Part shown: positions 1 through 64,000 of the stretch, in pieces
Layout: the number at the start of each line of letters is the position of its first letter
Position numbering within the stretch: the first letter of the stretch is position 1
Source: Minisyncoccota bacterium
GTDB taxonomy: Bacteria; Patescibacteriota; Minisyncoccia; 2-02-FULL-40-12; GWA2-44-9
Reading direction: 5' to 3'
Assembly: GCA_030583765.1 (NCBI GenBank)
Contig: CP129474.1
Coordinates: forward strand, 521,348-585,347
DNA: 64,000 nt
Notes under the pieces: generated by a model
Seen by the model: the letters and a program-made list of their open reading frames with translations, nothing else
What the model was told of the DNA's origin: nothing
Database searches by the model: none
Program-made: the position numbers and the translations under genes

Positions 1-1
1 T

Positions 2-133
2 CGGGCGCAGGTCTTGGCATCTCGTTTTGAGGCTTCACAGGGCGCCCTCAAGCAGAATAGTAAATTGCGTACACTGCGCGTGCAGATTGCCCAGGCGCTC
101 ACGGCATTGAATGCAAAGCAACACACTGCCTAA
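2..133 (+). CDS. rpmC: 50S ribosomal protein L29, 3' portion (5' end outside window)
   Basis: Frame 2 translates to ...LKQNSKLRTLRVQIAQALTALNAKQHTA*. The position directly upstream of S17 fits the conserved L29-S17 order. Confidence 0.65.
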   Translation, partial: RAQVLASRFEASQGALKQNSKLRTLRVQIAQALTALNAKQHTA

Positions 134-145
134 TTATTTTTTTCT

Positions 146-400
146 ATGACATCTTCTCAACCAACAAAAGGACGTCGCCTCACGGGAACTATCGTTTCCG
201 ATAAAATGGACAAGACAGTTGTCGTGGAGATCACGCGCTTGCGCAAGCATGCGGTGTATAAGAAGTATCAAAAAGTTTCGCAGCGCTTTCAGGCGCATGA
301 TGAGCAAGAGCAGTATAACGTTGGAGACCGCGTTATCATTCGCGAGACTCGTCCACTGTCCAAAAATAAGCGCTGGATTGTTGAGGGTAAGGCTGCGTAA
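146..400 (+). CDS. rpsQ: 30S ribosomal protein S17
   Basis: 84 aa with the typical S17 sequence [19 protein letters not shown]...YKKYQK...[15 protein letters not shown]. It sits in conserved operon context. Confidence 0.9.
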
Positions 401-409
401 TACACACAT

Positions 410-775
410 ATGCTTCAACTTCGCTCTATTGTTTCAGTAGCAGATAATACAGGCGCAAAACGCGTCGGTGTTTTCAAGGTGCTTGGCGGTTCTCGCCGTG
501 CCTTTGCGCAGATCGGGGATATTGTAGTTGTATCCGTGAAGGTTGCCGAGCCACGCAAGTTGGTAAAGAAGAAGGACGTACTTCGTGCGGTTGTGGTGCG
601 CCAGCGCAAGCCGTTTCGTCGCAAGGACGGCTCATACATTCGGTTTGATGACAACGCAGTGGTGATCCTTGATGGCGTAGAACCAAAAGGCGGTCGTATT
701 TTTGGTCCTATCCCGCGAGAAATTAAAGAGCGTGGTTTTGCAACTATTGCATCTCTTGCGCAAGAGCTCGTCTAA
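410..775 (+). CDS. rplN: 50S ribosomal protein L14
   Basis: 121 aa with MLQLRSIVSVADNTGAKRV...IFGPIPRE; canonical L14. Confidence 0.95.
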   Translation: MLQLRSIVSVADNTGAKRVGVFKVLGGSRRAFAQIGDIVVVSVKVAEPRKLVKKKDVLRAVVVRQRKPFRRKDGSYIRFDDNAVVILDGVEPKGGRIFGPIPREIKERGFATIASLAQELV

Positions 776-785
776 TTCTATTCAT

Positions 786-1118
786 ATGGCAACACACATG
801 AAAATTCGAGTAGGCGATACGGTAACCATGCTGTCCGGAAAGGATCGCATGAAGACCGGCAAGGTGATACACGCATCTCCTGTTGATGGGAAGGTGCGCA
901 TTGAGGGCTTGAACACCGTTACGCGTTCTTTGCGCTCTCGCAAGCAGGGCCAAAAGGGGCAGAAGGTTTCGAGCGAGCGCTTTGTGTCCGTTTCAAGCGT
1001 CGCGCTTGTATGCCCATCGTGCAAGAAGCAGACGCGCGTTGGATACGAAATCACTGAAGTTTCTGGCAAAAAGCAGAAGCAGCGCGTCTGCAAAAAGTGT
1101 GGAAAGGCGCTTGCATAA
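786..1118 (+). CDS. rplX: 50S ribosomal protein L24 with C-terminal CxxC...CxxC zinc-ribbon tail
   Basis: ATG at 786 lies in frame with the 702 ORF. The KIRVGDTV...GKDRMKTGKV KOW motif is present. The C-terminus reads CPSC...CKKC. Confidence 0.85.
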   Translation: MATHMKIRVGDTVTMLSGKDRMKTGKVIHASPVDGKVRIEGLNTVTRSLRSRKQGQKGQKVSSERFVSVSSVALVCPSCKKQTRVGYEITEVSGKKQKQRVCKKCGKALA

Positions 1119-1151
1119 AAGGTATTTCTCACGTATACTCCACCCGCTTCT

Positions 1152-1691
1152 ATGACCCAACCATTACAGCAACACTATCAAAAGACAATTCTTCCTGCTC
1201 TGCAGAAAGAGTTTGGTATTGCAAATGTGATGGCGGTGCCGCGTATTCAAAAAGTAGTTATCAATACGGGCATCGGGCGCATGGTCAAAGATGGAGGCGC
1301 TATTGAGCGAGTCCAGCGTGACCTTACCGCTCTCTCCGGTCAGAAGCCGGTGATTCGCAAGGCAAAGAAGTCAATCGCTAGTTTCAAGTTGCGTGAGGGG
1401 ATGCCCGTCGGCGTTTCGGTGACGCTTCGCGGCAAGCGTATGTATGACTTTCTGCACCGCCTCATTACATTGGCGCTTCCGATGTCGAAGGATTTTCGTG
1501 GCATCGACCCCAAAAACGTTGATGGCGCAGGCAATCTTAATCTTGGCATTAAGGAGCATACCATTTTCCCCGAAGTATCATATGAATCGGTAAAAGATAT
1601 TTTTAGCCTACAGGTAACTGTTGTAACCACTGCACAAAATCGCGAGCGTGGTATCGCGCTTCTCAAGCAGATTGGAATTCCATTTAAATAA
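1152..1691 (+). CDS. rplE: 50S ribosomal protein L5
   Basis: 179 aa; the sequence and position match L5. Confidence 0.95.
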
Positions 1692-1696
1692 ACGAT

Positions 1697-1885
1697 ATGC
1701 CAAAGAAATCAACCATTGCACGTACCGCAAAGCATACGCCTAAGTTCTCAACTCGGCGCGTGAATCGTTGCGTACTGTGTGGTCGCAAGCATGGATATTT
1801 GCGCGCATTTGGTCTGTGCCGCATTCACTTCCGTGAACTTGCACTCCAAGGATTTCTTCCGGGCGTTCGTAAATCGAGCTGGTAA
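1697..1885 (+). CDS. rpsZ: 30S ribosomal protein S14 (short, zinc-type)
   Basis: 62 aa with CVLCGR...[10 protein letters not shown]...GVRKSSW, which is the type-Z S14 signature. Confidence 0.9.
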
Positions 1886-1897
1886 TACTTCATTATT

Positions 1898-2311
1898 ATG
1901 GCAATGATCCACGATCCAATCTCAGACATGATCACACGCATTCGCAATGCGCTCGCTGTGCGTGCGACCCATGTACTTGTACCGGCATCTCGCATGAAGA
2001 TGGGCATTGCGCGCGTTCTCCAAGAGGCGGGATACCTTACATCAGTTGAGCGACGTACGAAAAAAGTGCGTGCTACTGAGCACGAATTTATCGATATGGT
2101 ATTTGCGCGCGATACTGATGGTAAGCCTATGATCAATGATATGCGCTTGGTGAGTAAGCCGTCGCGTCACCTGTATGCAAAGGCGCGCGAACTGCGCCCT
2201 GTGCAATCTGGGTTTGGCATCGCGGTACTTTCAACGCCAAAGGGCATCGTGTCATCGCGCACTGCTCGCAAAGAAGGTGTTGGTGGCGAAGTCTTGTTCG
2301 AAATTTGGTAA
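1898..2311 (+). CDS. rpsH: 30S ribosomal protein S8
   Basis: 137 aa beginning DPISDMITRIRNA...; canonical S8. Confidence 0.95.
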   Translation: MAMIHDPISDMITRIRNALAVRATHVLVPASRMKMGIARVLQEAGYLTSVERRTKKVRATEHEFIDMVFARDTDGKPMINDMRLVSKPSRHLYAKARELRPVQSGFGIAVLSTPKGIVSSRTARKEGVGGEVLFEIW

Positions 2312-2320
2312 TTTCCTCCT

Positions 2321-2875
2321 ATGTCTAAAATCGGCAAACGACCAATTCACATTCCTCAAGGGGCATCCGTCACACTCGACGGCACTCTTTTGACCGTGAA
2401 AGGTCCAAAGGGGACAGCAACTCGCACTTTGTCGGGTATTATTGATGTTGCCGTTGATGGCGCGCTGATCCAACTGACGCCTCGCATTGATGCTCCTGTA
2501 GACGCAAAAACTCGCACTATTACTTGGGGTCTCGAGCGCGCCACCATCCAAAATATGTTGACTGGCGTGACCGCAGGTTTCACAAAGGCGCTTGAATTTA
2601 ATGGGGTCGGCTACAAGGCAGTTCTTCAAGGAAAGAATCTTGAACTTAGTCTCGGATTCTCGCATACTATCCCATTTATAGCTCCCGAAGGCATTCAATT
2701 TTCAGTAGAAAAGAACGTGCTCACTATTAGCGGGACTGATAAGGAGACCGTGGGCCAAGTCGCTGCAGAAATCCGCTCACTAAAGAAGCCAGAACCGTAT
2801 AAGGGTAGTGGCATTCGTTACCAGGGCGAAGTTATTAAGCAAAAGGCTGGTAAGAAGGCTATCGCATCAAGTTAA
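2321..2875 (+). CDS. rplF: 50S ribosomal protein L6
   Basis: 184 aa with MSKIGKRPIHIPQG...GYKA...GSGIRY; canonical L6. Confidence 0.95.
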   Translation: MSKIGKRPIHIPQGASVTLDGTLLTVKGPKGTATRTLSGIIDVAVDGALIQLTPRIDAPVDAKTRTITWGLERATIQNMLTGVTAGFTKALEFNGVGYKAVLQGKNLELSLGFSHTIPFIAPEGIQFSVEKNVLTISGTDKETVGQVAAEIRSLKKPEPYKGSGIRYQGEVIKQKAGKKAIASS

Positions 2876-3258
2876 TGCATTCTATGACACACGCCATTTC
2901 TAAAAACGCAGGTCGTATCCGTCGTCACGCACGTATCCGTGCGACGATTTCTGGCACCGCGGCTCGTCCTCGCGTGTGCGTCTTTAAGAGTAACTCATAC
3001 ACCTATGCGCAAGTGATTGATGACACAACGCGCAAGACGCTTTTCTCAGTGCACGATCATGAGCTAAAACCCGCTTCCGACGCTCCTGAAGGATCAGGCG
3101 CAAAGGTTGCAAAAGCATTTGCGATTGGTAAGGCGCTTGGCGAGAAGCTTAAGGCCGCAAAGATTTCAACGGTAGTATTCGACCGTGGTGGTTTCGCATA
3201 TCATGGCCGCGTGCGCGCCGTGGCCGAAGGCTTGCGCAGCGCTGGAATCTCCGTATAA
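2875..3258 (+). CDS. rplR: 50S ribosomal protein L18
   Basis: 127 aa containing RPRVCVFKSN..YAQVIDD...VFDRGGFAYHGRV. The exact start is uncertain. Confidence 0.9.
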   Translation: MHSMTHAISKNAGRIRRHARIRATISGTAARPRVCVFKSNSYTYAQVIDDTTRKTLFSVHDHELKPASDAPEGSGAKVAKAFAIGKALGEKLKAAKISTVVFDRGGFAYHGRVRAVAEGLRSAGISV

Positions 3259-3277
3259 TCACTAGACATTCTTAACT

Positions 3278-3901
3278 ATGGACGAACAGACACCAGTACA
3301 ACCAACTCCAGAGGTAACGCCAACGGCTCCGGCGGCTTCTGAGCCACAGCGCCACGGTCGTGGTGGTGGTCAGCGTTTTGGAAATCGTCGTCCAGGAGGT
3401 CGCCAAGGTCGTCGTCCTGCGCGTCCAATGGAGAAGCCAGAATATGAGCAAAAGACAATTGATCTTGCTCGTGTTGCTCGTGTCACAAAAGGTGGTAAGC
3501 GCTTCTCTTTCCGTGCAACGGTGGTTATCGGCGACGGCAAATCTCGTGTCGGTATCGGCATGGGCAAGGGCAAGGACGTCGCTCAATCGGTGCAGAAAGC
3601 ATACAATCAGGCGAAGAAGCGCCTGGTGACGATTCTGACCGTTAATGGCACTATTCCTAACACCGTACAGGCAAACTTTCACGGCGCAACGGTTATTCTG
3701 AAGCCTGCGAAAGGTGGTGTGAAAGCGGGTGGCCCTGTGCGTGTTGTTGCAAAGCTCGCTGGTATTACGAGTTTGACCGGCAAGTTGATCGAGCGCACCA
3801 ACAACAAAATCAATATTGCTATGGCGACAATCAAGGCACTTGGCATGTTGCGTGATCGCGCGCGTGACCGATTCGCGCGCGTGGCTCCGCCGTCTGCTTA
3901 A
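3278..3901 (+). CDS. rpsE: 30S ribosomal protein S5 with R/G-rich N-terminal extension
   Basis: 207 aa. The S5 core is ...RVTKGGKRFSFRATVVIGDG...GIGMGKGKDV... An about 50-aa extension precedes it. Confidence 0.9.
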   Translation: MDEQTPVQPTPEVTPTAPAASEPQRHGRGGGQRFGNRRPGGRQGRRPARPMEKPEYEQKTIDLARVARVTKGGKRFSFRATVVIGDGKSRVGIGMGKGKDVAQSVQKAYNQAKKRLVTILTVNGTIPNTVQANFHGATVILKPAKGGVKAGGPVRVVAKLAGITSLTGKLIERTNNKINIAMATIKALGMLRDRARDRFARVAPPSA

Positions 3902-3909
3902 TATTTTCT

Positions 3910-4380
3910 ATGCAACGTCAATCTATCAAATCAGCATCTCGTAGCATCGGTAAGCGCGTTGGCCGTGGTGGCAAGCGTGGAACGACATCCGGTGGTGGCA
4001 CTAAGGGACAAAAGGGTCGCGCTGGCGCAAGTGTGCGCCCGGGTTTCCGCGGCGGTGATAACCGCATCTGGCAATTGTTCCCAAAGCAACGTGGTGCAAC
4101 AAAGAAGCATGGCAGTAAGCGTGTACACCGCAAGCATCGTCGCTATCAGATCATTGCGGGCAAGCCTGCAGTTATTAATGTCGCCGCGCTTAACGCATTC
4201 TCTGCAGGAGATTCGGTGACACTCGCAACATTAAAAGAGCGTCGTCTTGTAAGTGGCGCCGCAAAAGCAGCGAAGATTTTGGGCACTGGTGAGGTAAAGG
4301 TAAAAGTAACAGTTGAAGGCGTTGACGTGTCTGCGTCCGCGCGGGAGAAGATCACTGCCGCCGGCGGGACCGTTGCGTAA
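3910..4380 (+). CDS. rplO: 50S ribosomal protein L15
   Basis: 156 aa with the G/K/R-rich L15 N-terminus. It follows S5 directly, so there is no rpmD/L30 between them. Confidence 0.9.
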   Translation: MQRQSIKSASRSIGKRVGRGGKRGTTSGGGTKGQKGRAGASVRPGFRGGDNRIWQLFPKQRGATKKHGSKRVHRKHRRYQIIAGKPAVINVAALNAFSAGDSVTLATLKERRLVSGAAKAAKILGTGEVKVKVTVEGVDVSASAREKITAAGGTVA

Positions 4381-4390
4381 CCTATTTGTT

Positions 4391-5650
4391 ATGGATCGTA
4401 TTCTGACCGCACTGAAGCGTCCGGAGCTCCGGAGCAAGATACTCTTTATTCTGGGTATCCTTGCATTGTCGCGCGTCCTCTCAACGATCCCTGTGCCTGC
4501 AATCGACGGCAGTCAGTTGAAGGAATTTTTTGCAAACAACCAATTCTTTGGTCTTATTAGCGCGTTCACGGGTGGTGGCCTCTCCAATCTTTCCATTGCC
4601 ATGATCGGCTTGGGTGCATACATCACCGCGTCGATCATTATGCAGTTGATGACTATGATCTTTCCTTCGATGGAGCAGTTGTACAAACATGAAGGAGAGG
4701 CGGGTCGCGCAAAGTTCAATCAATATTCCCGCATGCTTGCAGTGCCACTCGGCGCTATCCAGGCATACGGATTTCTAACGCTCTTGGTGCGTCAGAGTGT
4801 TATCCCTGCGATGTCCGGGTTCGAATGGTTTAATGCCATCACTGTTGTGGTTGCGGGAAGTATGCTTCTTATGTGGCTTGGTGAGCTGATGACCGAAAAG
4901 AATCTCGGCAACGGTGTCTCGCTCTTGATTCTTGCGGGTATCGCTGCGAGCATTCCCACAACGCTCCGACAGGCAATTTTTACCTACACACCCGATCAAC
5001 TCGTCACCTACATTGTCTTTGCAGTAATCTCGCTGGTTGTTATCGCCGGGGTCGTCTTTATCTCAGAGGCGCAGCGTAATATTCCAGTAACCTACGCGCG
5101 TCGCGTGCGCGGTTCCCGTGTATTCGGTGGGGTTTCCACGTATCTTCCTATGCGTGTGAATAACGCTGGTGTTATCCCGATTATCTTCGCACTCTCAATT
5201 CTTCTCTTCCCGGGCACGATCGCCACCTTCTTTGCGGGCTCGAGCATTACATTCCTTGCGAACGCGGCGCAATTCGTGCAGAACATTCTTGCGAGCAACC
5301 TGTGGTACAGCATATTCTACTTTGTGCTCGTGGTGCTCTTCACCTTCTTCTACACGGCAGTGACGTTTGATCCGAAGTCTATCTCTGAAAACATCCAGAA
5401 GCAGGGCGGCTACATTCCCGGCTTGCGTCCAGGTCCTATGACCGCGCAATTCCTCTCGTATCTGGTAAACCGCATCACGTTGGTCGGCGCACTCTTCCTT
5501 GGCGCAGTTGCTGTGCTCCCTAATGTGGTACAGGGCTTCACCGGCTTGACCGCCTTCTCCATTGGTGGAACAACTGTACTTATCGTGGTGTCAGTTGCGC
5601 TTGAGCTCATGAAACAGCTCGACGCTCAAGTCAGCATGTACGAATACTAG
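4391..5650 (+). CDS. secY: Preprotein translocase subunit SecY
   Basis: ATG at 4391 is in frame with the 4313 ORF. The protein is multi-TM, has SecY motifs and sits after L15. Confidence 0.9.
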   Translation: MDRILTALKRPELRSKILFILGILALSRVLSTIPVPAIDGSQLKEFFANNQFFGLISAFTGGGLSNLSIAMIGLGAYITASIIMQLMTMIFPSMEQLYKHEGEAGRAKFNQYSRMLAVPLGAIQAYGFLTLLVRQSVIPAMSGFEWFNAITVVVAGSMLLMWLGELMTEKNLGNGVSLLILAGIAASIPTTLRQAIFTYTPDQLVTYIVFAVISLVVIAGVVFISEAQRNIPVTYARRVRGSRVFGGVSTYLPMRVNNAGVIPIIFALSILLFPGTIATFFAGSSITFLANAAQFVQNILASNLWYSIFYFVLVVLFTFFYTAVTFDPKSISENIQKQGGYIPGLRPGPMTAQFLSYLVNRITLVGALFLGAVAVLPNVVQGFTGLTAFSIGGTTVLIVVSVALELMKQLDAQVSMYEY

Positions 5651-5697
5651 TAAAAACGAAGTAGAAAATTTCTCCCAAGGGCGCCCAAGCGGCGCTC

Positions 5698-5726
5698 TTG
5701 ACTTTTACATAAATAAACTGGATAAT
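5698..5726 (+). promoter_or_regulatory. Cassette 1 promoter: TTGACT-17bp-GATAAT
   Basis: -35 is TTGACT at 5698-5703. The spacer is 17 nt. -10 is GATAAT at 5721-5726. The RBS GAGGAGGTGGGC ends 1 nt before ATG 5750. Confidence 0.6.
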
Positions 5727-5749
5727 GTATGCACCACGAGGAGGTGGGC

Positions 5750-6151
5750 ATGGAGAGCTTTTTCACTGACATGGGCGAGGGCGATCGCGTGGTCGCGCAC
5801 GTCGGGATGCACTCGATCGACATGAGCCCCGAAGGGCGACCGGATGTGGCCTTGTCGTTGCCGATCAACGACATCGGGTACGGGGAGAGCGCTGATGTGT
5901 TGGAGGAGTATATCCTCGCCATCAACGCTGCGCTGAAGCTGGCTCATCGTCGGCTTCGTCTCGAAAGGGTTTTCGACCACCATGGCGAAGAGGTCGTGTT
6001 CGAGGGCGAGGTTTCTTTCGAGGGGCTGGTCGAAGAGGAGGGTCGTCGGGAAGAGGAGAACCCGGAAGATCCTCTGTACGCGAAGAGATTCGTTTTCATC
6101 TTCGAGGCGCTCCCCAACCCGACGTTGCGGGATCGCCACATGATGCCCTAG
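5750..6151 (+). CDS. Hypothetical acidic protein (cassette 1); GC-rich foreign-looking ORF inserted between secY and adk
   Basis: 133 aa. The start is set by the strong RBS: MESFFTDMGEGDRV... The codons are G/C3-saturated, unlike the flanking ribosomal genes. No motif was recognised. Confidence 0.6.
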   Translation: MESFFTDMGEGDRVVAHVGMHSIDMSPEGRPDVALSLPINDIGYGESADVLEEYILAINAALKLAHRRLRLERVFDHHGEEVVFEGEVSFEGLVEEEGRREEENPEDPLYAKRFVFIFEALPNPTLRDRHMMP

Positions 6152-6164
6152 TTGTGGGCTCGCC

Positions 6165-6215
6165 TACGCGCGTCGTTTCCTTCGGGAACCGGCGCGCTGT
6201 TCTTTTTTTATTTGG
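6165..6215 (+). terminator. Intrinsic terminator of cassette 1
   Basis: GC stem flanking a TTCC-TTCG-GGAA hairpin, followed by TGTTCTTTTTTTATTT. Confidence 0.55.
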
Positions 6216-6231
6216 CGTGTACAATACGACT

Positions 6232-6921
6232 ATGGAAAAACAGGCAATCATTCTCATTGGGCCACCGGGCGCAGGGAAGGGAACACAAGCTGAATTACTC
6301 GCCGATGATTTCGGTTTTTTTCACTTTGACACCTCGCAAATCATCGAAGAACGTTTTCGTACTGCGCCCGCCGATGATCCCGTGATCGCGCAAGCGAAGG
6401 CGAACTATGATGCGGGAAAACTCGTAGAGCCAGCACTCGTGGCAAGTTGGGTGATTGATAAAATCCGGGCGCTCGGCATTGGCGGCACCAGCATTGTATT
6501 TAGTGGTTCGTTCCGTACAAACACCGAAGCAGCTGAAGAGCTCCCCGTATTGCAAGAAGTGTATGGCGCCAAAAATGTGCACATTGTGAACATTGAAGTG
6601 GGAGAAGAAGAGTCGGTGAAGCGCAACTCGGGTCGTCGGGTGTGTAAGGTAAACCGTCACCCCATTCCCAACTTCCCGGAATTTGCGAATATCACTGCGT
6701 GCCCCAAAGATGGTAGTGAGATCGTGACGCGGAGTCTCGACGTTCCCGAAACTATTCGCGTGCGCTACGCAACATATCAAGAGCAAACGAAGCCCGTTGT
6801 CGCCTACTTTGAGGGGCAAGGGTATACGGTCATCCGCATCGATGGCGAACAACCCATTCGCAAGGTGCATGAAGATATCATGGAGCGTATTCACGAATTT
6901 TCACATCCGCAAAATATATGA
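6232..6921 (+). CDS. adk: Adenylate kinase
   Basis: MEKQAIILIGPPGAGKGTQ P-loop at the N-terminus. ATG 6232 is in frame within the 6154 ORF. Confidence 0.9.
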   Translation: MEKQAIILIGPPGAGKGTQAELLADDFGFFHFDTSQIIEERFRTAPADDPVIAQAKANYDAGKLVEPALVASWVIDKIRALGIGGTSIVFSGSFRTNTEAAEELPVLQEVYGAKNVHIVNIEVGEEESVKRNSGRRVCKVNRHPIPNFPEFANITACPKDGSEIVTRSLDVPETIRVRYATYQEQTKPVVAYFEGQGYTVIRIDGEQPIRKVHEDIMERIHEFSHPQNI

Positions 6922-7673
6922 TCCTCAAAGAGCAAGATATTCAATTCATGCGTGAAGGTGGAAAAATACTCGCAACAATATTGCGAGAGCTTGCCGCGTC
7001 AGTGAAGCCCGGCATGCCCACGCAGGCATTAGAAGACATCGCCCGTGAGCGTATCGCAGCGCATGGGGTTACTTCATCTTTTTTGGGATATAACGGGTAT
7101 CCCGCAACGCTCTGTGTGAGTGTGAATGAGGAAGCGGTGCATGCAGTGCCGGGAGGATACATCATCCAAGAGGGAGATCTGGTAAAGCTTGATTTCGGCG
7201 TGGTGCACCATGGCCTGCACACTGATAGCGCCGTGACCGTGATTGCCGGACTCACCGACGCACGAAAAAAAGAGTGGCAAGACCGCATCACGCTTTCGCG
7301 CGTAACGCGTGAGGCGCTCTATGCGGGCATTGCGCAAGCGCGTGCCGGAAACACGGTGGGGCACATCGGTGCTGCAATCCAAGCGCATGCAGAAAAAAAT
7401 GGATTCACGGTTTTAAAAGATCTGGGTGGACACGGGATCGGTATGCGGTTGCATGAGGATCCTTTTGTGCCAAACCACGGCTCTGCGGGGGAGGGGGACA
7501 CACTCGTAGCCGGCATGGCGCTTGCGATCGAACCTATTTTAACGACGGGCACACACAAGACAAAAGACGGAACCGATGGCTTTGCATACGTCACCAAAAA
7601 CGGAGCGCTCTCTGCACATTTTGAACATACTATTATCGTCACGGAGGGGGCTCCTATCATCGTAACTGAGTAG
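6918..7673 (+). CDS. map: Methionine aminopeptidase type I
   Basis: 251 aa with a typical MetAP pita-bread fold sequence. It follows adk. Confidence 0.9.
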   Translation: MILKEQDIQFMREGGKILATILRELAASVKPGMPTQALEDIARERIAAHGVTSSFLGYNGYPATLCVSVNEEAVHAVPGGYIIQEGDLVKLDFGVVHHGLHTDSAVTVIAGLTDARKKEWQDRITLSRVTREALYAGIAQARAGNTVGHIGAAIQAHAEKNGFTVLKDLGGHGIGMRLHEDPFVPNHGSAGEGDTLVAGMALAIEPILTTGTHKTKDGTDGFAYVTKNGALSAHFEHTIIVTEGAPIIVTE

Positions 7674-7685
7674 TCCTAAGGGGTA

Positions 7686-7713
7686 TTGACTTTATATACA
7701 AAGGTAGTATAAT
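7686..7713 (+). promoter_or_regulatory. Cassette 2 promoter: TTGACT-16bp-TATAAT
   Basis: -35 at 7686-7691 and -10 at 7708-7713. The RBS CAGGAGGTGGCAC is followed by ATG 7735. Confidence 0.6.
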
Positions 7714-7734
7714 ATACGCTCAGGAGGTGGCACT

Positions 7735-8328
7735 ATGGCCACGATGATGCAGGTCGGTCTGGCGGAGTTCGGCGCGAACGTCCGCCCCATCGCGGAGCGC
7801 ACCTTTCGGTGCCTCGTGCACAAGCGCGAGGTGACGTCTCGGGACGGTTTCGTCCTGAGCATCGGCAACATCCAGAAGGAGCTCGGACTGCCGGCGAAGC
7901 AGCTGCCGGCGATTCACCAGCTCAGCGGGTTCGTCGCCTGCTACGAGTGTCTCCCGAGTGTGAGGTCCTTCTACGGGGTGTCGTTCATGCCCCGCCTCGG
8001 GGACCAGCTCGCGCTGCTCGATCGGCACTTCAAGCTGGCGGCCCAGCAGGTGAGGGCGCGGCCGATCGCTCCGGCGACGGTCGTGCAGGGCACGACGACG
8101 GGGCGCACGGGGACGGCCATGCCCACGCTCCCTGCCGGCTACTTCGAGCGCCGGGGCCAGGCCCACAAGGGCCGGAAGTCCCGGGCCCAGAGGCGCGCGG
8201 AGGCGATGGCCAAGCGCGCGCGGCCGGCGGCCACCGCGGCCGTCGACAAGAAGGCCGCGAAGAAGGCCGCCAAGCAGGCGGCCAAGGCCAAGAACCAGAA
8301 GGGCAACGGTGGCAAGAAGCGCCACTAG
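7735..8328 (+). CDS. Hypothetical protein with histone H1/AlgP-like KAAK-repeat basic tail (cassette 2), likely nucleic-acid binding
   Basis: 197 aa. The N-terminal domain is about 110 aa. The tail reads ...KRARPAATAAVDKKAAKKAAKQAAKAKNQKGNGGKKRH. The sequence is very GC-rich. Overlapping alternative-frame ORFs are GC artefacts. Confidence 0.6.
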   Translation: MATMMQVGLAEFGANVRPIAERTFRCLVHKREVTSRDGFVLSIGNIQKELGLPAKQLPAIHQLSGFVACYECLPSVRSFYGVSFMPRLGDQLALLDRHFKLAAQQVRARPIAPATVVQGTTTGRTGTAMPTLPAGYFERRGQAHKGRKSRAQRRAEAMAKRARPAATAAVDKKAAKKAAKQAAKAKNQKGNGGKKRH

Positions 8329-8338
8329 CGGCCCACTT

Positions 8339-8388
8339 GCGGGGGTGTGTGCATACGGTGCACATACCCCCGCTTTTTCTTTGTTTTT
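8339..8388 (+). terminator. Intrinsic terminator of cassette 2
   Basis: GCGGGGGTGTGTGCA...TGCACATACCCCCGC hairpin followed by TTTTTCTTTGTTTTT. Confidence 0.6.
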
Positions 8389-8406
8389 CCATATAGGCAT
8401 ACACTA

Positions 8407-8436
8407 TTGACCTCTGGAAGGCTCTTCTGATATACT
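8407..8436 (+). promoter_or_regulatory. Putative 23S-5S rRNA operon promoter (TTGACC-18-TATACT) with leader hairpins downstream
   Basis: A near-consensus promoter lies about 290 bp upstream of the 23S 5' end. Leader stem-loops at about 8505-8535 and 8680-8720 look like processing stems. Confidence 0.4.
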
Positions 8437-8722
8437 CCCTAGTACCCAAAGATGATTACCTACCAGACAAGCGAAACCCTCAGCGGCTGACAGACCGTGT
8501 TCGCACGTCTGAAAAAGCCGCCTCAAGGCGGTTTCTGTGTCTCTAGGAGCATCACGCGGGTCGCTTCGCCCTAAGGGGCGAGACGAACCTCGCTCCATGA
8601 TCCTTTGGTATCATGAGCGGGCAGTACGTTGACAACGTGGAACGGGAGCTGAACGAAAGTTCAGCTTTGTATTGTTCGCTTTATAAGAGACCTAGGACCT
8701 CGAGTCCTAGGTGGTACTTTGT

Positions 8723-11815
<3,093 letters not shown>

Positions 11816-11873
11816 GGTCTCTTATAAAACAAACAACACAAAACCGTTCCACGTAGCGTAAAAACGCTAGAAA

Positions 11874-11985
11874 CTTGGCAGCTATACTGTAGGTGTCCCA
11901 CCTGATCCCATTCCGAACTCAGAAGTGAAATCCTGCAAGGCCCATGATAGTCGGACTCTTCCGGCGAAAGTAGGTAGCTGCCAGA
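11874..11985 (+). rRNA. rrf: 5S ribosomal RNA
   Basis: CTTGGCAGC...CCCACCTGATCCCATTCCGAACTCAGAAGTGAAA...GCTGCCAG; canonical 5S helices. Confidence 0.8.
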
Positions 11986-12024
11986 TTTCTGGCGTTTTTA
12001 TGTTGGTGAGGTATACTTGCAGAT

Positions 12025-12843
12025 ATGTCTCGCCATCTCAAGCGGGCCCTTATTCTTGGTGTGTATGCTCTCTTATTCGGGGGCATAGGTTTTGGTATTC
12101 GTGCCCTCAATACTGAAAATCCAACATGCACGGACGGTATTCGTAATGGCGCTGAAGACGGCGTTGATTGCGGGGTTGTTTGTGGCAAGTTGTGCGATCC
12201 AGTGATTCAACCGATCGTCGCTGAGCCGGCGACGCTTATTCCTGCAGATGGCGGATATGATGTGCTTATTTCGTTTGAAAATGCGAACGACGTGTACGGT
12301 GCTGAGCGCATTGAATATGATGTCGCGCTCACATCCGCCGATGGAAGTCTCGTGGACACCATTTCTGGCGTAGCCTATGGCTTGCCGCGTCAGACGTTTT
12401 TAGTGGCGCACCATATCGACGGCGCTCTCACTGATCGTCCCGTTGCATCCGTGACTATTCGAGAAGTGACATGGCGTAAGGTGCGACCTCAAGAGGTAGG
12501 AATTGATGTGCAGGTGCGAGATGAATCGCTTGCCATCGATCCTCGTCCGGGAGCGGCGGTGGAGGCGCGGGGCGTGGTGCGCAATGCGTCGCCTTATCAG
12601 CTTGACCGTGTTGATGTTGTCGTGCTGCTCTATGATGCTACGGAAACCTTAGTAGGCGCCGGTAGCACTAATATCCGTACCTTAGGCAGTGGATCAGAGC
12701 GTCTTTTCACGGTGACTTGGCGCGAATCACTTTCGCGTATGCCCGTGCGCATGCGCACATTCCTTGCCACGAATGCTCTCGCGAACGATGCTTTTCTCCA
12801 AACGTATGACACCTCGCCTGAACGTTTCCAAATTCCTTACTAG
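12025..12843 (+). CDS. Hypothetical membrane-anchored protein (N-terminal TM, Cys-rich stalk)
   Basis: 272 aa with one N-terminal TM helix and native-like composition. No domain was recognised. Confidence 0.5.
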   Translation: MSRHLKRALILGVYALLFGGIGFGIRALNTENPTCTDGIRNGAEDGVDCGVVCGKLCDPVIQPIVAEPATLIPADGGYDVLISFENANDVYGAERIEYDVALTSADGSLVDTISGVAYGLPRQTFLVAHHIDGALTDRPVASVTIREVTWRKVRPQEVGIDVQVRDESLAIDPRPGAAVEARGVVRNASPYQLDRVDVVVLLYDATETLVGAGSTNIRTLGSGSERLFTVTWRESLSRMPVRMRTFLATNALANDAFLQTYDTSPERFQIPY

Positions 12844-12886
12844 CATTGTTCGTTCTTGGATAAGCCCTCTTGATGCGCCACTTACT

Positions 12887-13924
12887 ATGGCATTGCTTGC
12901 GATTGGGGTCTTAAGTATTGTTTCTATGGCGGGGATTGTAGGTACTGAGAGCGCGTTTTTTACACGCCACGTTTTATTTTGGGGCCTTGGTATGAGCGTC
13001 ATGGTACTGCTGTCCTGGATCAATTGGCGCTATTTAAAAAACCACTCAGCTCCTGTGCTGATGGTGTATGGGGCGTGCGTCGTTTTACTACTGCTCGCCT
13101 TGTTGTTCCCAGCTGTTCGTGGTTCGAGTGCCTGGATTGCGCTCGGGCCGCTTACATTTGAGCCATCGGAGCTTATGAAAGTTGCACTCGTAGTGCTTAT
13201 GGCAAAATATCTTTCTCAGCGCCATATCTATCTCCATGACGTACGATATATTATTGGTGCGGGTGTGTATATCGCGATTCCGTTGGGATTGATATTACTC
13301 CAACCGGACTTGGGGTCGGGCGTCATTCTTGCGTCGGCGTGGTTTATTATGCTATTGGCGGCAGGGATTCGAAAAGACCACCTCTTTTTATTCAGTGCGC
13401 TCATGGCGATCGGGGCATATGCCGCGTGGCTTTTTGTACTCGCGCCTTATCAGAAGGAGCGCATTTTGGCATTCGTGAACCCATACGCCGATCCTCAAGG
13501 ATACGGGTATAATATTATTCAGTCTAAGATCGCGTTGGGCTCTGGCGGGCTTCTGGGGAAAGGATGGGGCGAGGGGACTCAAGCAACGCTCGGGTTCCTT
13601 CCCGAAGCGTACAATGACTTTGTTTTCTCTGCTATTGGAGAGCAATTTGGTCTTATTGGCCTCCTGATACTATTAGCGCTTATCAGTATTGTATTGTTGC
13701 GCATTCTAAACATCGGTGAGCGAGCGCAGCATAATTTTGTGCGCCTCTTTACCGTTGGTTTTGTTGCTGTTATAGGTATGCATGTTTTCATCGGCGCAGG
13801 AGTGAATGTCGGTCTTCTGCCGGTGACGGGCATTCCCCTTACATTCCTCAGTTACGGAGGGAGTCACATGCTCTCCATGATGATTGGCCTTGGCCTTGTA
13901 CAGAGCATGAAGCGCTATTCATAG
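12887..13924 (+). CDS. SEDS-family peptidoglycan glycosyltransferase (RodA/FtsW)
   Basis: Multi-TM protein with the ...LGPLTFEPSELMKVALVVLMAKYL... motif typical of FtsW/RodA. The start (ATG 12887) is uncertain. Confidence 0.8.
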   Translation: MALLAIGVLSIVSMAGIVGTESAFFTRHVLFWGLGMSVMVLLSWINWRYLKNHSAPVLMVYGACVVLLLLALLFPAVRGSSAWIALGPLTFEPSELMKVALVVLMAKYLSQRHIYLHDVRYIIGAGVYIAIPLGLILLQPDLGSGVILASAWFIMLLAAGIRKDHLFLFSALMAIGAYAAWLFVLAPYQKERILAFVNPYADPQGYGYNIIQSKIALGSGGLLGKGWGEGTQATLGFLPEAYNDFVFSAIGEQFGLIGLLILLALISIVLLRILNIGERAQHNFVRLFTVGFVAVIGMHVFIGAGVNVGLLPVTGIPLTFLSYGGSHMLSMMIGLGLVQSMKRYS

Positions 13925-13928
13925 CATT

Positions 13929-14222
13929 ATGACCCATATTCTTTCCCTCACATTTACCATCGAGCGTGCGCTCCACGTAGTATTGACCCAACAGGGTAGT
14001 GATTCTATCGTCGCCGAAGTCTTCATCCCTGTGACACGAACGTTTGATTCCGATCTTGTACAAGAGATGCGGACATTTTTTGAGCTCCATGCCGTGGATG
14101 TGCAATCCCTTGACATCCAGCTCAAGGAGGGGGCGCTTGACAAAAATACACTACCGTATAGAATGGCATATACCTGGAAGTCAGCGATAGAGTCGCTCAA
14201 GGCCAGGGAGGCAGCGACGTAA
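13929..14222 (+). CDS. Hypothetical small protein
   Basis: 97-aa ORF tightly following the SEDS gene and followed by a terminator. No homology was recognised. Confidence 0.3.
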   Translation: MTHILSLTFTIERALHVVLTQQGSDSIVAEVFIPVTRTFDSDLVQEMRTFFELHAVDVQSLDIQLKEGALDKNTLPYRMAYTWKSAIESLKAREAAT

Positions 14223-14232
14223 AAGAATGCGG

Positions 14233-14266
14233 CGCGGGGGTTCTGCGTCCCCGTATGCGTTTTTGC
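14233..14266 (+). terminator. Intrinsic terminator
   Basis: CGGGGG-TTCTGCGT-CCCCG hairpin followed by TATGCGTTTTTG. Confidence 0.5.
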
Positions 14267-14451
14267 AGAGGTTGTGTTGTCCATCGTCCCCAACACTTCT
14301 GAGCAAACAAGTCGTTTGGATGATCAAAACTCAATAATTATTAGATACCCTTGCACGACCATATCTCTGGCCGTGTCTATTTCGTTTTATAGGGACTCTG
14401 CAGTGCGCTGCGCACCACCGCATGCACGGGTTCCGCACCATTTCCCTCTGT

Positions 14452-17400
14452 ATGGCAGCACGAAAAGTATTCTCAAAATATCCTCTCCATCAGTATGATC
14501 CCCCACACTTGGTGCAGGTCCAATTGGACTCGTACCAATGGTTTCTCCAGACAGGGTTGAAGGAGCTTTTGCACGACGTCTCTCCTATTGAAGACTGGAC
14601 GGGTAAAGAGCTCGAGCTTTCCTTTTTAGATTTTCGCATTGACGAGCCGAAGTACGATGAGCGTACATCAATCGCAAAAAACATTTCCTACGAGGCGCCG
14701 TTAAAGATGAAGATCAGCGTGCGCAACAAGCGCACCGGTGAGGAGCGTGATCAGGAGCTCTTTATTGCCGACATTCCGCTCATGACTCCGCGAGGCACGT
14801 TCATTATTAATGGCGTGGAGCGCGTGGTTATCTCACAGCTCATTCGTAGCCCTGGCGTTTTCTTCTCCCTTTCGCGCACGAGTCGGTATAAGCGCTTTTT
14901 TGGTGCAAAACTTATTCCATCGCGTGGTGCATGGTTGGAATTCGAAACCGGCTTTGATGGCGTCATCTCAGTCCGCATCGATCGTAAGCGCAAAGTTCCT
15001 GTCACCGCATTGTTGCGTGCGTGCGGCATTGCAAAAGACGACGAGATCAAAAAGCTTTTTGCTGATGTAGATACTGATGAGCACATGAAGTATATCTTGG
15101 CGACTATTCTCCAAGATCCTTCATCGAATGAAGAAGAGGGTCTTATTGAGCTCTACAAGCGCATCCGTCCCGGTGACCCTGCAACTGCAGACACAGCCCG
15201 CCAGATGGTGCAGAACATGTTCTTCAATACGGCGCGGTACGACCTTTCAAAGGTTGGTCGTTTCCGCATGAATGCTCGTTTTGATGAAAAGCTGGACGTT
15301 GATGTCCGTGAAAATCGTATTCTTCGCACGGAAGACGTTGTAGCAATTGTCCGCGAGATTATTCGTCTCAATAACGATCCGCATGCGCGTCCGGACAACA
15401 TCGATCACCTTGGTAACCGCCGCGTAAAGACGCTCGGAGAACTCCTCCAAGATCGTTTGCGCATCGCGTTTGCTCGCATGGAGCGCAATATTAAGGATCG
15501 CATGAGCACGTTGGAAACAACCGACGGTGTTTTGCCATCGCAAATCATCAACGCGCGCCCATTTGTGGCCGCATTAAAGGAATTCTTCTCATCAGGCCAG
15601 CTTTCGCAGTTTATGGATCAGCACAACCCGTTGTCTGAGCTTGAGCACAAGCGCCGTCTTTCGGCGATGGGTCCTGGTGGCTTAACTCGAGAGCGCGCAA
15701 GTTTCGAGGTCCGCGACGTCCACCCATCTCACTATGGTCGCATTTGTCCGATCGCAACTCCGGAAGGTCCGAACATCGGTCTCGTAGGTCACCTTGCATT
15801 GTATGGAAAGATTTCTCCGCTCGGCTTCATTTTGACGCCTTATGTGAAAGTGGTGAAAGGCAAGATCACGGAAGAGGTTGAGTACATGGACGCAGTGCAG
15901 GAGGAGCGCCACATCATTGCCCAAGCAGGTTCTGCTATTGATAAAACTGGCAAGCTTGTGGGTGTGAATGGAAAAATCATGGCGCGCATGCATGGCGAGC
16001 CGACCACCGTTGCTATTGAGGATGTCGATTATATCGACATCTCACCGCGTCAGCAGTTCTCGGTTGCTACCGCCCTCATTCCATTTTTGGAACACGATGA
16101 CGCAAATCGTGCATTGATGGGTTCAAACATGCAACGCCAAGCAGTGCCACTGATCACGACTGAATCGCCATATGTAGGGACGGGTCTTGAAGGTCGCGTT
16201 GCTGTCGATTCCGGGCTCGTAGTTGTCGCACCGGAGAGTGGTACCATTACCGAAGTTGATTCTCGTCACATTGTACTTACGACGGACAAGGGCAAGGAAC
16301 ACGTATTTGATCTTCTCAAATTTGTTCGCTCAAATGCAGTAACCTGCATTAACCAGCGAGCTATTGTGGAGAAGGGACAGAAAGTGAAGAAGGGCGACGT
16401 GCTTGCTGACGGTCCTTCCACTGAAAGCGGCGAACTGGCTCTTGGAAAGAACCTCGTTGTGGCATATATGTCATTTTTGGGTGCGAACTATGAGGATGCC
16501 ATCGTTCTCTCGCAGCGCTTGGTGAAAGAAGATGTTCTTTCTTCCATTCACATCGATGAATACGCATCTGACGTGCGCGAAACAAAACTGGGCCCTGAAG
16601 TAACCACATATGACATCCCGAACGTTGCCATGGAGCGTCTGGCAGACCTTGATGCGGACGGTGTCGTACGTATCGGCGCCGAAGTTCGCTCGCAGGATAT
16701 CTTGGTAGGAAAGATTTCGCCAAAGGGTGAAAATGATCTCACTGCCGAAGAGCGCCTCTTGCGCGCAATTTTTGGAGAAAAGAGTCGCGACGTGAAGGAT
16801 TCTTCTTTGCGCATTGACTACGGCAAAGAAGGCCGCGTTGTCGCGGTAAAAACGTTCTCGCGTGATGAGGGTGACAAGCTCGACGCGGGCGTGATTAAGC
16901 GCATCCAGGTTTCTGTAGCACAGCTTCGTAAGATTCAAGTAGGTGACAAGCTTGCTGGTCGCCACGGCAACAAGGGTGTGATCGCTATTATCTTGCCAGA
17001 AGAAGACATGCCATTTTTGGCCGACGGTACACCAGTAGACATCGTCCTCTCTCCTCTTGGTATTATCTCTCGTATGAACATCGGTCAGGTGCTGGAGTCG
17101 CACATGGCAATTGCCGCAAAGACGCAGGGATACAAAGCGGCGATCCCCGCGATGGCTGGCCCTACAGAAGACATCATCAAAGAAGAGCTGGAAAAAGCAG
17201 GCCTTCCTGTTGATGGCAAGATGCAGCTCTTTGATGGTAAAACCGGCCTTCCATTCGATCAGAAGAGCCACGTCGGCGTGACATACTTCATGAAGCTCAT
17301 CCACATGGTGGAAGATAAGCTCCATATGCGCTCGATTGGTCCATACTCGCTCATTACTCAACAGCCGTTGGGTGGTAAGGCGCAGTTTGGTGGCCAGCGC

Positions 17401-17622
17401 TTTGGTGAAATGGAAGTGTGGGCGCTTGAAGGATATGGTGCCGCGCACACGTTGCAAGAAATGCTCACCATTAAATCGGACGACATTCTCGGCCGTGCCA
17501 AGACGTATGAGTCGATCGTCAATGGCGAAGATATTGTAGCTCCACACCTGCCCGAATCCTTTAAAGTGTTGGTCTCAGAAATTAAAGGTCTCGGTCTTAA
17601 CGTGGAACTTATTGAGCAGTAA
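14452..17622 (+). CDS. rpoB: DNA-directed RNA polymerase subunit beta
   Basis: About 1056-1066 aa. Conserved RpoB blocks are present (e.g. ...GPNIGL..., NMQRQAVPL, ...GGQRFGEMEVWALE...). The start is ATG 14452 or 14422. Confidence 0.9.
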   Translation: MAARKVFSKYPLHQYDPPHLVQVQLDSYQWFLQTGLKELLHDVSPIEDWTGKELELSFLDFRIDEPKYDERTSIAKNISYEAPLKMKISVRNKRTGEERDQELFIADIPLMTPRGTFIINGVERVVISQLIRSPGVFFSLSRTSRYKRFFGAKLIPSRGAWLEFETGFDGVISVRIDRKRKVPVTALLRACGIAKDDEIKKLFADVDTDEHMKYILATILQDPSSNEEEGLIELYKRIRPGDPATADTARQMVQNMFFNTARYDLSKVGRFRMNARFDEKLDVDVRENRILRTEDVVAIVREIIRLNNDPHARPDNIDHLGNRRVKTLGELLQDRLRIAFARMERNIKDRMSTLETTDGVLPSQIINARPFVAALKEFFSSGQLSQFMDQHNPLSELEHKRRLSAMGPGGLTRERASFEVRDVHPSHYGRICPIATPEGPNIGLVGHLALYGKISPLGFILTPYVKVVKGKITEEVEYMDAVQEERHIIAQAGSAIDKTGKLVGVNGKIMARMHGEPTTVAIEDVDYIDISPRQQFSVATALIPFLEHDDANRALMGSNMQRQAVPLITTESPYVGTGLEGRVAVDSGLVVVAPESGTITEVDSRHIVLTTDKGKEHVFDLLKFVRSNAVTCINQRAIVEKGQKVKKGDVLADGPSTESGELALGKNLVVAYMSFLGANYEDAIVLSQRLVKEDVLSSIHIDEYASDVRETKLGPEVTTYDIPNVAMERLADLDADGVVRIGAEVRSQDILVGKISPKGENDLTAEERLLRAIFGEKSRDVKDSSLRIDYGKEGRVVAVKTFSRDEGDKLDAGVIKRIQVSVAQLRKIQVGDKLAGRHGNKGVIAIILPEEDMPFLADGTPVDIVLSPLGIISRMNIGQVLESHMAIAAKTQGYKAAIPAMAGPTEDIIKEELEKAGLPVDGKMQLFDGKTGLPFDQKSHVGVTYFMKLIHMVEDKLHMRSIGPYSLITQQPLGGKAQFGGQRFGEMEVWALEGYGAAHTLQEMLTIKSDDILGRAKTYESIVNGEDIVAPHLPESFKVLVSEIKGLGLNVELIEQ

Positions 17623-17644
17623 TTAACTCCCTTACACTACACTT

Positions 17645-20600
17645 ATGGATCTCTCATACATTCGCCTCACCCTCGCATCACCAGAAGATATTCTGTCGTG
17701 GTCCTATGGAGAGGTTACCAAACCAGAAACCATTAACTACCGTACCCAAAAAGCGGAGCGCGAAGGATTGTTCTCGGAATCAATCTTCGGCCCCACAAAA
17801 GACTGGGAGTGTTACTGTGGTAAATATAAGCGCATTCGTTACAAAGGCATCATTTGTGATCGCTGTGGTGTTGAAGTGACGCGCGCGGTTGTGCGTCGTG
17901 AACGCATGGGCCACATTAAGCTGGCAACACCTGTGGCACATATTTGGTTCCTGCGCGGTTTGCCATCAAAGGTCGCCGGCATCTTGGGCGTTTCTTTGCC
18001 AGAACTTGAGAAGGTTATCTATTTTGCGTCCTATATCGTTACGCGCGTAAATGACGACCTCAAGACTGAAGCTATGAAGCGCGTGGAGCAGGAGTTCAAG
18101 TCCAAGCTCAAAGACACCGACAATACCGAAGAGCAGCTGCGACTGAAAGAGCTCAAGGAACGCGAGCGTATTAATCTCAAAAACTTGCGCGTGCACCAGA
18201 TTCTCTCAGAGCTGGAATATCGCGACCTCTCCATGAAGTACGGAGAAGTATTTGAGGCAGGCATTGGCGCGGAAGGCGTTCGCCGCCTCTTAGAAACTCT
18301 CGACCTCTCTCAGCTTGCTACGGAAGTCGAGCATGAATACAAGGAGGAGATCAACCCGGTTGAGCTGAAAAAGATCGCTCGCCGTCTGAAGCTGATTCGC
18401 GGCATGATAAAGGCGAACATCCGTCCTGAATGGATGATCATGACTATTCTGCCCGTGATCCCACCATCGCTTCGTCCTATGGTCCCGTTGGACGGTGGTC
18501 GTTTCGCAACGTCCGATTTGAACGATCTCTATCGTCGCGTTATCAATCGCAACAACCGTCTCAAGCATCTTCTTGAGCTCAAGGCCCCGGACGTCATTAC
18601 AAAGAATGAGAAGCGCATGTTGCAAGAAGCCGTTGATGCGCTCATCGATAACGCAATGCGCCGCGGTACTGCGACAACTGCAGCAACTACTGGCCAGAAG
18701 CGTGCGCTCAAGTCCCTTGCTGACATGTTGAAGGGAAAGCAGGGTCGTTTCCGTCAAAACTTGCTTGGTAAGCGCGTCGACTACTCCGGTCGCTCGGTGA
18801 TTGTGGTCGGTCCAAAGCTCTCTATGAGCGAATGTGGTTTGCCAAAGCGCATGGCATTGGAATTGTTCAAGCCATTTGTGATTGGCATTCTCATTCGCAA
18901 CGGCTTGGCGCACAACATTAAATCCGCGAGCCGTCTCATTGAACAAGAAACTCCCGACGTCTGGTCTGCGTTGGAAGAGGCGATTCAAGACAAGCTCGTC
19001 TTGCTCAACCGCGCTCCAACATTGCACCGTCTTGGCGTGCAGGCATTCCGCCCAACGCTCATTGAAGGAAAGGCGATCCAGCTGCCGGCTGTCCCCGTGC
19101 ATGCGTTTAACGCAGACTTCGACGGTGACCAGATGGCAGTCCACCTCCCATTAACCAAGGAAGCCCAGCAAGAAGCGCGCGAGCTCATGCTTTCAACGCA
19201 TGGCATTCTCAAGCCGGCAACAGGTGAACCAGTTGCTGTGGCAAGTCACGACATTTCATTCGGATGCTACTACCTCACGAGTGTTGACGCTGGTGCGCAC
19301 GGCTCGGGCAAGCTGTTCTCTTCTTTCGAAGAGGCGCTTCTTGCATATGAAAATGGAGTCGTTGGCCTACGCGCGCAGATTAAGGCAGAATATGCGCCAA
19401 CGGCATCAACATGGCGGCACGAATGGGCAGAGAAGCCAGGCGTTATCGAAACCACTCCGGGACGCATTATCTTCAATAATGTGCTCCCTCAAGACTTTGG
19501 CTTTATCAACCGCACGCTGACCAAGCCAGACCTCAAATCTATCGAGGGCTTTATTTGGGAAGAGTATGGAGAAGAGGTAACCGTTCGTTTCTTGGACGGT
19601 ATCAAGGATCTTGGCTTCCACTATGCGACCATCTCCGGTGTCTCGTGGGGCATGGACGATCTCCGCGTTCCAAAGGAAAAGCCAGAGATTATCGCAGAGG
19701 CTGACACGCTCATTGAGCAAAACCGTCGCTTGTATGAAGAAGGCCTCCTCACGGAATATGAACGCCGCTCAAAGGCTATTGAGATTTGGAGCAACACGAA
19801 GGCGAAGCTCTCTACGCTTGTAAAGAAGCAGCTTGGTCCACAGGACGCAGCATTTATTATGGTGGACTCTAAGTCTCGCGGAAACTGGAGTACGCTCGAC
19901 CAGATGATGGGCATGCGTGGTATTTTCGCAAACCCTTCTGGTGAACTCATTGAATTGCCCGCTAAAAACTCTCTGAAGGAAGGCCTCGAGCCATTGGAGT
20001 ACTTCATCTCTACGCACGGTGCTCGTAAAGGTTTGGTAGATACCGCATTGAAGACTGCATCGGCAGGATACCTGACGCGTCGCTTGGTAGATGTGGCGCA
20101 GGACGTCGTTATCACTGAGGATGATTGTAAGGAAAAAGAAGGCTACATCATGCACGCAGAGGATAGTAAATTTAGCGGAGAATCACTCGGTAAGCGCGTG
20201 AAGGGTCGCACGGTTGCTGAGAACGTAGTCTCTGGCGACGGCACGTTGATTGCGAAGAAGGGAACGGTCATCGATCGTGCGCTTGCACGCCTTATTGACG
20301 AGCACAAGATACCGTCGGTGAGCATTCGCTCGCTTGTGAAGTGTGCATCGCGCCAAGGCGTATGTCGTGCATGCTACGGCTACGACCTCTCGAAGAACGC
20401 AATGGTTGAAATTGGCGAAGCGGTAGGTATTGTCACCGCTCAAGCTATCGGTGAGCCGGGTACTCAGCTGACCATGCGCACCTTCCACAGCGGTGGTGTC
20501 GCAGGAGGTGCTGACATTACCATGGGTCTCCCGCGCGTTGAAGAAATCTTTGAAGCGCGCCCACCTCAATTCAAGGCACTCATTTGCGAAGTGGATGGAC

Positions 20601-21274
20601 GCGTGCTTGCTGTTGAAGATCGCGGCAAGCAGCGCGCCATTGTCATTGAGACCGCAGGAAGCGGTGAAAAGCGTGAATACTTCGTTGCGCCAAACATTGC
20701 CGTTGCAGTTTCGGCTGGCGATCTTGTTGCGATCGGTCAGCAGCTGTCTGAGGGCCACGTAGATCTTCGTGAGCTGTACCACACCACGAAGGATATCGAT
20801 GCAGTCGCTCGCTATATCGTGCGCGAAGTGCAGAGTATTTACTTCCCAACTGGCGACACGATCAACGACAAGCACGTTGAGTTGATTGTCCGTCAAATGT
20901 TCTCTCGTGTCCGCATTATGAATCCGGGCGACACTGACTTGCTGCCGGGTGATGTTGTAGAGCGCCGCCGCCTTCTCGAAGAGAATGACCGTGTTCTTGC
21001 GGAAGGAAAGCAGGAGGCAACCTATGAACAGCTCATCATGGGTATCACGAAGACTTCGCTTACCACTGAAAGCTTCTTGTCCGCATCGTCATTCCAACAA
21101 ACTGCCGGCGTCCTTATTGATGCTGCGGTTGCGGGTAAAGAAGACCACATGCGAGGCCTTAAGGAAAACGTCATTATCGGCCGCCTTATCCCTGCGGGCA
21201 CTGGTCTGCGGGCCCGTCAAGAAGGTAAGCCGCTGGCTCAGCTCGATGACGCAGCGCAAGATGTCGCCGCATAG
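17645..21274 (+). CDS. rpoC: DNA-directed RNA polymerase subunit beta'
   Basis: 1209 aa with a zinc finger (CYCGKYKRIRYKGIICDRCGVEV) and the NADFDGD catalytic motif. Confidence 0.95.
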   Translation: MDLSYIRLTLASPEDILSWSYGEVTKPETINYRTQKAEREGLFSESIFGPTKDWECYCGKYKRIRYKGIICDRCGVEVTRAVVRRERMGHIKLATPVAHIWFLRGLPSKVAGILGVSLPELEKVIYFASYIVTRVNDDLKTEAMKRVEQEFKSKLKDTDNTEEQLRLKELKERERINLKNLRVHQILSELEYRDLSMKYGEVFEAGIGAEGVRRLLETLDLSQLATEVEHEYKEEINPVELKKIARRLKLIRGMIKANIRPEWMIMTILPVIPPSLRPMVPLDGGRFATSDLNDLYRRVINRNNRLKHLLELKAPDVITKNEKRMLQEAVDALIDNAMRRGTATTAATTGQKRALKSLADMLKGKQGRFRQNLLGKRVDYSGRSVIVVGPKLSMSECGLPKRMALELFKPFVIGILIRNGLAHNIKSASRLIEQETPDVWSALEEAIQDKLVLLNRAPTLHRLGVQAFRPTLIEGKAIQLPAVPVHAFNADFDGDQMAVHLPLTKEAQQEARELMLSTHGILKPATGEPVAVASHDISFGCYYLTSVDAGAHGSGKLFSSFEEALLAYENGVVGLRAQIKAEYAPTASTWRHEWAEKPGVIETTPGRIIFNNVLPQDFGFINRTLTKPDLKSIEGFIWEEYGEEVTVRFLDGIKDLGFHYATISGVSWGMDDLRVPKEKPEIIAEADTLIEQNRRLYEEGLLTEYERRSKAIEIWSNTKAKLSTLVKKQLGPQDAAFIMVDSKSRGNWSTLDQMMGMRGIFANPSGELIELPAKNSLKEGLEPLEYFISTHGARKGLVDTALKTASAGYLTRRLVDVAQDVVITEDDCKEKEGYIMHAEDSKFSGESLGKRVKGRTVAENVVSGDGTLIAKKGTVIDRALARLIDEHKIPSVSIRSLVKCASRQGVCRACYGYDLSKNAMVEIGEAVGIVTAQAIGEPGTQLTMRTFHSGGVAGGADITMGLPRVEEIFEARPPQFKALICEVDGRVLAVEDRGKQRAIVIETAGSGEKREYFVAPNIAVAVSAGDLVAIGQQLSEGHVDLRELYHTTKDIDAVARYIVREVQSIYFPTGDTINDKHVELIVRQMFSRVRIMNPGDTDLLPGDVVERRRLLEENDRVLAEGKQEATYEQLIMGITKTSLTTESFLSASSFQQTAGVLIDAAVAGKEDHMRGLKENVIIGRLIPAGTGLRARQEGKPLAQLDDAAQDVAA

Positions 21275-21283
21275 GCAACACGT

Positions 21284-21331
21284 GACAGTAACAGAAACCC
21301 CTCTCATGCCGAGAGGGGTTTCTGTTACTGT
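21284..21331 (+). terminator. Long perfect hairpin after rpoC (terminator-like, weak U tract)
   Basis: GACAGTAACAGAAACCCCTCTC-ATGCC-GAGAGGGGTTTCTGTTACTGT. Confidence 0.4.
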
Positions 21332-21393
21332 GGGAAAACGTTGATAATTTGCCTTGCATTCTGCTGTTTTAGAACGGTATACTGAGGACACTC

Positions 21394-23607
21394 ATGGCTC
21401 GCCAAAGCAACGGGAAAAAGCGTGAAAAACCATCCGATGAGGGCGGGTCTTCGCTTTTCGATATATCGCAAGAAACGCGAAATAGCATCTGGGGCATTTT
21501 AAGCTTCATTACTGCTATCGTGGTCACCTTAAGCTTTTTGGGACGAGCGGGTTCCGCGGGTGAGCTCATTGATTCCGTTTCGCGACTCTTGTTCGGATGG
21601 GGATATATCCTTGTGCCCATTTCTTTTGCGCTTCTTGGCATTTCCTTCATTAAATCTCTCTCGCGACACATCGCCACGAGCGCTGTAGTGGGCACCATAA
21701 CGTTCGTACTCTCGACACTGGCGATCTTGCACATTCTTGGCGATGGAACCTTCGATGACCGCATTATACAGGGCGGATATTTAGGCGTGGTACTTGGATT
21801 CCCCCTCCTCTCTTCAGTCGGCTTTGTTGCGTCTCTTATTGTGCTGCTCTCGTTCTTGAGCATTTCCATCCTCCTCGCTCTCAACGTACCGTTGTCAGCA
21901 CTCTTCATGCGCGCTCCTGAAGAAGAGGCGGCGCCTCAGGAAGATGAGATTGTCATCCGTAACGCGCAAAAAGAATTAGCCCAAAAGCCCGCTCCAGCAC
22001 TTGCAGAAGTAAAACAAGCGGCGCCGCCAAAGGAAAAGGCTTCGAAAGTCGACGATGCTCCGGAAAAAGGTTTTGTTATTAAGAATTTGAAGCTTGGTAA
22101 ATGGAATCTTCCGCCGCTTAAACTCCTTTCGGAAGACCAAGACCAGGCATTGACGGGTGATATTCAAGCAAACGCAAACATTATTAAGCGCACGCTCGCG
22201 AATTTTGGCATTGAGGTAGAAATGGGCGAAGTGTCTATCGGGCCAACAGTTACCCAATTCACCATGCGCCCTGCGGTGGGCGTGCGCTTGTCGAAGATCT
22301 CGGCGCTCGGGCCAGATCTCGCCCTTGCGCTTGCCGCGCACCCCATTCGTATCGAGGCTCCTATTCCTGGAAAATCGCTCGTCGGCATCGAAGTTCCCAA
22401 CAAAAAGACAGCTATTGTTGGTCTCCGCAATCTCCTTGAGGCCGATGAGTATGCTCGTGGGAAAGCGTTCCTACCCCTTGCGATTGGACGTGATGTGGGT
22501 GGTCTTTCAGTCTATGGCAGTTTGGAGCGCATGCCACACCTGCTCGTTGCTGGTGCCACGGGCACGGGCAAATCAGTTATGGTGAATGGCATCCTCCTTT
22601 CGCTTTTGTATAAACACTCGCCAGAAACACTGAAACTCATTCTTGTTGATCCAAAGCGCGTTGAGCTGTCCATCTATAACGACATCCCACACCTCATTAC
22701 GCCAGTGATCACGGATACTAAGAAAGTGATGGGGGCGTTGAAGTGGGCGGTGAGTGAAATGGATCGCCGCTACGATCAGCTCTCAAAGGTTGGTTCGCGA
22801 GATCTCTTTTCATACAACACGAAGATGGTTGCAGAGGGAAAGGACATCATGCCGTTCATCGTCATTGTGATTGATGAAATGGCAGACCTCATGGCTTCAT
22901 TCGGGCGTGACGTTGAAGCGGCAATCGTGCGCCTTGCGCAGATGTCGCGCGCCGTCGGCATCCACCTCATTCTTTCAACGCAGCGTCCTTCCGTTGAAGT
23001 TATTACTGGGCTCATTAAGGCGAACATTACCTCGCGCATTGCGCTACAGGTGGCAAGCCAAATTGACTCGCGCACCATCATCGATATGGCGGGCGCAGAA
23101 AAACTGCTCGGCCGCGGCGACCTCCTCTTCATGTCGGGTGACGCGGCGAAGCTCCGTCGCGTACAGGCGCCGTTAGTTACTGAAAAAGAAGTGCACGATG
23201 TTGTGGCGTTCTTGCGTGAACAGGCAGAAGAGCTGAATCTTTCACAGAATGAGTCTCTGAGTTCTGAGCTTACCAACTCACTTGCAAACGGTGGTCCACA
23301 AGGACAGGGTGGCGACAACGGCTCTGATGAAGATGATCTCTACGACGAGGCAAAGCGCATCGTCATAGACTCAGGCAAAGCCTCAGCATCTTTGTTGCAG
23401 CGTCGTCTGCGCGTGGGATATGCGCGTGCTGCGCGCCTCCTGGACATCCTCGAAGATAAAGGCATCATCGGTCCAGGTGAGGGGGCAAAGCCGCGAGAGG
23501 TCTACGTGCAAGCAGATGGTGCGCCGAGTGCGCCTCCTATGGGGTATGCACCCGTGGCGACGGCAGTATCTGCTGACACGCTAGAAGCAGAGCGAGATGA
23601 GCAGTAA
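21394..23607 (+). CDS. ftsK: DNA translocase FtsK/SpoIIIE
   Basis: 737 aa with N-terminal TM helices, Walker A (GATGTGKSV) and a C-terminal gamma domain. Confidence 0.9.
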
Positions 23608-23639
23608 TGAATAATCCACTGCGCTTGAGGGAGCGTAGT

Positions 23640-24713
23640 ATGCGTATGGTAAAAAAAGATCACAAAAAGGAAGCAAAGCCCAACATGACGAGCAAAGATA
23701 ACCGCCATATTGATATTGCCGTCAAAGAAATTCAAGAAAAATACGGTGACGGCGCTATTATGAAATTGGGCGAAGCGCGAAAGGTTGATGTTGATGTTAT
23801 CCCTTCCGGATCTATTTCACTCGATCTTGCTCTTGGGGTTGGAGGCATGCCGCGCGGCCGTGTTATTGAAGTGTATGGTCCTGAAAGCTCGGGCAAAACA
23901 ACGCTCGCGCTCCATCTCGTGTCCGAAGTGCAAAAGCAGGGTGGTGTTGCTGCGTATGTTGACGCGGAACACGCACTTGATCCCGAATATGCGAAGCGTA
24001 TTGGGGTAAAAACGCAGGACTTGCTCATTTCTCAACCAGATCACGGTGAACAAGCACTCGAAATTGTGGAAACGCTGGTTCGCTCCGGCGCCGTTTCGTT
24101 GGTGGTCGTAGACTCTGTCGCAGCACTTACGCCTCGCGCAGAAATTGAAGGTGAGATGGACCAGCAGCATGTCGGCCTTCAAGCGCGCCTCATGAGCCAT
24201 GCGCTGCGCAAGCTCGCAGGTGTTGCAGCAAAAACAAACACCACCATTTTATTCATTAACCAGATTCGTCAGAAGATTGGAGTCATGTTTGGGAACCCAG
24301 AGACAACCACCGGCGGCTTAGCGCTAAAGTTCTATGCATCGGTGCGTGTTGAGATTCGTCGTTCAGCGCAAATTCAAAGCGGCGAGCGTATCATTGGAAA
24401 TCGTGTGAAGGTGAAGATTGTAAAGAATAAGGTAGCTGCACCATTCCGTACGTGTGAGTTCGACATCTTCTACAACGAAGGCATCTCTGCAGAGTCTGAT
24501 TTGATTAACACGGGGGTACTCTATGGGGTGGTCGGCAAGGCGGGTAGCTGGTATACGCGTGGCGCAGACAAGCTCGGACAAGGCATGGAAGGTGCGCGCG
24601 CATTCTTGAAAGAGAATCCAAAAATCCGAAAGGAAATCTTCGATGCAATTAAAAAAGCTGCTGCCCTCGGTGAGGCACCAGCGAAACAAGCGCCCCTTGC
24701 ATCCGAAGAGTAG
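23640..24713 (+). CDS. recA: Recombinase RecA
   Basis: Walker [10 protein letters not shown] and L1/L2 loops. The start may instead be 23607, where TAATG overlaps the ftsK stop. Confidence 0.9.
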
Positions 24714-24716
24714 CGC

Positions 24717-25619
24717 TTATACTTTTGCTTCCGAATAGATCTCATCAAGCCACGGATAGCCTGATGAGACTTCACGTTGCATAAAATTAATCTCTTCTTG
24801 AGGAAGGCTAAGTGAGTCAAGGAGTGCAAAAAATCCTTCGCGTAGCTGCTCGGGCGTCGTGGGTACTGTTTGCGTCCACAACATTTCTGCAAGACGCCAG
24901 AAGCGTAGCATGGCTCCTTCGCGCGTTGCGCATACCGCCATAAGGTTTTCTTCTGGCAGGCTGTCTAATTCGGAGCGATACGTGAGCCATGAGCCGGCGG
25001 GCCCTATTTCTTTAGGGCAAAAGAGGTCGACAAAATAGAGCGTCCCATCAGTGTCTGGGACAACGTTTGCGAGCTTTAAATCAATGCCATGAGGGAGAGC
25101 GGTTACCTCTCGTCCGGAGATTGTTTTTCGATGGAGAGCGCCACGTGGATAGTGCGCGAGCTGGGCGAATGTTTGCCGTACAATGCTCCATCGAAGGAAA
25201 TTCGGTTGCTCTGGGTTGGTAAATATTTTTTCGCCATCAGCGCGTCCGATGCGTTGCTCGTATGAAAATATCTGCCCCTCATTTCCTTGCTGGAGTGTTT
25301 TTGTGTAATACGTATGTGGTATATTCCATCCAAAGCGCACTAGTTCTCTGCGATATGGCTCGAGGCGGGATTCTAAGTGCCGCGCTACATTAAAAGGTAA
25401 GCCTTTTCCGGCTCCCATTCGTTTAAATAACACTTGTTGTGGAGTGCCGTGCTCTCGGTACTCTAGAATAGAAACTCGAGATTGGCGACCTTGGCTGATA
25501 CCATCGGGAGGAAGTACTGAAAAAATGATATGTGGTTCATCAGCGCGAAGAATGTGCAATTCTGACGGAGTTGGTTCAAAGAGCTTGGCGTGGTGGGCGA
25601 GTACATCTTTCTTTTCCAT
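24717..25619 (-). CDS. Hypothetical protein, possible kinase-like (APH/ChoK-like) fold
   Basis: 300 aa. The HGIDLKLANVV...FVDLF segment resembles the catalytic and DFG-like loops of aminoglycoside/choline kinase-like phosphotransferases. This is weak. Confidence 0.4.
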   Translation of the reverse strand: MEKKDVLAHHAKLFEPTPSELHILRADEPHIIFSVLPPDGISQGRQSRVSILEYREHGTPQQVLFKRMGAGKGLPFNVARHLESRLEPYRRELVRFGWNIPHTYYTKTLQQGNEGQIFSYEQRIGRADGEKIFTNPEQPNFLRWSIVRQTFAQLAHYPRGALHRKTISGREVTALPHGIDLKLANVVPDTDGTLYFVDLFCPKEIGPAGSWLTYRSELDSLPEENLMAVCATREGAMLRFWRLAEMLWTQTVPTTPEQLREGFFALLDSLSLPQEEINFMQREVSSGYPWLDEIYSEAKV

Positions 25620-25700
25620 TACGATCAGTATACTAAAGCGTTATATAAAGCACAAAACGCCCCACATGGGGCGTTTTGTGTGCACTTGGGGGAAGAGGCC

Positions 25701-25913
25701 TTACTTCTGAACTGTCTGGTTGCGCGTGTAGGGCATAAGGGCCATGAAGCGTGCGAGCTTAATCGCCTGTGCGATACGGCGCTGGTGTATCTTGCAGAGC
25801 TTGTTGCGGCGTGAAGAGCCGATTTTAAACTCTGACGTTGTGTAGGCGCGGAGCGCCTTCACATCTTTATAGTTAATAGTTGGGGTTGCGTTTTTGCAGT
25901 GTGTGCAGTCCAT
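25701..25913 (-). CDS. rpsR: 30S ribosomal protein S18
   Basis: 70 aa with ...YKDVKALRAYTTSEFKI...RRIAQAIKLARFMALMPY. It lies in rpsF-ssb-rpsR order. Confidence 0.85.
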   Translation of the reverse strand: MDCTHCKNATPTINYKDVKALRAYTTSEFKIGSSRRNKLCKIHQRRIAQAIKLARFMALMPYTRNQTVQK

Positions 25914-25918
25914 AGTCG

Positions 25919-26422
25919 TTAGAATGGTAAATCTTCTGGTTTAATCTTTACATCTTCTTCTTCGATACCTTGGTGTGGCAACTCGCTTTCGTCAATGATT
26001 GGGATCTCTGGTTCCATGGCCGGCGTATCGCTTATTGCTGCTGCCGGTGCTCGTGATGGAGACGGTGCCCCCATCGGTTCACCTCCTGCGGAACGTGGGC
26101 CAAGTTGGAGATTCTCTGCGATGATTTCTGTGGCGTATCGCTTTACGTTATCTTGAGTGCCAGTCCATGAGCGAGTCTGAATGCGTCCTTCGATGAGCGC
26201 GAGAGATCCGCGGCGGAGATATTGGCTCGCGATTTCTCCGAGTCGTCCCCATGCAATGACTGTGTGAAATTCGGTGGCTTCGCGCTTTTGGTTTGTCTGC
26301 TTGTCATACCAGACGCGATTTGTCGCCATGCGAATAGTGGCCACATTTTGTCCTCCGGGAGTTGCGCGGACTTCGGGATCTTGGGTAAGCCGTCCGATCA
26401 AATAGACCTTATTCAGGTTCAT
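25919..26422 (-). CDS. ssb: Single-stranded DNA-binding protein
   Basis: OB-fold N-terminus (VYLIGRLTQDPEVR...), a G/P-rich linker and an acidic C-terminal tip ...EDLPF. Confidence 0.9.
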   Translation of the reverse strand: MNLNKVYLIGRLTQDPEVRATPGGQNVATIRMATNRVWYDKQTNQKREATEFHTVIAWGRLGEIASQYLRRGSLALIEGRIQTRSWTGTQDNVKRYATEIIAENLQLGPRSAGGEPMGAPSPSRAPAAAISDTPAMEPEIPIIDESELPHQGIEEEDVKIKPEDLPF

Positions 26423-26426
26423 AGCA

Positions 26427-26828
26427 TTACGCGACGTCGTTCATTGCGCTGTCCAGCTGCGCATCCATATCTGGCTGTGCGGCGCGGGGCGTGCGAGAAC
26501 GGGCGCGGGATTGTTCCTTTCCTGCGGACTCATCAAGCGCAAGCACGATGTGGCGCAAAACCTCTTTGTGGAGGCGGAGCGTTTCATCAATGAGCGCGAG
26601 CTGATCAGTATCTTCCAGCGTAAAGTGGCACCAGCCAAAAAAGCTAGAGCGTTGATGCTGGATAGGATAGGACAGGCGCGTTGCCTCGGGTGCTTTTGAC
26701 TCTACAATCGTACCTCCGTGGGAGGTAACGACCTGCTCAATACTTGCGTGGAGAGCGGGGATTTCTTCAGGAGCCTTGGTACCGTCTAGGTGGTACGCCA
26801 ACTCGTAGCGGCGATTCATGTCAGTCAT
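26427..26828 (-). CDS. rpsF: 30S ribosomal protein S6
   Basis: The MNRRYELAYHLDG... core matches S6. Start choice is ambiguous (26819, 26828 or 26885). Confidence 0.75.
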   Translation of the reverse strand: MTDMNRRYELAYHLDGTKAPEEIPALHASIEQVVTSHGGTIVESKAPEATRLSYPIQHQRSSFFGWCHFTLEDTDQLALIDETLRLHKEVLRHIVLALDESAGKEQSRARSRTPRAAQPDMDAQLDSAMNDVA

Positions 26829-26954
26829 ATCAATACTTTTGGGTTTCCGCACGCCCGAGAGGCGCAGATGTGGGCCTCTCGTCATGCAGTTATTGCATTA
26901 CCAGTGCCTAGATTACCAAGGAAATATGGGCATGTCAACGTTGTTGAGGGTATA

Positions 26955-26983
26955 TTGACTATATCGTATTTATTTTGTACTAT
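26955..26983 (+). promoter_or_regulatory. Cassette 3 promoter: TTGACT-17bp-TACTAT
   Basis: -35 at 26955-60 and -10 at 26978-83. RBS AGGAGGTGGCA is at 26993-27003 and the GTG start is at 27004. The native rpsF promoter is divergent just upstream. Confidence 0.55.
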
Positions 26984-27003
26984 ATGCGTCCAAGGAGGTG
27001 GCA

Positions 27004-27315
27004 GTGAATCAGAAAAAGCGAGCGACCGCGTCGCTAGCGGAGCTCGTTGCCGAAGTATCAGGGTGGCGGTTTGTGGTGGGGATGGCGGCCGTCATCGGGA
27101 GCCTCTTCATCTTCGTCTGTATGTTCCGAGCGGGCGTTGCGTGGGAACAAGGGCGTCTCGTTGCCGCAGTTGCTCTTGCGGCAGCTTCACTGGTTGCCGT
27201 CATCCTGTTTCTCGTGATCCTCACCATCGCTACGCGCAACTTGCGGGGCGACGTGCGGGAGTTTGCGAGACGCATGGGTGCTGGCATGGGCGATGACGCT
27301 GGGCTTAAGATCTAG
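27004..27315 (+). CDS. Small 2-TM membrane protein (cassette 3, gene a)
   Basis: 103 aa with two hydrophobic helices (VVGMAAVIGSLFIFV..., LVAAVALAAASLVAVILFLVIL). It is GC-rich and starts at a GTG placed by the RBS. Confidence 0.55.
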   Translation: MNQKKRATASLAELVAEVSGWRFVVGMAAVIGSLFIFVCMFRAGVAWEQGRLVAAVALAAASLVAVILFLVILTIATRNLRGDVREFARRMGAGMGDDAGLKI

Positions 27316-27330
27316 TGGGGGGGGTGAATC

Positions 27331-27936
27331 GTGAAGGTTCTCGTCGTTGCCGGGTACGGGGTGACGCCCGTACGAAACTACGCCATGGAGACAGAGCGCT
27401 ATCTGCTCCGTGCCGCAGAGTTGCTCAGGGAGGCATACGAGGGCGGCGATCCGTTCTCCAATCTCATCCTGTGCGGCGGCATGACCCAGCAGAAGACATC
27501 GCCACATGTCACAGAGGCGTACGCGATGCACGAACGTCTTCGCACGTTGACCATGTGGACTGATGGGAAGCTCGTACCCTCCTTCTGGGACGCTGTGCTG
27601 GTCTCGCACGAAGAGCGTTCATTCACTTCGCTGGAGAACGTACGAAACGCGAGTGAGCGCATTTATCAGCTGTGGGAGCAATTCGATGAGGAGCTCCACA
27701 TCACCGTGCTGTGCGAAGGCATGCGCCTCCTGAAGTGGCAGATCTTGTGTCGCCACTTCATGCCGAAGACGACCACGCCCATCCAGTACGAGATCGTCAA
27801 CTGGGAGCTGATGTCACCCCACAAGGAGTTGATGGCGACCATCTGGGACGCGTGTTCGGTCTCGATTCCCATTATCGGGCCAGCGATGGCGTGGTGGTGG
27901 GGATGGCGTCGCCGTCGGCGCGCCAAGCACATCTAG
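27331..27936 (+). CDS. DUF218 (YdcF/SanA/ElyC)-like protein with W/R-rich C-terminal tail (cassette 3, gene b)
   Basis: 201 aa. VLVVAGYG...R...LILCGGMTQQKTSPHVTEAYAMHERL resembles the DUF218 GG/SEA core. The tail reads AMAWWWGWRRRRRAKHI. Start is GTG. Confidence 0.55.
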   Translation: MKVLVVAGYGVTPVRNYAMETERYLLRAAELLREAYEGGDPFSNLILCGGMTQQKTSPHVTEAYAMHERLRTLTMWTDGKLVPSFWDAVLVSHEERSFTSLENVRNASERIYQLWEQFDEELHITVLCEGMRLLKWQILCRHFMPKTTTPIQYEIVNWELMSPHKELMATIWDACSVSIPIIGPAMAWWWGWRRRRRAKHI

Positions 27937-27945
27937 CCCCTACCG

Positions 27946-27985
27946 CCGGTCGCACACGTTGTGCGGTCGGCGGGCTTTTATTTTC
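27946..27985 (+). terminator. Intrinsic terminator of cassette 3
   Basis: CCGCCGGTCGCACACGTTGTGCGGTCGGCGG hairpin followed by GCTTTTATTTT. The ychF stop codon (complement of 27978-80) lies inside the T tract. Confidence 0.6.
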
Positions 27986-29060
27986 CGATCAAAATCTCTA
28001 CCACGTCTCCATCCTGAATGATGTAATCTCGCCCTACTGTTTTTACGAGACCTTTAGCGCGCGCAGGGCCATAACCACCAACCTCAAGGAGTTGTTGCGC
28101 AGGGATGACTTCAGCGCGAATAAAAAGGCGTTCAAAGTCGGTGTGAATGGCGCGCGATGCAACGGGGATAGGGTCACCTTCATGTGCGGTCCACGCGCGG
28201 CTTTCCGTTTCTCCCGTTGTGAGAAAGGTGAGGAGCCCAAGGCGGCGATAGCCCAGGGTGATCAGTTCATCAAGGCCGCTCTGCTCTTTGCCCACAGAGG
28301 CGAGGAGCTCTTTTTTATCCTCTGCAGACATCGTAGAGAGCGCGAGCTCCATAGCGTTGCACATCACCACGAATGGTGCGCCGTGAAGCGATTCACGTAG
28401 ATCGCTACTGGGTTGCCAGCCTTCAGTGAGCTGTTGTTCGGACACATTCAATACATATAAAAAGGGTTTTGCGGAAAGGAGGTTCAATTCGCGTGCCAGC
28501 GCCTTTTCGTCATCAGAAAGATCTGCGCCAGAAAGCACGGTCCCCGCATTATTGAGAGCGATGAGGTGTTCCAGTAAAGGAAGCTGTGCGGCGGCTTTTT
28601 TATCCGCCCGCCCTTCCTTTTGTGTTTTTTCAAGACGCTTAGCGAGCGTCTCCGCATCTGCCATAACAAGCTCTGTATTGATGATCGCAATGTCATCGAT
28701 CGGGTCAATGCGGCTGTGCACATGCAGTACGTTGTCATCATGGAACGCGCGCACAACGTGCACAATGGCATCTACTTCACGAATATTCGCAAGAAATTTA
28801 TTTCCCAACCCTTCGCCTTGGCTTGCGCCCTTCACGAGGCCGGCGATGTCGGTGAACTGCACCGTGGCATAGATAGAGCGTGCGGAGTGGGAGAGCTGGG
28901 TGAGCGCATCAACGCGAGGATCGGGGACTTCCACAACCCCTACGTTTGGTTCAATAGTGGTAAATGGGTAGTTTTGAATATCGACGTGCTTATTCGTCAC
29001 CGCCTGAAACAGCGTTGATTTACCGACATTAGGAAGCCCTACAATTCCGAGTGAAAGCAT
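27978..29060 (-). CDS. ychF: Ribosome-binding ATPase YchF
   Basis: 360 aa with G1 GLPNVGKST, a TGS-like C-terminus and the YchF signature FTTIEPN. Confidence 0.9.
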   Translation of the reverse strand: MLSLGIVGLPNVGKSTLFQAVTNKHVDIQNYPFTTIEPNVGVVEVPDPRVDALTQLSHSARSIYATVQFTDIAGLVKGASQGEGLGNKFLANIREVDAIVHVVRAFHDDNVLHVHSRIDPIDDIAIINTELVMADAETLAKRLEKTQKEGRADKKAAAQLPLLEHLIALNNAGTVLSGADLSDDEKALARELNLLSAKPFLYVLNVSEQQLTEGWQPSSDLRESLHGAPFVVMCNAMELALSTMSAEDKKELLASVGKEQSGLDELITLGYRRLGLLTFLTTGETESRAWTAHEGDPIPVASRAIHTDFERLFIRAEVIPAQQLLEVGGYGPARAKGLVKTVGRDYIIQDGDVVEILIGK

Positions 29061-29106
29061 TCGAGAATCCTAGCAAAAAAGCCCTTTGTGGGCCAGATGG
29101 CGCATA

Positions 29107-29135
29107 TTGACTTTATCGCTTTAAACTGGTATAAT
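29107..29135 (+). promoter_or_regulatory. Cassette 4 promoter: TTGACT-17bp-TGGTATAAT (extended -10) plus about 100-nt structured leader
   Basis: -35 at 29107-12 and -10 at 29130-35. The leader has hairpins CCATCCTCTAGGAGGGGATGG and TCGGCTAACAGCCGA before RBS GGAGAGAAGCA and ATG 29242. Confidence 0.55.
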
Positions 29136-29241
29136 TATAGAGTACAGTGTAGTACCTTTACATGCAGAACTGCCGCATTTCGCGGCCCATCCTCTAGGAG
29201 GGGATGGAAGAATCTCGGCTAACAGCCGAAGGAGAGAAGCA

Positions 29242-29835
29242 ATGAAGTATGACGAGATGACGTGGGGCACGATGGAGGCCGTGGTCAACAAGCTTGGCGG
29301 CATGGATGGCGTTCAGCGCTTCCTGCGCGGCGCGCTCAAGGTCGTCGAGGCGGAGGCCAATGCCGCCTTCTCGACGTTCCAGAAGATCACGCTCAGCGTG
29401 TACGACAACGTCGCGACGCTTCGCAAGGCGATCGCGGACAGCGGCAACAACATCAGCGACTACGGGGAAGACCTGCTCGCCAAGATGTCGCTGGTGAAGG
29501 AGCCCGTCGAGCTCGAGCTGGTGTGCGTGTCGGTCAAGGATCTGGGCCTGAAGTCCGGAGCCACGATCAAGCAGATCTACGATCGCGCTCGCAAGCTTGG
29601 CTTGGACCTCTGCCCGGCCCAGGTCGGACCCGAGCTCCGCCTGGCCTACCAGGATCAGCCCATCGGCGAGTGGCTGCTGGTGGCGATGGAGCAGATCACG
29701 GATCGCAACGGTCACCCGAGCGTGTTCATCGTCGGGTGTGACGTCCACGGCGTCCGCTGGTTGGACGGCGATTACGCCTACCCGAGCAACACCTGGAGCG
29801 GCCTCAGCCGTTGGGTGTTCGTCCGTCGCGCGTAA
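29242..29835 (+). CDS. Hypothetical protein (cassette 4)
   Basis: 197 aa beginning MKYDEMTWGTMEAVVNKLGG... It is GC-rich with G/C3 codons. No motif was recognised. Confidence 0.55.
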   Translation: MKYDEMTWGTMEAVVNKLGGMDGVQRFLRGALKVVEAEANAAFSTFQKITLSVYDNVATLRKAIADSGNNISDYGEDLLAKMSLVKEPVELELVCVSVKDLGLKSGATIKQIYDRARKLGLDLCPAQVGPELRLAYQDQPIGEWLLVAMEQITDRNGHPSVFIVGCDVHGVRWLDGDYAYPSNTWSGLSRWVFVRRA

Positions 29836-29886
29836 GCCCTTAGCGCTTGGCAGCTTAGTTCTCTGAACTTGGAAGCTGAGCCCTGC

Positions 29887-29920
29887 GCCCGCACAGAAAT
29901 GTGCGGGCTCTTTATTTTTA
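29887..29920 (+). terminator. Intrinsic terminator of cassette 4
   Basis: GCCCGCAC-AGAAAT-GTGCGGGC followed by TCTTTATTTTTA. The terminal TTA is the stop codon (complement) of the convergent nucleotidyltransferase gene. Confidence 0.6.
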
Positions 29921-30610
29921 TAATTTGGTGTCCGCTATTTTCTCCACGGCTCGCAGATCTTCTGGAGTGTTTACACTGCGCCATGATGGCATAGCCACCA
30001 CGTGCACGGGGTTATGCGCGCTCCATACCAAGAGGGTGCGCGGGAGACTCAACTCACCAGAGGGAAGATGGTACGGTTCTTCTGAAAAAATACTTGGCTC
30101 TAACATATATGCTCCCGTTGCAATGCAGTGCGTGCCCTCCTGTGGTGTCGGGCCAAACGCGGTAAGGAGGCTGTGTGCGTCCTGTGCGATATTGAGGAAC
30201 GGTGGCACTGGGCGTGGCGATTCCCATACACCTATAGCTCGAGTGTGTTGGGAGAGGGTGAGTATATCATGTGATGCAAACATGTCGTCAGACTGGAGGA
30301 CAAGGAATGGTTGCGTAGACGTTGCGCATAGCGATTGCGCACTCCAGAGCGCCCCAGCCGTTCCGGGGAGTGCATCTTCTTGCATGATAAAACGGATTGG
30401 TGCGTGGGGGTGCTCCCGCATGACGTGCTCTCTGATTTGCTCGTGGCGATATTTTACTACAATACCAATCTGGTTAACGGCAGGTGGGAGTGCGCGCAGC
30501 AGATGATCCAAGAGCGTTGTGCCACGAACTGTAATGAGTGGCTTTGGTATGGTGTCGGTGAGCGGCGCAAGGCGTGTGCCGCGTCCAGCGGCGAGTATGA
30601 TGGCGAGCAT
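29918..30610 (-). CDS. Sugar-phosphate nucleotidyltransferase-like protein (NTP_transferase/MobA-like fold)
   Basis: The real start MLAIILAAGRGTRLAPLTDTIPKPL... (G-x-G-x-R nucleotide-binding loop) lies inside a longer ORF. Composition is native-like. Confidence 0.65.
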   Translation of the reverse strand: MLAIILAAGRGTRLAPLTDTIPKPLITVRGTTLLDHLLRALPPAVNQIGIVVKYRHEQIREHVMREHPHAPIRFIMQEDALPGTAGALWSAQSLCATSTQPFLVLQSDDMFASHDILTLSQHTRAIGVWESPRPVPPFLNIAQDAHSLLTAFGPTPQEGTHCIATGAYMLEPSIFSEEPYHLPSGELSLPRTLLVWSAHNPVHVVAMPSWRSVNTPEDLRAVEKIADTKL

Positions 30611-30620
30611 ATTCGTAGTG

Positions 30621-30654
30621 TATAAAAAGTAAGGGGGCTTGTACAAAGCCCCCT
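30621..30654 (-). terminator. Intrinsic terminator of cassette 5 (minus strand)
   Basis: On the minus strand, GGGGGCTTTGTACAAGCCCCC followed by TTACTTTTTATA lies downstream of the NUDIX stop. Confidence 0.55.
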
Positions 30655-30662
30655 CTCGAGCG

Positions 30663-31181
30663 CTAGAGCTCGTACGGCGGTGCGGCAGGCGGCTCGGCGG
30701 GGAAAACGCTCTGCGGGTACGGCCTTTGCGGCCGGATGTAGGGCTCCCAGATGAGCGTTCTCTGCGCGCGATAGACGTGTTCCCACACGCCTTCGAGTTC
30801 CGGTGCCGTGAACCAGCGCACATCGCTGATCTCGTCCGTGGGAAGCTGGGCATGCACCGGAGATGTTTCGGAGAACTGTTGACGGGGGAACTCCCACATG
30901 AGGACGATCCCCGGCGATTTGGCGAGCGTGAAGGCGTGTGGGCACCACATGGAGGGGGCGGTCAACCAGTATCCAGTCTCCTCCCTCAATTCGCGTGCCA
31001 GTGCATCCCAGAGCCGCTCTCCGATCATGGGCGCTCCGCCAGGGAGTGACCACTGTCGAGAAGGGTATCCCGGCACCTCGTAGTTGTGCTGAACGAGGAG
31101 GATTTTCGGCTCCTTCCCTGGTGTGCGGTTGACGATGTGGGCGAAGACGCCCACCTGCGTAATGTCTCGTTTATCTCTCAC
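30663..31181 (-). CDS. NUDIX hydrolase (cassette 5, minus strand)
   Basis: 172 aa with Nudix box GGAPMIGERLWDALARELREETG. It is GC-rich with G/C3 codons. The GTG start follows RBS AAGGAGGT. Confidence 0.8.
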   Translation of the reverse strand: MRDKRDITQVGVFAHIVNRTPGKEPKILLVQHNYEVPGYPSRQWSLPGGAPMIGERLWDALARELREETGYWLTAPSMWCPHAFTLAKSPGIVLMWEFPRQQFSETSPVHAQLPTDEISDVRWFTAPELEGVWEHVYRAQRTLIWEPYIRPQRPYPQSVFPAEPPAAPPYEL

Positions 31182-31204
31182 TCAAACCTCCTTGTGAGTT
31201 TCTG

Positions 31205-31233
31205 ATAATACAATTACTTGCGCTAACTGTCAA
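31205..31233 (-). promoter_or_regulatory. Cassette 5 promoter (minus strand): TTGACA-17bp-TATTAT
   Basis: The reverse complement of 31228-33 is TTGACA, overlapping the trpS stop. The reverse complement of 31205-10 is TATTAT. RBS AAGGAGGT is the reverse complement of 31186-93. Confidence 0.55.
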
Positions 31234-32249
31234 AGCCCCATGGCGGTGCGCACTTTACGCATCGTTTCTTCTGCAATGACTCGGGCTTTTTCTTCGGATG
31301 CTTCCAATATAGCCGTTACCTGTGCGGGATCTGCGGTGAGTTCGGCGTGCTTTTGCTGAAATGGCGCAAGTGCCGTGATGATCGCCTCTGCGAGATCGTG
31401 TTTGAAATCCGCGTAGCCACTGGACGCATAGCGAGCTTCGAGCTCTGGGATCGGTGTGCCGCTCACAACACTGAAAATAGTGAGTAAGTTAGCGATGGCT
31501 GGCCGTTCGGTGGGTTGGTAGGTAATGCCGGTGCCTGAATCAGTGACGGCACGCTTTATCTTTGCGCGAATGGTGTCTGGTGCGTCAGTGAGGGCAATGC
31601 CATCGTCGCCCGTCTTTGACATCTTTTTCGTAGGATCTTGCAGAGACATGATGCGAGCGCCCTGCTCTTCTGCCATGTGCGCTTTTACGGTGGTAAATGT
31701 TTCGCCACCTGCCCGGCCAGGGAATAAATGGTTGAACTTACGTGCTATTTCATTGGTGACATCAATGTGCACGAGCTGATCTTCGCCCACTGGAACGAGG
31801 GTTGTGTTGTAAAGCAGAATGTCTGCCGCCATGAGTACGGGATAGGAAAGAATGGCGAGGTTGTTGCCATAGCTTCCTGCGCGAGGAGAAAGTGATGCTT
31901 CGATCTGCTCACCCTTCTCTCGGTAGTTGGGGAGGCGGTCTAGCCAACTGATGGGCGTAATGGAAGATAAGAGCCACATGAGCTCGGCATGCTGGGGAAC
32001 GCGAGACTGGCGGATGATAAGCGCACGCGAAGGATCTACGCCCGCGGCAATGTAGTTAATGGCCGCATCGCGCACGCGCTCTGGCATGTCGGCTGGTTCG
32101 TAGGGCGTAGTGATGCCGTGAAGGTCTACGACGGCGTACACTGCTTGTTCTGCGTCGCGCTGAAGGGCAACCCACTGTTTGAGTGCGCCCACATAGTTGC
32201 CAAGATGGAGCTTGCCACTGGGGCGCATGCCAGAAAAAACTCGTTGCAT
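31230..32249 (-). CDS. trpS: Tryptophan--tRNA ligase
   Basis: 339 aa with a HIGH-type region (..GKLHLGNYVGAL..) and KMSKT. Confidence 0.9.
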   Translation of the reverse strand: MQRVFSGMRPSGKLHLGNYVGALKQWVALQRDAEQAVYAVVDLHGITTPYEPADMPERVRDAAINYIAAGVDPSRALIIRQSRVPQHAELMWLLSSITPISWLDRLPNYREKGEQIEASLSPRAGSYGNNLAILSYPVLMAADILLYNTTLVPVGEDQLVHIDVTNEIARKFNHLFPGRAGGETFTTVKAHMAEEQGARIMSLQDPTKKMSKTGDDGIALTDAPDTIRAKIKRAVTDSGTGITYQPTERPAIANLLTIFSVVSGTPIPELEARYASSGYADFKHDLAEAIITALAPFQQKHAELTADPAQVTAILEASEEKARVIAEETMRKVRTAMGL

Positions 32250-32298
32250 AGTGCTTCAAGAATAGAGGAATTAAGGTCTTTTCGCAATACGGAGAATA

Positions 32299-32327
32299 TT
32301 GACCGTTGTGATATTTATTGGTATAAC
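32299..32327 (+). promoter_or_regulatory. Cassette 6 promoter: TTGACC-17bp-TATAAC
   Basis: -35 at 32299-304 and -10 at 32322-27. RBS AAGGAGG is at 32336-42 and the ATG at 32349. Confidence 0.55.
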
Positions 32328-32348
32328 TATGCACGAAGGAGGCGCACC

Positions 32349-32786
32349 ATGAGATCTTGTTTGACATTGGCACACGAGCCGTACGAGCCCTTGCGCATCG
32401 CGCGCGACGAGCTCGTCGTCGTTTCGGAAACGGATCCGGGGAGCATCCCCGCGTTCGTGGATCGGTTTCGGGACGTTTCTGCTCCGATTCCGATCGAGTG
32501 CGTGGACCACCTTCGCAAGCTGGTGACAGCGATCATCCAGAAGATGGAGTTCGCGTCTGCGAACGGGTGGCCGTCACGTAGGCCGATGTACTTCCATGTC
32601 TGTCGCCTGAACGACCTGTCAGCGAAGGAGTGCGAGCTCTGGGAGGACGCCGCGCAGCTCATCTACAAGGAGTTGCACGCTTGCGGCTGGACGCAGGCCA
32701 TCGTGGACGAGGTGGAGTGGCAGAACGTGGAGGACGAGGGGACGGAGCGTTACGAGCGCTCGCTCGTCATCAACCTGTTCATGTAG
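32349..32786 (+). CDS. Hypothetical protein (cassette 6)
   Basis: 146 aa beginning MRSCLTLAHEPYEPLRIARDELVVV... It is GC-rich. The RBS-placed ATG is in frame inside the 31989 ORF. No motif was recognised. Confidence 0.55.
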   Translation: MRSCLTLAHEPYEPLRIARDELVVVSETDPGSIPAFVDRFRDVSAPIPIECVDHLRKLVTAIIQKMEFASANGWPSRRPMYFHVCRLNDLSAKECELWEDAAQLIYKELHACGWTQAIVDEVEWQNVEDEGTERYERSLVINLFM

Positions 32787-32791
32787 CAAAC

Positions 32792-32830
32792 GCCCGAGGG
32801 GGTATCCCTCGGGCGTGCTTTCTTTTTATA
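32792..32830 (+). terminator. Intrinsic terminator of cassette 6
   Basis: CGCCCGAGGGGGTATCCCTCGGGCG followed by TGCTTTCTTTTTATA. The RNase J stop codon (complement of 32826-28) is in the T tract. Confidence 0.6.
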
Positions 32831-34907
32831 CTTCGATAATGACTGGCAAGACCATGGGCCGCCGTTCTGTTTTTTGGAACAAGAATCGTCCCACATCGTC
32901 ACGAATATTATCTTTCAGGTACTGCAAGTTCATGGGGCGCTGACGCTCGGATTCGATGATGGTGCGCACCTTTTTACGTACTTGCGAGAGAAGTTCACGT
33001 TGTTCTTTGAGGTACACGAAGCCGCGGGAGATAATATCTGGGCTACGGTTGATTTGTCCGGTGCGAGCATCAATGAGCGTGATGATGACAAACATGCCAT
33101 CTTCTGCGAGCACTTGGCGGTCGCGCAACACAACATTGCCGATGTCGCCGATACCCAAGCCGTCTACCATGACGTAGTGTGCGGGGTGAGTCTTTTTATC
33201 AAACCACCACTGATCTGGGGCGTAGTGCACAATTTGTCCATTATCCGCGATAATGACGTTGCCGTCGGGGATGCCGAGCGACTTACCTAATTCACCGAGG
33301 GTGACCATCATGGAGTATTGACCATGGTGTGGCATGAGGAACTTTGGTCGCACGAGCTGGATGATCTTTTTGAGATCTTCTTGTTTTGCGTGACCACCTG
33401 CATGGATGTCCATCATCTGGTTGTGGTACACCTTTACGCCAGCGCGGTAGAGCATGTCTTTGAGGTACTGAATGGCGCGCTCGTTACCCGGAATGACCGA
33501 CGAGGAGAACACCACGCTATCATGAGGCTTCAGTTGAATGAAGCGGTGCTCTTGGTTCACGATGCGCATGAGCGATGCAGATTCTTGACCTTGTGCGCCA
33601 GTGGCGATCACCGTGATGAGCTCGCGAGGGTAGTCATCAATTTGTTCCATCGAGATTTGCGTGCCCTTTCCGATCTTGATATAGCCCATTTCTTTCGCAA
33701 TATCGACGTTGGATTTCAAGCTGTAGCCGTCGAATGCTACTTTGCGGCCATAGTGTTCAGAGAGGGTGATGAGCTGCTGGATGCGATTGATCATCGAGGA
33801 GAACGTTCCTACAAGGATCATACCCTTTGCCTCCCTGAAGATAATGTCCATGTTCTCATAGATGGTGCTTTCCGAGACGGAGTGCCCCTCTTCTTCTGCA
33901 TCTGTTGAGTCGCACATCATCATGAGGACGCCCTTGTCGCCGAAGCGCTGGAGCTTGTCATAGTCTGCAGGCTCGCCGTTCAATGGCGCTGGATCGAATT
34001 TGAAGTCTGCAGTGTGGATGACATTTCCTACTGGCGTCGTGATGAACAATCCCAAGTCGTCGGGAATGTTGTGGTTCATGTTGAAGAATTCAACTGTGAA
34101 ATATTCCCCAACTTTTTCAACGTCGCCGTTCTTCATGACGTTGATGTTCAGCGGCGCGAGGTGTGGGAACTCAAGGTGCCGCTTCATAAGGATTTTTTCC
34201 GTCAGCTGTGCAGTATAAATTTCTGGGTTTCCGAGCTTTTCTTGGAGATAGGGCACTGCACCAATGTGATCCATGTGTCCGTGCGTAAGAATAAGCGCGC
34301 GGATATTTTCCTTTTTCGTTTCCAAATACGCCGTGTTAGGGATGATGAAGTCGATGCCCGGCATGTTTTCTTGCGGGAACATGATGCCTGCATCGATGAC
34401 GATGATCTCATCCTTGTATTCCATGCAGTACATGTTTTTCCCAACCTCGCCCAAGCCTCCGAGCGCGTATACTTTCAACGTATTGTCGGCGTTTGGATCT
34501 GTGCCTTCGGGTGCGCCAACCTTGCCCGCATGAATCTGGGTGGGTGGAAGGCGTCGCTCGCTGGCGAGCTTTGGACGACGTGCACCGTAGCGTGCGCGGC
34601 TGCGACTCGCGGCGCGGCGCGGTTTGTCATATGAAGTTTCTGCAGGTTGGGCGCTGGTAGTTTCGCCTGATGTCGGCGCGCTTGGCGCATCCGTTCGTTG
34701 TTGTGGGCGATGCTGAAAGCCGCCACCAGAGCGGGGGCGATGGAAACGCCGTCGGCCAAATCCGCCGCGTCGTTGCTGTTGAGGCACGTCTCCTGATGCT
34801 GGTGCATCGGAAGAAGGTGCGCGTGTATCTGAATCGGTCACACAGAAAGAAGAGCGTAGGGCGCAACGTGCATGCAACAGCGTTGCCGTGCACGAGCGCA
34901 CGCTCAT
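32826..34907 (-). CDS. rnj: Ribonuclease J (metallo-beta-lactamase/beta-CASP) with RG-rich N-terminal extension
   Basis: HGHMDHIGAVPYL motif and beta-CASP/RMMBL regions. The first about 130 aa form a low-complexity R/G/S-rich region. The true start is uncertain. Confidence 0.85.
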   Translation of the reverse strand: MSVRSCTATLLHARCALRSSFCVTDSDTRAPSSDAPASGDVPQQQRRGGFGRRRFHRPRSGGGFQHRPQQRTDAPSAPTSGETTSAQPAETSYDKPRRAASRSRARYGARRPKLASERRLPPTQIHAGKVGAPEGTDPNADNTLKVYALGGLGEVGKNMYCMEYKDEIIVIDAGIMFPQENMPGIDFIIPNTAYLETKKENIRALILTHGHMDHIGAVPYLQEKLGNPEIYTAQLTEKILMKRHLEFPHLAPLNINVMKNGDVEKVGEYFTVEFFNMNHNIPDDLGLFITTPVGNVIHTADFKFDPAPLNGEPADYDKLQRFGDKGVLMMMCDSTDAEEEGHSVSESTIYENMDIIFREAKGMILVGTFSSMINRIQQLITLSEHYGRKVAFDGYSLKSNVDIAKEMGYIKIGKGTQISMEQIDDYPRELITVIATGAQGQESASLMRIVNQEHRFIQLKPHDSVVFSSSVIPGNERAIQYLKDMLYRAGVKVYHNQMMDIHAGGHAKQEDLKKIIQLVRPKFLMPHHGQYSMMVTLGELGKSLGIPDGNVIIADNGQIVHYAPDQWWFDKKTHPAHYVMVDGLGIGDIGNVVLRDRQVLAEDGMFVIITLIDARTGQINRSPDIISRGFVYLKEQRELLSQVRKKVRTIIESERQRPMNLQYLKDNIRDDVGRFLFQKTERRPMVLPVIIEV

Positions 34908-34958
34908 TCATGAAATTCGTGTCGAGATAGAAGCGCAACTGCGCCTCATACAAATCTC

Positions 34959-35045
34959 TGGTGCCCTCGACAGGACTTGAACCTGTACGATCGTGAGATC
35001 ACTAGCTCCTGAAGCTAGCGCGTCTGCCAATTCCGCCACGAGGGC
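34959..35045 (-). tRNA. tRNA-Leu (anticodon CAG)
   Basis: The reverse complement is GCCCTCGTGGCGGAATTGGCAGACGCGCTAGCTTCAGGAGCTAG...CAGGTTCAAGTCCTGTCGAGGGCACCA. It has a long variable arm. The loop TTCAGGA gives anticodon CAG. CCA is encoded. Confidence 0.85.
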
Positions 35046-35175
35046 AAAGAACGAGAGAAGAACGGTTTGACCAGTCTAGCTGATGTCCGCCGTTTCTGCC
35101 AATGGGATAACCCCAAAGCACAAGAGTACACGAATAGTACCTAGTATTATAGCAAAACTACGGGAAAAAGCAAGA

Positions 35176-36954
35176 CTATTTCAAGCTGCGCGTTGTGTGA
35201 ATATACCACTCACGAATGCCAGCGAATCGTTCAGCTGGGGTGCCGATAACGTTCAGTGAGGCTCCTAAAATGCGACTATCCATGGCATAGGTATACTTCG
35301 CATTGTATAGGAAGATAGCCGGCAAATCCTGCACTACAATTTGTTGGAAATCGTGATAGAGGCTCGCGCGCTCAAGAGGATTAAGCGTGGTGCGGGCTCG
35401 CTCCAAAATGGCGTCCGCAGTCTGGTTGTCATACAGAGCAATATTTGCTCCCGGTTCGCGCTTCTGTGAAGAGTGCCACACGGGGAATGGATCTGGATCG
35501 AGGCTCATCACTACGCCAAACAGGAGCATGTCATACGCTCGATCCTTTATAGCCTGCTGGAGCTGCACAAACGATAACGAAGAGACCGTGAGCTCAATAC
35601 CAGCGTTGCGCCACTGTGTTGCGATGCGCTGTGCTACCTCAGAAAGCTCTGGTTGTGTGCTTGTGGTAAGAGTGAGCGCAAGGCGTGTGCCGCGCTTGGT
35701 AAATATACCGTCGTTGCCTTGAGCCCAGCCGTCAGCAACCAGCACTGCCTTTGCCTTTTCAGGATCAAATGTTGGGCTGGCGACGTCATCGGCGATTGAG
35801 AGCACGCTTTCTACGAACGGTCGATCTACAGGAGATCCCTTGCCATGGAGCACGTCACGGATGAGCGCATCGCGATCGGTTGCGTGCGAGAGAGCAAGTC
35901 GCACATTTCTGTCCGCGATGAGCGCGTTGCGGCTCTGGTTGAAGAATACGGCGAAGTAGCGAGGGATGTTGGCATCCGTATATGCTATACGGCGAGGTGT
36001 GCCAATCTCTTTTTGAGCTTTTGGAGAAATGCCCGCGATGCTATCGATGTGGCGTCGCTTGAAGGCATCGATGAGCGCATCCTCACTTTGGAAAAATTTC
36101 AGCGTGATACGATCTATAAAAGGACGGCCTGCATGAAAATCTTCAAAGGCGCGAACGGTATACGAAGTGATGCGTCCCACGCTATCTTTTTCAAGCTTCT
36201 CAAAGCGATACGGCCCAGCGCCAACGGGACGCGTATTGAGATCGTGTAATGCAAATGAAGCGGGGCGTATATCCTGCCATATGTGCTTTGGCAAAATACC
36301 AACGGTCAGCGTATTAGGGAACTGCGCGTATGCAGTCTTAAGTTTAAACATCACCGCAAATTCATTCACCTTCTCTACGGTGACGCCTTGCCATGCGATG
36401 CGGAGCGGGCTTCCAAAATCAGGATTTTGGATGGTTTCAATGGTAAAAATGACGTCATCTGCGGTAACGGGCTTGCCGTCATGCCAGAGAGTATCTTCTT
36501 TCAAGTACACGGTATAACTCAAGCCATCGCTGGAAATTTCCGGGAATGTTTTTGCGAGGTCAGGGACGAGGTTGCCTTGGGCGTCGTAGGACAGTAGCCC
36601 AGCGAACAAGAGCGTTTCTAAATCGCGATCTACCTCATTCGCATATGAGAGCACGGGGTTGATGAATCGCGGGTCCCCAAGCACTCCTTCAGTAAAGGAG
36701 CCGCCCGTGTCTGGGGTAACGATGGTTGCAGAGCGCCACAGCGCGACGGGAATGAGGGCAATGCTCGCGATCGCTATGAGTGCCAGAGCGGCGATGCCAT
36801 AGCGCTCACGAAAGGAGAGCACCTTGGGGAGGAGGCGCATTCTTTGTCGCCAGAATAAACGAGCCGTTACCGGATCCTCCTCGCGTTCCGCGGGAGCCCC
36901 AGGAGCAGGCGACGCAGAAAAGAAATCGTCGAGCTGGTGTTCGTTATGTGGCAT
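35176..36954 (-). CDS. ABC transporter substrate-binding protein, family 5 (Opp/Dpp-like)
   Basis: 592 aa with an N-terminal TM/signal anchor and an SBP_bac_5-like sequence. Confidence 0.75.
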   Translation of the reverse strand: MPHNEHQLDDFFSASPAPGAPAEREEDPVTARLFWRQRMRLLPKVLSFRERYGIAALALIAIASIALIPVALWRSATIVTPDTGGSFTEGVLGDPRFINPVLSYANEVDRDLETLLFAGLLSYDAQGNLVPDLAKTFPEISSDGLSYTVYLKEDTLWHDGKPVTADDVIFTIETIQNPDFGSPLRIAWQGVTVEKVNEFAVMFKLKTAYAQFPNTLTVGILPKHIWQDIRPASFALHDLNTRPVGAGPYRFEKLEKDSVGRITSYTVRAFEDFHAGRPFIDRITLKFFQSEDALIDAFKRRHIDSIAGISPKAQKEIGTPRRIAYTDANIPRYFAVFFNQSRNALIADRNVRLALSHATDRDALIRDVLHGKGSPVDRPFVESVLSIADDVASPTFDPEKAKAVLVADGWAQGNDGIFTKRGTRLALTLTTSTQPELSEVAQRIATQWRNAGIELTVSSLSFVQLQQAIKDRAYDMLLFGVVMSLDPDPFPVWHSSQKREPGANIALYDNQTADAILERARTTLNPLERASLYHDFQQIVVQDLPAIFLYNAKYTYAMDSRILGASLNVIGTPAERFAGIREWYIHTTRSLK

Positions 36955-36972
36955 GCGAAAAGCAAAACGCGC

Positions 36973-37191
36973 TTAGCTGAGCGCGATGCGTGCAACCGAA
37001 ATACCTACAAAGAGTACTGCAAGTACGATGGTGGCGATGTAGATTGAACGTTCCGCACCGCGCTTGGTGGCATATTCCATAGCCCCCGCTCCCATAACTG
37101 ATGAGAGTCCGCCTCCACGCTGTTGCATAAGAATGCCTACGACGAGGAGTACAGAAACTGCGATGTGTGCGTAAGAGAGAATGGTTTCCAT
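36973..37191 (-). CDS. secG: Preprotein translocase subunit SecG
   Basis: 72 aa and 2-TM, with HIAVSVLLVVGILMQQRGGGL typical of SecG. Confidence 0.7.
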   Translation of the reverse strand: METILSYAHIAVSVLLVVGILMQQRGGGLSSVMGAGAMEYATKRGAERSIYIATIVLAVLFVGISVARIALS

Positions 37192-37203
37192 AAAGAAAGA
37201 TTA

Positions 37204-37554
37204 TTAGACGGTTCGATCCATGCGGGCAAGTGCCAGATTAACGAGCGAGACCACGAGGGTCGCGCCGATGAGCGACCAGGCTCCTGCGCTTTCGATAGCG
37301 GCAAATTTCCAGTCAACAATACCAAGCAAAAGGGCGTTGATGACGATGCTGAAGAGCCCAAATGTGACAATGATGAGCGGGAATGAAATGAACGTCATGA
37401 TCGGCTTGATAGTTCCGTGTAACACGGCAAGTACTGCGCCTGCGAGGAGGTAAACCTGCGCGCTTGCTACTATAGAAAAGCCCGGAATAAAGAGGGCTGC
37501 CACATAGAGGCCAAGCGCATTTGCTATAACTCGCGCCGCAAAGCGAATGATCAT
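37204..37554 (-). CDS. DUF360-like small membrane protein
   Basis: 116 aa with 4 predicted TM segments. This is a weak family-level guess. Confidence 0.4.
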   Translation of the reverse strand: MIIRFAARVIANALGLYVAALFIPGFSIVASAQVYLLAGAVLAVLHGTIKPIMTFISFPLIIVTFGLFSIVINALLLGIVDWKFAAIESAGAWSLIGATLVVSLVNLALARMDRTV

Positions 37555-37590
37555 AAGCAGTGGCTATCCTAGCATATACCACAGCGTGCT

Positions 37591-38868
37591 TCAACCACGC
37601 TGACCTTTAAGATGGAGACTGCGATAGTACTGGATAGCAAAGCGGTGGGCTTCAGCATCAATGCGGCTTACGAGCGTTTGCACGCTACGTGGGAGTGTCG
37701 GGAGAGGGAGGACGCCCCGTGACGTAGTGAGGTGGCTCCCTATGTGCCGTTCATCTTTTGTAAAAGCGATGACGGGGATGGTAAGCCCGTGTTGTTCGAG
37801 TACGGCTCGTACCGCGTTGTATTGAGCTTTCCCGCCGTCGACAATAATGCAATCGGGGAGTTCCCATACGCTCGTGCCACGTGCGACTCCAGGGCGATGT
37901 GCGAGGCGTCGGGAGAGTACTTCGGTGAGCATCGCGGTGTCATCCGGTTTGCCGCTCGCGTGGATGCGAAACTTACGATAAGCCCCCTTGTGCGGAGAGC
38001 CCTCTTGAAATACAACCATAGACCCCGTTGCATATAACCCTTGCATGTGGGCGATGTCATATCCTTCAATGCGGAGCGGCGCGTGCGGGAGCTTCAGTGT
38101 TTGTTGGAGTTCTGCTACCGCTTCACTATGGACGATTGGTTGTAGGCGTGCGTTGATGTGCGCGTTGGTGAAGACGCGAGCCATGTGGTCAATTGTCTTT
38201 TGGAGCGTGAGCGCTTCCTCGAGCGCGCCACGCTGCGCCGCTTGTTTCATAGTGCGTGTGAGCGAAGATAATACGGACGCGCGCTTTCCGCTCAGGATGC
38301 CTATAATCGCTTGAATGTTGCGACGGTATGGTTTTGTATCAACTCCATCTGTTTCTTTTAAGCAGCATACGCCGAGACATTTTCCGATGTGTGCATTGAG
38401 GCACCGGACATAGTGCTTTTGGGTGCATGTGCAGTAGGGGAACAGAGTGCGCAGAGTGCGCAGAGTGCTTTTGAGTGCCCCTGAATCGGTGAACGGTCCG
38501 AGTGCACCTGCGCTCGTTGGTTGATGAGTGACAATAATGCGAGGGAACGCTTCTTCAGTAGTTTCTACAAAAAGGTACTGCTTGTCATCGCGCATGACGA
38601 TGTTGTAGTGCGGTTTGAGTTTTTTGATAAGGCGCGCCTCTTCAATGAGCGCTTCAATGGGAGACTCGAGCACTTCCCACGTGAGTTTCGTGGCTTGGGC
38701 AACCATGTGTGCAATGCGAGGATCGCCTGCGCGACCATATGCGGAGAGGCGGGATCGCAATTGAGAGGCTTTTCCTATATAGAGCGGTTTTGTGCCGCGC
38801 GAAAAGCGATACACGCCGGGAGATCGTGGGGCGGTGCGGATGATTTGGGTGAGCTGGACAGGGGTCAT
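37591..38868 (-). CDS. uvrC: Excinuclease ABC subunit C (short form lacking C-terminal HhH2)
   Basis: GIY-YIG N-terminus (PGVYRF...LYIGKA), a UVR domain and an RNase-H-like endonuclease domain (EGYDIAHMQG). It is only 425 aa. Confidence 0.8.
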   Translation of the reverse strand: MTPVQLTQIIRTAPRSPGVYRFSRGTKPLYIGKASQLRSRLSAYGRAGDPRIAHMVAQATKLTWEVLESPIEALIEEARLIKKLKPHYNIVMRDDKQYLFVETTEEAFPRIIVTHQPTSAGALGPFTDSGALKSTLRTLRTLFPYCTCTQKHYVRCLNAHIGKCLGVCCLKETDGVDTKPYRRNIQAIIGILSGKRASVLSSLTRTMKQAAQRGALEEALTLQKTIDHMARVFTNAHINARLQPIVHSEAVAELQQTLKLPHAPLRIEGYDIAHMQGLYATGSMVVFQEGSPHKGAYRKFRIHASGKPDDTAMLTEVLSRRLAHRPGVARGTSVWELPDCIIVDGGKAQYNAVRAVLEQHGLTIPVIAFTKDERHIGSHLTTSRGVLPLPTLPRSVQTLVSRIDAEAHRFAIQYYRSLHLKGQRG

Positions 38869-38953
38869 AGGAAGGTGCTTATTATACCGTCTTTTTGGAG
38901 AAAATCAATCAGCGCGATATGGCGGAAATGAGCGAGTGCGGTATGCTGGTGGC

Positions 38954-39925
38954 ATGGCATTTTCGCTCCTCGAAGAAGACATCATCCGTACCGTTGCGTA
39001 TGGGCAAAGCGTTGGATTCCCACTCACGAACATTGGGATTGTGGAGAGAATGCCGCATGGGGTACCTATGGGTGACGTCATGGTAAGTCTCGAGTGTCTC
39101 GTAAGTGTTGGGGCGCTGGTGCGTACTAACGGGCGCTATGGTATCGGCAACGATGCGCGCGCGTGTATTGAGGCATACGCAAACCGTGCTGCGCTTACGC
39201 GCGTGAAATGGTTGCGAGCGCTTCGTACGGTACGCGTGCTCACGTGGGTGCCATGGGTGCGCGCAGTATGGGTGAGCGGTTCGCTTGCGTATGATGCAAG
39301 CGATGTCGATGGCGATACTGATGTGGTATGTCTCGTTGCGCCCGGTCACATATTCTCTGCGCGCCTGTTCGCGCTCGCACTCTCTTCATTATTTGGCGTG
39401 CGCCGCGCCGCGCACGAAGCGCACGCACCTGATAAGCTATGCATGAACCACTGGATAGCAGATGATGGGCGACAGCTTGCCCACCGCAGTGTCTATACCG
39501 CATGGGTCTATGCGCATATGGTTCCCGTATACGGCATGGCGGCGGCGCGAGCGTGGCGAGAGTGTCAGACTTGGATACAAGATTATACAAGGTATCGAGC
39601 CGAGCCCTCATCTTTGCGAGCTCTACGCCCCAGCTCACCTATTATTTTCGGGAAGATGCTGTGCGAGCGCCTCCTTTCTTTTATTGAACCATTCGCAAAA
39701 CGTGTACAGCTCGGGCGCATTCAGCGAGGCGTTGCGGTTGTGGGGCGGGGGAGAATCCAGGCGAACAACCATGCGCTTGAGTTCCACCCACGCTCACAAG
39801 AGCCACTCGTACTTTCTACATATACAGCATTATGCGCATCGGTTGGTGTGATGGCGGCAGCTCAGGATTCGGGGCTTGGGAAGGGGGCGTGTGATGTTCT
39901 TGACATGCCCGCGGCTTCTGCCTAG
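38954..39925 (+). CDS. Hypothetical protein with minimal nucleotidyltransferase (Pol-beta-like) motif
   Basis: GSLAYDASDVDGDTDVV resembles the GS-x9-13-D-x-D motif. The start was trimmed to ATG 38954 to avoid overlap with uvrC. Confidence 0.4.
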   Translation: MAFSLLEEDIIRTVAYGQSVGFPLTNIGIVERMPHGVPMGDVMVSLECLVSVGALVRTNGRYGIGNDARACIEAYANRAALTRVKWLRALRTVRVLTWVPWVRAVWVSGSLAYDASDVDGDTDVVCLVAPGHIFSARLFALALSSLFGVRRAAHEAHAPDKLCMNHWIADDGRQLAHRSVYTAWVYAHMVPVYGMAAARAWRECQTWIQDYTRYRAEPSSLRALRPSSPIIFGKMLCERLLSFIEPFAKRVQLGRIQRGVAVVGRGRIQANNHALEFHPRSQEPLVLSTYTALCASVGVMAAAQDSGLGKGACDVLDMPAASA

Positions 39926-39962
39926 AATGCTCTCGTTAGCACTCTCGTAGTGCAACTGCTAA
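39900..39962 (+). promoter_or_regulatory. groESL promoter (TTGACA-17-TAGAAT) plus CIRCE-like inverted repeat (HrcA operator)
   Basis: TTAGCACTC-N9-AACTGCTAA at 39936-39962, against the consensus TTAGCACTC-N9-GAGTGCTAA. It lies directly downstream of the -10 and upstream of groES. Confidence 0.5.
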
Positions 39963-40029
39963 TTCGGCGGCTGGCGGCATCGTGCGGGGATATCCGCGCA
40001 CCGTACCGCCCGCCGTCGTTTCTGCGGCA

Positions 40030-40320
40030 ATGCTAAAACCATTATCTGATCATGTTGTGATTGAGCCGCTTAAAGAAGAAATAAAGAAGGGCGGCATCAT
40101 TCTGCCGGACACACTGAAAAAGGAGCGCCCCGAGCGCGGCAAGGTGGTTGCCGTGGGGCCGGGCAAGATGACTGAATCAGGGACGCGTCTTCCCATGGAT
40201 GTAAAGAAAGGTGATATCGTGATTTTCACGAAATATGGTCCCAACGAAATGAAGGTCGACGAAAAAGAGTATCTTATCGCTCGCGCAGACGACATTCTCG
40301 CGATCGTGGAGAGTAAGTAA
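40030..40320 (+). CDS. groES: Co-chaperonin GroES
   Basis: 96 aa from ATG 40030, beginning MLKPLSDHVVIEP... Confidence 0.9.
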   Translation: MLKPLSDHVVIEPLKEEIKKGGIILPDTLKKERPERGKVVAVGPGKMTESGTRLPMDVKKGDIVIFTKYGPNEMKVDEKEYLIARADDILAIVESK

Positions 40321-40325
40321 TTTAG

Positions 40326-41960
<1,635 letters not shown>

Positions 41961-42080
41961 GCTGCACGATACATGTACACACAGCGGGCCATACGGCCCG
42001 CTGTGTGTTTACTTGCGTTGTGGCGTGCGGTTGCTATACTTTGAGCGCATAACGCGCTTGGTGACAGAGCGTATATATTC

Positions 42081-42626
42081 ATGATGTGGCTTATTATTAT
42101 CCTTGCGGTTGTCGCGCTGTGGTTTGCGCTTTCGTATAACGGGTTTGTGACGCTTCGTAACCGTGTGAAAGAGGCGTGGTCAGATATCGATGTGCAGCTC
42201 AAGCGTCGCTACGACCTCATTCCTAATCTCGTAGAGACGGTGAAGGGTTACGCGGCGCACGAGCAGGAGACATTCAATCGCGTCATTCAGGCTCGCTCGC
42301 AAGCGATGCAAGCGCAGAGCGTTGCGGAACATGGTGCCGCAGAGAACCAGCTCACGGGCGCCCTGAAGTCATTGTTTGCGCTTTCTGAAGCATATCCGCA
42401 ACTACGCGCGGTTGAGTCGTTTACCAAGCTGCAAGACGAGCTCACTGATACCGAGGATAAAATCCAAGCCGCTCGCCGCTTCTATAACTCAACGGTCATG
42501 TCGCTAAATACGAAGGTTGAACAATTCCCTTCAAATATTATTGCGAACCTCTTTAGCTTCAAGAAAGAAGAGTTCTTCGAGATCGAGGACGCAGCACAGC
42601 GCGAAACCGTGAAGGTGCAGTTCTAA
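42081..42626 (+). CDS. LemA family protein
   Basis: 181 aa with an N-terminal TM helix and a conserved LemA core (...RRYDLIPNLVETVKGYAAHE...). Confidence 0.85.
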   Translation: MMWLIIILAVVALWFALSYNGFVTLRNRVKEAWSDIDVQLKRRYDLIPNLVETVKGYAAHEQETFNRVIQARSQAMQAQSVAEHGAAENQLTGALKSLFALSEAYPQLRAVESFTKLQDELTDTEDKIQAARRFYNSTVMSLNTKVEQFPSNIIANLFSFKKEEFFEIEDAAQRETVKVQF

Positions 42627-42644
42627 CATTGTTTCCTCTGCCAT

Positions 42645-43562
42645 ATGACGCAGACACTCTACGAGCATCGTGATGCAAATATTCGCACGACATGGGCGCT
42701 CATGACCGGCTTTCTTGTGTTTGTTATTGGAATCGGCTTTTTGTTTAGCCAGGCGTTCCAAGCACCCGAAATTCTCTACATCGCCGTGCTCTTTAGCATG
42801 GTGAGCAACATCGTTGCGTTCTGGTTTTCAGATCGTATCGCACTGAGCATGTCAGGGGCTCGCCCAGTTTCGCGCGAAGAAAATGTGCGCTTGCACCGTA
42901 TGGTGGAGAACATTGCCATCACGGCTGGGTTGCCGATGCCGCGGCTCTACATTATCCCTGGAGCGCAGATCAACGCTTTTGCTACGGGGCGAAACCCACA
43001 AAAGGCTGCAGTCGCGGTGACGCGAGGTGCGTTGGAAAAGCTTGACGATAACGAACTTGAAGGGGTCCTTGCGCACGAACTCTCTCACATTGGGAATCGA
43101 GACATGCTTGTGGGGACGGTTGCCGTGGTGCTCGCGGGAGTCATTTCGATCCTCGCGGACATTGGCCTTCGCGCAGGACTCCACGGCCGTTCTTCTGATA
43201 GCAATAGCAAACAAGGTGGTGCGGCGCTCCTCATCATTGCGCTCATTGCTGCCATTCTTGCGCCGATTGCCGCAACACTCATCCGCTTAGCTGTTTCACG
43301 CAAGCGAGAGTATCTCGCTGATGCATCGGGCGCGCTTCTTACGCGCTACCCGGAAGGACTTGCAAGCGCATTAGAAAAAATTGGCGCTGACAGTGCGCCA
43401 ATGCCGAACGCCCATAACGCAACGGCACATCTTTTTCTCGCAAACCCATTTAAAGGCAAGGATGCGCTTTCGTGGTTTACAAAACTCTTTATGACACATC
43501 CTCCTGTCGCTGACCGCGTTCGCGCACTGAGAGGAATGGAGCAGGGCCGCGATGCTCCTTGA
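42645..43562 (+). CDS. htpX: Zinc metalloprotease HtpX (M48)
   Basis: HELSHIGNRD zinc motif and 4 TM helices. Confidence 0.85.
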   Translation: MTQTLYEHRDANIRTTWALMTGFLVFVIGIGFLFSQAFQAPEILYIAVLFSMVSNIVAFWFSDRIALSMSGARPVSREENVRLHRMVENIAITAGLPMPRLYIIPGAQINAFATGRNPQKAAVAVTRGALEKLDDNELEGVLAHELSHIGNRDMLVGTVAVVLAGVISILADIGLRAGLHGRSSDSNSKQGGAALLIIALIAAILAPIAATLIRLAVSRKREYLADASGALLTRYPEGLASALEKIGADSAPMPNAHNATAHLFLANPFKGKDALSWFTKLFMTHPPVADRVRALRGMEQGRDAP

Positions 43563-43587
43563 AGATTGGCATTTTCACTGGTAGAAT
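43559..43587 (+). promoter_or_regulatory. Cassette 7 promoter: TTGAAG-17bp-TAGAAT
   Basis: The -35 overlaps the htpX stop (43560-62). RBS AGGAGG is at 43608-13 and ATG at 43620. Confidence 0.5.
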
Positions 43588-43619
43588 CCGCGTAGCTCTT
43601 GTGGGGCAGGAGGCTTGCC

Positions 43620-43880
43620 ATGATGGGACGCAGATCGCTCCTGCGGATTGCATATCATCTCGTGCATCCGCATGTGAGTGAAGAGGAAATGCCCCACGAA
43701 GAGTGGGACATGGCAGTAGCCATCGCGCAAGATCGGCGTGATCGTCGGTGGCCGCTCAACGAACGCACTGACGCGCTCTGGGCTCCGGTGCGGGATGCGA
43801 TTCTCAACGTTCCGCGTCCCGACCACGTTTCCGAAATGACGTACCGCCTCTTCCATGAAGTGGTTCGTGACATCGAGTAG
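43620..43880 (+). CDS. Hypothetical small protein (cassette 7)
   Basis: 86 aa beginning MMGRRSLLRIAYHLVHPHVSEEEMPHEEWDM... It is GC-rich. No motif was recognised. Confidence 0.45.
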   Translation: MMGRRSLLRIAYHLVHPHVSEEEMPHEEWDMAVAIAQDRRDRRWPLNERTDALWAPVRDAILNVPRPDHVSEMTYRLFHEVVRDIE

Positions 43881-43924
43881 TTCTCCTGCGCGCTGACAGA
43901 CTTATTCTGCGAGCGCGCTTCCTT

Positions 43925-44008
43925 GGAGGGTTGGCCGAGTGGTTTAAGGCGCACGCTTGGAAAGCGTGTGGGCGCAAGCCCTCACAGGTTCGAATCCTGT
44001 ACCCTCCG
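43925..44008 (+). tRNA. tRNA-Ser (anticodon GGA)
   Basis: GGAGGGTTGGCCGAGTGGTTTAAGGCGCACGCTTGGAAAGCGTG...GGTTCGAATCCTGTACCCTCCG. It has a long variable arm. The loop TTGGAAA gives anticodon GGA. CCA is not encoded. Confidence 0.85.
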
Positions 44009-44180
44009 CATATGTACATCAGTATGCCGTTTGGCGTACTGATGTACATGGGTATATGTATGGTGCGGGATTCGAATGCCGGAGCGATGTGTTGCCAGCT
44101 GGCAACACCGCGAGGCGGTGCCTAGCCCGAGTCGAGCGACGGCGAGACGAAAGGCGAAGGAGAATCCTGTACCCTCCGCA
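43992..44180 (+). repeat. 19-bp direct repeat (GAATCCTGTACCCTCCGCA) = tRNA-Ser 3' end, copies at 43992-44010 and 44162-44180, flanking 151 bp of palindromic DNA
   Basis: Exact duplication seen in sequence. The intervening segment contains TGTACATCAGTA-N12-TACTGATGTACA and a TTGCCAGCTGGCAA palindrome. Confidence 0.8.
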
Positions 44181-44183
44181 CAT

Positions 44184-44741
44184 ATGGCAGATTCTTTTTT
44201 CGATAAACCATTTGCGATCACTGACGTTGAAACAACGGGCCTTGATGTGCGTCGTCATGAAATCATCGAAATCGGTCTTGTAGTCGTCGACCAGAAAACA
44301 TTTAAAGTGCTCGACGAACTTGATCTCAAGGTCCAGCCAGCGCATATTGAAACCGCAGAGGCGGGTGCGCTAAAGGTAAACGGTTATGTGCCAGAGCAGT
44401 GGACGAATGCCGTGCCCCTTGCCGATGCTATGAAACAATATAGCGCGAAAACGCGCGATGCAATTTTTTGCGCATGGAATATCACTTTTGACTGGCAGTT
44501 TATTGAAGAAGCCTTCCGTTCTACTGGAGTGCGTGATCTACTCGATTATCATCGCATTGATATTCCAAGTATCGCATGGGAAAAAATGCGCCATAAAAAC
44601 AGTGTAAAATTTCGACTGAGTAGCCTTGCGGAAGAGCTTGGTATCCCGCCAGAGCCAGAAGTTCACCGCGCTATTAATGGCGCACGCCTCGCCGCGGACG
44701 TGTTCCGCAAGCTTCTGATCCCGCAGGACTCTCTGCTTTGA
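44184..44741 (+). CDS. DEDD-family 3'-5' exonuclease (DnaQ/epsilon-like)
   Basis: Exo I motif FAITDVETTGLD. ATG 44184 lies immediately after the second copy of the tRNA-derived repeat. Confidence 0.8.
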   Translation: MADSFFDKPFAITDVETTGLDVRRHEIIEIGLVVVDQKTFKVLDELDLKVQPAHIETAEAGALKVNGYVPEQWTNAVPLADAMKQYSAKTRDAIFCAWNITFDWQFIEEAFRSTGVRDLLDYHRIDIPSIAWEKMRHKNSVKFRLSSLAEELGIPPEPEVHRAINGARLAADVFRKLLIPQDSLL

Positions 44742-44775
44742 CGCGCTTGAAGGGATCATTCATACTATACACACT

Positions 44776-45423
44776 ATGGCTGACTCAGATATCAAAAAAG
44801 ATGATGCGGGCGAACAGACTGAGCGCGTACTTCCCGAAGCCGAACTTACCAATCCAGTTGTGCCCGAAGCTGTTGAAGAGGATAAGACACAAGAATATCA
44901 GGTTGGCGGATTTGAGCATGATTCCGAGAGCACTATCAACGTTCCCAGTGTTGAGAAATTTCATGACGGAGAGATCGTAGAAATTACGGATCCAGAGATT
45001 CTCGCTACAGGTGACAACGATGGTCAGTGGCGTGTCATTGGGTATGAGCGTGACGCTCGCGGTATTCCCGTGCTTTCTGAAGATCCAAGCGAAAGTGATG
45101 CTGAAAAAAAGAAAAAGTTCGTTGTACTTATCGAAGAAGTGGTCGGGGGAAGAACGACAAAAGTATTTGAAACCGACATTAAGCGCATCGGCGAAGGCTC
45201 TGTTTTTGAGGACATTGTTTCTTTGCCAGAAAAGATGGAGGGTAGAGAAGTTATCATCAAAAATATTCCTTGGCGTATTGTGAAAGTTGCGGGAGAGGCA
45301 CAAGGAGGAAAGATAGGAGAGGGGGTTTATATCGTCTTACGCAACGATCAGCTCGGCGTTGAAATGCAGCCCATCTCACTTGAAAAACTTGCCGCGATTA
45401 CCGAAGAAGTTGTGCCCAAGTAA
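44776..45423 (+). CDS. Hypothetical acidic protein
   Basis: 215 aa, E/D-rich, with lower GC than neighbours. No motif was recognised. Confidence 0.5.
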   Translation: MADSDIKKDDAGEQTERVLPEAELTNPVVPEAVEEDKTQEYQVGGFEHDSESTINVPSVEKFHDGEIVEITDPEILATGDNDGQWRVIGYERDARGIPVLSEDPSESDAEKKKKFVVLIEEVVGGRTTKVFETDIKRIGEGSVFEDIVSLPEKMEGREVIIKNIPWRIVKVAGEAQGGKIGEGVYIVLRNDQLGVEMQPISLEKLAAITEEVVPK

Positions 45424-45476
45424 TGAGATTGCTTTTGCTTTATTTCGTGGTACACTATATCTAACCCAGTGTCACC

Positions 45477-45516
45477 AAGGAGGCGAAGCCGTTCGCACTC
45501 CTTTTCTGCGTCTTTG
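45477..45516 (+). terminator. Intrinsic terminator
   Basis: AAGGAG-GCGAAGCCGTTCGC-A-CTCCTT compound hairpin followed by TTCTGCGTCTTTGG. Confidence 0.45.
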
Positions 45517-45542
45517 GCGCTCTGGGTGGGAGGGAATGCCCA

Positions 45543-47324
45543 ATGCCAGACCATGTTGCCGAAATTAAATCACGACTCGACATTGTCGACGTGATTACTG
45601 GATATATCCAGATTCAGCGCTCTGGCGTCAATTTCAAAGCGCGTTGTCCGTTTCACAACGAAAAGACCCCATCATTTTATATTTCTCCCGAGCGCCAATC
45701 ATGGCACTGCTTCGGGTGTTCAAAAGGGGGCGACATGTTTTCGTTTGTGCAGGATATCGAGGGAGTGGAATTTCCCGAAGCGCTCCGCATGCTTGCGCAG
45801 AAGGCGGGCGTTACGCTCGAGTATACACAGCATAAATTACATTCCGAGAAGACGCGCCTCTTAGATATTCACGAGCGCGCCACAAAGTTCTTTGAAGCAC
45901 AACTCTGGAATGGAAATGCGGGCGCTCGTGCGCTTGCATATCTCCGTGACCGCGGGCTTACTGACGATACCATCCGTACGTTTCGCATCGGGTACGCGCC
46001 AAACGACTGGCATGCACTCTCGACCTATCTCACTTCATGTGGGTATACGCGTCAGGAGATTATCGCAAGTGGCGTGGCCGTACCAAAAGACGGTCGCTCC
46101 TATGATCGTTTTCGGGGGCGTATTATGTTCCCGATTGCTGATGTGAATGGTCGAGTTATTGCATTTACTGCACGCGTGCTCCCAGGCACTGATGACGTCG
46201 GTGCAAAATACATCAATACGCCGCAGACGGCTCTCTATGACAAGGGCTCCGTGCTCTTTGGCCTTGATAAGGCGCGCCTGGCTATCCGTCACGAAGGTTC
46301 ATGTGTGCTGGTAGAGGGGAACATGGACGTGATCATGTCGCACCAAGCTGGTGCTATGAACACGGTTGCAACTTCCGGCACTGCGCTGACTCCACAGCAA
46401 CTCAAGCTCATTCACCGCTACACGCAGACTATCGATTTCTGCTTCGATGCAGATCAGGCGGGCGAGCAGGCTTTACGTCGTGGTATTGGACTTGCTCTCG
46501 CGCAAGAGTTCACTGTCCGCGCCCTTCGTTTGAGTGGCGAGCACATGAAAGACCCCGCGGATTACGTGCGGGAACATGGCAATGAAGCGTGGCTGGCTAT
46601 CGCAAAGGATGCGCAGCCGATCATGGATTTCTACATTGCCCGTGCAGAGGCGACGTTACCGCTCGGAAGCGCTGACGGTAAAAAACAAGCACTCTCTTTG
46701 CTCGGCCCGATGATTCGTCGTATGACGAGTCGCGTGGAGCAAGATCACTGGACGAAGCGCGTTGCGCAACTGGTTCGTAGTGATGAAGCTGCGGTGCGCG
46801 CTGACCTTGCCACTATTCGAGATGATCTTGAAGAGTATGCGCGCCCTGAGGTCCCCACTGTTCCTGCGGCAGCTCCGGCAACGCTTCGCGGCAGTGCGCT
46901 TGATGATGCACTACTCACGTTTGCCTTTGTGCATCCTGCGGTGGTGGCGGCCGAGGAACCGATGCTTACGAAAGCAACCATTGATCCTGTACTGCGCGAC
47001 GCGCTCCTTGCTATCGCGCGTAGTACACCGGAATCACTGCGTGCGCCGGAAGCATTTACGCTCATTGATCCAGAGTCTCGTTTCTCTCTCGATGCGCTGT
47101 ACATGCGCGCGCATGAGGTGTGGAGTGGCGTGAGTGAACGGGAGCTCTCATTCTTCTTCCGCACTATGCTTGCTCGTGCACATACCGAACTTGTCCGATC
47201 TCAGCTTCGCGATCTTGAATCCGCAATCCGTGATGCCGAGGCGCGCAAGGACGTCCAGGAGGTAACACTTCTCGCCGGCCGTGCCGCAACGCTCACGCAG
47301 CAACTTGCTTTGTTTTCCGTTTAA
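45543..47324 (+). CDS. dnaG: DNA primase
   Basis: CHC2 zinc finger ([11 protein letters not shown]...WHCFGC) and a Toprim domain. Confidence 0.9.
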
Positions 47325-47332
47325 TTTTTTGT

Positions 47333-48559
47333 ATGCCAACACCAAAAAAGAAAAAGAAGGTTACCGTGTCGCGCCGTGCGTCCGCGAAGTCTCGCGCACG
47401 AAAACCCGCGCGTGGAGTATCTGCTCGTCGCGTGGTGAAGAAAAAGAAGAGCGTCGCACGCACTCCTCGTAAGAAGCCAGAGGTCATGAGCGAGAGCGCA
47501 ACACTTGCGCTCATTGAGCGCGGCAAGACGCGTGGCTTTGTCACGCAAGCAGAGATTTTGAGCGCCTTCCCCACTATTGAACAAGACATTATTGGACTTG
47601 AAGCGCTCTATGAGCGACTTGAGGGAGAAAATATCACCGTCATTGAATCGGTAAGTGTCTTTGAAGAAACGGCAGCAAAAGAATACGAACAGAAAAAGAA
47701 GATTGAAGATGAGTTTAGTGAAGGCTCATCTTCTGATTCAGTGCAGATGTATCTACGCGAGATTGGCAAATACCCACTTCTTAAGGGCGAGGAAGAGATA
47801 GAGCTTGCCAAGCGCATTGAACGTAACGATGAATCGGCACGCCAGAAGCTCGCACTCTCAAACCTTCGTCTCGTCGTTTCTATCGCAAAGAAATACGTGG
47901 GCCGCTCCGCAAACCTCTCACTTCTAGACCTCATTCAAGAAGGGAACATCGGCCTCTTTAAAGCGGTGGAGAAATTTGATTTCCGCAAAGGGTTTAAATT
48001 CTCTACGTATGCGACATGGTGGATCCGCCAAGCGATCACCCGCGCGCTTGCAGATCAGGCGCGTACTATTCGTATCCCTGTGCACATGGTGGAAACCATC
48101 AACAAATATCAGCAGGTGGTGCGCCGACTGGTGCAAGAACTTGGCCGTGATCCACTGCCAGAAGAAGTTGCTGCAGAAATGGACATGGACGTAGATAAAG
48201 TGCGTCACATTATCAAAATCTCCCAAGACACCATCTCACTGGAAACGCCTGTGGGTGATGGTAAAGATGAAGATAGCCACTTAGAGGACTTCATCCCAGA
48301 TGAGAATGCGCTCGGGCCAGATGTATCTGCGGGGCGTAAGATCCTCAAGAAGTATATTGATGAGATTATCGGGGATCTCTCACAGCGTGAGCAAAAGATT
48401 CTCGACATGCGTTTTGGTCTCACGGACGGCGTCACCCACACCTTGGAAGAGGTGGGGAAGGTGTTTAATGTGACGCGTGAACGCATTCGTCAGATTGAAG
48501 CAAAGGCACTGGAAAAGATCCGTCAGCATGAGAATGTTGAGCGTCTGAAGGGGTACTAG
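47333..48559 (+). CDS. rpoD: RNA polymerase sigma factor RpoD with K/R-rich N-terminal extension
   Basis: Regions 1.2-4 are present (e.g. ...[13 protein letters not shown]...). The first about 60 aa are a lysine/arginine-rich low-complexity stretch. Confidence 0.9.
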
Positions 48560-48641
48560 GTTGCTTTTTGGGGCTATCCTCAATATACTTGGTTGCGATA
48601 GGGTTCTCGGGCATAGGGTTTTGTGGTATACTACAGTGTAT

Positions 48642-48974
48642 ATGCCAGATGTGAGAACCTATCGCGATCGAGCTGAATATCTCAAAAAAGCCGTTGCCGC
48701 TCGAAGGCGCAAGCTTCGAGCGCTCATCGTGGCATATAGGGGTGGCAAGTGCGTGTTTTGTGGGTATAAGCGATCGATCTGGGCGCTTGATCTTCATCAC
48801 GTAGTCGCGCACCAGAAAGAGTTCGGGCTTTCAGCTCGAGGGCTCACGCGATCTTTGGAAAAGATCAAGGCGGAAGCCGATAAATGTATTCTGGTGTGTG
48901 CAAATTGTCACCGAGAAATACACGCAAAGGTAAGGAAACTTCCAAGCACTTATACAAAAAATATTCCGCGGTAG
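48642..48974 (+). CDS. HNH endonuclease family protein
   Basis: 110 aa with CVFCGY...LDLHHV...CANCHREIH (Cys/His zinc and HNH motif). An extended -10 TGGTATACT lies upstream. The stop overlaps the tRNA-Asn 5' end. Confidence 0.6.
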   Translation: MPDVRTYRDRAEYLKKAVAARRRKLRALIVAYRGGKCVFCGYKRSIWALDLHHVVAHQKEFGLSARGLTRSLEKIKAEADKCILVCANCHREIHAKVRKLPSTYTKNIPR

Positions 48975-49244
48975 CTCAATGGTAGAGCGTCTCGCTGTGA
49001 GATAAACGCAGCTTTGCGTCGAAAGGCGCACTGAAACTTTCTGGGATAACGGTGAAGCCCCTTCGTTTTTTTACGAGAGGTAATACCGTGGGAACCCCGC
49101 CTTGGCGGGGGCGCCGTAGAGACTAGATACCAGAACGCCTGTGTCGCATGCGCGATATGGCGAAGATATAGTCCACGCCGGTATGAAAATACCGGAATTC
49201 GTGTAACGAGAGGGTTGTAGGTTCGAGTCCTACCCGCGGAGCCA
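48965..49244 (+). tRNA. tRNA-Asn (anticodon GUU) interrupted by a 205-nt group I intron (exons 48965-48998 and 49204-49244)
   Basis: Exon 1 is TCCGCGG-TA-GCTC-AATGGTA-GAGC-G-TCTCG-CTGT. Exon 2 is TAA-CGAGA-GGGTT-GTAGG-TTCGAGT-CCTAC-CCGCGGA-G-CCA. The spliced loop is CTGTTAA, giving anticodon GUU. Confidence 0.7.
48999..49203 (+). ncRNA. Group I self-splicing intron within tRNA-Asn anticodon loop
   Basis: P1 forms between exon GCUGU and intron GCAGC (49008-12), with a U.G pair at the splice site. The intron ends in G. P7 elements AGACTAG (about 49118-24) and AAGATATAGTCC (49163-74) are conserved. Confidence 0.7.
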
Positions 49245-49248
49245 AATC

Positions 49249-49283
49249 AAAACACCGCATCTTCTGCGGTGTTTTGATTTAAT
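49249..49283 (+). terminator. Intrinsic terminator after tRNA-Asn
   Basis: AAAACACCGCA-TCTTC-TGCGGTGTTTT followed by GATTTAAT. Confidence 0.5.
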
Positions 49284-49341
49284 CCCCTGGTGGACGTTAG
49301 AACTTAAAAATGATTAAATTGAATAAATAGTAAGTAGTCTC

Positions 49342-50082
49342 ATGGCGTACAATATGAGTTTAGAGCAAATACCAAATCAAGCACCTAAGCAGGAAATAAA
49401 AGTTCAACCTAAAATAGAAGTTGAACCAAATTTTGATGGTTTCGTTCCAGATGAATTTAAAAACGACCCCCTAAAATATTTTGAAGAGAAGGGCACTAAC
49501 ATAAAGCCTGGAGAAACAAAATATGATGAAACTGGTCGGGTCCGCGAAGATCCAACCGCTGTAAAAGATTTACCAGTTTGGAAGAATAAAGAAGGAGTTG
49601 AGCTACATACAGTTGGAAAAAGAGTGAACAAAGAGAAGGGCAAGATTGGTGAGATTAGGGATCCGTTTTATGAATATAAAGTTATGGAAATTATTCAAGA
49701 ATTAGGTTTGCCATGTCCTAGGCCAGTTGCAAGGGTAGAACAAGGAGGCAATAACCTTATCGTGATGGAACGAGTTCATGGTATCCGTTGGCCAGATAAA
49801 GATAGTCTACATCTTAATGAGAAAGGATATTCTGCTGAAGATATTCAGGGCTTGATCAGCCAGGCAGAGGTCATGGTAAGGGAATTGCATAGAAAATTCG
49901 AAGACGCTGGTATTTCAAGAGATTGGAAATTAAAAGATATGCTTTTTGATATTGACATAGAAAATAAGAAAATTAATTCCATTGTTCCTACAGATTGGGA
50001 AAGAACCACAATAAACCAAGAAAAATTGGCACAGGCCAGAGCATTGAAGCGACAAACTAAATTAGATACCGAAGGACCCTAA
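49342..50082 (+). CDS. Hypothetical protein in AT-rich islet, possible atypical (RIO/Kdo-like) kinase fold
   Basis: 246 aa, K/E-rich. LIVMERVHG...RDWKLKDMLFDID loosely resembles the hinge and catalytic-loop regions of small atypical kinases. This is weak. Confidence 0.35.
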   Translation: MAYNMSLEQIPNQAPKQEIKVQPKIEVEPNFDGFVPDEFKNDPLKYFEEKGTNIKPGETKYDETGRVREDPTAVKDLPVWKNKEGVELHTVGKRVNKEKGKIGEIRDPFYEYKVMEIIQELGLPCPRPVARVEQGGNNLIVMERVHGIRWPDKDSLHLNEKGYSAEDIQGLISQAEVMVRELHRKFEDAGISRDWKLKDMLFDIDIENKKINSIVPTDWERTTINQEKLAQARALKRQTKLDTEGP

Positions 50083-50186
50083 ATCCGGGACATGGATATA
50101 TCCATTATGCTTTTGCAAAATAGTTCTAACGTTGTTCACGGTTCGGAGCAAGGAATAGAAAAATAAGCTATTATAAACGATAGCCT

Positions 50187-50531
50187 ATGCTGTCCCCCAG
50201 AATCCAATTCGTTGTTCGATTTATTATCGCTGGGTTTTTGTTTCTTGCTATAACAACTTCACTGCTAGGGTCTACCGGTGTGCGAGGGTTTCCAAAGTAT
50301 CCAGACTCTCTGTTAAGAACTGGCGTCGATTCACCATTTGCCTGGAAGCGCACGGTAGCTACGGTGATTCTGCCAATCAAAATTGTTCTTATAGGCCCGC
50401 TCTCTCTGGAGTCTGTCGATCTTTTAAAAGATGATCCGCCACCTCCCTTTATTGCGATATATCTTATCTGCTACTGGACGATTCTTGCCTCAGGCATTTA
50501 TGCTGTGTCTCATAGCATAAAACAGAGCTAG
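50187..50531 (+). CDS. Hypothetical membrane protein in AT-rich islet
   Basis: 114 aa with 3 hydrophobic segments. Confidence 0.35.
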   Translation: MLSPRIQFVVRFIIAGFLFLAITTSLLGSTGVRGFPKYPDSLLRTGVDSPFAWKRTVATVILPIKIVLIGPLSLESVDLLKDDPPPPFIAIYLICYWTILASGIYAVSHSIKQS

Positions 50532-50541
50532 CATAATCGCA

Positions 50542-50799
50542 TTGGAAATTACGAGAAAAAATATCGCAACCGGCGTGGCGCATAAGGTGCCCGAAGATCT
50601 CCGGGCCGCTCTCTTAGTGTCTGAAGCTGTGCAGGCTGCTTGGAATAGCATTACTCCACTTGCTCGCAACGAGTGGATTTGCTGGGTTATTTCAGTAAAA
50701 AAATCGGAGACGCGACGTGACCACATCAGGCGCACATGTGAGGACCTTGCGAAGGGAAAGCGGCGGCCATGCTGTTGGGCAGGGTGCCCACATCGATAA
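50542..50799 (+). CDS. YdeI/OmpD-associated family-like small protein
   Basis: 85 aa. ...NEWICWVISVKKSETRRDHIRRTCEDLAKGKRRPC resembles the YdeI_OmpD C-terminal motif. Confidence 0.45.
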   Translation: MEITRKNIATGVAHKVPEDLRAALLVSEAVQAAWNSITPLARNEWICWVISVKKSETRRDHIRRTCEDLAKGKRRPCCWAGCPHR

Positions 50800-50856
50800 G
50801 CCCCCCCACGGCATTTCTCTAGGCATTTTTATAAAAATACGGTATTCTTGATTTCT

Positions 50857-50976
50857 ATGCCAAAACGACATGGAGGATTGGGTAAGAGCCGCGTGAAAAA
50901 CAAGCCACGCTCGCGCAAAACTGCAAAGCGCTTGGCGAAGAAGCACGCACTTCTTGCCGCACGAAAGGCGAAGTAA
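50857..50976 (+). CDS. Small basic ORF (39 aa) with its own terminator
   Basis: MPKRHGGLGKSRVKNKPRSRKTAKRLAKKHALLAARKAK. It is followed by the CCGCGCACCGCGCGG hairpin and CTTTTGTGTG. It is absent from the ORF track because it is under 60 aa. Confidence 0.3.
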   Translation: MPKRHGGLGKSRVKNKPRSRKTAKRLAKKHALLAARKAK

Positions 50977-51056
50977 GATTTTGAGTCCGCACACTGGCCG
51001 CGCACCGCGCGGCTTTTGTGTGCGCATGAGTTGTTTGATGGTATACTAAAATCATC

Positions 51057-51548
51057 ATGTTACGCTCACACTCTTTTCTAAGACTTGTTATCGCTATCGG
51101 TGCTTCGCAGCTCGCGGGTATCCTGGGCTCGTTCTTTACTATGAGCGCCATACCGGAATGGTACCGGTATCTTCTCAAGCCCGCCATTGCCCCGCCAAAT
51201 TGGGTGTTCGGTCTCGTGTGGACCACCCTATTCATTTTGATGGGTGTTGCGGCATGGCTTGTGTGGGAACGGGGAGCGCGTCGTCGTGACGTGCGTATAG
51301 CCCTCGGCCTTTTTCTTATCCAGCTTGGCCTGAATACGCTCTGGTCGGTTGTATTCTTTGGGCTTCAAAATCCCGGGGCTGCTTTCGTGGAAATCCTCAT
51401 ACTCATCATTGCTATTCTCGCAACAATGCGGGCTTTTTATCCCATTTCCCGTCTTGCTGCGCTGTTGCTGGCGCCCTATATCGCATGGGTGAGCTTTGCC
51501 GCCTATATTACTTGGAGCATTTATCAACTGAACACCCCGTTGACATAA
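51057..51548 (+). CDS. tspO: TspO/MBR family tryptophan-rich sensory protein
   Basis: 163 aa with 5 TM helices and W/P-rich conserved motifs (...PNWVFGLVWTTLF...). Confidence 0.85.
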   Translation: MLRSHSFLRLVIAIGASQLAGILGSFFTMSAIPEWYRYLLKPAIAPPNWVFGLVWTTLFILMGVAAWLVWERGARRRDVRIALGLFLIQLGLNTLWSVVFFGLQNPGAAFVEILILIIAILATMRAFYPISRLAALLLAPYIAWVSFAAYITWSIYQLNTPLT

Positions 51549-51566
51549 ATACCCCCCGGGGGGTAT
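51549..51566 (+). promoter_or_regulatory. Perfect 18-bp palindrome ATACCCCCC|GGGGGGTAT immediately upstream of csoR (putative CsoR operator)
   Basis: It is seen directly after the tspO stop and 10 bp before the csoR ATG. GGGGTATG is repeated again at 51567-51576. Confidence 0.5.
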
Positions 51567-51575
51567 GCTTGGGGT

Positions 51576-51851
51576 ATGAAATACATGGACGAAAGTGCTA
51601 AGGCTCGCGTAGTGCGGCGCCTTAAGCTTTTGGAAGGGCAGGTGCGAGGGTTGCAAAAAATGATCGTGCAGGACACTTACTGCATCGATGTTATTACTCA
51701 GACCTCTGCAGTAAAGCAGGGGCTTTCGAATGTTGAAGATCTGCTACTTGAGAACCATCTTGACCATTGCGTACATCATCAGATGCAATCAGGCCAGGCA
51801 AAGAAGGCAAAAGAGGAAATTATAAAAGTATATAAACTGAAAAGAAAATAA
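51576..51851 (+). CDS. csoR: CsoR/RcnR-family metal-sensing transcriptional repressor
   Basis: 91 aa with ...[37 protein letters not shown]...HLDHCV... (the W-X-Y-Z Cys/His ligands). It precedes copA. Confidence 0.8.
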
Positions 51852-51852
51852 T

Positions 51853-54150
51853 ATGACGCATACACAAACCTATAATGTGAAAGGAATGCACTGCGCCTCG
51901 TGCTCATCGGTGATTGAGAAAGCGGTCCGCAAGGTTCCCGGCGTTGAGTCGGTTGCAGTAAATTTTGGCACCGAGAAGGCAAAGATTTCTTTTGATCCAT
52001 CAAAAACAAACCCGCACGATGTTTCGAAGCATATTGAGCCACTCGGCTATTCTTTAGAAGTTCCTTCTTCTGCAGAAGAAATGGGCATGTCTGAGAGCGA
52101 GCATGCCGCACACACAGGTATCAATCAGTCAAAAAAAGAAAAACTTGCGGAAGTCGCCGATATGCGGACGAAGGTACTCTCTGCTGGCCCAATAGCGCTT
52201 TTTGCGGCATTTGTTATGGGTTGGGATATATTAGCCCAATACGGTCGCGTTAGCGCTATGGGTGATGTGCTGGGGGAGTTCGTTCATCATCTTCTCCCCG
52301 TGATGGCGACGTACATTCTCTTTGTAGTGGGGAAACCATATCTCCTTGGCGTTTATCGGTTCGTTCGCTTTGGTAAAGCGAACATGGACACGCTTATTGG
52401 CATTGGGACAGTGACCGCATTTTTATATAGCTTTGCGGTCAGCGCCTTTGAAGATGTGCTGCGGCCGTTCGTGAACGTTGAGCATCAATACTATGATGTG
52501 ACTATTGTCGTTATTACATTTATTGCTCTTGGGAAATATTTAGAAGCGAGGTCAAAAATAAAGACGGGTGATGCTATTGAAAAGCTCCTCAATCTACAGG
52601 CAAAAACTGCACTCGTTATGAGGGATGGTAAAGAGGTCGAAGTCTCTGTCAACGATGTTCGTCACGGCGATTTTATTATCGTGAAACCCGGAGCGAAGAT
52701 TCCAGTAGACGGAGTCGTCACAGAAGGCAGCTCATTTGTCGACGAGTCCATGGTCACCGGTGAACCGATGCCCGTTCAAAAGCAGGGCGGTGATAGTGTG
52801 GTTTCCGGGACTCTCAATACGAGCGGCTCATTCGTATTTCGAGCAACAAAAGTTGGATCCGAGACGCTCTTGGCTCAAATTATCAAAATGGTGGAAGATG
52901 CCCAAGGTAGTCGAGCTCCTATCCAGGCGCTTGCCGACAAGATTTCCGCGGTGTTTGTTCCCATTGTTCTCCTGATAGCATTCCTGACTTTGGCGATTTG
53001 GCTTATGGTCGGGTCTCAATATATGGGATTTTCGCAGGCGCTTTCATTTGGACTCGTCTCTTTCGTTGGTATTCTAGTTATTGCCTGCCCATGTGCTCTT
53101 GGGCTTGCTACCCCAACGGCGATTATTGTTGGCGTTGGTAAGGGGGCGAAGGAGGGAATTCTTGTTAAGGACGCGGCGACCCTTGAGAAATTGCATCAAG
53201 TGAATACGGTGGTTGTCGATAAAACAGGCACCATCACCAAGGGAAAGCCTACACTTGTTGATGTTATTAATCTTTCCCGTATGTCAGATGATGAGCTTGT
53301 TGCTGTCGTTGCTTCGCTAGAAAAGAAGTCCGAACATCCCATCGCCCATGCAATTACTCAGTATGCCCATGAGAATGCTCTAAACATGCTGGAAGTGGGC
53401 GGATTTTCGATCGTGGAAGGAAAGGGGCTTCGCGGGACCATAAATGCCGTTGAATATTTTGTTGGGAATACGAAGCTTGTAGGCGACCTAGGACTCACAT
53501 TTGACGCTACGGCGCTGGATCGCTTTACCTCTCAAGGAAAGACACCGGTTATTCTTGCGACGCGCGACGCAGTACTCGGTTTCGTGATGGTTGCTGATGA
53601 AATAAAGCCTGAGGCTCAACGGGCGATCGCCGATCTTCACCAACTCGGTATCGATGTTGTGATGCTCACGGGAGACGATGAAAAGACGGCGCAATATATC
53701 GCCTCTCTTGTTGGCATCGATGATGTGATCGCACAAGTACTTCCCCATGATAAGCTGGAAAAAATCCGTACACTGCAATCACGGGGTCGCATCGTGGCCA
53801 TGGCTGGCGATGGCGTCAACGATGCTCCGGCGCTGGCACAGGCAGATGTTGGTATCGCGATGGGCACGGGAACCGATGTCGCTATAGAGTCAGCCGGTAT
53901 TACGTTATTGGGTGGAGACATCTCCAAACTTGTGAAGGCGGTGAAGCTTTCTAAAATCACGATGCGAGGCATTAAACAGAATCTTTTCTGGGCTTTCATT
54001 TACAACGTGGTTGGCATACCTTTGGCAGCTGGCGTGTTCTATCCATTTTTTGGGTGGATGTTAAACCCCGCATTTGCTGGATTCGCGATGGCGATGTCTT
54101 CAGTGTCTGTTGTGTCAAATTCGTTGCGTATAAAATCTAAAAATATATAA
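51853..54150 (+). CDS. copA: Copper-translocating P1B-type ATPase
   Basis: N-terminal HMA (GMHCASCSS), CPC in TM6, DKTGT phosphorylation site and GDGVNDAP. Confidence 0.9.
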
Positions 54151-54152
54151 CC

Positions 54153-55160
54153 ATGCATACGTATACATTTCATGTTTCTGGTACGCACTGTGCTTCGTGT
54201 AAAATCTTCATTGAGGATACATTAAGCGAACTAGACTTTGTGTCTCGAGTTCATGTGGATCTTGGGAAAGAAACGGTACTCGTTGAAGCATCTACCACTT
54301 TGGGCCCCGATGGCCTTGCGAACCTCCTTACTCAAAAGGTCGCATCACATGGATACGCACTCTCTGTGGAGCGCGCGGTGAGGGTAACGCAGAGCGGTGA
54401 TCCTCTGTGGAAGGCTTTGGGAGTCGGTTTTTCCTTCCTATTCCTTTTTGTTCTTCTTCAAAAATCGGGGATATTGAACTTTGGCTTTGGTGGGGCGATA
54501 ACGCCAACGACCAGTTTTCTCATCGGGCTTATTGCGTCTGTTTCAAGCTGCTTGGCGGTGGTCGGGGGCCTCGTTTTGTCATTGTCTGCAAAGATATCCC
54601 AAGATAACGTAAGCGATACAAAAACTTTCACCCTATTTCATATCGGTCGAGTCATAGGCTTTGCCATGCTCGGCGGCGTCCTTGGGGCAGTCGGCGGCGT
54701 CCTTGGTGTTAATTTTACGGTAACCGCGATATTGGGCATCGTCGCGTCACTCGTTATGATTTCGCTGGGGCTCAATCTTCTCGGAGTGCTCTCCAAGAAC
54801 AAGCTTACACTGTCGCCGGGCATTTTTAGTTTTTTCAAAAATATAGAGCACACAACGCTTGCCCCATTAGCCCTTGGTCTTGCGACGTTCTTTCTGCCGT
54901 GTGGGTTTACTCAGGCGATGCAAATTTCTGCGCTGAGTAGTGGATCATTCACATCCGGCATGTCGATTATGTTTATGTTTGCTCTCGGTACGCTTCCAGT
55001 GCTTGCGCTTCTCTCATTCGGATCAGCATCATTAGCGCATGGGAAATACTCATCCTTGTTCTTTAAATCAGCGGGAGTTGTTGTTGTTGGCCTTGGCCTC
55101 CTCTCTCTCCTTGCTGGACTTGCGGCGCTTGGTATTATTAATCCTCTCTTCACTATATAA
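54153..55160 (+). CDS. HMA-domain protein fused to a DsbD/CcdA-like (or TauE-like) polytopic membrane domain
   Basis: N-terminal HMA (GTHCASCK). Cysteines are conserved in TM segments (SSCLAVVGG, FFLPCGF). It lies in the copper cluster. Confidence 0.55.
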   Translation: MHTYTFHVSGTHCASCKIFIEDTLSELDFVSRVHVDLGKETVLVEASTTLGPDGLANLLTQKVASHGYALSVERAVRVTQSGDPLWKALGVGFSFLFLFVLLQKSGILNFGFGGAITPTTSFLIGLIASVSSCLAVVGGLVLSLSAKISQDNVSDTKTFTLFHIGRVIGFAMLGGVLGAVGGVLGVNFTVTAILGIVASLVMISLGLNLLGVLSKNKLTLSPGIFSFFKNIEHTTLAPLALGLATFFLPCGFTQAMQISALSSGSFTSGMSIMFMFALGTLPVLALLSFGSASLAHGKYSSLFFKSAGVVVVGLGLLSLLAGLAALGIINPLFTI

Positions 55161-55162
55161 CC

Positions 55163-55564
55163 ATGCGCATACCCACGACACTCTCGATTGTTTTAGGAAC
55201 CGTACTCGTCGTCGCCGCTGGCGTCGGATCGCTTGTGCTCCTGAAAAATATTCTCGAACCCAAAGAGGCGGTATCTGAGCAAAATGTGGAAATACGAGAC
55301 GGTATCCAGTACGTCACCATCAAAGCACGTGGCGGGTATTCTCCGAGACAGTCGCGCGCGCAAGCAAACATACCCACGCGGCTCATCGTCAAGACTAACG
55401 GCACATATGATTGCTCTCTCGCGCTCGTGATTCGCTCAATCGGTTATCAGAAGATTTTATCCCAGACTGGTGAAGAGGTGATTGATCTGGGCAATCCATC
55501 CCCGGGAACGCTTCAAGGGCTCTGTAGTATGGGCATGTATAGTTTCGCTATTGCCTTCGAGTGA
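55163..55564 (+). CDS. Membrane-anchored cupredoxin-like protein
   Basis: The C-terminal ...GTYDCS...GTLQGLCSMGMYSFAIAF resembles the C...H/M...GM copper-site pattern of small blue-copper folds. There is an N-terminal TM anchor. Confidence 0.45.
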   Translation: MRIPTTLSIVLGTVLVVAAGVGSLVLLKNILEPKEAVSEQNVEIRDGIQYVTIKARGGYSPRQSRAQANIPTRLIVKTNGTYDCSLALVIRSIGYQKILSQTGEEVIDLGNPSPGTLQGLCSMGMYSFAIAFE

Positions 55565-55610
55565 CGCGCTGCGTTTCTATGGCGATTGCAAAATGTGGTA
55601 AGGTGGTGGC

Positions 55611-56114
55611 ATGCGTACCGTTGTGGTGCACGACAAAATGCAGGATGGCTATACCTATGAGTGTACAGCGCCCATGGGTAAGAATTTTGACCCAGAGTTT
55701 ACTCCAGATCTTACTCCGAAAGAAATGCTCGCGCTGGGAGTTTTTGGAGGGAAATACATGACCGATTGTCGTGATGAGTTCCCGGCAGATTGGTTTACGC
55801 ATGCCAAGCTCTCTCCACCGGGGCATAACGCCGCACTCAATTTTTTTGGCGCGCGTGCGAGCCAATCGCTCTCAGTGTGGGTGAAGAAGGGCTGGATCTA
55901 TCCTGAAGATCCGCGCGGATGGTTTCAGTGGTACTGTCGCTACTATATGGGCAGGCGCATCCCCGAAGAAGATGCGCGACAAATTAAGCGCTGGAAGGCA
56001 ATTCGGCGTCACGTTGCACAAGTACGCAAGAACTGCAAGGCGGGAGATGTCACGTGTCGTCCTAAGCAACGCCAGGCACTGCTACATTGGGCATACGATA
56101 GTCGCACGTTATAA
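55611..56114 (+). CDS. Hypothetical protein
   Basis: 167 aa, W/Y/C-rich. No motif was recognised. Confidence 0.4.
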   Translation: MRTVVVHDKMQDGYTYECTAPMGKNFDPEFTPDLTPKEMLALGVFGGKYMTDCRDEFPADWFTHAKLSPPGHNAALNFFGARASQSLSVWVKKGWIYPEDPRGWFQWYCRYYMGRRIPEEDARQIKRWKAIRRHVAQVRKNCKAGDVTCRPKQRQALLHWAYDSRTL

Positions 56115-56123
56115 TAATGCAGC

Positions 56124-56726
56124 ATGCGGAAAAGACTTATCATCGCTGGTGGCATATGTATTGCCGTGGCCGCGCTTATCTGGGCCGCGCTTTTTGTACT
56201 GCGTTTTCCGGAAACGCACCCTGACGCCACATTACGCATTGCAGAGCGCATAGATGCTTTTTTATTTCGCATCACATTTCCTCTGAAGCTTGCGCGTTTA
56301 AGCATGGAAGAGCCTGATGCGGTGTTAGTAATGCCCGTGTACGGCGTTTCAGTGCGGCAGGTGAGCGACACATGGGGCGCTCCTCGGGGCGAAGACCGCG
56401 GGCATGAGGGACAAGATATCTTTGCTCCTCGTGGAACGCCTGTTTTTTCTGCAACGAATGGATACATTGTTCGCATACAAGAGGACAGAGAGTTGGGCGG
56501 CAATACGGTGTGGATTGCTGGTGCAGGCGGGATTCGTTATTACTATGCGCACCTTGATCGGTTCGCAGAGGGCATCGCCGTGGGGCAGTGGGTGACTACC
56601 GATTCTGTGATTGGATTTGTGGGGAATACAGGCAACGCGGTGACTACGCCCCCACACCTTCATTTGGGGATGTATCTGCGCCGTGAAGCGCTGAACCCCT
56701 TTTCTTTACTTGTAAACCGCCCGTAA
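56124..56726 (+). CDS. M23 family metallopeptidase (LytM-like)
   Basis: HEGQDIFAP...GNTVWIAG...YYYAHL...GNTGNAVTTPPHLHLGMY (the HxxxD and HxH zinc ligands). Confidence 0.8.
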   Translation: MRKRLIIAGGICIAVAALIWAALFVLRFPETHPDATLRIAERIDAFLFRITFPLKLARLSMEEPDAVLVMPVYGVSVRQVSDTWGAPRGEDRGHEGQDIFAPRGTPVFSATNGYIVRIQEDRELGGNTVWIAGAGGIRYYYAHLDRFAEGIAVGQWVTTDSVIGFVGNTGNAVTTPPHLHLGMYLRREALNPFSLLVNRP

Positions 56727-56733
56727 CGGGTGC

Positions 56734-56762
56734 TTGACTTTACTATTATTACGTGCTATAAT
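56734..56762 (+). promoter_or_regulatory. Cassette 8 promoter: TTGACT-17bp-TATAAT (perfect consensus)
   Basis: -35 at 56734-39 and -10 at 56757-62. RBS AGGAGGTGGCA is at 56770-80 and ATG at 56782. Confidence 0.6.
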
Positions 56763-56781
56763 TAAGGACAGGAGGTGGCAT

Positions 56782-56925
56782 ATGGTCCACAAGCCGACCC
56801 GCCGTACCCCCGCGTGCATCACGCGGGGCACGCACCGGGAGGTCCCCGCGGCCCCCTGGCTCCGCCCCAGCGAGAAGCTGGGCGCCTGGAGCCCCGAACA
56901 CGGGTTGCCCAAGGAGTACCGCTAG
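56782..56925 (+). CDS. Hypothetical small basic protein (cassette 8)
   Basis: 47 aa, MVHKPTRRTPACITRGTHREVPAAPWLRPSEKLGAWSPEHGLPKEYR. It is extremely GC-rich. Confidence 0.4.
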   Translation: MVHKPTRRTPACITRGTHREVPAAPWLRPSEKLGAWSPEHGLPKEYR

Positions 56926-56948
56926 CGCGGTACCCGAGGACAACCCCA

Positions 56949-56995
56949 GCCCCCGCAAGCGATTGCGGGGGCGCTCTTTTTTCATTGCTTTTTTA
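56949..56995 (+). terminator. Intrinsic terminator of cassette 8
   Basis: GCCCCCGCAA-GCGAT-TGCGGGGGC followed by GCTCTTTTTTCATTGCTTTTTT. Confidence 0.6.
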
Positions 56996-57020
56996 GGGCG
57001 CCATGCTAGAGTAAAATCTC

Positions 57021-58697
57021 ATGCGGTACTTGCCTTCCGTTAAGGTGCAGGTTGCTGTACTTCTTGTTTTTGTCTGCGCACTCTACGCGCAGACGCTTCG
57101 TTTTGATTTTGTCCATTTTGATGAAGATGAGCTGATTATTGATCGTCAAAGCTTCTTGCAAAGCATTGAAAATGTGCCAAAGGCATTTACTACTGATACG
57201 GCCTATCCGTTTGGTCGCTCGGTGTTCTATCGTCCCGTGCAAACACTTTCATTCATGGTGGATGCGCATATTGCGGGTGATCGCCCTCTGTGGTACCACG
57301 GCATGAATATTGCTCTCCATGCAGCCGGTACCCTTTTAGTGTTAGCCGTGTTGCGTGCGCTGAGCTTTGGTCCATGGGCAGCACTTGGGGGCGCACTTGC
57401 TTTTGCAGCACACCCCGCGCTGGTACCTGCGGTTGCATGGGTCCCTGGGCGCAATGACATTCTTGCGGCGATCCCTCTTCTCGCCAGTTTTTGGTTTTTC
57501 ATCCGTTATGCGCACACCCAAAAGCGTAGCTATCTGGTAGCGCATGCACTGTTTTGGCTCTTGGCACTGGGGGCGAAAGAATTCGCCGTAGTCTTGCCGG
57601 TCGTTGCGTACGCATATGCGGTGCTGGTGCGACGCTGGCACTGGCGTACATCATTTACGCTCTCTGAGGCGGCTGTGTGGCTTGGAGGCTGGGTGCTCTA
57701 TGCTGTCGCGCGCACGATAGCTCTTGCCAACGTCCAGACGCTTTCGTTCACTGAGGCATTTCTGTCAGTCGTACGTTCGAGTGGAGCATTTCTAGAATAC
57801 ATCACCAAAGCGGTGGTGCCTGTTCGGTTGGCGCTTATGCCGACGGGCGATCTGACAAACATGATTATTGGTGGGGTACTTGCGCTAGGCGCCCTGATTA
57901 CCATTATCGCATTTCGAAAAAAGACTCAGCTCGCTCAATTCGGTTTTGTGTGGTTCGTGCTTTTCCTCCTTCCATCGCTTGTTACCAACGAGCCGACGGC
58001 GCGCCAGGTTTTCTTCGAGAATCGTCTCTACATGCCGATGGTGGGCATTATTATCGCGGCATTGAGCTTAGTGCGCCTTCTCCCGCGCAAGCCGCTTCTG
58101 ATCGCACGCGGGGCATTAGTGGTTATTGCTATCTTTTTTGCATTCCACACGTTCCAACGTATTCCTGCATTTCAAAACAGTGAGACGTATTGGACGCTTG
58201 CTGCTGCCCAGTCGCCCAACCTTGCACGTGCGCAGGATGGGCTGGGGACAGAATTTTTCCGCAAGCGCAATGTAGGACAGGCGCTCTTCCTGCACCAGCG
58301 TGCACTTGCGCTCCATCCTGAAGCAAAGCGAGTGTGGAATAATATTGGTTCCGCATACCTTTTCATGCATAACATTCCTGCGGCACAAGATGCGTTCGCG
58401 AAAGAAATAGAGAGGAACCCTGGGTTTCCTCCCGCATATCACAACCTAGCAATCACGCTGCTATTCCAAGGGAAGGAAATCGAAGCGGAGCAACTGTGGC
58501 GCCAGGCATTAGCTATCAATCCATGGTATTCATTCGCACACCAAGGACTCGCGCTCCTCACCGCGCAGACGGGACGAATTGATGAAGCAAAAGAGCATAT
58601 CCTCTTTTTAGAGCGAGCAGGCGTCCCTCTTCTTCCAGAGCTGATTCCAATTCGTGATGCGCTCTTTCCATCGCCTACGCCGTCCCCTTCACTCTAG
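57021..58697 (+). CDS. Polytopic membrane protein with C-terminal TPR repeats (PMT/ArnT-like glycosyltransferase family candidate)
   Basis: 558 aa with about 10 TM helices in the N-terminal two-thirds. A TPR-like C-terminus follows (...LHPEAKRVWNNIGSAYLF..., ...AINPWYSFAHQGLALL...). Confidence 0.55.
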   Translation: MRYLPSVKVQVAVLLVFVCALYAQTLRFDFVHFDEDELIIDRQSFLQSIENVPKAFTTDTAYPFGRSVFYRPVQTLSFMVDAHIAGDRPLWYHGMNIALHAAGTLLVLAVLRALSFGPWAALGGALAFAAHPALVPAVAWVPGRNDILAAIPLLASFWFFIRYAHTQKRSYLVAHALFWLLALGAKEFAVVLPVVAYAYAVLVRRWHWRTSFTLSEAAVWLGGWVLYAVARTIALANVQTLSFTEAFLSVVRSSGAFLEYITKAVVPVRLALMPTGDLTNMIIGGVLALGALITIIAFRKKTQLAQFGFVWFVLFLLPSLVTNEPTARQVFFENRLYMPMVGIIIAALSLVRLLPRKPLLIARGALVVIAIFFAFHTFQRIPAFQNSETYWTLAAAQSPNLARAQDGLGTEFFRKRNVGQALFLHQRALALHPEAKRVWNNIGSAYLFMHNIPAAQDAFAKEIERNPGFPPAYHNLAITLLFQGKEIEAEQLWRQALAINPWYSFAHQGLALLTAQTGRIDEAKEHILFLERAGVPLLPELIPIRDALFPSPTPSPSL

Positions 58698-59719
58698 GGG
58701 AGGATGAGCATTGCGTCTCCGAACGAGTAAAAGCGATAGCGTCGCGTGATCGCGTGCGCATAGAGGCGCATAAGCTCGTCGCGGCCTATTATTGATGCGA
58801 TCAGCATCATGAGGCTCGATCGTGGTACATGAAAATTAGTGATGCATCCCGTAATGATTTGTGGCCGCTGTGGGGGGCGGAGAAAGAGGGTTGTGGTTCC
58901 TGTATGCGCGTCCCATTGTTCATTGCGCGCAATAGTCTCTAGTACGCGAATAACCGTAGTCCCAACAGCGATGATGGGGCGACCGGCATCGCGAGCTCTG
59001 CGGATGGCGTCTACTGTCGGTTGTGTTACGCGATACCACTCGCTATGGAGTGCGTTGCGTGCAATGTGTGCCTCAGTGACTGGCGCAAATGTTCCACGAT
59101 TCACGTGGAGTGTCACTGAAACGACCTCATATTTTTTTCGAACTCGCTCGAGAAGCTCCGGCGTGAAGTGAAGCGAAGCAGTTGGTGCGGCTACCGAACC
59201 TCGCTCACGAGCGAACACGGTTTGGTATTCTATGCGCGCTTGGGCTTCTGAAAGGGGTGAATGCTTTATATAGGGAGGTAGCGGCGTTGTGCCGTGTGTT
59301 TCTAAAAATGAAAAAAAATCTTCAGCTGGAACAGGGAGAGAGCATATATACCCATCGGACGTTCGTTCCAAGACAGATAGAGTATGTCCGCCGCAGGAGA
59401 GGACGTCTCCAGTACTGAGCGGCTTTGGAGCCCACCACAGCGATGTTGTATCAGTGTGTGCTATATAGAGCATCGACACTGTACCACCTGTACGTTTTGT
59501 GAAGGCAACACGTGCTGGGAGCACCCGGGTATCGTTGAGTACTAGGAGAGTGTTTGCGGGGAGAGCATCAATAACATGCGCAAAGGTTGTGTCTTGTATC
59601 TCTCCCGTTTGTTTATGGTAAATAAGTAAACGCGCGGCGTCGCGTGGTGTTGTCGGCTGCTTTGCTATGAGCTCGTCTGGGAGAGTGTAGTCGTATTGCG
59701 CGAGGATATCATCAGGCAT
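58694..59719 (-). CDS. queA: S-adenosylmethionine:tRNA ribosyltransferase-isomerase
   Basis: 341 aa with MPDDILAQYDYTLPDELIAKQP... and ...LPPYI... motifs typical of QueA. Confidence 0.85.
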   Translation of the reverse strand: MPDDILAQYDYTLPDELIAKQPTTPRDAARLLIYHKQTGEIQDTTFAHVIDALPANTLLVLNDTRVLPARVAFTKRTGGTVSMLYIAHTDTTSLWWAPKPLSTGDVLSCGGHTLSVLERTSDGYICSLPVPAEDFFSFLETHGTTPLPPYIKHSPLSEAQARIEYQTVFARERGSVAAPTASLHFTPELLERVRKKYEVVSVTLHVNRGTFAPVTEAHIARNALHSEWYRVTQPTVDAIRRARDAGRPIIAVGTTVIRVLETIARNEQWDAHTGTTTLFLRPPQRPQIITGCITNFHVPRSSLMMLIASIIGRDELMRLYAHAITRRYRFYSFGDAMLILP

Positions 59720-59767
59720 GCTCTAGTGTAGTGGTATACTGTTAAGAAGAGCAAGGCCCCTTTTAAC

Positions 59768-60649
59768 ATGCGTGTTACTATTATTGGTACTGGAGAATTG
59801 GGAAGCGCAATCGCTCATGCAGTGCGCGTGGGCGGCCATACGCTTTCACTTTGGGATGCGGCCCCAACAAAGCCGCGCACTCATGCAACGTGCGAAGAAG
59901 CGCTTGCTGCAGCTGAGCTTGTCTACGTGTGTGTTCCTTCGGGAGGACTCCGTAGCGCGCTTGAAACGATCGAATCGTGCATACCAGAGGCGGCTTCTGT
60001 ATGTGTTGCTACAAAAGGCATCGATGGTGGGCGCCGACCTGATGAGTGGGCAGCGCACGTGTTAGGTGATCGGCGTGCGTGGGGGATCTTAGGTGGTGCG
60101 TGCATCGCCGAAGAAGTGCGCGCGAGCATGCCAACGATGCTCGTGGTGGGGAGTGATGAAGAGCGCGTGGCGCACGCCGTTGGCGCATCTCTCTCTCATG
60201 CGGGTATTACTGTTTCGTGGACGGCGCATAGTGACATCGTGGCCCGTCGCAACGCGCTCAAAAATGTGTACGCGATTGGCATTAGCGCCGTGCGCGCGTG
60301 TGCGGGATGGAATGCTGCTGGGCTCGCCAGCGCGTGCGCTATTGATGAGATGGAAGTCTATGCTCCGGCGCGCGCTGATCATGCGCTGTTTCGTGCAAGT
60401 GTTGCTGATTTGATCGCTACTGCGTTTAGCGGCGATACGGCGCATGCGCGCATTGGTCGTGCATTGGCGGACGGGGAAATTGTCTCGGGAGATAGCGAGG
60501 GGATCCGAGCGCTTTTGCATATGCGCGAAGATGCGCGCCGTGCACATATACGTGTGCCATTTCTTGACTGTATTGCCTCGGTATATGAAGGCGAACAGGC
60601 TGCATCGGCGCTGGTTTCTGTTGTGATTCAGGCTCACGCGTCGCGTTGA
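59768..60649 (+). CDS. NAD(P)-dependent glycerol-3-phosphate dehydrogenase-like oxidoreductase (Rossmann N-terminus)
   Basis: N-terminus MRVTIIGTGELGSAIA. It is alanine-rich with native codon style. This is a family-level guess. Confidence 0.5.
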   Translation: MRVTIIGTGELGSAIAHAVRVGGHTLSLWDAAPTKPRTHATCEEALAAAELVYVCVPSGGLRSALETIESCIPEAASVCVATKGIDGGRRPDEWAAHVLGDRRAWGILGGACIAEEVRASMPTMLVVGSDEERVAHAVGASLSHAGITVSWTAHSDIVARRNALKNVYAIGISAVRACAGWNAAGLASACAIDEMEVYAPARADHALFRASVADLIATAFSGDTAHARIGRALADGEIVSGDSEGIRALLHMREDARRAHIRVPFLDCIASVYEGEQAASALVSVVIQAHASR

Positions 60650-60665
60650 CGCGAGCCCGTTTTTT

Positions 60666-62330
60666 TTGTACATTTTGTCTCTTATGTTCCACACTTTTCT
60701 CTCCAGAATTCGCGACTTTTTGCGCGCCGTATGGCCATGGATGAAGCTCCACCCATGGCGCTCTCTCGCTGGTGGGCTCTTTTTCCTCATCGTGCTTTCC
60801 ATGCTCAGTGGGGGGAATGAAGAGAGTAATGAAGGTCTTTTAGTAGTGCAGCGCGGCGATATTGTACAAGAGGTTAGCGTGACGGGTCGTGTTGAGGCTG
60901 CCGAAGCGGTAGATCTTGCTTTTGAACGATCAGGACGCGTCGTGAGTATTCCTGTCTCTGTGGGAGACTCGGTGCGCGCTGGCCAAGTGCTGGTGCGCAT
61001 GGACGGAGGCGAGCTTATTGCTCAGCGTCAGCGGGAGGTGGCAACAGTGAAAGCATCACAGGCGAAGCTCGATCAGTTGCTTGCAGGTAAGCGCACTGAA
61101 GATATCGATGTGCTCAAGACTGCGCTTGCGAACGCAGAGCGCACGCTTGCCGAAACGAAAGGATCGGGAACGTATAGCATTCTTTCCACTGCGATTCAGT
61201 CGGCATTAAATTCTTTTGAAACGTTCACTGATATTCAATATACCTACTTTGCCGGTTCGAGTGTCGACGCGGGTCCACTCGCGGATGCCAAGTCTACTGC
61301 ACTGCAGATGCTGGTTGGTGAGGGAAACCTTGGACGCACGCAGGCCTGGTACTTCCTTTCTCTTACCGGTGGCTTGCGAGGTCAGATTGTCGCCGCACAG
61401 CAGAGTAGTGATGTGACAATGTATCTTGAGCCAGTGCAACGTGCTGTGGAGGCGACGCAGCGCGCCCTGCAGCTTATGCAAGGGCGCCTCTCAAGCGCGC
61501 CAGATGTGACTTCAACGGATCGCGCACTCATTACGACCGAGCTCGAAGCAATCGCTGCGCAACTGAAGCTTGTGACAACCCAGCGCCAGTCCGTTGTTGC
61601 CGCAGAGAATGCTGTGCGCGATGCGCGTACACGCCTTACCCAAGGCGAGGCTCCCGCAGAATCTTTTGATGTGCAAGTGGCGCGCGCTCAATTGGAGCAG
61701 GCACAAGCCAACTTGGCACTCGTTGAAGCCCAGCTGAGCAAGTTCACGCTCGTTGCCCCATTTTCAGGCACCATCACATCTGTTGATGTTGAGCGTGGTC
61801 AGATTGTACAACCTCAAACGTCCGCAGTTTCACTCATTAGCGATGCACGCCTTGAAATCGAGGCTGCAATTTCCGAGGCTGATATCACGAAGGTGCAGAT
61901 TGGAGATGTGGCGCGCGTGGTTCTCGATGCATATGGCCAAGAGCGGCAGATCACTGCTCGTGTCGTGCATATTGATCCAGCCGCACAAGTTTTGGAAGGT
62001 GTCGCAACCTATCGCGTTACCCTGCAGTTCGACGAACAACATGACGATATCCTGCCGGGCCTTACTGCAGATCTTGATATCCAGACAGATGCACGTTCTG
62101 GTGTTCTTTTTGTGCCAACGCGCGATATTATTACGAAAGACGGCGTAAAGATGGTGCGCGTGCGCGTATCCGGTGACGTTTCGGAACGGTTCGCAGCGCT
62201 CACGCTTTCTGAAGAGCGCGGTGATGCGCGCATATTTGAAGTCCCGATCACTACTGGGCTCCGCGGCTCTGATGGCCGCACCGAAGTGCTGTCGGGTCTT
62301 GAAGAGGGAGACGTTATGCTCACTGATTAA
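60666..62330 (+). CDS. Efflux transporter periplasmic adaptor (HlyD/MacA-like membrane fusion protein) with long coiled-coil
   Basis: N-terminal TM helix, a biotinyl-lipoyl-like hairpin, an extended alpha-helical segment and a beta-barrel C-terminus. It precedes the ABC ATPase and permease. Confidence 0.8.
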   Translation: MYILSLMFHTFLSRIRDFLRAVWPWMKLHPWRSLAGGLFFLIVLSMLSGGNEESNEGLLVVQRGDIVQEVSVTGRVEAAEAVDLAFERSGRVVSIPVSVGDSVRAGQVLVRMDGGELIAQRQREVATVKASQAKLDQLLAGKRTEDIDVLKTALANAERTLAETKGSGTYSILSTAIQSALNSFETFTDIQYTYFAGSSVDAGPLADAKSTALQMLVGEGNLGRTQAWYFLSLTGGLRGQIVAAQQSSDVTMYLEPVQRAVEATQRALQLMQGRLSSAPDVTSTDRALITTELEAIAAQLKLVTTQRQSVVAAENAVRDARTRLTQGEAPAESFDVQVARAQLEQAQANLALVEAQLSKFTLVAPFSGTITSVDVERGQIVQPQTSAVSLISDARLEIEAAISEADITKVQIGDVARVVLDAYGQERQITARVVHIDPAAQVLEGVATYRVTLQFDEQHDDILPGLTADLDIQTDARSGVLFVPTRDIITKDGVKMVRVRVSGDVSERFAALTLSEERGDARIFEVPITTGLRGSDGRTEVLSGLEEGDVMLTD

Positions 62331-62336
62331 ACCACT

Positions 62337-63062
62337 ATGGCGGCACCCATCATTGAAGTTCGTGGTCTTGGAAAAGAGTATCGCGAACAAGATGTAACAA
62401 CGGTCGGTTTGGAGAGTGTTGACCTTGCTATCAAAGAAGGGGAGTTTGTGGCAATTGTTGGGCCCTCTGGCTCTGGAAAGTCGACACTCCTCCAGATACT
62501 TGGGTGCCTTGATCGTCCCACGAAGGGCACGTACCGCTTAGCGGGGAAGAATATTACTTCTTTTTCTGATGCGGAGCTGGCGCAAGTCCGCAACGAGATG
62601 CTCGGGTTTGTATTCCAGGCTTTCAACCTCATGCCCCGGCAATCAGTACTTGAAAACGTGAAGATGCCCCTTATCTACGCGGGCGTTCCTGAGCCTGTGC
62701 GTACACAGCGCGCTCAGGCGATGGTTGACCTTGTTGGTCTCACTAACCGTTCTGAATTTGCCGCCGCGAAGCTTTCGGGTGGGCAGAAGCAGCGTGTTGC
62801 TATCGCTCGCGCTTTAGTGAATGATCCGCGTGTTATTTTTGCGGATGAGCCAACGGGGAGCTTAGACTCTCGTTCTGGCGAGGTGATCATGCGATTCCTC
62901 CAAGACCTGAACGATCAGGGCAATACCATTGTGCTGGTGACGCATGAGTCATATGTGGCGATGGCGGCAAAACGAATGGTAACCATTCGTGACGGAGTCA
63001 TTGAGTCGGATGCCATTATTGATAAGCGGCGTATTATTGCCGAGCAGGGTTTTGAAAAATAA
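62337..63062 (+). CDS. ABC transporter ATP-binding protein (MacB/LolD-like)
   Basis: Walker [13 protein letters not shown] signature LSGGQKQR and Walker B VIFADEPT. Confidence 0.9.
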
Positions 63063-63066
63063 CTCC

Positions 63067-63999
63067 ATGTTATTCCGCGATACACTATCCATGGCGCTTC
63101 GGGGGCTCTCGACACATAAGTCGCGCTCTTTCCTCACGATTTTAGGAATCGTTATTGGCATCTCATCGATTACGCTCGTTACCTCTATTGGGCAGAGCGC
63201 TGAGGGACTCATCTTGGGTGAGGTGCAGGGGCTTGGGGCGCAAAATGTATTTATTATTCCAGGCCGTGAGCCAAGTGGGCCGAATGGATTTGGTTTCACT
63301 ATTCTTGGTGACTCATTGAAGGAGCGCGATCTTGAAGCTCTGCGGAAGAAATCAAATGTACCCGATGCGACGCGCGTTGTGCCATTTGTATTTGGTCCCG
63401 CAGTTGCATCATATGGATCAGAAGCATTTACTGCGACAATTCTTGGCGGGACGGAAGACCTTGTGCCGCTCTACAATCTCGATCTCTCCGCGGGCATGAT
63501 GTTTGATGATTACGATGTGCGTGAGCGTTCGCAGGTTGCGGTCATCGGCAAAGACGTCGCAAAGGAATTATTCGGCTCATCTACGGCTATCGGAGAAAAG
63601 ATAAAGCTAAAAGATTCTTCGGTGCGCGTCATCGGCGTACTGGGCGACAAGGGGCAATCTCCTTTTGTTGATTTTGATGATGCAATTGTTATGCCGTACA
63701 CCACGGCGCAGACATATGTGCTTGGTTTTTCATACATTCAGCGTATCGCGGTCACTGCTTCAAGTCCGGAAACTATGGATGCAGTGGTTAAGGACATTGA
63801 GGCAACGCTTCGTGATATGCACAACATTACGGATCCAGAAAAGGATGACTTTTTTGTACAAACGCCAACTGAAATCGCTGATACGTTTAGCACTATCACG
63901 AGCGTTCTTACCCTGTTGCTCGCATCCGTCGCAGGCATCTCTCTTGTCGTGGGCGGTGTTGGTATTATGAATATCATGTTGGTGTCGGTGACGGAGCGT
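63067..63999 (+). CDS. ABC transporter permease, MacB/FtsX-like (3' end outside window)
   Basis: An open frame runs from ATG 63067 to the window end. It has an N-terminal TM helix, a large periplasmic domain and a start of the FtsX domain (...LVVGGVGIMNIMLVSVTER). Confidence 0.8.
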   Translation, partial: MLFRDTLSMALRGLSTHKSRSFLTILGIVIGISSITLVTSIGQSAEGLILGEVQGLGAQNVFIIPGREPSGPNGFGFTILGDSLKERDLEALRKKSNVPDATRVVPFVFGPAVASYGSEAFTATILGGTEDLVPLYNLDLSAGMMFDDYDVRERSQVAVIGKDVAKELFGSSTAIGEKIKLKDSSVRVIGVLGDKGQSPFVDFDDAIVMPYTTAQTYVLGFSYIQRIAVTASSPETMDAVVKDIEATLRDMHNITDPEKDDFFVQTPTEIADTFSTITSVLTLLLASVAGISLVVGGVGIMNIMLVSVTER

Positions 64000-64000
64000 A

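Follow-up and report, generated by a model that had tools for sequence, protein, structure and literature searches.

Host stop codons lie within the predicted terminators and promoters of accessory transcription units in a compact Patescibacteria chromosome

Phage morons of the HK97/HK022 type are units of 'more DNA', one gene or a few, that carry their own promoter and terminator and lie between the genes of a conserved array (PMC3594210). Group IIC introns are mobile elements that insert behind intrinsic terminators, choosing their hairpins and thereby sparing coding sequence (PMC3240598). Hairpins are also characteristic of the target genes of diversity-generating retroelements (DGRs), for which the consensus is a GC-rich stem of 7-10 bp with a 4-nt GRNA loop, located 4-34 bp past the variable repeat (VR) in phage examples (PMC3240598). 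Here we analysed a stretch of 64,000 nt (the window), in which accessory units neighbour the host genes ychF, trpS, rnj, rpsF, secY and adk. In each unit, a sigma-70 promoter close to consensus and a strong Shine-Dalgarno sequence precede a GC3-rich ORF, usually ending in TAG, which is followed by a strong, unidirectional, predicted intrinsic terminator. The GC3 values of the units (0.68-0.94) all exceed the host maximum of 0.66, and TAG is the stop codon in seven of eight units as compared to 11 of the 52 genes of the host (p = 5e-4). Units A, B and D run antisense to an old co-directional housekeeping string, rnj-trpS...ychF-rpsF (rpsF-ssb-rpsR), and because they oppose it, their terminators are directed at the 3' end of the host gene lying upstream; all three show a stop overlap. 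The features of the region are as follows.

26910..26938, minus strand: promoter of rpsF-ssb-rpsR (TTGACA-17-TAATCT), facing outward and diverging from that of unit A
26955..26983, plus strand: unit A promoter, TTGACT-17-TACTAT
26998..27315, plus strand: unit A gene 1, 105 aa, no Pfam match, GC3 0.68
27331..27936, plus strand: unit A gene 2, 201 aa, TAG stop, weak sub-threshold DUF218 match, GC3 0.79
27943..27984, plus strand: predicted intrinsic terminator of unit A, hairpin 27943-27973 (14-bp stem, -24.4 kcal/mol) and T-tract GCTTTTATTTT
27978..29060, minus strand: ychF, host GTPase (Pfam YchF-GTPase_C, MMR_HSR1)
29107..29135, plus strand: unit B promoter, TTGACT-17-TATAAT, 11/12 consensus positions
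29242..29835, plus strand: unit B gene, 197 aa, DGR target protein with C-type-lectin-like fold, VR at 29695-29829
29887..29920, plus strand: predicted terminator of unit B, hairpin 29887-29908 (9-bp GC-rich stem, GAAA loop, -19.2 kcal/mol) and T-tract TCTTTATTTTTA
29918..30622, minus strand: NTP_transferase (nucleotidyltransferase; Pfam)
30631..30655, minus strand: predicted terminator of unit C (NUDIX unit), co-directional with the host string, kept in L084
30663..31181, minus strand: unit C gene, 172-aa NUDIX hydrolase (Pfam), TAG stop, GC3 0.75
31205..31233, minus strand: unit C promoter, TTGACA-17-TATTAT
31230..32249, minus strand: trpS, host (Pfam tRNA-synt_1b)
32299..32327, plus strand: unit D promoter, TTGACC-17-TATAAC (motif read from sequence)
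32349..32786, plus strand: unit D gene, 145 aa, no Pfam match
32790..32828, plus strand: predicted terminator of unit D, hairpin 32790-32816 (-25.7 kcal/mol) and T-tract GCTTTCTTTTTA
32826..34907, minus strand: rnj, host RNase J (Pfam RNase_J_b_CASP, RNase_J_C, Lactamase_B)
43560-62: htpX TGA stop, within the TTGAAG box of the small unit 43559-43880

The first-pass annotation had reported five overlaps between host stop codons and unit signals, and all of them could be read from the sequence at the claimed positions. The TAA stops of ychF, NTP_transferase and rnj lie within the T-tracts that follow strong hairpins on the plus strand and form predicted terminators with them: the ychF stop (tta, at 27978-27980) is located inside GCTTTTATTTT, directly past the hairpin, and the stops of NTP_transferase (29918-20) and rnj (32826-32828) form the ends of TCTTTATTTTTA and GCTTTCTTTTTA, likewise past the respective hairpins. 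trpS and htpX end in TGA stops situated within the -35 boxes of downstream units, that of trpS (31230-31232) in the TTGACA of unit C (31233-31228, minus strand), an overlap also found in L084. In the earlier numbering, the boxes at the trpS and htpX stops belong to cassettes 5 and 7, respectively. The host ORFs are all intact, as had been stated, with each unit placed exactly between whole ORFs. The hairpins at the three T-tract junctions have stems of 9-14 bp, folding energies of -19.2 to -25.7 kcal/mol and z-scores of -4.2 to -5.0 versus shuffles, and a U-tract follows in the plus (cassette) direction only, the U-rich tails directly 3' of the hairpins being GCUUUUAUUUU, UCUUUAUUUUUA and GCUUUCUUUUUA. 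The two sequence criteria of an intrinsic terminator, a GC-rich hairpin and a U-tract, are thus combined at each of these putative terminators. The layout of a bidirectional terminator is absent from the three junctions, where minus-strand transcripts would comprise the hairpin followed by GGUAGGGGCU, GCGCAGGGCU or UUUGCUACAU, with no U-tract. Among the 52 host genes, an A-rich run after TAA occurs in the three cassette-convergent ones and in one short case (TAA aagg). Because such runs are essentially limited to cassette-convergent stops, the T-tracts belong to the terminators and not to the general host context.

The pre-insertion junctions could be looked up in distant relatives. In L007, L008 and L010, rnj and trpS are adjacent (0-54 bp apart), as are ychF and rpsF (7-14 bp apart), and in L090 NTP_transferase and ychF are separated by ~10 nt. 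Empty-site relatives carry no hairpin at the corresponding junctions, and since the empty junctions of the distant relatives lack a terminator, the terminators belong to the units. Stop-overlap geometry is not special to the cassettes: at two host-host junctions (44739-41 and 60647-49), a TGA lies inside a TTGACG box that is followed by a -10-like hexamer, host-host convergent pairs show a 3 bp gap or a 4 bp overlap, and many co-directional gaps are shorter than 20 bp. Three Logan runs contain an identical ychF protein together with this gene order, and orthologous arrangements are present in Hainich groundwater H51/H41 assemblies and another Logan run. This recurrence in several groundwater and Logan assemblies made independently of each other marks the window as part of a natural genome of the Patescibacteria/Paceibacterota. 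By the measure of their divergence, the units have been resident for a long time: orthologs are present in genomes that are only 78-84% identical, with orthologous units sharing 53-81% amino acid identity among relatives; in L084, unit proteins are 53-74% and host proteins 80-96% identical to those of the window. The unit borders have no shared att-like repeat and no common repeat of >=14 nt except promoter similarity, and the unit hairpins are all different. An Rfam scan at gathering thresholds, covering the entire window, returned only 23S rRNA, 5S rRNA and two tRNAs, and no group II intron; viral scans with three unit proteins yielded no relatives.

The overlap at ychF is old, as indicated by its maintenance in L004, L005, L084 and L090. 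The unit A terminator is kept in the first three of these genomes, and the ychF protein is 95-96% identical in L004 and L005. L090 has the same stop overlap despite a different hairpin, and its gene in the same position, convergent on ychF, encodes an arginine-rich C-terminal tail that by eye is similar to that of unit A gene 2. The latter protein is 74% identical in L004/L084 and 62% in L005, and that of gene 1, which looks membrane-spanning when hydrophobic stretches are judged by eye, is 53% identical to its L004/L084 counterparts. The divergent rpsF-ssb-rpsR promoter is kept in L004 and L084, and the unit A promoter shares 75% identity with that of unit B over 28 nt. L005 contains an extra unit that starts right past a terminator T-tract and has a 50-bp copy of the unit A terminator on either side, the two copies being nearly identical; no other occurrence of its gene was found. 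This duplication hints that terminators may take part in insertion or excision.

Unit B could be shown to be a DGR target gene. When its VR was compared with the template repeat (TR) of the close relative L087, the TR being taken from that relative and not from the window, 19 of 21 mismatches were located at TR adenines, and the VR of L087 differs from its own TR at 15 positions, all of them TR adenines. In L087, bAvd and RVT_1 were found beside the DGR target, and TR, Avd and reverse transcriptase (RT) are present in L087, L084, L086 and L006. Within the 64-kb window, tblastn searches with the RT and Avd proteins of L087 gave nothing below E = 0.2, and no second VR copy (TR) was found. An identical unit B promoter precedes different DGR target ORFs in L004, L084 and L087, and L004, L005 and L084 have the unit B hairpin past their DGR target. 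This predicted terminator has the stem and loop of a DGR recognition hairpin, its 9-bp stem and GAAA loop fitting the consensus; its distance from the VR, ~57 nt, is larger than the published 4-34 bp. The adjacent NTP_transferase is 80% identical in L084 and missing from L087. In L084, the RT and NTP_transferase stops overlap as TTATAA, and in the window the hairpin T-tract is joined to TTATAA; in L087, RT overlaps trpS as TTATAG. As read from these junctions, the comparison demonstrates that the NTP_transferase overlap arose when a DGR module of ~1.8 kb (TR, Avd, RT) was deleted.

The unit C NUDIX protein has a sole close homolog, 59% identical, in the H51 lineage. The unit D protein is a lineage-restricted ORFan with just 3 homologs in 5.8 billion proteins and is hypervariable among strains, amino acid identity being 81% in L087, 60% in L084 and 33% in L001; diverged homologous unit D promoters occur in the same three genomes. 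The junction alignment revealed a spacer before the rnj stop of 30 nt in L084 and 22 nt in the L001 allele, as compared to 0 in the window. Read from only two lineages that have a spacer, the spacers themselves being weakly alignable, this alignment shows the rnj overlap to be secondary, the window having apparently lost the spacer between TTATACTT repeats. L001 differs from the window by 1 mismatch across 17978-32270, the 14.3 kb adjoining unit D; past 32270, it exhibits a replaced unit D and then a decaying cluster of SNPs in rnj, spaced in multiples of three. By this pattern, L001 carries a different unit D allele within a homologous-recombination tract, and the genome comparison shows that unit content turns over, evidently through homologous recombination that has its anchors in the core genes on either side.

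We consider it likely that the window represents a natural, extremely compact chromosome whose accessory units were packed by deletion and selection and not by targeted or engineered insertion. An ancient co-directional string (rnj, trpS, ychF, rpsF-ssb-rpsR) has been broken up by self-contained accessory transcription units, whose terminators should stop unit transcription right at the host stop codon. Termination at this point would lessen antisense transcription and polymerase collision in essential genes. The downstream host gene would be re-expressed from a promoter that faces outward at the unit's opposite end; this promoter is clear at rpsF, that at trpS weaker. Exact stop-in-T-tract overlaps would be where deletional compaction comes to a halt under purifying selection, as spacer DNA is lost until the next base would ruin the host stop or the U-tract. 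As TAA reads TTA on the opposite strand, it fits a T-tract at no cost, and the same applies to TGA within TTGACA. At rnj, a 30-nt spacer was apparently lost between TTATACTT repeats, and at NTP_transferase ~1.8 kb of DGR machinery was lost between two T-rich stretches. A compaction origin of the exact overlaps is, on these comparative grounds, shown for two of the three junctions (rnj and NTP_transferase).

The first-pass annotation had taken the precise landing at gene ends as a sign of site-selective or designed insertion. Its first element holds, in that the units are real insertions with respect to the ancestral gene order. That a recombinase, a retroelement or hairpin-directed recombination puts modules at gene ends, leaving the overlap as a signature, is in our view unlikely, even though all units fit exactly between intact ORFs, all three antisense units overlap and the ychF overlap is without a known spacer-containing relative, so that insertion beside a stop may have taken place at that junction. 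The bracketing of the L005 extra unit by unit A terminator copies would also fit such a process, as would the recognition of terminator-like hairpins by DGR-related retroelements (PMC3240598), given that relatives carry a DGR in the same region. However, the spacer at one and the same junction varies (0, 22 and 30 nt at rnj), the NTP_transferase overlap was made by deletion, and the single observed replacement is a homologous-recombination tract. Moreover, the units have no border repeats or att-like motifs, their hairpins all differ, the window is devoid of group II introns, RT and Avd, the three unit proteins have no viral relatives and the L005 extra gene was found nowhere else. Overlaps that vary among relatives, the age of the units, turnover by homologous recombination and equally tight host-host junctions thus speak against site selection and design.

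A second possibility, that native bidirectional host terminators are merely used by the accessory genes, appears very improbable. The hairpins do fold on the minus strand (-19 to -27 kcal/mol) and the host genes show no other hairpin past their stops, but the host direction reads the hairpin and then GGUAGGGG, GCGCAGGG or UUUGCUAC instead of a U-tract, and in L004, L005 and L084 the unit B hairpin accompanies the DGR target beside another downstream gene. The same terminators in relatives devoid of the cassettes would have spoken for a native origin; they were never seen unit-free, which together with the hairpinless empty sites and the one-way U-tract argues that the terminators are cassette-borne. 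It is hardly conceivable that the window is an engineered construct with synthetic cassettes or a chimera of mis-joined contigs. Textbook parts (11/12 promoter matches, strong AGGAGG Shine-Dalgarno sites, clean terminators around GC-rich ORFs) and a composition sharply unlike that of the neighbours might suggest it; yet the same arrangement was independently assembled from at least four sequencing runs plus Hainich groundwater, orthologous units have diverged to 53-81% identity in relatives, and native genes such as groES and rpsF use the same promoter type. Compaction of old units by deletion and selection remains our preferred reading.

With respect to known systems, the units resemble integron cassettes in being small single-gene modules that each end in an imperfect palindrome; they differ in having their own promoters, in being scattered between core genes instead of arrayed at attI, and in their palindromes, which share no conserved boxes and do not qualify as attC-type sites. 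As for group IIC introns, the extra unit of L005 begins right past a terminator T-tract, whereas the window contains neither an intron ribozyme (Rfam) nor an RT, and the units carry terminators rather than sit behind them. Unit B matches DGR loci of the Bordetella phage BPP-1 mtd and Treponema TvpA type in its C-terminal VR with adenine-biased differences from a relative's TR, its C-type-lectin-like fold and its downstream 9-bp GC-rich hairpin with a GAAA loop; it departs from them in that TR, Avd and RT are missing within 64 kb and in the larger distance between VR and hairpin. The DGR of L087 looks active and is accompanied by another hairpin, with a loop of 5 nt. Like the shared or abutting terminators of convergent genes in compact bacterial genomes, the GC-rich hairpins here fill the whole gap and their T run overlaps the neighbour's 3' end; unlike bidirectional terminators, they are unidirectional, with no U-tract in the host direction. 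Finally, the units share with phage morons their own promoter and terminator, a composition unlike that of the neighbours and absence from related genomes. In contrast to morons, they reside in a cellular chromosome among housekeeping genes, with no viral relatives found for three unit proteins, most of them run antisense to the array, and they are old, fast-diverging residents rather than recent additions.

In the region between rpsF and rnj, host genes are interleaved with accessory promoter-ORF-terminator modules, here termed units A to D, in the following arrangement:

26427-26885, minus strand: rpsF
26955-27973, plus strand: unit A, with a promoter at 26955, a 105-aa gene whose product looks membrane-spanning as judged by eye, a 201-aa gene (protein A2) with a weak, sub-threshold match to DUF218 in Pfam, and a hairpin at 27943-27973
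27978-29060, minus strand: ychF
29107-29908, plus strand: unit B, with a promoter at 29107, a 197-aa gene (ORF 29242-29835) and a hairpin at 29887-29908
29918-30622, minus strand: NTP_transferase gene
30663-31181, minus strand: unit C, a NUDIX gene with its own promoter (31233-31205) and terminator (30655-30631)
31230-32249, minus strand: trpS
32299-32816, plus strand: unit D, with a promoter at 32299, a 145-aa gene and a hairpin at 32790-32816
32826-34907, minus strand: rnj

The overlaps between host stop codons and unit signals noted in the first-pass annotation are real. The stops of ychF, NTP_transferase and rnj (TAA, tta on the plus strand) lie within or at the end of the T-tracts 3' of the three plus-strand hairpins, the trpS TGA is contained in the -35 box (TTGACA) of the promoter driving NUDIX, and the htpX TGA in a TTGAAG that belongs to a small unit at 43559-43880. 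From this geometry, the annotation had read insertion as site-selective or designed, but the geometry is no evidence of that. Its most likely origin combines strong one-way terminators on antisense accessory units with compaction through deletions under purifying selection, and with unit turnover through homologous recombination.

The window represents a natural genome. The exact ychF protein, in the same gene order, is present on contigs of three Logan runs, and the exact NUDIX and unit D proteins have been deposited under 'Candidatus Paceibacterota bacterium', on a contig of 615 kb. Relatives with about 80% DNA identity originate from the Hainich groundwater wells H51 and H41, and another Logan run contains a relative at 97.8% identity (contig L087). 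These independent environmental assemblies, together with the diverged orthologs, led us to reject a synthetic construct. For annotators, promoter-gene-terminator units of odd composition and textbook appearance are no evidence of engineering.

We considered whether the terminators could be native, bidirectional elements that predate the units. The three unit hairpins fold at -19 to -26 kcal/mol, and no shuffled sequence was equally stable. Because a U-tract follows them in the unit direction only, whereas the host direction runs into G/C-rich sequence, they are predicted to be one-way terminators belonging to the units. Order-level relatives retain the backbone (rnj>trpS ... ychF>rpsF>ssb>rpsR <recA), with gaps of 0-54 bp between rnj and trpS and of 7-14 bp between ychF and rpsF, and no hairpin in between. 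Likewise, in L090, a relative with 69% ychF identity, NTP_transferase and ychF are separated by about 10 nt. Given these empty, tight junctions, the units are insertions by comparison with distant relatives; A, B and D entered once-tight sites, bringing their terminators along. Relatives never carry these terminators without a unit, so the annotation passes the refutation test that it had set itself. The missing host-direction U-tract and the empty sites make native bidirectional terminators very unlikely. Of the host signals, ychF has no clear promoter downstream of unit B, just a terminator-like hairpin with a T-run in its leader (GGCCCACAAAGGGCTTTTTTG; minus strand, 29080-29094, some 20 nt before the start). 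This element is kept in L004, L005 and L087 and may serve in attenuation or to halt antisense transcripts running through unit B.

As to how they arose, the overlaps are secondary: each extra gene brings its own promoter and strong one-way terminator, and deletions then shorten the junction to the point where the stop codon of the neighbour lies in the terminator. At the rnj junction, the H51-lineage contig L084 reads ...CTTCTTTTTATACTTtctcgtgagtttatgaatgcTTATACTTCGATAATG, the allele of strain L001 carries an unrelated terminator with a spacer of 22 nt after it, and the window and L087 read ...CTTTCTTTTTATACTTCGATAATG. The window state is the expected product of a deletion between two TTATACTT repeats, and since the L084 and L001 spacers are weakly alignable, the comparison suggests that the spacer is the older state. 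At the NTP_transferase junction, L084 contains, in order, the unit B promoter, a target gene of a diversity-generating retroelement (DGR), the same GAAA-loop hairpin as the window, a template repeat (TR), an Avd-like gene and a reverse transcriptase (RT) gene, whose stop overlaps that of NTP_transferase as TTATAA. In the window, the T-tract of the unit B hairpin is joined directly to the TTATAA of the NTP_transferase stop; about 1.8 kb was lost between two T-rich stretches. In L087, NTP_transferase and NUDIX are absent, and it is the trpS stop that this RT overlaps (TTATAG). The ychF overlap is old and maintained. It is present in L004, L084 and L005, and also in L090 despite an entirely different hairpin sequence; part of its T-tract is the reverse of the last Lys codon of ychF plus the TAA.

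Tight packing is general in this genome, and host genes share it. Among convergent host-host pairs, recA and its neighbour leave a gap of 3 bp, and an overlap of 4 bp occurs at 58694-58697; many co-directional gaps are below 20 bp. Of the host genes, 62% end in TAA, whose reverse complement can be accommodated by a T-tract in the way that TTGACA accommodates TGA. A TTGAC/TTGAA box contains four of the nine host TGA stops, in each case with a -10-like hexamer downstream. Two of the four, at 44739-44741 and 60647-60649, are at host-host junctions, where the box is TTGACG and the hexamer would serve the next host gene, which means that the stop-in-promoter overlap is not specific to accessory units. 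The junction geometry in itself is ordinary compaction. The minus-strand gene at 24717-25619, located 3 bp from the recA stop, encodes a 300-aa protein without a Pfam family; it is a variable gene of host-like composition, is present in L004 and L084 (95% aa identity) and is absent from L005 and the distant relatives.

Recombination has left its marks in this region and changes the units. L001 differs from the window by one mismatch across 17978-32270 (14.3 kb) and diverges from 32271, 22 nt beyond the trpS start. Its unit D allele shares 33% aa identity with that of the window and has a different terminator. The last 230 bp of rnj contain 17 SNPs spaced in multiples of three, and the SNPs thin out along the following 3 kb (compared region 32271-35671). 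This is a tract imported through homologous recombination, with its anchors in core genes, at a hypervariable locus. Compared to L087, the window is a mosaic: identity is 91% to the left of 29884 and 97.8% to the right of 31234, and the break points coincide with the unit B hairpin and with the base that follows the stop of trpS. The same interval holds NTP_transferase and NUDIX in the window (29918-31233) and TR-Avd-RT in L087 (1935-3716), whereas L084 has both. Across the whole window there are no direct repeats of at least 40 nt, and hence no TR and no repeated unit borders; short repeats in 26800-32900 reflect promoter similarity and chance matches only.

The gene of unit B is a DGR target. 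Its counterpart in L087 is accompanied by genes for bAvd and an RVT_1 protein, and the L087 TR differs from the variable repeat (VR) of L087 itself at 15 positions, all adenines, and from the VR of the window (29695-29829, within the unit B ORF) at 21, of which 19 are adenines. The unit B protein family comprises 4162 cluster representatives, and the confident structural model (pLDDT 94.9) matches C-type-lectin-like folds, including the DGR protein TvpA. Because the window contains no TR, Avd or RT, its VR belongs to an orphaned or trans-served target. The unit B hairpin, a 9-bp GC-rich stem with a GAAA loop, agrees with the DGR target hairpin as published in both stem and loop, but lies farther from the VR than the hairpins of phage examples.

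The units also stand out as a class. All eight recognised units (ORFs at 5750, 7735, 26998, 27331, 29242, 30663 on the minus strand, 32349 and 43621) have a GC3 of 0.68-0.94, each above the host maximum of 0.66 (host median 0.52), and seven of the eight end in TAG as compared to 11 of 52 host genes (21%; p = 5e-4). Reading by eye, without a tally, indicates the same TAG habit in most unit genes of relatives. Protein identity to the H51 lineage is 53-74% for units vs 80-96% for host genes. Most units lack a Pfam family: unit C is a NUDIX protein, while Pfam scans gave no match for proteins A1, B, D, E and F or for the relatives' units. It is possible that the GC3/TAG signature stems from a foreign donor, from biased gene conversion at recombining loci or from something else. 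In a NUDIX search for a high-GC donor, the nearest outside matches had about 35% identity, none nameable as donor. Two units split the normally contiguous secY-adk-map array:

~5690-6215: unit between secY and adk, 133 aa, GC3 0.77
~7685-8390: unit between map and the 23S rRNA promoter, 197 aa, GC3 0.94

The 197-aa protein of the latter has a Lys/Ala-rich, histone-like tail. The adjoining 23S and 5S rRNA genes (8718-11986) have no 16S gene upstream within the window, and are instead preceded by map and the accessory unit. A compositional outlier in the opposite direction is the 246-aa ORF at 49342-50082 (GC 0.38, GC3 0.29, far below the rest of the window), which has no Pfam match.

Together, these data show how fast-changing accessory genes are fitted into the essential-gene strings of a minimal genome. 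For researchers of CPR bacteria, we flag ychF-rnj as a small hypervariable region, harboring a DGR target that has lost its retroelement and an ORFan (unit D) swapped between near-identical strains. Either may mark an interaction with a host or a phage. The orphaned target, the strain-level unit D swap and the GC3/TAG signature are by-products worth noting, as is a duplicated terminator in L005. Here, an extra promoter-ORF unit (ORF 3413-2838, minus strand) is located between unit A and ychF, flanked by two near-identical 50-bp copies that hold the unit A terminator:

L005 ~3585-3535, minus strand: 50-bp terminator copy
L005 ~2825-2775, minus strand: 50-bp terminator copy

Homology searching with the extra gene recovered nothing but the query. 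Recombination at the terminator, on insertion or excision of the unit, could have left this arrangement behind. One crossover joining a circular unit to the resident terminator would produce it, and so would a duplication; a role of terminators in insertion is kept as a lead of low probability. Should such a hairpin-recombination mechanism operate, it might be related to the hairpin recognition of DGRs and group IIC introns.

Among known systems, phage morons come closest to the units, with the difference that the window units do not reside in a phage; viral-contig scans with F197, A2 and B197, a method detecting close relatives only, yielded no relatives. The L005 duplication hints that Patescibacteria may possess a chromosomal counterpart of morons, in which GC3-rich, TAG-ended modules move in and out of tight essential-operon junctions via recombination at terminator hairpins. 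We regard this as quite unlikely; if true, such moron-like modules would form hypervariable, strain-specific loci.

Follow-up and report, generated by a model that had tools for sequence, protein, structure and literature searches.

A Probably Native Nudix Hydrolase Gene Paired With a Sugar-1-Phosphate Nucleotidylyltransferase Gene at a Conserved trpS Locus in Patescibacteria

Introduction

In its gene context, the system closest to the locus described here is that of the E. coli Nudix enzyme Gmm (NudD), with which NDP-sugar pyrophosphatases such as NudK are grouped. The Nudix box of Gmm is a modified one, and the enzyme cleaves at sugar C1. Its gene is part of the colanic-acid operon, where it lies beside genes for a nucleotidylyltransferase (cpsB/manC), which forms GDP-mannose, and a phosphomannomutase (cpsG/manB); the hydrolysis by gmm resembles a futile cycle, and a regulatory role for it cannot be ruled out (PMC5158307). 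The locus in this study has the same kind of context, a Nudix gene beside nucleotidylyltransferase and phosphomannomutase genes, but the Nudix box of its product is canonical, and the Gmm model (NF011963) was not matched by the protein studied here and was matched weakly (E=7e-4) by only one of its 10 orthologues.

Other described Nudix proteins are more similar in the protein itself. The best profile matches were the uncharacterized MutT/Nudix proteins PDB 3id9 and 3smd of Bacillus and 1sjy (DR1025) of Deinococcus (1.6e-13, 3.5e-12, and 4.2e-11, respectively), which have the same canonical box, size (~150 aa), single domain and WSLPGG sequence. Identity to these proteins is ~20-25%, however, and the subfamily described below differs from them in having an additional Y-x-A-Q motif (residues 137-140), a C-terminal PP (residues 164-165) and a fixed NTP_transferase partner. 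RppH and BsRppH (YtkD) are alike in fold and size, there are weak matches to their models, and an RNase J gene is found in the same block; the scores are far under the family cut-offs, however, and the conserved neighbors are sugar-nucleotide genes. Our search for literature on Nudix proteins in Patescibacteria, or on Nudix genes clustered with sugar nucleotidyltransferase genes, found nothing relevant.

The gene was identified in a 64-kb stretch of DNA (the whole of which is referred to here as the window) from a groundwater Patescibacteria/CPR bacterium, whose nearest relatives are from Hainich groundwater assemblies. A first-pass annotation of the window had presented it as a stand-alone cassette, which would be horizontally acquired and self-contained, and, if the cassettes are one system, as the most plausible enzymatic component of what might be a defense or counter-defense system degrading nucleotide-derived signals.

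Results and Discussion

The Nudix gene, its product and its neighbors

The Nudix gene (30663..31181, minus strand) has a GTG start and a TAG stop codon and encodes a protein of 172 aa, with a Nudix box at residues 49-71 and a Pro-rich C-terminal tail. The box (G49-APMIG-E55-RLWDALA-R63E64-L-R-E67E68-T-G70-Y71) matches the motif GX5EX7REUXEEXGU, and no other Nudix box occurs in the window. The protein matches the Pfam NUDIX family (PF00293) with 53.2 bits (E=4.1e-14; gathering threshold 21.1), and its AF2 model (mean pLDDT 71; 84-95 in the core, with low confidence for residues 80-111 and 155-172) aligned in Foldseek with many Nudix structures at a probability of 1.0 and a TM of about 0.55-0.7, identifying the alpha/beta/alpha Nudix fold. 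By its box, Pfam score and fold the product belongs to the Nudix hydrolase superfamily, as the first-pass annotation had it, and NCBI names it "MAG: NUDIX hydrolase [Candidatus Paceibacterota bacterium]." An identical protein with the same flanking genes is encoded on five independent metagenome contigs; that the identical locus is found in these assemblies, as well as in the NCBI MAG, rules out that the sequence is synthetic or planted.

The gene immediately upstream is trpS, encoding tryptophanyl-tRNA synthetase (31230..32249, minus strand), and that downstream (29918..30610, minus strand) encodes a 230-aa sugar-1-phosphate nucleotidylyltransferase. The latter protein matches Pfam NTP_transferase and, among NCBIfam models, the N-terminal domain of Arch_glmU (7.9e-30) as well as AglF and MurU, all of which are sugar-1-P nucleotidylyltransferases. 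Both genes are conserved neighbors of the Nudix gene. Beyond the transferase are ychF, rpsF, ssb, and rpsR. In the upstream direction, trpS and another gene separate the Nudix gene from that of RNase J (32826-34907, minus strand), just upstream of which there is a tRNA gene (34962-35045, minus strand; Rfam RF00005, 56 bits). The RNase J N-terminus (34570-34907) is a GC-rich, Arg/Gly/Pro-rich, RGG-like extension of ~112 aa, which is alignable within the window clade alone; for most distant relatives the alignment begins only around residue 113.

Conservation of the locus in relatives

At least 13 further distinct contigs, named as Yanofskybacteria, Paceibacterota or Parcubacteria, have an orthologous Nudix gene at the same locus. 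The commonest order in these relatives is trpS, PMM/PGM (on the opposite strand), Nudix, NTP_transferase and ychF. The PMM or PGM/PMM gene is divergently upstream of the Nudix gene in 10 lineages and absent from the block in the window clade. A Nudix gene followed by NTP_transferase was found, by metagenome scan and look-ups, in L054, L062/63, L064, L068/69, L070, L076, L086/88, L122, L123, and L125. In L054, whose Nudix homolog (P0003) is 35% identical to the window protein and shares its extra motifs, the order is trpS, PMM (opposite strand), Nudix, NTP_transferase, six more genes and then ychF, and in L070 the order is that of the window (trpS, Nudix, transferase, ychF). The Nudix stop overlaps the transferase start in both of these genomes, by 7 nt in L054 and 11 nt in L070, so that the pair is translationally coupled there. 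TrpS is 52-58% identical to that of the window in the distant orthologue-bearing lineages measured. The one interruption of the pair that we observed is in L124, where an insert of 1.7 kb (4447-6137) containing a 221-aa ORF and a GIY-YIG-domain gene lies between the Nudix and NTP_transferase genes.

Every lineage with the partner transferase has the Nudix gene at the same site, and the five relatives with no Nudix gene between trpS and ychF (L008, L009, L011, L012, and L052) are also missing the transferase there. From the orthologous locus and the 7-11 nt overlaps we conclude that the Nudix and transferase genes are one conserved pair, and not two genes between which an insertion has come, as had been supposed when the Nudix gene was described as splitting trpS from a native nucleotidyltransferase gene. 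The first-pass annotation had itself named an orthologous Nudix gene with host codon usage at the trpS locus of relatives as the finding that would speak against it, and such genes are what distant relatives have: their Nudix GC3, where measured, is 0.37-0.52, on par with the 0.37-0.47 of the flanking genes.

Two species-level relatives, L006 and L007, in which TrpS is 94 and 91% identical to that of the window, respectively, keep the order trpS, Nudix, NTP_transferase. The Nudix protein is far less similar, with identities of 62% (L007) and 38% (L006) by codon alignment and 58 and 36% by tblastn, although its catalytic residues are intact in all three species. Synonymous divergence (dS) among the three is about 0.9-1.4 for RNase J and TrpS (dN/dS 0.03-0.05), 0.6-1.4 for NTP_transferase (dN/dS 0.11-0.13), and 1.1-1.7 for Nudix, with 3.2 for the L006-L007 comparison (dN/dS 0.21-0.41 by NG86). 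With dS at saturation in the Nudix gene and its flanks alike, and of similar size in both, the Nudix gene was already present before the three species diverged, and its low identity in L006 and L007 is not evidence for recent insertion because synonymous sites are saturated in every gene. A recent insertion is thereby ruled out, the Nudix gene being at the same site in both relatives with dS already saturated. The dN/dS values of 0.21-0.41 indicate purifying selection, so that the Nudix gene of the window clade is relaxed or weakly constrained yet under purifying selection; these NG86 values, from three saturated sequences, contain no gene-wide signal of positive selection.

A mobile origin was also considered and rejected. 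We found no repeats shared by the proposed cassettes beyond promoter and Shine-Dalgarno motifs, and no mobile-element boundaries. An integron-like or other mobile gene cassette is ruled out, as there is no recombination site, boundary repeat, integrase or variable presence among close relatives. No horizontal-transfer donor could be named either, since the nearest homolog outside the clade is just 35% identical and the NJ tree has no donor clade. The idea of a stand-alone foreign cassette thus does not survive the conservation of the gene in place and the lack of boundary repeats. We consider it highly probable (about 0.85) that this is a native, conserved Nudix gene paired with NTP_transferase and not a mobile or defense cassette; it would be a resident, vertically inherited gene of a Paceibacteria/Yanofskybacteria-like Patescibacteria genome. 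Its removal from the proposed multi-cassette system, as a resident gene with conserved synteny, leaves it with little significance beyond correct annotation.

Promoter, Shine-Dalgarno sequence and terminator

The Nudix gene was said to have its own promoter, Shine-Dalgarno sequence and terminator, and all three were located, each at the position described for it. A sigma-70-type promoter (TTGACA-17-TATTAT; 31205..31233, minus strand) agrees with the consensus at 11 of 12 positions and is the only match to TTGACA-N16-18-TATWAT in 64 kb, against 0.03 expected. Its -35 TTGACA spans the TGA stop codon of trpS (31232-31230). The Shine-Dalgarno sequence AAGGAGGT (31186..31193, minus strand) is 4 nt 5' of the GTG start codon, and octamers of this sequence occur five times in the window, against 1.2 expected. 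In the gap between the Nudix and NTP_transferase genes there is a hairpin followed by a T-run (30622..30655, minus strand), consistent with an intrinsic terminator or attenuator: a stem of 10 bp (30655..30631) precedes ACTTTTTATA, with a dG of -17.9 kcal/mol (z = -2.8 vs. shuffles). The T-run ends 11 nt from the transferase ATG (30610) and so abuts the next gene. No terminator was found at the trpS-Nudix junction, and a search for known RNA elements near the Nudix gene gave just one below-threshold chance match.

Much of this arrangement is conserved in the close relatives. L007 keeps the promoter (TTGACA/TAATAT), Shine-Dalgarno sequence and GTG start, its terminator stem is identical, and the first 17 Nudix codons are conserved with one substitution. 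L006 keeps the Shine-Dalgarno sequence and GTG, with a weaker promoter in the same place (TTGTAG/TATAGT) and a hairpin of different sequence. The AAGGAGG within the Shine-Dalgarno sequence is conserved in both.

The 52-nt gap between the two genes contains no recognizable promoter-like or evident Shine-Dalgarno site for the transferase, which argues for attenuation of transcription by the hairpin over full termination. Hairpins with unrelated stem sequences are also found in the Nudix-transferase gap in L006, L064, L076, and L086, and the two genes overlap in L054 and L070. The recurrence of a hairpin of differing sequence suggests a selected attenuator inside an operon, and the outcome of such attenuation would be a Nudix protein made in excess over the transferase.

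A lineage-restricted Nudix subfamily

A profile search of 5.8 billion proteins found about 55 clusters scoring >110 bits, all of them single-domain proteins of 121-191 aa, and wherever these were named the name was Yanofskybacteria, Paceibacterota or Parcubacteria. Just beneath these clusters are proteins of 260-270 aa with another architecture. In an alignment of 10 orthologues, E55, R63, E64, and E68 are invariant, and the catalytic RE-x2-EE is present in all orthologues. Outside the Nudix box the invariant residues are L28, W44-S-L-P-G-G49, E117-I118, Y137-x-A139-Q140, and P164-P165, so that the subfamily is marked by LLVxHxY, (Q/K)WSLPGG, EI, Y-x-A-Q and the C-terminal PP motif. No Nudix-NTP_transferase fusion of the Rosetta-stone type was found among the 120 best homologs. 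By these sequence features, the window protein is a member of an uncharacterized Nudix subfamily that appears restricted to this lineage of Patescibacteria.

In the NJ tree the window clade is monophyletic, long-branched and sister to the remaining subfamily, and its Nudix proteins have a clade-specific insertion of five residues. The Nudix protein outpaces TrpS throughout the family, with a 1.2-2.8-fold amino-acid difference, and the difference is largest in the window clade (4-10-fold).

Possible substrates and role

With RE-x2-EE retained, the protein is predicted to be an Mg2+-dependent Nudix diphosphatase that cleaves a nucleoside-diphosphate-X. Judged from gene context, X would most likely be a sugar-1-phosphate. 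Sequence motifs, NCBIfam, PDB profile and fold searches do not discriminate between substrates, so that gene context is the sole discriminating evidence. Neither the window protein nor the 10 orthologues reached the cut-off of any NCBIfam equivalog examined (MutT, NudI, RppH, YtkD, NudC, NudE, and Gmm); the window protein scored best with PRK08999 (24 bits; cut-off 245), NudI (22 bits; cut-off 95), and RppH (16.7 bits; cut-off 116). The PDB profile and Foldseek matches are a flat list of MutT, NudI, DR1025, Dcp2, RppH, and Ap4A hydrolases. Of the checks that had been proposed, the structure comparison supported the Nudix fold, but neither it nor the analysis of motifs after the box separated the substrate classes. 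Our best guess, from gene context alone, is a nucleotide-sugar or NTP diphosphatase.

More specifically, we tentatively propose that the Nudix protein hydrolyses an NDP-sugar, either the product of the adjacent nucleotidylyltransferase or a scavenged one, to NMP and sugar-1-P, an activity that would tune or salvage the nucleotide-sugar pool. The occurrence in Yanofskybacteria/Paceibacteria alone of a Nudix protein with a fixed nucleotidylyltransferase partner, and usually PMM, makes for a concrete hypothesis on nucleotide-sugar handling in CPR bacteria. Against it, the PDB and Foldseek matches are mostly to (d)NTP, RNA-cap and ApnA enzymes and not to NDP-sugar enzymes, and an enzyme that hydrolysed what its neighbor makes would drive a futile cycle, an objection that has also been raised for gmm (PMC5158307). 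Adjacency alone is, in addition, weak evidence for functional coupling because the whole trpS-ychF-rpsF region is syntenic across genomes.

That synteny, which holds irrespective of function, is equally what would be expected if the protein were a house-cleaning pyrophosphatase of the MutT/NudI type acting on damaged or non-canonical (d)NTPs, with its place beside the transferase inherited without a functional link. The best sequence and profile matches (MutT/Nudix family proteins, NudI, DR1025, and MutT2) are in keeping with such a role, as is the small, single-domain form typical of NTP-type Nudix enzymes. We nevertheless regard it as unlikely: apart from the low NudI score, the MutT model (NF008044, cut-off 148 bits) had no match to the window protein at E<=0.01 and gave only 17 bits in L006, identities of 36-62%, where TrpS has 91-94%, are lower than one would expect for an essential antimutator, and in two lineages the Nudix gene overlaps that of the transferase.

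The presence of RNase J in the same block raises the prospect of an RppH-like RNA 5'-pyrophosphohydrolase, converting 5'-triphosphate to 5'-monophosphate RNA and so licensing its decay by the nearby nuclease. Seven of the 10 orthologues match the RppH and YtkD models (E down to about 2e-9), and the best PDB and Foldseek matches include BdRppH and Dcp2. These scores are no better than those with MutT and DR1025 models, however, that of the window protein is well short of the RppH cut-off, two genes intervene between those of RNase J and Nudix, and the immediate conserved partners are PMM and the transferase and not RNase J. We judge this function improbable.

There are also weak matches to the Nudix domain of NadM-Nudix, to NrtR and to ADPRase structures, as might be found for a pyrophosphatase of ADP-ribose, NAD(H) or another dinucleotide in general metabolism. 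A Pro 16 residues after the Nudix box reportedly marks the ADP-ribose pyrophosphatase subfamily, but the window protein has Leu/Ala at positions 86/87, 16 residues past its box, and its nearest Pro residues are P81 and P90. It also has neither the SQPWPFPxS array of NADH diphosphatases nor the N-terminal dimerization domain typical for ADPRases, and no NAD genes are near its gene, all of which makes this role quite doubtful.

It is more speculative, and in our view very unlikely, that the protein serves an episymbiotic CPR bacterium in conflict, for example as an effector or by hydrolysing a nucleotide signal that comes from a host or phage, or, in a milder form of the idea, that PMM, Nudix and transferase are a CPR-specific nucleotide-sugar salvage module. 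Were the enzyme conflict-facing, an arms race, or repeated allele replacement from GC-rich relatives, would account for its low identity in the close relatives (36-62%, vs. 91-94% for TrpS), raised GC3, five-residue insertion and Pro-rich tail.

The defense or counter-defense cassette of the first-pass annotation can draw on the gene's own strong promoter, terminator and raised GC3, its fast evolution within the window clade, a weak PADLOC match to PDC-S07 (E=2.2e-5, 22 bits) and the occurrence of Nudix enzymes in NAD/ADPR conflict systems (PMC9503650), yet we consider it extremely improbable, given the orthologues throughout the family that occupy this locus with the codon usage of their hosts, other "cassettes" that are absent from relatives or independent of Nudix in them, the absence of shared boundary repeats, integrase or attC-like sites, and dN/dS values <1. 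In PADLOC-DB, PDC-S07 is a candidate model whose match was to the generic Nudix core, and seven neighboring ORFs had no match; a scan of viral contigs gave just three generic partial Nudix matches (34-36% identity over ~80 residues). Neither membership of a defense family nor a viral link was thus found.

GC3 and the other high-GC3 genes

With a GC3 of 0.75, the Nudix gene lies ~3.8 robust SD above the median of the window (0.53; MAD 0.04). It is a true outlier, although the term used in the first-pass annotation, "saturated," overstates what is a raised value. The elevation is confined to the window clade, in which the three Nudix genes have values of 0.75, 0.65, and 0.64 vs. 0.52-0.57 for their flanks.

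Other high-GC3 ORFs in the window are at 5729-6151, 7735-8328, 26998-27315, 27331-27936, and 32349-32786 (GC3 0.68-0.94 vs. the median of 0.53), and most of them have strong promoter-, Shine-Dalgarno- and terminator-like signals. Pfam gave no matches to these ORFs, except for a below-threshold DUF218 match at 27331-27936, and this DUF218-like gene is kept in place in distant relatives. Where relatives exist, the high-GC3 ORFs diverge fast, with identities of 53-74% vs. 86-96% for most housekeeping neighbors. Most relatives have the Nudix gene without orf197 or orf145 genes, and the variation of the other high-GC3 genes independently of Nudix speaks against the proposal that the cassettes are one system with the Nudix protein as its enzyme.

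The raised GC3 and strong private promoters and terminators of the fast genes of the window clade might be explained by codon equilibria specific to each gene, or GC-rich relatives may have supplied alleles that replaced the original ones. A candidate event of the second kind is replacement of the Nudix gene of the window clade, whose branch is long, by a gene of the same subfamily from a GC-rich relative. The GC3 of core genes (trpS and RNase J) is 0.8-0.9 in L008 and L013 and ~0.4 in other relatives in the family, and variation in GC as broad as this within one Patescibacteria group is relevant to where the high-GC3 genes of the window came from. In this genome, raised GC3 and strong private signals are common to the genes that are fast and lineage-specific, a pattern that merits an explanation at the level of the genome, not gene by gene.

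A diversity-generating retroelement near ychF

Several relatives have a diversity-generating retroelement (DGR) between NTP_transferase and ychF (L057, 11257-13959; L006, 12295-13167; L007, 12325-13197; L011, 13442-14548). The L057 element has an RT and an Avd-like gene, together with a TR/VR pair of 127 nt and 87% identity located in the 269-aa target gene beside ychF. DGR-driven hypervariation of the Nudix gene is ruled out, as the DGR of relatives targets another gene (that of the 269-aa protein in L057) and no RT was found in the 64-kb window. At the DGR site the window (29097-29835) has orf197 (29242-29835; GC3 0.89), which has no family matches; in the L007 species a DGR stands in its place. 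The promoter and leader of orf197 are conserved with L057, and the presence of orf197 in one genome and a DGR in the other behind the same promoter and leader indicates an exchange of genes downstream of a promoter that has itself been conserved.

Follow-up and report, generated by a model that had tools for sequence, protein, structure and literature searches.

Is the 86-codon open reading frame that lies between htpX and a tRNA-Ser gene in an uncultured Candidatus Paceibacterota genome a real gene, and did it arrive with its own expression signals or does it use those of its surroundings? The analyzed stretch of 64,000 nucleotides (the window) shows the local gene order GroES, GroEL, LemA, HtpX, the reading frame in question (ORF86), tRNA-Ser(GGA) and an RNase_T-type exonuclease, with the following features.

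42081-42626, LemA gene
42645-43562, HtpX/M48 peptidase gene, stop codon TGA at 43560-43562
43608-43613, plus strand, Shine-Dalgarno motif AGGAGG, from the sequence, 6 nt ahead of the first ATG (double ATG at 43620-43625)
43620-43880, plus strand, ORF86, 86 aa with ATGATG start and TAG stop, from the open reading frame list and the public record
43925-44009, plus strand, tRNA-Ser(GGA), found by ARAGORN and matching the Rfam tRNA family with 60.4 bits
from 44184, RNase_T-type exonuclease gene

The reading frame is found where the earlier note had placed an 86-aa orphan, and it is intact, with start, stop and ribosome-binding site present and no frame disruption. The AGGAGG described ahead of a tandem ATG is likewise there, at 6-nt spacing, and such a start context is rare, the motif occurring 4-12 nt upstream of 9 of the 2358 ATG triplets in the window (0.4%). 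The frame is also GC-rich as claimed, at approximately 0.59-0.61 compared to a window mean of 0.52 (sd 0.045), i.e. about 1.7 standard deviations above it. Its product of 10.4 kDa (pI 5.8) contains 14% arginine and neither lysine nor cysteine, and is identical to a GenBank entry annotated as hypothetical protein QY311_03075 on a 615-kb contig. Lysine makes up 4.8% of the proteome, and about 6% of native 86-aa windows are free of it; the composition is atypical for the host proteome, which counts against a native origin. Serine is represented by three residues (3.5%, compared to 5.8% in the proteome), and a role as a serine-codon leader-peptide attenuator was ruled out, as the product spans 86 aa with only these three serines.

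The length of the frame carries little information. When the 362-nt spacer separating htpX from the tRNA was dinucleotide-shuffled 2000 times, 19.7% of the shuffles contained a frame of at least 86 aa if any start codon was allowed, and 11.8% did so if ATG was required. Hence the length is not significant by itself; of the six frames, moreover, three are open across most of the segment. To this extent the previous remark that the frame alone could pass as noise stands. It does not hold for the codon pattern, which lies far beyond chance. With a codon table built from the long genes of the window, ORF86 reaches a log-likelihood of 0.165 per codon, exceeding 96% of shadow open reading frames and corresponding to the 11th percentile among windows of true genes. 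Using 1974 chance frames of at least 80 aa, obtained from 6000 spacer shuffles, as the null, a single one (0.05%) equals this score, while none matches the difference between GC1 and GC2 (0.337, compared to 0.024 ± 0.075 in the null). Among the six frames, only that of ORF86 has a positive codon score. In addition, single-sequence AlphaFold prediction yields four helices with a pLDDT of 74.3 and a pTM of 0.60, compared to 52.0 and 0.27 for the overlapping antisense frame of 93 aa that served as control. The antisense frames (93 and 99 aa) were rejected as genes owing to negative codon scores, lack of a Shine-Dalgarno motif and poor predicted fold. Taken together, the intrinsic statistics favor real coding. 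A frame that arose by chance in a GC-rich spacer and never coded for a protein would be compatible with the unremarkable length, the largely open frames and the lack of homologues described below, but we regard it as very improbable in view of the codon score and GC1-GC2 difference, which no more than 0.05% of chance frames surpass, the rare ribosome-binding context and the better predicted fold.

Searches for relatives of the product agree with the proposal that it is an orphan, as only identical copies were found in the sequence clusters, Pfam, PHROGs, NCBIfam, PADLOC, the PDB and viral sets. Sequence searches of Pfam, PHROGs, NCBIfam, PADLOC and the PDB gave no match, a word-index search of 5.8 billion clusters recovered the product itself only, and HMMER against 1.84 billion representatives returned a single match (P0002, E = 2.3e-4). 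The latter, a 909-aa tandem-repeat HTH protein, was dismissed as a homologue, since the weak similarity (22% identity) adds up the contributions of six repeats and represents a repeat artefact. In tblastn against phage genomes the best E-value was 0.5, IMG/VR contigs returned nothing, and all Foldseek hits of the predicted model in the PDB and BFVD had E > 1. Within the window neither a paralogue nor a repeat of ORF86 was found, and its surrounding 333-nt segment (see below) occurs only once in the window and in none of the 87 loci retrieved for comparison; a 14-nt identity between ORF86 (43787-43800) and the 3’ trailer of the tRNA is marginal (p = 0.03). An exact-sequence look-up of the downstream exonuclease found no record. 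As homologues are absent at any search sensitivity, evolutionary comparison provides no evidence that ORF86 is under selection, and dN/dS is not computable because every population copy is identical.

The origin of the segment is revealed by comparison to two congeners. A search with HtpX identified L085, an 81-kb groundwater contig with a 93% identical HtpX, and a DNA-pattern scan identified a third congener, L091; the three species are roughly equidistant at 79-82% nucleotide identity. The window and L085 are collinear at 34683-43589 and 44162-49247, with 78-82% nucleotide identity and with insertions or deletions only beside the tRNA. Both congeners show full synteny, yet neither contains ORF86, in agreement with the insertion between htpX and tRNA that had been proposed. 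The collinearity in blastn ends at 43589 and resumes at 43923 in either comparison, delimiting a species-specific segment immediately downstream of a promoter.

43559-43587, plus strand, sigma-70-type promoter TTGAAG-17-TAGAAT with TG-extended -10 box, scoring 9/12 in a consensus scan
43590-43922, plus strand, species-specific segment of 333 nt separating the tRNA from its promoter, from blastn collinearity and alignment

This segment stands in place of a leader of about 10 nt in the congeners, ATCAGTTTTA. There, TA(G/T)AATCC is followed by ATCAGTTTTAT and by the tRNA 5’ end, which is interrupted by a unit of about 95 nt before the tRNA-Ser itself. The unit repeats the leader together with the initial 19 nt of the tRNA and adds a structured, GC-rich insert of 65 nt. 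By our own count from the sequences, the leader modules of L085 and L091 are approximately 94% identical, and each folds with a z-score of about -2.8. A gain of ORF86 in the lineage of the window would be the simplest history, a single loss being possible with three equidistant congeners.

The promoter overlapping the htpX stop is indeed present as the earlier note reported, with the TGA located inside the -35 hexamer, but its assignment to an inserted cassette fails. Hexamers and 17-nt spacing are retained in L085 (TTGAAG-17-TAGAAT) and L091 (TTGAAG-17-TATAAT), where the element overlaps the htpX stop as well, and the species-specific DNA begins only 2 nt past the -10 box, at 43590. Because it is kept directly upstream of the tRNA-Ser unit in two congeners that lack ORF86, the predicted promoter is best assigned to the tRNA-Ser transcription unit as its resident promoter and not to a cassette. 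On the plus strand no further site scoring at least 9/12 was detected between 43588 and 43925, the only other one in the scan of 42000-45000 being at 44738. We therefore infer co-transcription of ORF86 and tRNA-Ser, the candidate promoter lying ahead of both with no site of that strength in between. By eye, a weak 7/12 candidate, TTCTCC-16-TATTCT, is seen ahead of the tRNA.

The cassettes to which ORF86 had been likened are real at other loci of the window. They share a fixed module, composed of TTGAC(T/A), a 16-17-nt spacer, a near-consensus -10 box, 8-12 nt, AGGAGGT(GG), 2-4 nt and the start codon.

5750, 7735, 27004, 56782 and 31181 (the last on the minus strand), canonical cassettes with TTGACT-17-TATAAT, AGGAGGTGG, GC3-rich open reading frame and terminator
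32349, looser cassette

The cassette at 31181 represents a bona fide NUDIX gene led by a Shine-Dalgarno motif. Most native genes of the window have no such motif; frequently a -10-like box precedes their ATG by 7-20 nt, which gives them a leaderless look. Leaderless organization is a known trait at the genome level (PMC6028130, PMC3160421). Of 61 promoter-like sites in the whole window, those located 19-32 nt upstream of a reading frame accompany 6 of 10 AGGAGG-led frames, ORF86 included, compared to 3 of 35 native genes. GC3 reaches 0.68-0.96 in the cassette frames compared to 0.53 in native genes, and a GC-rich hairpin with a T run follows five of six of them, as read by eye.

The claim that ORF86 matches this grammar survives in part. 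ORF86 resembles the canonical cassettes in the order of its parts, the perfect AGGAGG core and the raised GC content. It differs by its resident promoter and its longer leader, with the Shine-Dalgarno motif AGGAGGCTT placed 20 nt past the -10 box and lacking the TGG extension, whereas AGGAGGTGG in the other cassettes is located at 8-12 nt, 2-4 nt before the start. Its GC3 of 0.63 falls below their range, its codon usage is closer to that of native genes, and its hairpin has no T run. The fit is only loose, and ORF86 is not to be counted as a cassette member from the grammar alone; extending the grammar to it needs comparative data. A self-contained mobile cassette, in which promoter, ribosome-binding site, frame and hairpin arrived as one unit, would account for the common part order and raised GC among the non-random modules of the window. 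However, this possibility is highly unlikely, and as regards the promoter, which is predicted from conserved hexamers, it appears already largely refuted by the congeners. The deviating spacing, Shine-Dalgarno extension, GC3 and terminator speak against it too, and so do the absence of a window copy, of a recombinase in or beside the 333-nt insert (the neighbors being the M48 peptidase HtpX and the RNase_T-type exonuclease) and of direct repeats flanking the segment (p = 0.43), such repeats being found at the bounds of a separate 3’ element. The idea that the region of the Shine-Dalgarno motif and start descends from a duplicated, now decayed tRNA 5’ end was also rejected, as the left-junction alignment is no better than that of shuffles (the same p = 0.43).

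More distant relatives show that the interval between htpX and the tRNA is variable. Among the 80 listed, with HtpX 47-67% identical, tRNA-Ser(GGA) comes next after htpX in 33, at a distance of 1-2337 nt, and ORF86 is absent from all 80. The 36 listed frames occupying this slot come from at least 26 loci and represent 27 clusters that are unrelated to one another (DUF3137, Ham1, HhH-GPD, GGDEF and others). None of them resembles ORF86, and a remnant of a slot gene of the relatives was consequently discarded as its source. Where the gap between htpX and tRNA is short, -10-like boxes are seen by eye near the tRNA in these distant relatives.

The tRNA-Ser itself is flanked by structured modules. 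It is followed by a structured 3’ trailer RNA with strong covariation that belongs to no Rfam family. At its ends, this RNA duplicates the tRNA 3’ end and is complementary to it. Repeats of tRNA fragments mark other rearrangements at the locus; in the window the tRNA 3’ end is repeated over 19 nt, and in the congeners the 5’ end over 20-30 nt. A phage attP origin of the trailer was rejected, as viral contigs do not contain its motifs; the sole exact match corresponds, by eye, to the leading codons of an apparent open reading frame and is not matched by the covariance model. The architecture downstream of ORF86 also differs between assemblies. In four independent short-read (Logan) assemblies of the species, the sequence is identical to that of the window across ORF86 and as far as tRNA position 18 (43942), departs from it at 43943 with GCCCATTCCG, which equals the start of the leader insert of the congeners, and then stops; the contigs from the opposite side all begin at 44138. 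The structure at 43943-44138 is thus polymorphic, or collapsed or mis-assembled in one assembly, while ORF86 itself is solid. A wider and distinctly tentative interpretation, which we consider possible but doubtful, is that the junction between htpX and tRNA-Ser is a small recombination hot spot where congeneric Paceibacteria swap modules around one tRNA, ORF86 being a gene that was captured recently or is newly established and that hijacks the tRNA promoter. The exchanged modules may comprise a conserved, structured 5’ leader with repeated tRNA 5’ ends at its borders, the covarying 3’ trailer RNA and, in one species, the orphan gene, which may then be expressed from a hybrid mRNA-tRNA precursor.

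Regarding the source of ORF86, horizontal acquisition from an unsampled donor is most likely, since a codon periodicity of this strength speaks against a reading frame freshly arisen from non-coding DNA. Whether the acquired sequence is of use to its host is a separate matter. A functionless passenger, i.e. a coding-derived foreign or rearranged scrap that is not usefully expressed and is on its way to loss, would fit the absence of ORF86 from L085, L091 and the 80 distant relatives listed, the lack of homologues together with the atypical amino-acid composition, and an unstable locus that carries different inserts beside the same tRNA in each species and on which assemblies disagree. We nevertheless consider it unlikely. 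Start, Shine-Dalgarno motif and stop are undamaged, the predicted fold is clearly better than that of the antisense control, and ORF86 and its flanks are 100% identical across the contigs of four sequencing runs, one of them with a DRR archive prefix. Moreover, compact genomes of about 0.6 Mb are expected to lose useless DNA fast, which we count against a passenger.

Downstream of the reading frame the segment ends in a hairpin.

43888-43918, plus strand, GC-rich imperfect hairpin with 11 of 13 positions paired, inverted repeat I5, -19.1 kcal/mol, z = -4.6

A weak hairpin before the tRNA, ending at 43900, had been reported; the hairpin exists, but its energy and z-score do not support the adjective, and it reaches beyond that end. 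It is followed by UUCCUU without a U tract and is not called by a terminator scan, and it likely acts as a 3’ stabilizer of the ORF86 mRNA or as a leaky terminator. Being strong, it might also terminate transcription before the tRNA, in which case the tRNA would need another promoter.

The whole leader folds better than its shuffles (z = -2.68, with none of 100 shuffles as good), and in the minimum-energy fold the Shine-Dalgarno motif pairs with UUCUCCUG right past the ORF86 stop codon. This predicted pairing would suit a structured non-coding leader, at lower probability than coding. Such a leader, in which the 333 nt act as an RNA that modulates tRNA maturation or read-through and ORF86 is incidental, would also be in line with the stable terminal hairpin, with a structured module, distinct from it yet highly conserved, at this position in the congeners and with the covarying trailer on the other side of the tRNA. 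We judge it improbable, given that three-base periodicity and native-like codon usage are confined to one frame, that a perfect Shine-Dalgarno motif is optimally spaced to a double ATG, and that the ORF86 leader has no Rfam match.

Weighing this evidence, we favor with moderate confidence that ORF86 is a real, species-specific orphan gene, located within 333 nt in the tRNA-Ser leader, driven by the borrowed tRNA promoter and encoding a small four-helix protein. We propose that expression would proceed as follows. In one Paceibacteria species, a stretch of about 333 nt containing ORF86 would have entered the 5’ leader of the tRNA-Ser unit without bringing a promoter. Transcription from the tRNA-Ser promoter would then start about 7 nt past the -10 box, near A43594 as judged from the position of that box, producing a 26-nt leader that carries the Shine-Dalgarno motif. 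Translation of ORF86 via its own AGGAGG would yield the small soluble four-helix protein. The transcript would either end leakily at the hairpin or run on into the tRNA-Ser. Upon read-through, cleavage by RNase P at the tRNA 5’ end would free the ORF86 mRNA, with its 3’ end presumably protected by the hairpin.

By itself, ORF86 is ordinary in kind, a further hypothetical protein that is limited to one species and belongs to a reduced genome of the symbiont type. The locus offers more, as a clean natural case of a gene positioned between a tRNA and its promoter, with the empty state available in two congeners, and it could serve the study of how new genes borrow the promoters of RNA genes. The structured RNA modules on both sides of the tRNA-Ser are better candidates for new biology than ORF86, the covarying trailer RNA, absent from Rfam, being more novel.

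The locus can be compared to several known systems. Like tRNA-adjacent islets and integrase-mediated insertions, the segment adjoins a tRNA at a locus with tRNA-fragment repeats, but it is located on the 5’ side, comprises only 333 nt and is associated with neither a flanking repeat nor an integrase. ORF86 shares with the ORFans of the Candidate Phyla Radiation/Patescibacteria its short length, lack of homologues, restriction to one species and variable spot in otherwise syntenic surroundings. It differs from them in that the claim of coding derives from explicit statistics and not from a gene-caller, and in its unusual position between a tRNA and its promoter. A parallel in architecture is provided by the mixed mRNA-tRNA units of E. 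coli (secG-leuU, thrU-tyrU-glyT-thrT-tufB and tyrT-tpr), which are conserved and experimentally shown. As in these units, one promoter would serve both an open reading frame and a tRNA, and RNase P would separate the two. In contrast to them, co-transcription of ORF86 and tRNA-Ser is read from promoter position only, a strong hairpin lies between the two genes, and the reading frame appears to be a recent intruder in a formerly very short tRNA leader.

Of 80 genomes of Paceibacteria and relatives (htpX loci L005-L084, among the matches listed), 33 have tRNA-Ser(GGA) in the same orientation 3' of htpX, the gene upstream of the 86-aa orphan frame ORF86, and the distance between the two is 1-2337 nt. 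Among the matches listed, 27 unrelated gene clusters occupy the slot between the two genes, e.g. DUF3137, Ham1, HhH-GPD, GGDEF and Mur ligase. The linkage of htpX to tRNA-Ser is old, but the interval between them is freely remodelled.

In L085 and L091, two congener loci with approximately 80% nucleotide identity to the window and without ORF86, the slot contains a module of about 95 nt between the promoter and the tRNA.

L091:2052-2157, leader module 5' of tRNA-Ser
L085:8943-9063, leader module 5' of tRNA-Ser

The first part of the module repeats the leader together with tRNA positions 1-19, in L091 as a 30-nt perfect direct repeat. The second part is a 65-nt GC-rich insert that folds as two hairpins (z about -2.8), with an identity between L085 and L091 of about 94%, as counted manually from the sequences, compared to about 82% in the flanks. 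At the ends of four Logan assemblies from the same species as the window (L001-L004), at a junction equivalent to window 43943, the ORF86 segment leads into the beginning of the congeners' 65-nt insert. In the window, by contrast, the ORF86 segment runs straight into the tRNA at the same junction, without the insert. This disagreement points either to polymorphism within the population or to a collapse of the window's assembly.

The tRNA itself also differs between the window and its congeners. The orthologous position is occupied by the following genes.

Window 43925-44009, tRNA-Ser(GGA)
L085:9064-9148, tRNA-Ser(TGA)
L091:2158-2242, tRNA-Ser(TGA)

The two isoacceptors agree fully in the acceptor and D arms and differ in the anticodon arm and the T stem. 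The downstream repeat of the tRNA 3' end in L091 keeps a T stem of the GGA type (CCTGT), which suggests that Ser(TGA) took the place of a Ser(GGA) gene in the L091 lineage.

Farther downstream, synteny of the window with L085 and L091 ends after 49247, and returns in fragments only.

Window ~49250-51800, synteny break region
L085:14222 onward, corresponding region
L091:6930-13500, corresponding region

Window ~49250-51800 is a second region that varies within the genus.

Elsewhere in the window, six ORFs start within canonical expression modules.

5750 (+), module ORF start
7735 (+), module ORF start
27004 (+), module ORF start
56782 (+), module ORF start
31181 (-), module ORF start
32349 (+), module ORF start

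In the promoter, TTGAC(T/A) is separated by 16-17 nt from a near-consensus -10 box; AGGAGGT(GG) follows after 8-12 nt, and the start codon, ATG or GTG, 2-4 nt later. The GC3 of the ORFs is high (0.68-0.96), most are without a Pfam family and one is a NUDIX protein, and a GC-rich hairpin with a T run, as read by eye, lies 3' of five of the six. The native genes of the window, in contrast, mostly have no SD, with a -10-like box 7-20 nt 5' of the ATG. These differences suggest either two expression classes or the horizontal acquisition of a set of high-GC genes. The SD-led ORF at 7735-8328 (197 aa) has a GC3 of 0.94 and a basic Lys/Ala-rich tail. Window 7701-8500, covered by three overlapping long ORFs, this one among them, immediately 5' of the 23S rRNA, is the GC peak of the whole window (up to 0.75 in 300-nt windows). 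In window 8718-11986, the 23S rRNA match spans 3092 nt compared to the 2925 positions of the model, and hence the gene may contain insertions. 5S rRNA follows, and 16S rRNA was not found within the 64,000-nt window.

Directly 3' of tRNA-Ser(GGA), the window carries a conserved structured element, with further copies in other loci.

Window 44010-44183 (model match 44033-44180)
L091:2266-2413
L052:5773-5923
L008:5023-5178
L032:6215-6349
L025:6198-6361
L021:8630-8761 (-)
L029:8189-8323 (-)

The element is missing from the congener L085. It opens with a long perfect hairpin, and the segment behind this hairpin is complementary to the tRNA in its T-arm and acceptor 3' strand. The middle contains two internal helices with the conserved motifs GGATTCGAAnGCCGnAGCGATGT and ACCGCGAGnnGGTGCCYAG, and the 3' terminus repeats 19 nt of the tRNA 3' end exactly (43992-44010, again at 44162-44180). 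The element covaries strongly, with 92% paired cells compared to 71.5% in shuffles, compensatory changes in 26 of 38 pairs and a score of 0.457 compared to 0.174 in shuffles (0/500), and slid controls score ≤0.10. An Rfam search returned no family for the element, and its motifs were not found in a search of viral contigs. We regard it as a candidate new RNA family, with functional 3' external transcribed spacers of tRNAs as presumably its closest analogue.

Follow-up and report, generated by a model that had tools for sequence, protein, structure and literature searches.

The window, which is the whole stretch of 64 kb analysed here, belongs to the core chromosome of a member of Patescibacteria (CPR). 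It carries genes for ribosomal proteins, SecY, 23S and 5S rRNA, RpoB/C, FtsK, RecA and RNase J, together with GroES/EL, LemA and an M48 peptidase, the last being followed in order by tRNA-Ser, an exonuclease, a hypothetical gene, DnaG and RpoD. Pfam scans of 59 ORFs disclosed no integrase, transposase, reverse transcriptase or phage module in the 64 kb. The tRNA-Ser(GGA) gene, in which CCA is not encoded, was located by ARAGORN at 43925..44009 on the + strand, and the Rfam tRNA model places it at 43925-44008 with 60.4 bits. Downstream, at 44184..44741 of the + strand, lies the gene for a 3'-5' exonuclease of the DEDD/RNase_T family (185 aa, assigned by Pfam). This is a core Patescibacteria gene, with 514 homologues of ~177-195 aa in Patescibacteria. 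In the 3' end of the M48 peptidase gene, a promoter-like site (43559..43587, + strand; TTGAAG-17-TAGAAT, TG-extended) was recognized purely by its match to the consensus, and its hexamers are also kept in two related loci, L002 and L005. Judging from these letters, the site is probably the start of a transcript that would include tRNA-Ser, the element described below and the exonuclease.

The end of the tRNA-Ser gene is present twice. The 19-mer GAATCCTGTACCCTCCGCA has exactly two + strand sites, 43992-44010 and 44162-44180. No third site was found in the window, even when 3 mismatches were allowed, and matches to the repeat were absent from all 100 shuffles (chance expectation 0). If one mismatch is allowed, the repeat grows to 22 nt. 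Copy 1 ("a", 43992..44010, + strand) corresponds to tRNA positions 57-73 plus CA, that is, to the 3' half of the T-loop, the 3' strand of the T-stem, the 3' strand of the acceptor, the discriminator G73, and then CA. Copy 2 ("a-prime", 44162..44180, + strand) ends 3 nt 5' of the exonuclease ATG at 44184. The exonuclease start has no Shine-Dalgarno sequence, and its codon is 5 nt past the tRNA-like discriminator of copy 2. The initial annotation had noticed the 19-bp repeat of the tRNA-Ser 3' end and the position of its second copy directly ahead of the exonuclease ATG, and had listed an inverted repeat, a palindrome and a T-arm fragment in the DNA between the copies; all of these are present. 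The inverted repeat is in full a 17-bp hairpin, with 44012-44028 facing 44033-44049 at 94% complementarity, the palindrome GTGTTGCCAG/CTGGCAACAC extends over 20 bp at 44089-44108, and the T-arm-like (T-loop-like) fragment reads GGGATTCGAATGCC. A further feature, absent from that annotation, lies at 44053-44076, where the tRNA 3' end recurs in inverted and imperfect form, with 44062-44073 as the core that pairs with copy 2.

The RNA 44009-44190 folds at -90.5 kcal/mol, compared to -59.9 +/- 4.0 kcal/mol for shuffled sequences (z = -7.7). Directly after the tRNA comes H1 (44012..44049, + strand), a 17-bp hairpin with one U.G pair, the loop GUUU and a locus-specific sequence. It is followed by the 5' strand of P1 ("e", GGTGCGGGATTC; 44062..44073, + strand), which is antisense to tRNA positions 57-68. 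This arm, also written GGUGCGGGAUUC, pairs with copy 2 over 12 bp, including two G.U pairs; the first 12 nt of copy 2 (44162-44173) are the 3' strand of P1, and the remainder past 44173 forms a single-stranded tRNA-like 3' tail. P1 closes a three-way junction that carries P2 and P3. The conserved arm P2 (44077..44117, + strand), with the succession GCC-GGA-GCG-AU-GUGUUGCC-AGCU-GGCAACAC-CGC-GA-GGC, sits inside a 48-nt core (44073-44120) which is 98-100% identical at the tRNA-Ser and tRNA-Val loci described below. In the variable arm P3 (44120..44161, + strand; CCU-A-GCC-CGA-[hairpin]-GAAAGGC-GA-AGG), the hairpin is flanked by the conserved motifs CCCGA and GAGAGGCGA.

Behind tRNA-Ser, the element was also found in the MAG H41-bin004_1 (loci L002 and L006). 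Over its 170 nt, identity of the window with L002 amounts to 91%, compared to ~83% for the exonuclease and M48 genes and 77% for the next 3 kb. The adjacent tRNA in L002/L006 is Ser(TGA), with a T stem different from that of Ser(GGA) in the window, and copy 2 there is therefore no exact repeat of the neighbouring tRNA; it is still in perfect pairing with the unchanged upstream arm. The corresponding site is empty in the MAG H51-bin004_1 (L005), whose exonuclease protein is 95% identical. It reads ...ACCCTCCGCAC-TATGGCAG, with the tRNA-Ser 3' end 4 nt from the exonuclease ATG, and at the junction (...ACCCTCCGCACTATGGCAG) the tRNA end runs straight into the exonuclease start. A three-way alignment shows a clean gap of 171 columns, the edges of which are the repeat. 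One repeat copy is thus left at the empty site, an outcome equally expected from slippage between repeats. The start codon lies 4-5 nt past the tRNA or tRNA-like discriminator, with no Shine-Dalgarno sequence, in all three genomes. Upstream, L002 and L005 each have a duplicate of a 5' tRNA fragment. More distant exonuclease loci (L007-L012, L030 and L031) have no element and mostly no adjacent tRNA. The 64-kb window contains only one copy, and no further copies emerged when the core, translated in six frames, was used as a query against proteins.

A metagenome scan with the 23-nt palindromic core revealed a second locus (L014, identical to L023; JBBTTB010000006) in the same MAG as L006. Here, two units of 205 bp stand in tandem behind tRNA-Val(CAC). 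The components of each are, in order, a hairpin, an arm that can pair with the tRNA-Val 3' end, the 48-nt core, a variable arm and a copy of the tRNA-Val 3' end. The 48-nt core in these units is 100% identical, and the exact tRNA-Val 3'-end copy is GAGTCCAGGTGCGCCCA. One unit behind tRNA-Val(CAC) is present in two other assemblies (L024 and L025), and none in the H51 genome (L015 and L016), in which only tRNA-Val, its native hairpin and the shared downstream flank are found. The tRNA-Val loci accordingly hold 0, 1 or 2 tandem units, of which the difference between 1 and 2 could be due to assembly collapse of a tandem repeat. At L022, tRNA-Val is followed by the arm and the first bases of the core, where the contig ends. 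A divergent member comes from a more distant genome (L028, neighbour protein 65% identical) with a 134-nt unit behind tRNA-Val, in which the tRNA-Val copy is GAGTCCAGTATCGCCCA. A GC hairpin and a T-run that follow this unit were read directly from the sequence, a consensus terminator scan having raised no flag there. The direct copy and the antisense arm correspond, in each member, to the tRNA beside which they lie. The termini (GGTGCGGGATTC, CGCGCCTGGCTC, GTACTGGAC) vary from locus to locus and fit the neighbouring tRNA, and the lengths of the duplications are 19-22, 23 and about 50 bp. Whether a unit is present, missing or repeated, its boundaries are defined by the repeated tRNA ends. Loci with homologues of the tRNA-Val neighbour (L029, L032 and L033) carry no element and mostly lack an adjacent tRNA.

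Independent MFE folds of four distinct members yielded one common architecture of H1, P1, P2 and P3, the structure being based on these four, which represent two tRNA types and one bacterial lineage. P1 is 9-12 bp long in all four (12 bp in three of them, 9 bp in L028). In the alignment of the four members (A5), 91.8% of cells are standard pairs, compared to 30-46% when partners are slid, and compensatory two-sided changes occur at 14 of 43 pairs. The observed values were reached by none of 500 shuffles on four of the five measures, and by one of 500 on the fifth. Every cell of P2 is paired, with two-sided changes at 5 pairs, and seven pairs across helices 4 and 5 of P3 show such changes. In H1, a compensatory change from T-A to A-T was observed in L002. 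When read on the tRNA-sense strand, the non-Watson-Crick cells of the domain include 8 G.U and a single A.C, and those of the H1 hairpins 5 G.U and no A.C. Because the G.U wobbles fit this strand only, the folded strand is the tRNA-sense transcript, or the top DNA strand. Copy 2 is the 3' strand of a conserved closing helix, and is therefore a structural part of an RNA rather than an attR that a recombinase has left behind.

For decades, RtT has remained an orphan; it is a repeated RNA with a defined structure, located after a single tRNA operon of E. coli. It is not known to occur outside enterobacteria. The RtT RNA and the 178-bp repeats of tyrT (rttR) are attributed to Bosl and Kersten (1991), as this work is cited in PMC3318445 and PMC2965389. 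The rtT RNA is freed by processing of the tyrT transcript (PMC3318445; bioRxiv 10.1101/2024.07.17.603846), and enterobacteria also carry RtT-like sequences as dispersed repeats (PMC2965389). Its structure includes a tandem G.A motif with covariation support (PMC7657543), to be compared with the tandem G.A/A.G in P3 of the window copy. Units in E. coli (RF00391) are tandem, with a 178-nt period, and each ends in the last 19 nt of tRNA-Tyr, starting from A58 of the T-loop (AATCCTTCCCCCACCACCA). The Rfam consensus closes by pairing GGGGAAGG(A)U with A(U)CCUUCCCC, which are an arm and a copy of the tRNA-Tyr 3' end beginning in the T-loop.

The organizational pattern of the CPR element follows that of RtT in many respects. 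Both stand directly after a tRNA gene and on the tRNA strand, and their units are similar in size (178 nt in E. coli, 134-205 nt in CPR). The unit ends in an exact copy of ~17-19 nt of the host tRNA, starting in the T-loop at A58 in E. coli and at G57 in CPR, and its 5' arm pairs with the T-stem 3' strand and acceptor positions 61-68 of that copy. The domain closed in this way is multi-branched in both and contains a GC hairpin as well as CCCGA...GGCGAAG motifs: in RtT, the GC hairpin is followed by CCCGAAGGGCGAAG, and the CPR counterpart is CCCGA[hairpin]GAGAGGCGAAGG. Tandem arrays with a final fractional unit are shared as well. Differences concern the hosts, which are tRNA-Tyr of Enterobacteria in one case, and tRNA-Ser and tRNA-Val of Patescibacteria in the other. 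Furthermore, the CPR element, unlike RtT, encodes no CCA and is not detected by the Rfam RtT model. In place of the two small hairpins held by P2 of RtT, the CPR module has one long P2 arm and a P3 arm. A conserved tpr-like ORF, known from RtT, is missing; a small ORF in frame with the exonuclease was considered at ATG 44076 and discarded, its start being ACG in L002. In contrast to RtT arrays, the window has a single unit wedged against the start codon of a protein.

A covariance model built of the four CPR members only (R1) was searched against the 2.3-kb E. coli locus. Its top four matches are the four RtT units, at 12.3-14.8 bits and E-values of 0.003-0.016, the next match having an E-value of 0.41; these matches are weak, the E-values are rough, and the four near-identical E. 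coli units amount to roughly one independent match. All four are full length, on the right strand and in register. In the reverse direction, the Rfam RtT model (gathering threshold 45 bits) gave no CPR match at E <= 10 in searches covering positions 43000-45000 and 44045-44190 of the window, 4480-5060 of L023 and 3530-3675 of L028, while the same model scored 133-137 bits on the E. coli units as a positive control. Local alignment of the inner domains of CPR and RtT scored 36-38, against a shuffle mean of 27-29 (sd 4.5), a marginal excess that 35-56 of 1000 shuffles reach (p about 0.04-0.06). We therefore describe the CPR element as RtT-like in design, a likeness that may reflect either common descent or convergence.

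Taking these results together, the 19-bp repeat is likely to be part of an RtT-like tRNA-trailer RNA element of ~120 nt (44062-44178), transcribed with tRNA-Ser. In that case, a module of the RtT design exists in Patescibacteria behind two further tRNAs, with its closing helix re-tailored to each host, and the combination of a tRNA-end copy and an antisense arm would be the defining, selected feature of the design. Such trailers offer a testable handle on a role in tRNA 3' processing, or as a decoy or switch. They also suggest a search recipe, namely a copy of a tRNA 3' end ~100-250 nt downstream of the gene, with an antisense arm in between.

The initial annotation had interpreted the repeat as the footprint of site-specific integration. 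A phage or island would have been integrated at the tRNA-Ser 3' end, with the 19-mers as attL and attR, and the 151 bp between them would be a remnant after internal deletion. The repeat does span the tRNA from the T-loop to its end, a sublocation reportedly used by tyrosine integrases (Williams 2002), and the edges of the indel match it precisely. As at tRNA att sites, a direct repeat of the tRNA 3' end brackets DNA that is missing in a close relative (the 171-column gap of L005), and to this extent the annotation stands. What does not hold is the integrated element itself. Unlike at such att sites, there is neither integrase nor cargo, but a 151-bp conserved and structured RNA module whose internal arm is complementary to the repeat, and this arm has no role in the att model. 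The same core stands behind tRNA-Val in the same genome with Val-specific arms, the sequence of that tRNA replacing the Ser sequence. Integrase and phage genes are absent from the 64 kb, and no recombinase was called in L002 or in L023-L025; a large serine recombinase gene does lie ~3.5 kb from the element in L028, but it falls outside the repeat-bounded unit. Viral contigs were scanned too, and none was found to carry the filler. In IMG/VR, the 19-mer matched only a phage tRNA-Ser(GCT) gene within a 17-tRNA array, and scans with the core, the hairpin flank and two family motifs gave either 0 matches or chance matches in coding DNA without structure; R1 applied to the IMG/VR matches gave none better than E 0.58. 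Conservation of the filler exceeds that of the flanking genes, and its fold has covariation support. The proposal that the bulk of an element has been lost is not supported; the filler, at 91% identity against 77-83% in the flanks and 98-100% in the core, is no decayed remnant. The annotation's alternative wording, a miniature element, is a fair description. The annotation had also regarded an arrangement universal among relatives and free of mobile DNA as the sign of a structural duplication. Mobile genes are indeed missing, but the arrangement is polymorphic, not universal. We consider the integration reading very unlikely, and a direct repeat of a tRNA 3' end alone is no evidence of an integrated element.

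Presence of the same core at two tRNA genes of one genome, presence or absence at both loci among close relatives, and tandem copies could also be produced by a mobile element that has tRNA 3' ends as its target. Such an element would be non-autonomous (MITE-like or RNA-guided), would duplicate its target and would use the antisense arm as a guide. Arm and flank covary with the target tRNA, and Logan contigs are interrupted precisely where the core begins, an effect typical of repeats. However, the element has no constant termini, its "TIRs" varying by locus, and no transposase, RT or IS110-type gene was found in the window or in the loci. At 19-50 bp, the duplications exceed the length of ordinary target-site duplications. 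Neither the constant terminal inverted repeats nor the short fixed-length target-site duplication by which MITEs are recognized was observed. One copy in 64 kb and only two tRNA types also argue against mobility, and the tRNA-Val pattern (present in H41, L022 and L028, absent in H51) is explained by vertical inheritance and loss. This explanation is judged unlikely. The leader of the exonuclease-dnaG-rpoD genes was considered as well, as a cis-regulatory (attenuator or riboswitch-like) device that borrows tRNA sequence. Although the element is directly upstream of the exonuclease ATG, what follows the tRNA-Val modules is no homologous gene but non-coding DNA of ~400 bp or, in L028, a hairpin resembling a terminator. 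The MFE fold of the window pairs 44180-44186, AUG included, with upstream bases, but this pairing is not kept in L002 (CCTTTATG), and L005 expresses the same gene without the element. Rfam classes RtT itself as cis-regulatory; still, such a function here appears quite improbable. Hardly credible is the derivation of copy 2 from a decayed tandem duplicate of tRNA-Ser, a pseudo-tRNA with only its 3' end intact. tRNA-Ser genes do recombine here, given Ser(GGA) in the window and Ser(TGA) in relatives, and the duplicated 5' tRNA fragment upstream in L002 and L005 fits this origin. But the 150 nt 5' of copy 2 resemble neither the tRNA body nor the upstream flank (local alignment is below the shuffle mean), no second tRNA was called by ARAGORN or Rfam, and uniform decay would not leave 19/19 identity beside unrelated sequence. 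In addition, the tRNA-Val members have the core of the Ser member.

Candidates among known RNAs were also inspected. Rfam searches at the gathering threshold and at E <= 10 on four stretches returned the tRNA plus noise only. CUGAUG/CGAAA motifs of hammerhead type occur in the window and, by eye, are not conserved in L002. A resemblance to the T-box (ACCGCG) was set aside, having neither an Rfam match nor the context of an aminoacyl-tRNA synthetase.

Under the preferred RtT-like trailer reading, the module would be co-transcribed with tRNA-Ser, as suggested by the promoter-like site 43559-43587 and by the terminator-like hairpin after the module in L028. The tRNA 3'-processing machinery would cut the transcript at each tRNA-type 3' end and, by analogy with rtT RNA from the tyrT transcript, would free a trailer RNA of ~170 nt. 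Cleavage at copy 2 would leave an exonuclease mRNA with a 5-nt leader, as in L005, where the tRNA abuts the ORF. Because the start codon is 4-5 nt past the discriminator in three genomes, copy 2 would preserve the processing context for a near-leaderless mRNA.

Slipped mispairing between the repeats (10-19 bp), or unequal crossing-over at them, may cause the loss or amplification of units, with no need for a recombinase, and the hairpins between the repeats would favour both routes. Inverted-repeat elements such as Tn10 and Tn5 excise precisely by slipped mispairing between short direct repeats. In the same manner, short direct repeats (10-19 bp) flank strongly hairpin-forming DNA here, and exactly one repeat and the intervening DNA are lost, as seen in L005. 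Unlike in Tn10/Tn5 excision, no transposon is involved, and slippage is in our case an inferred route for loss and amplification.

Folding of the tRNA together with its trailer indicated an alternative arrangement, in which the arm binds the true end of the tRNA, leaving the distal copy to pair with the tRNA 5' half. Of the four transcripts, three have this state as their global MFE and one, L002, has the normal arrangement; the predicted energy gap between the two states is 1.5-6.7 kcal/mol. It is conceivable, if rather unlikely, that RtT-type modules are a cross-phylum class of tRNA-coupled RNA devices, in which the arm would pair with either the real tRNA end or the decoy to give a two-state transcript. 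In this model, state 1 may comprise a normal tRNA and a folded trailer, and in state 2 the distal copy may supply the missing end of the tRNA 5' half, and the module may protrude as a loop from the T-loop. If true, the maturation of the tRNA, or the freeing of the leaderless mRNA downstream, could be controlled by this switch, and the arm could in addition direct the module to new tRNA genes as it spreads. Finally, the Ser arm perfectly complements CCCGC rather than the CCUGU that is present, and because of this we suggest that the copy has been rewritten to the sequence of the tRNA and that the arm follows with a delay, which G.U pairs make tolerable.

The tRNA-Ser gene behind which the structured RNA module lies differs in isoacceptor type between the window and two relatives. 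In the window it is tRNA-Ser(GGA) (43925-44009), while the same locus carries tRNA-Ser(TGA) in L002, one relative's locus with the element (5742-5826), and in L005, the other relative's empty site (2913-2997). The GGA and TGA genes have identical acceptor, D and variable arms and differ in the anticodon arm and the T stem. In addition, the spacer between the M48 peptidase gene and tRNA-Ser is unalignable between the window and either relative. Taken together, partly identical arms and the unalignable spacer point to a putative isoacceptor swap at this locus, which would have occurred through recombination between tRNA-Ser genes.

Upstream of the real tRNA-Ser, the two relatives carry a tandem duplication of the leader and the first ~18 nt of the gene (CAGTTTTATTGGAGGGTTGGCCGAGTGG; L002 ~5640-5741, L005 ~2790-2912). 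In the ~90 nt headed by the first CAGTTTTATTGGAGGGTTGGCCGAGTGG copy, no tRNA was called by ARAGORN or Rfam in either of them. The 360-bp M48/tRNA-Ser spacer of the window (listed at 43599-43880) was found in the window only, and its 93-aa ORF with a TTG start has no Pfam match. A 13-bp hairpin (43888-43918) stands immediately 5' of the tRNA.

On the downstream side, the exonuclease start codon is located 4-5 nt past the tRNA or tRNA-like discriminator in all three genomes (e.g. window 44178-44186, L005 2996-3003), and no Shine-Dalgarno sequence was detected at this start in the window, L002 or L005. Judged from sequence, these two features suggest a tRNA-mRNA co-transcript that would be processed into a near-leaderless exonuclease mRNA. 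The order exonuclease-hypothetical-dnaG-rpoD in the window is reminiscent of the macromolecular synthesis operon.

Three independent Logan contigs break exactly where the conserved core begins (CGAACGCCG...), L003 and L004 at position 1 and L022, a tRNA-Val locus, at its end. Such breaks are expected if the genomes concerned hold repeated copies of the core.

Phage- and recombinase-related genes were also recorded. The 210-kb viral contig L001 (IMG/VR UViG_3300037249_001405) has 17 tRNA genes within 10 kb (361-10659), one with a four-base anticodon (ttta), and the 3' end of its tRNA-Ser(GCT) is identical to the window's 19-mer tRNA-Ser end. In L028, the tRNA-Val locus of a distant relative, a large serine recombinase gene (1-146; 616 aa, Resolvase and Recombinase domains) lies ~3.5 kb from the element, outside the repeat-bounded unit. 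A Phage_holin_4_2-family ORF of the window (116 aa, 37204-37554, minus strand) has core genes around it (UvrC and a solute-binding protein), and further phage genes are absent from its vicinity.

The rRNA operon of the window appears to be unlinked, the 5S gene (11874-11986) and the 23S gene (8718-11809) having no 16S gene beside them. The 23S rRNA measures 3092 nt versus 2925 nt in the Rfam model, and the ~170 extra nt may represent an insertion within it.

Follow-up and report, generated by a model that had tools for sequence, protein, structure and literature searches.

The locus described here lies in a stretch of 64,000 nucleotides (hereafter the window), in which a tRNA gene interrupted by an intron is found downstream of rpoD, the gene for the sigma-70 factor, and is separated from it by a small gene for an HNH endonuclease. 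The features of the locus, in window coordinates, are the following:

45543-47324: dnaG, which precedes rpoD
47333-48559, + strand: rpoD (sigma-70), conserved as the gene upstream of tRNA-Asn
48624-48632, + strand: TGGTATACT, which resembles an extended -10 motif and lies 10 nt 5′ of the ATG of the HNH gene
48642-48974, + strand: HNH endonuclease gene, intact, 110 amino acids, outside the intron and immediately upstream of the tRNA
48965-48998, + strand: 5′ exon of tRNA-Asn, 34 nt, tRNA positions 1-35, ending in CUGU; its last base, U35 (U48998), stands at -1 of the 5′ splice site
48999-49203, + strand: group I intron, 205 nt, with no open reading frame, ending in the omega-G (49203)
49204-49244, + strand: 3′ exon of tRNA-Asn, 41 nt, from U36 onward, with discriminator G and encoded CCA
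49245-49280, + strand: long terminator-like hairpin directly after the CCA end, as read from the sequence

The last 10 nt of the HNH gene, including its stop codon TAG, overlap tRNA positions 1-10. A simple promoter scan did not detect TGGTATACT, and the hairpin at 49245-49280 failed the simple terminator consensus in a promoter/terminator scan. When rpoD was compared with GTDB species genomes, its closest relatives were from Patescibacteria, with Candidatus Yanofskybacteria first (74%), followed by Moraniibacteria and Parcubacteria. In these Patescibacteria, and in Bacillota as well, tRNA-Asn keeps its position directly downstream of rpoD. Of the loci found in Patescibacteria by way of rpoD, seven have a tRNA-Asn with an intron between positions 35 and 36 (the window, L003, L006, L010, L036, L005 and L011) and six have a tRNA-Asn without one (L004, L009, L012, L013, L016 and L020).

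We joined the two exons in silico, and ARAGORN called the product a 75-nt tRNA-Asn(gtt) with a normal cloverleaf, G73 and encoded CCA, which agrees with an earlier note on this DNA that had described a canonical 75-nt tRNA with the anticodon loop CUGUUAA. The intron is inserted inside the anticodon, between U35 and U36 of tRNA-Asn(GUU). Against the tRNA-Asn(GUU) genes that relatives carry without an intron, the spliced tRNA mostly shows 75-88% identity (69% for a single outlier), and many of these genes occupy the same place downstream of rpoD. Its U1-A72 and G73 ends are those of tRNA-Asn, and the acceptor, D, anticodon and T stems show covariation among 16 sequences (alignment A4). With introns allowed, ARAGORN gives the unspliced locus a different name, tRNA-Thr (tgt) i(33,205), which corresponds to a tRNA-Thr(UGU) whose intron has the same length but is moved 2 nt upstream, to 33/34. 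The shifted frame has some merit on its face, since a U also precedes the shifted 5′ site and a G (49201) also ends the shifted intron. However, the shifted 5′ site follows a U that is paired with A instead of the U of the invariant U.G wobble, and G49201 sits within the covarying P9.0 helix. Comparison with 73 unique homologous pre-tRNAs also separates the two readings. The asparagine reading (U at -1, omega-G, spliced loop CUGUUAA) fits all 73, whereas the threonine reading fits only 52, as the remaining 21 lack either an omega-G or a UGU. In addition, the tRNA body resembles tRNA-Asn more than the sole tRNA-Thr in the comparison set (67% identity), and a tRNA-Thr at this place would leave the genome with no tRNA-Asn at all. 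The same miscall is documented: ARAGORN and tFind often report tRNA-Asn introns at 35/36 as Thr(UGU) introns at 33/34, and sequencing of the spliced product of sibling genes disproved the threonine call (Nakagawa et al., PMC13011429). The U.G pair, P9.0, the 21 discordant homologues and the Asn-like tRNA body lead us to reject a tRNA-Thr(UGU) with an intron at 33/34, to which we give next to no probability.

The secondary structure of the intron, comprising P1-P9 with the P3/P7 pseudoknot and P9.0, was mapped by hand together with the four tRNA stems onto a MAFFT alignment (A4) of 16 window-type introns, nine of which had an inserted open reading frame excised from the P1 loop. The elements are listed below:

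48994-49012, + strand: P1, in which exon GCUGU and G48999 pair with the internal guide CGCAGC (49007-49012); loop AGAUAAA
49015-49030, + strand: P2 hairpin with a GAAA tetraloop; all 6 pairs covary; also in the MFE fold
49039-49044, + strand: 5′ strand of P3, pairing with 49130-49135; compensatory changes in 4 of 6 pairs, 100% of cells paired
49049-49053 and 49085-49089, + strand: P4, which encloses P5 (49060-49080); covariation and MFE fold
49090-49115, + strand: P6/P6a hairpin; covariation and MFE fold
49116-49127, + strand: R element GUAGAGACUAGA, which spans the 5′ strand of P7
49119-49125, + strand: 5′ strand of P7, G(A)GACUA with a bulged A, pairing with 49169-49174; 6 pairs, invariant in 16 sequences
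49130-49135, + strand: 3′ strand of P3, 4 nt (GAUA) from P7
49136-49162, + strand: P8 hairpin; 3 of 4 basal pairs covary
49163-49174, + strand: S element AAGAUAUAGUCC, which includes the 3′ strand of P7, UAGUCC (49169-49174)
49175-49177 (ACG) and 49200-49202 (CGU), + strand: P9.0, 3 bp, 2 of 3 pairs covary; encloses P9
49178-49195, + strand: P9 with a GAAA loop; 6 of 7 pairs covary

Standard pairs fill 93.6% of the 1140 cells of the mapped structure, compared to 35-44% in controls with the 3′ partners displaced by 1-3 columns. Changes on both sides of a pair were found in 37 of the 72 pairs, and none of 500 column shuffles reached the observed values. Covariation is seen in P3, P4, P6a, P8, P9.0 and P9, and the inner G-C pair of P1 alone has five compensatory changes; the distal part of P5 aligns poorly among the homologues (52% paired). 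The MFE fold of the single sequence, at -113.5 kcal/mol (z = -4.1), shows P1, P2, P4-P6a, P7, P8, P9.0, P9 and the tRNA stems. The Rfam alignment and the fold both put the 5′ splice site after U48998, at the wobble U48998.G49008 of P1, a pair that is U.G in all 16 homologues, and the two P7 strands, GAGACUA and UAGUCC, do not vary among the 16 window-type homologues. The terminal G49203 is preceded by the covarying P9.0, and a G stands before the 3′ exon in 73 of 73 homologues. Taken together, these results show that the group I core fold of the intron is far beyond chance: the intron has the U.G wobble of P1, the omega-G and a P3-P9 core with the P3/P7 pseudoknot and a P7 with bulged A. The earlier note had read P1 from exon GCUGU and its guide, the U.G pair at the 5′ splice site, the terminal G and the conserved P7 strands from the letters, and all of these hold. 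Its description of AAGAUAUAGUCC as a signature of IC3 introns does not, since this is a generic group I S element which is part of the RF00028 consensus and is absent from the IC3 intron in tRNA-Leu of Nostoc PCC7120 (sequence from Table S4, PMC13011429). By analogy with other members of the family, P7 is probably the guanosine-binding helix. The P8 motif CCUGUG...UAUGG, read from alignment A4, is a variant of the tetraloop-receptor motif CCUAAG/UAUGG of the homologues, with which the GAAA loop of P2 is predicted to dock.

The Rfam model for group I introns, proposed in the earlier note as a check, gave a divided answer. In a local search of 421 nt, RF00028 (Intron_gpI) matched positions 48989-49195 over model positions 1-253 with 43.0 bits (E 8.4e-10), so that the intron is matched along its full length, but the score falls under the gathering score of 50 bits. 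Because of this threshold, the default Rfam scan of the whole window reports nothing at the tRNA-Asn locus and returns only the 23S, 5S, tRNA-Leu and tRNA-Ser genes. ARAGORN with default settings likewise reports only tRNA-Leu and tRNA-Ser in the window and misses the tRNA-Asn gene. The group I seed of Rfam does not contain any bacterial intron (Williams 2020, bioRxiv). Default tRNA and Rfam scans, which miss the gene or label it tRNA-Thr, thereby affect estimates of genome completeness for Patescibacteria.

The low Rfam score could also be taken to mean that the tRNA-Asn gene is dead, inactivated by a degenerate group I relic that no longer splices. Against this, all core helices are intact, and the compensatory changes in the homologues indicate selection on the fold. 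The U.G pair, the omega-G, P7 and the cloverleaf are all perfect. A truly decayed copy looks otherwise, as in the tandem locus L097, where the upstream copy has a degenerate acceptor strand. Moreover, the complete genome has no second tRNA-Asn gene: Table S2 of Nakagawa et al. (PMC13011429) counts, for GCA_030583765.1, zero tRNA-Asn genes by tRNAscan-SE and by ARAGORN and one by tFind, which leaves the present locus as the only one. Since the genome has no other tRNA-Asn gene, splicing must work in vivo, and a dead gene at this locus is very unlikely. We conclude with high confidence that the locus is a tRNA-Asn(GUU) gene interrupted at anticodon position 35/36 by a compact group I ribozyme of 205 nt with no open reading frame, and that it is the sole tRNA-Asn gene of this Patescibacterium of the class Paceibacteria.

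Splicing of the intron would follow the steps expected of a group I family member, as suggested by a sibling tRNA-Asn intron for which splicing in vitro has been published. An exogenous guanosine would attack just after U48998, whose pairing with G49008 is the wobble of P1. The terminal G49203, placed by P9.0, would next occupy the G-binding site in P7, and the released 5′ exon would then attack the 3′ splice site, joining U35 to U36 and restoring the GUU anticodon.

The intron finding is correct and is already published. The 280 nt at 48965-49244 are letter for letter the entry for GCA_030583765.1 (Paceibacteria) in Table S3 of Nakagawa et al. (mSystems 2026, PMC13011429; bioRxiv July 2025), which lists the gene at 570312-570591 and the intron at 570346-570550 (205 nt); the boundaries that the earlier note had drawn for a 205-nt group I intron in tRNA-Asn(GUU) are the same as in this annotation. 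Across the 95 complete Patescibacteria genomes of that study, 22 tRNA genes carry an intron; in 15 of these the host is tRNA-Asn(GUU), interrupted at 35/36. An asparagine host, which the earlier note had considered unusual, is therefore the commonest intron-bearing tRNA in Patescibacteria. The range of bacterial tRNA group I introns had been widened before from 4 to 21 host/site types (Williams, bioRxiv 2020); according to Nakagawa et al. (PMC13011429), these include 'Asn.4Ug', tRNA-Asn at the same site. Precise splicing in vitro was shown for one tRNA-Asn and one tRNA-Asp intron, and exon ligation was blocked when the omega-G was changed to C (PMC13011429). With the identical gene in a published table and its class shown experimentally, the intron finding adds little and is ordinary for the phylum.

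The HNH gene upstream of the tRNA is a modest side lead that is not in Nakagawa et al. (PMC13011429), where only open reading frames inside introns were counted and where the text mentions neither free-standing HNH copies nor an upstream HNH gene. The protein carries the motifs CxxC...HH...N...CxxCHxxxH (here CVFC...HH...N...CANCHREIH). PHROG HNH families match the 110-aa protein with E 1.4e-27, and Pfam HNH (PF01844) gives 17.7 bits, under its cut-off of 21.4. In the PDB, a profile of the HNH family found nothing beyond a weak match in a group II intron maturase, to its endonuclease domain (E 0.0017), and an NCBIfam search gave no match. More than 1300 homologues were found at 60-75% identity; where a source is named, it belongs to Patescibacteria, with distant classes represented.

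We examined the position of the gene in 89 distinct loci that encode it. In 60 of them the gene lies within the tRNA-Asn intron, in the P1 loop, and in this arrangement the internal guide ACGCAGC is embedded in codons for ...TQL... at the 3′ end of the gene. In 10 loci, the window among them, the gene comes directly before a tRNA-Asn with an ORF-less intron. It follows an uninterrupted tRNA-Asn in two loci (L100 and L113) and is divergent from the tRNA in two others; for 15 the position is unassigned, mostly at contig ends. A rough neighbour-joining tree places the free-standing copies in about six separate places and puts the window protein on a long branch. The TGGTATACT motif is conserved in the intronic and free-standing arrangements alike, as seen in alignment A1 and in an nhmmer match. 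We considered whether the window might hold a decayed 5′ exon upstream of the HNH gene as a trace of a partial tandem duplication, and found no support for this, as an nhmmer profile built from 37 intronic loci matches only the segment from TGGTATACT to the ATG. By contrast, L097 has a real second 5′ exon. At that locus the tRNA genes are in tandem: first comes a copy with an HNH-containing intron and a degenerate 3′ exon, and downstream of it an intact copy whose intron is ORF-less. The locus resembles an intermediate between the intronic and free-standing arrangements.

The simplest reading of the gene in the window is a homing-endonuclease gene that has come to lie outside the intron, and two accounts of its present role were weighed. 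In the first, the HNH gene plays no part at the locus and is a passenger, either unrelated or decaying; we would put the chances of this a little short of even. This account agrees with the long branch of the window protein and with the change of 3 of 21 near-invariant residues (K4, W72 and G96 of the family), with the frameshift in the free-standing copy of L036, which lacks the last His, and with the intron-bearing loci L003, L006 and L010, which carry no HNH gene. On the other hand, the open reading frame is intact and keeps 32 of 32 invariant family residues, including those of the CxxC, HH, N and CxxCHxxxH motifs. Its homologues are tied to tRNA-Asn genes in 74 of the 89 distinct loci, the rest being the unassigned ones. 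Furthermore, among the loci anchored on rpoD, 4 of the 7 with an intron have the HNH gene compared to none of the 6 without (one-sided Fisher p = 0.049). As a sign of homing, this association between the HNH gene and the tRNA-Asn locus is circumstantial.

In the second account, the upstream endonuclease may act in trans to move its own gene, the intron or both (collaborative homing), within the only tRNA-Asn gene of a cellular bacterium, and the same endonuclease family may have moved repeatedly between the P1 loop of the intron and free-standing positions across Patescibacteria. Such a role for the window gene is possible but on the unlikely side; a decaying HNH remnant and collaborative homing are about equally likely. 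In two relatives the HNH gene stands beside an intron-less tRNA-Asn, which fits poorly with a simple model in which the enzyme cuts the intron-less allele. If collaborative homing were true, it would qualify the published inference of limited horizontal mobility for tRNA introns without an endonuclease. Counts of intron-internal open reading frames, as in PMC13011429, under-count the endonuclease genes associated with these introns, and the intronic, tandem and free-standing series could help to study how endonuclease genes enter and exit group I introns. The arrangement is similar to the collaborative (trans) homing of phages, in which ORF-less introns are paired with free-standing homing endonucleases (Hausner et al. 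2014, PMC3984707). It differs from the phage systems in that the host is cellular and the interrupted gene is an essential tRNA, not a phage protein gene. When the intron was searched with blastn in 50,697 phage records, only short, non-significant matches to the S/P9 region turned up, which did not point to a subgroup.

Among known introns, the published entry for GCA_030583765.1 is identical in RNA and in exon/intron boundaries, and the Thr(UGU) 33/34 miscall by ARAGORN is reported there as well. The tRNA-Asn intron of Saccharimonadia GCA_016700035.1, which was spliced in vitro (PMC13011429), shares with the window intron the host tRNA, the 35/36 site, P1 (CUGU/GCAG) and the R and S elements, and the two are 68% identical over the shorter sequence, a significant similarity (z = 5.2). 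With 234 nt, the Saccharimonadia intron is longer, and between P7 and P3′ it carries an additional hairpin that is missing from the window intron. In the covariance-model classification of Nakagawa et al. (PMC13011429), no Patescibacterial tRNA intron falls in IC and nearly all fall in IA. The IA feature P7.1/P7.2 is absent from the window intron, which has only 4 nt between P7 and P3′; the same-site sibling introns L097, L129, L151, L166 and L005 have one or two hairpins there. Similarity to the Nostoc PCC7120 tRNA-Leu intron was not significant in alignment (z = 1.5). Compared to the IC3 introns of Azoarcus tRNA-Ile (205 nt) and Nostoc/Anabaena tRNA-Leu(UAA) (249 nt), the host tRNAs differ, the Azoarcus 5′ exon has 39 nt instead of 34 nt, and the Nostoc intron is inserted at 34/35 instead of 35/36 (PMC13011429). 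The window intron nevertheless has in common with them the location in the anticodon loop, a minimal P1-P9 without P2.1, P5abc or P7.1/7.2 and GNRA loops on P2 and P9, and with the Azoarcus intron it also shares the exact length. The window intron may belong to IA or to IC3: the Nostoc alignment, the generic nature of AAGAUAUAGUCC and the published classification speak against IC3, and the compact architecture, with P2 and without P2.1, P5abc or P7.1/7.2, fits it.

An HNH endonuclease gene lies directly upstream of the intron-containing tRNA-Asn in the window and overlaps it, such that tRNA positions 1-10 contain the final 10 nt of the gene, including its TAG stop codon. In most relatives, the HNH homologues are intron-encoded: they sit inside this tRNA-Asn intron, in its P1 loop. 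The motif TGGTATACT precedes the HNH start codon by about 10 nt and is kept in intronic and free-standing copies alike in the alignment of both arrangements (A1).

Window 48624-48632: TGGTATACT, extended -10-like; homologous position conserved in A1
Window 48642-48974: HNH endonuclease gene, intact, 110 aa
Window 49245-49280: 16-bp terminator-like hairpin, starting immediately 3′ of the tRNA CCA end

The conservation of TGGTATACT suggests that the HNH gene has its own promoter. A simple promoter scan did not pick up the motif at window 48624-48632. Likewise, the hairpin behind the tRNA, which has a U-run within its stem, was not called at window 49245-49280 by a terminator consensus scan.

Homologous loci from relatives (L-numbers) carry the following features.

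L097 138-1222: tandem tRNA-Asn genes
L100 1299-1818 and L113 1365-1806: HNH gene of the same kind just downstream of an uninterrupted tRNA-Asn
L083 3001-4617, L084 3129-4631 and L087 3341-3976: serine recombinase genes, opposite strand to tRNA-Asn

In L097, the upstream tRNA-Asn copy has an intron with an HNH gene and a degenerate 3′ exon, and the downstream copy is intact with an ORF-less intron of 239 nt; such a tandem could be an intermediate stage linking the intron-housed endonuclease arrangement to the free-standing one. Since the tRNA-Asn genes of L100 and L113 are uninterrupted, the association of the HNH gene with tRNA-Asn loci does not depend on an intron being present, and there too a TGGTATACT-like motif precedes it, as in other copies.

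The serine recombinase genes are located just downstream of intron-containing tRNA-Asn genes. Those of L083 and L084 are large, with Resolvase plus Zn_ribbon_recom domains, and abut or overlap the 3′ end of the tRNA, and that of L087 is shorter and about 280 nt away. Mobile elements may use the tRNA as a site of integration.

The window also contains rRNA genes.

Window 8718-11986: rRNA genes; 23S rRNA of 3092 nt, compared with 2925 nt for the model, with insertions, e.g., around 9041-9086

The 5S rRNA gene follows; no 16S rRNA was detected in the 8.7 kb upstream of the 23S rRNA, and no group I intron was detected within the latter.

The introns at the 35/36 site of tRNA-Asn fall into two sequence types (intron alignment A3, with L005 from A1). 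Window-type introns have no extra hairpin between P7 and P3′. Those of L097, L129, L151 and L166 (A3) and L005 (A1) have one or two extra hairpins there, resembling P7.1/P7.2.
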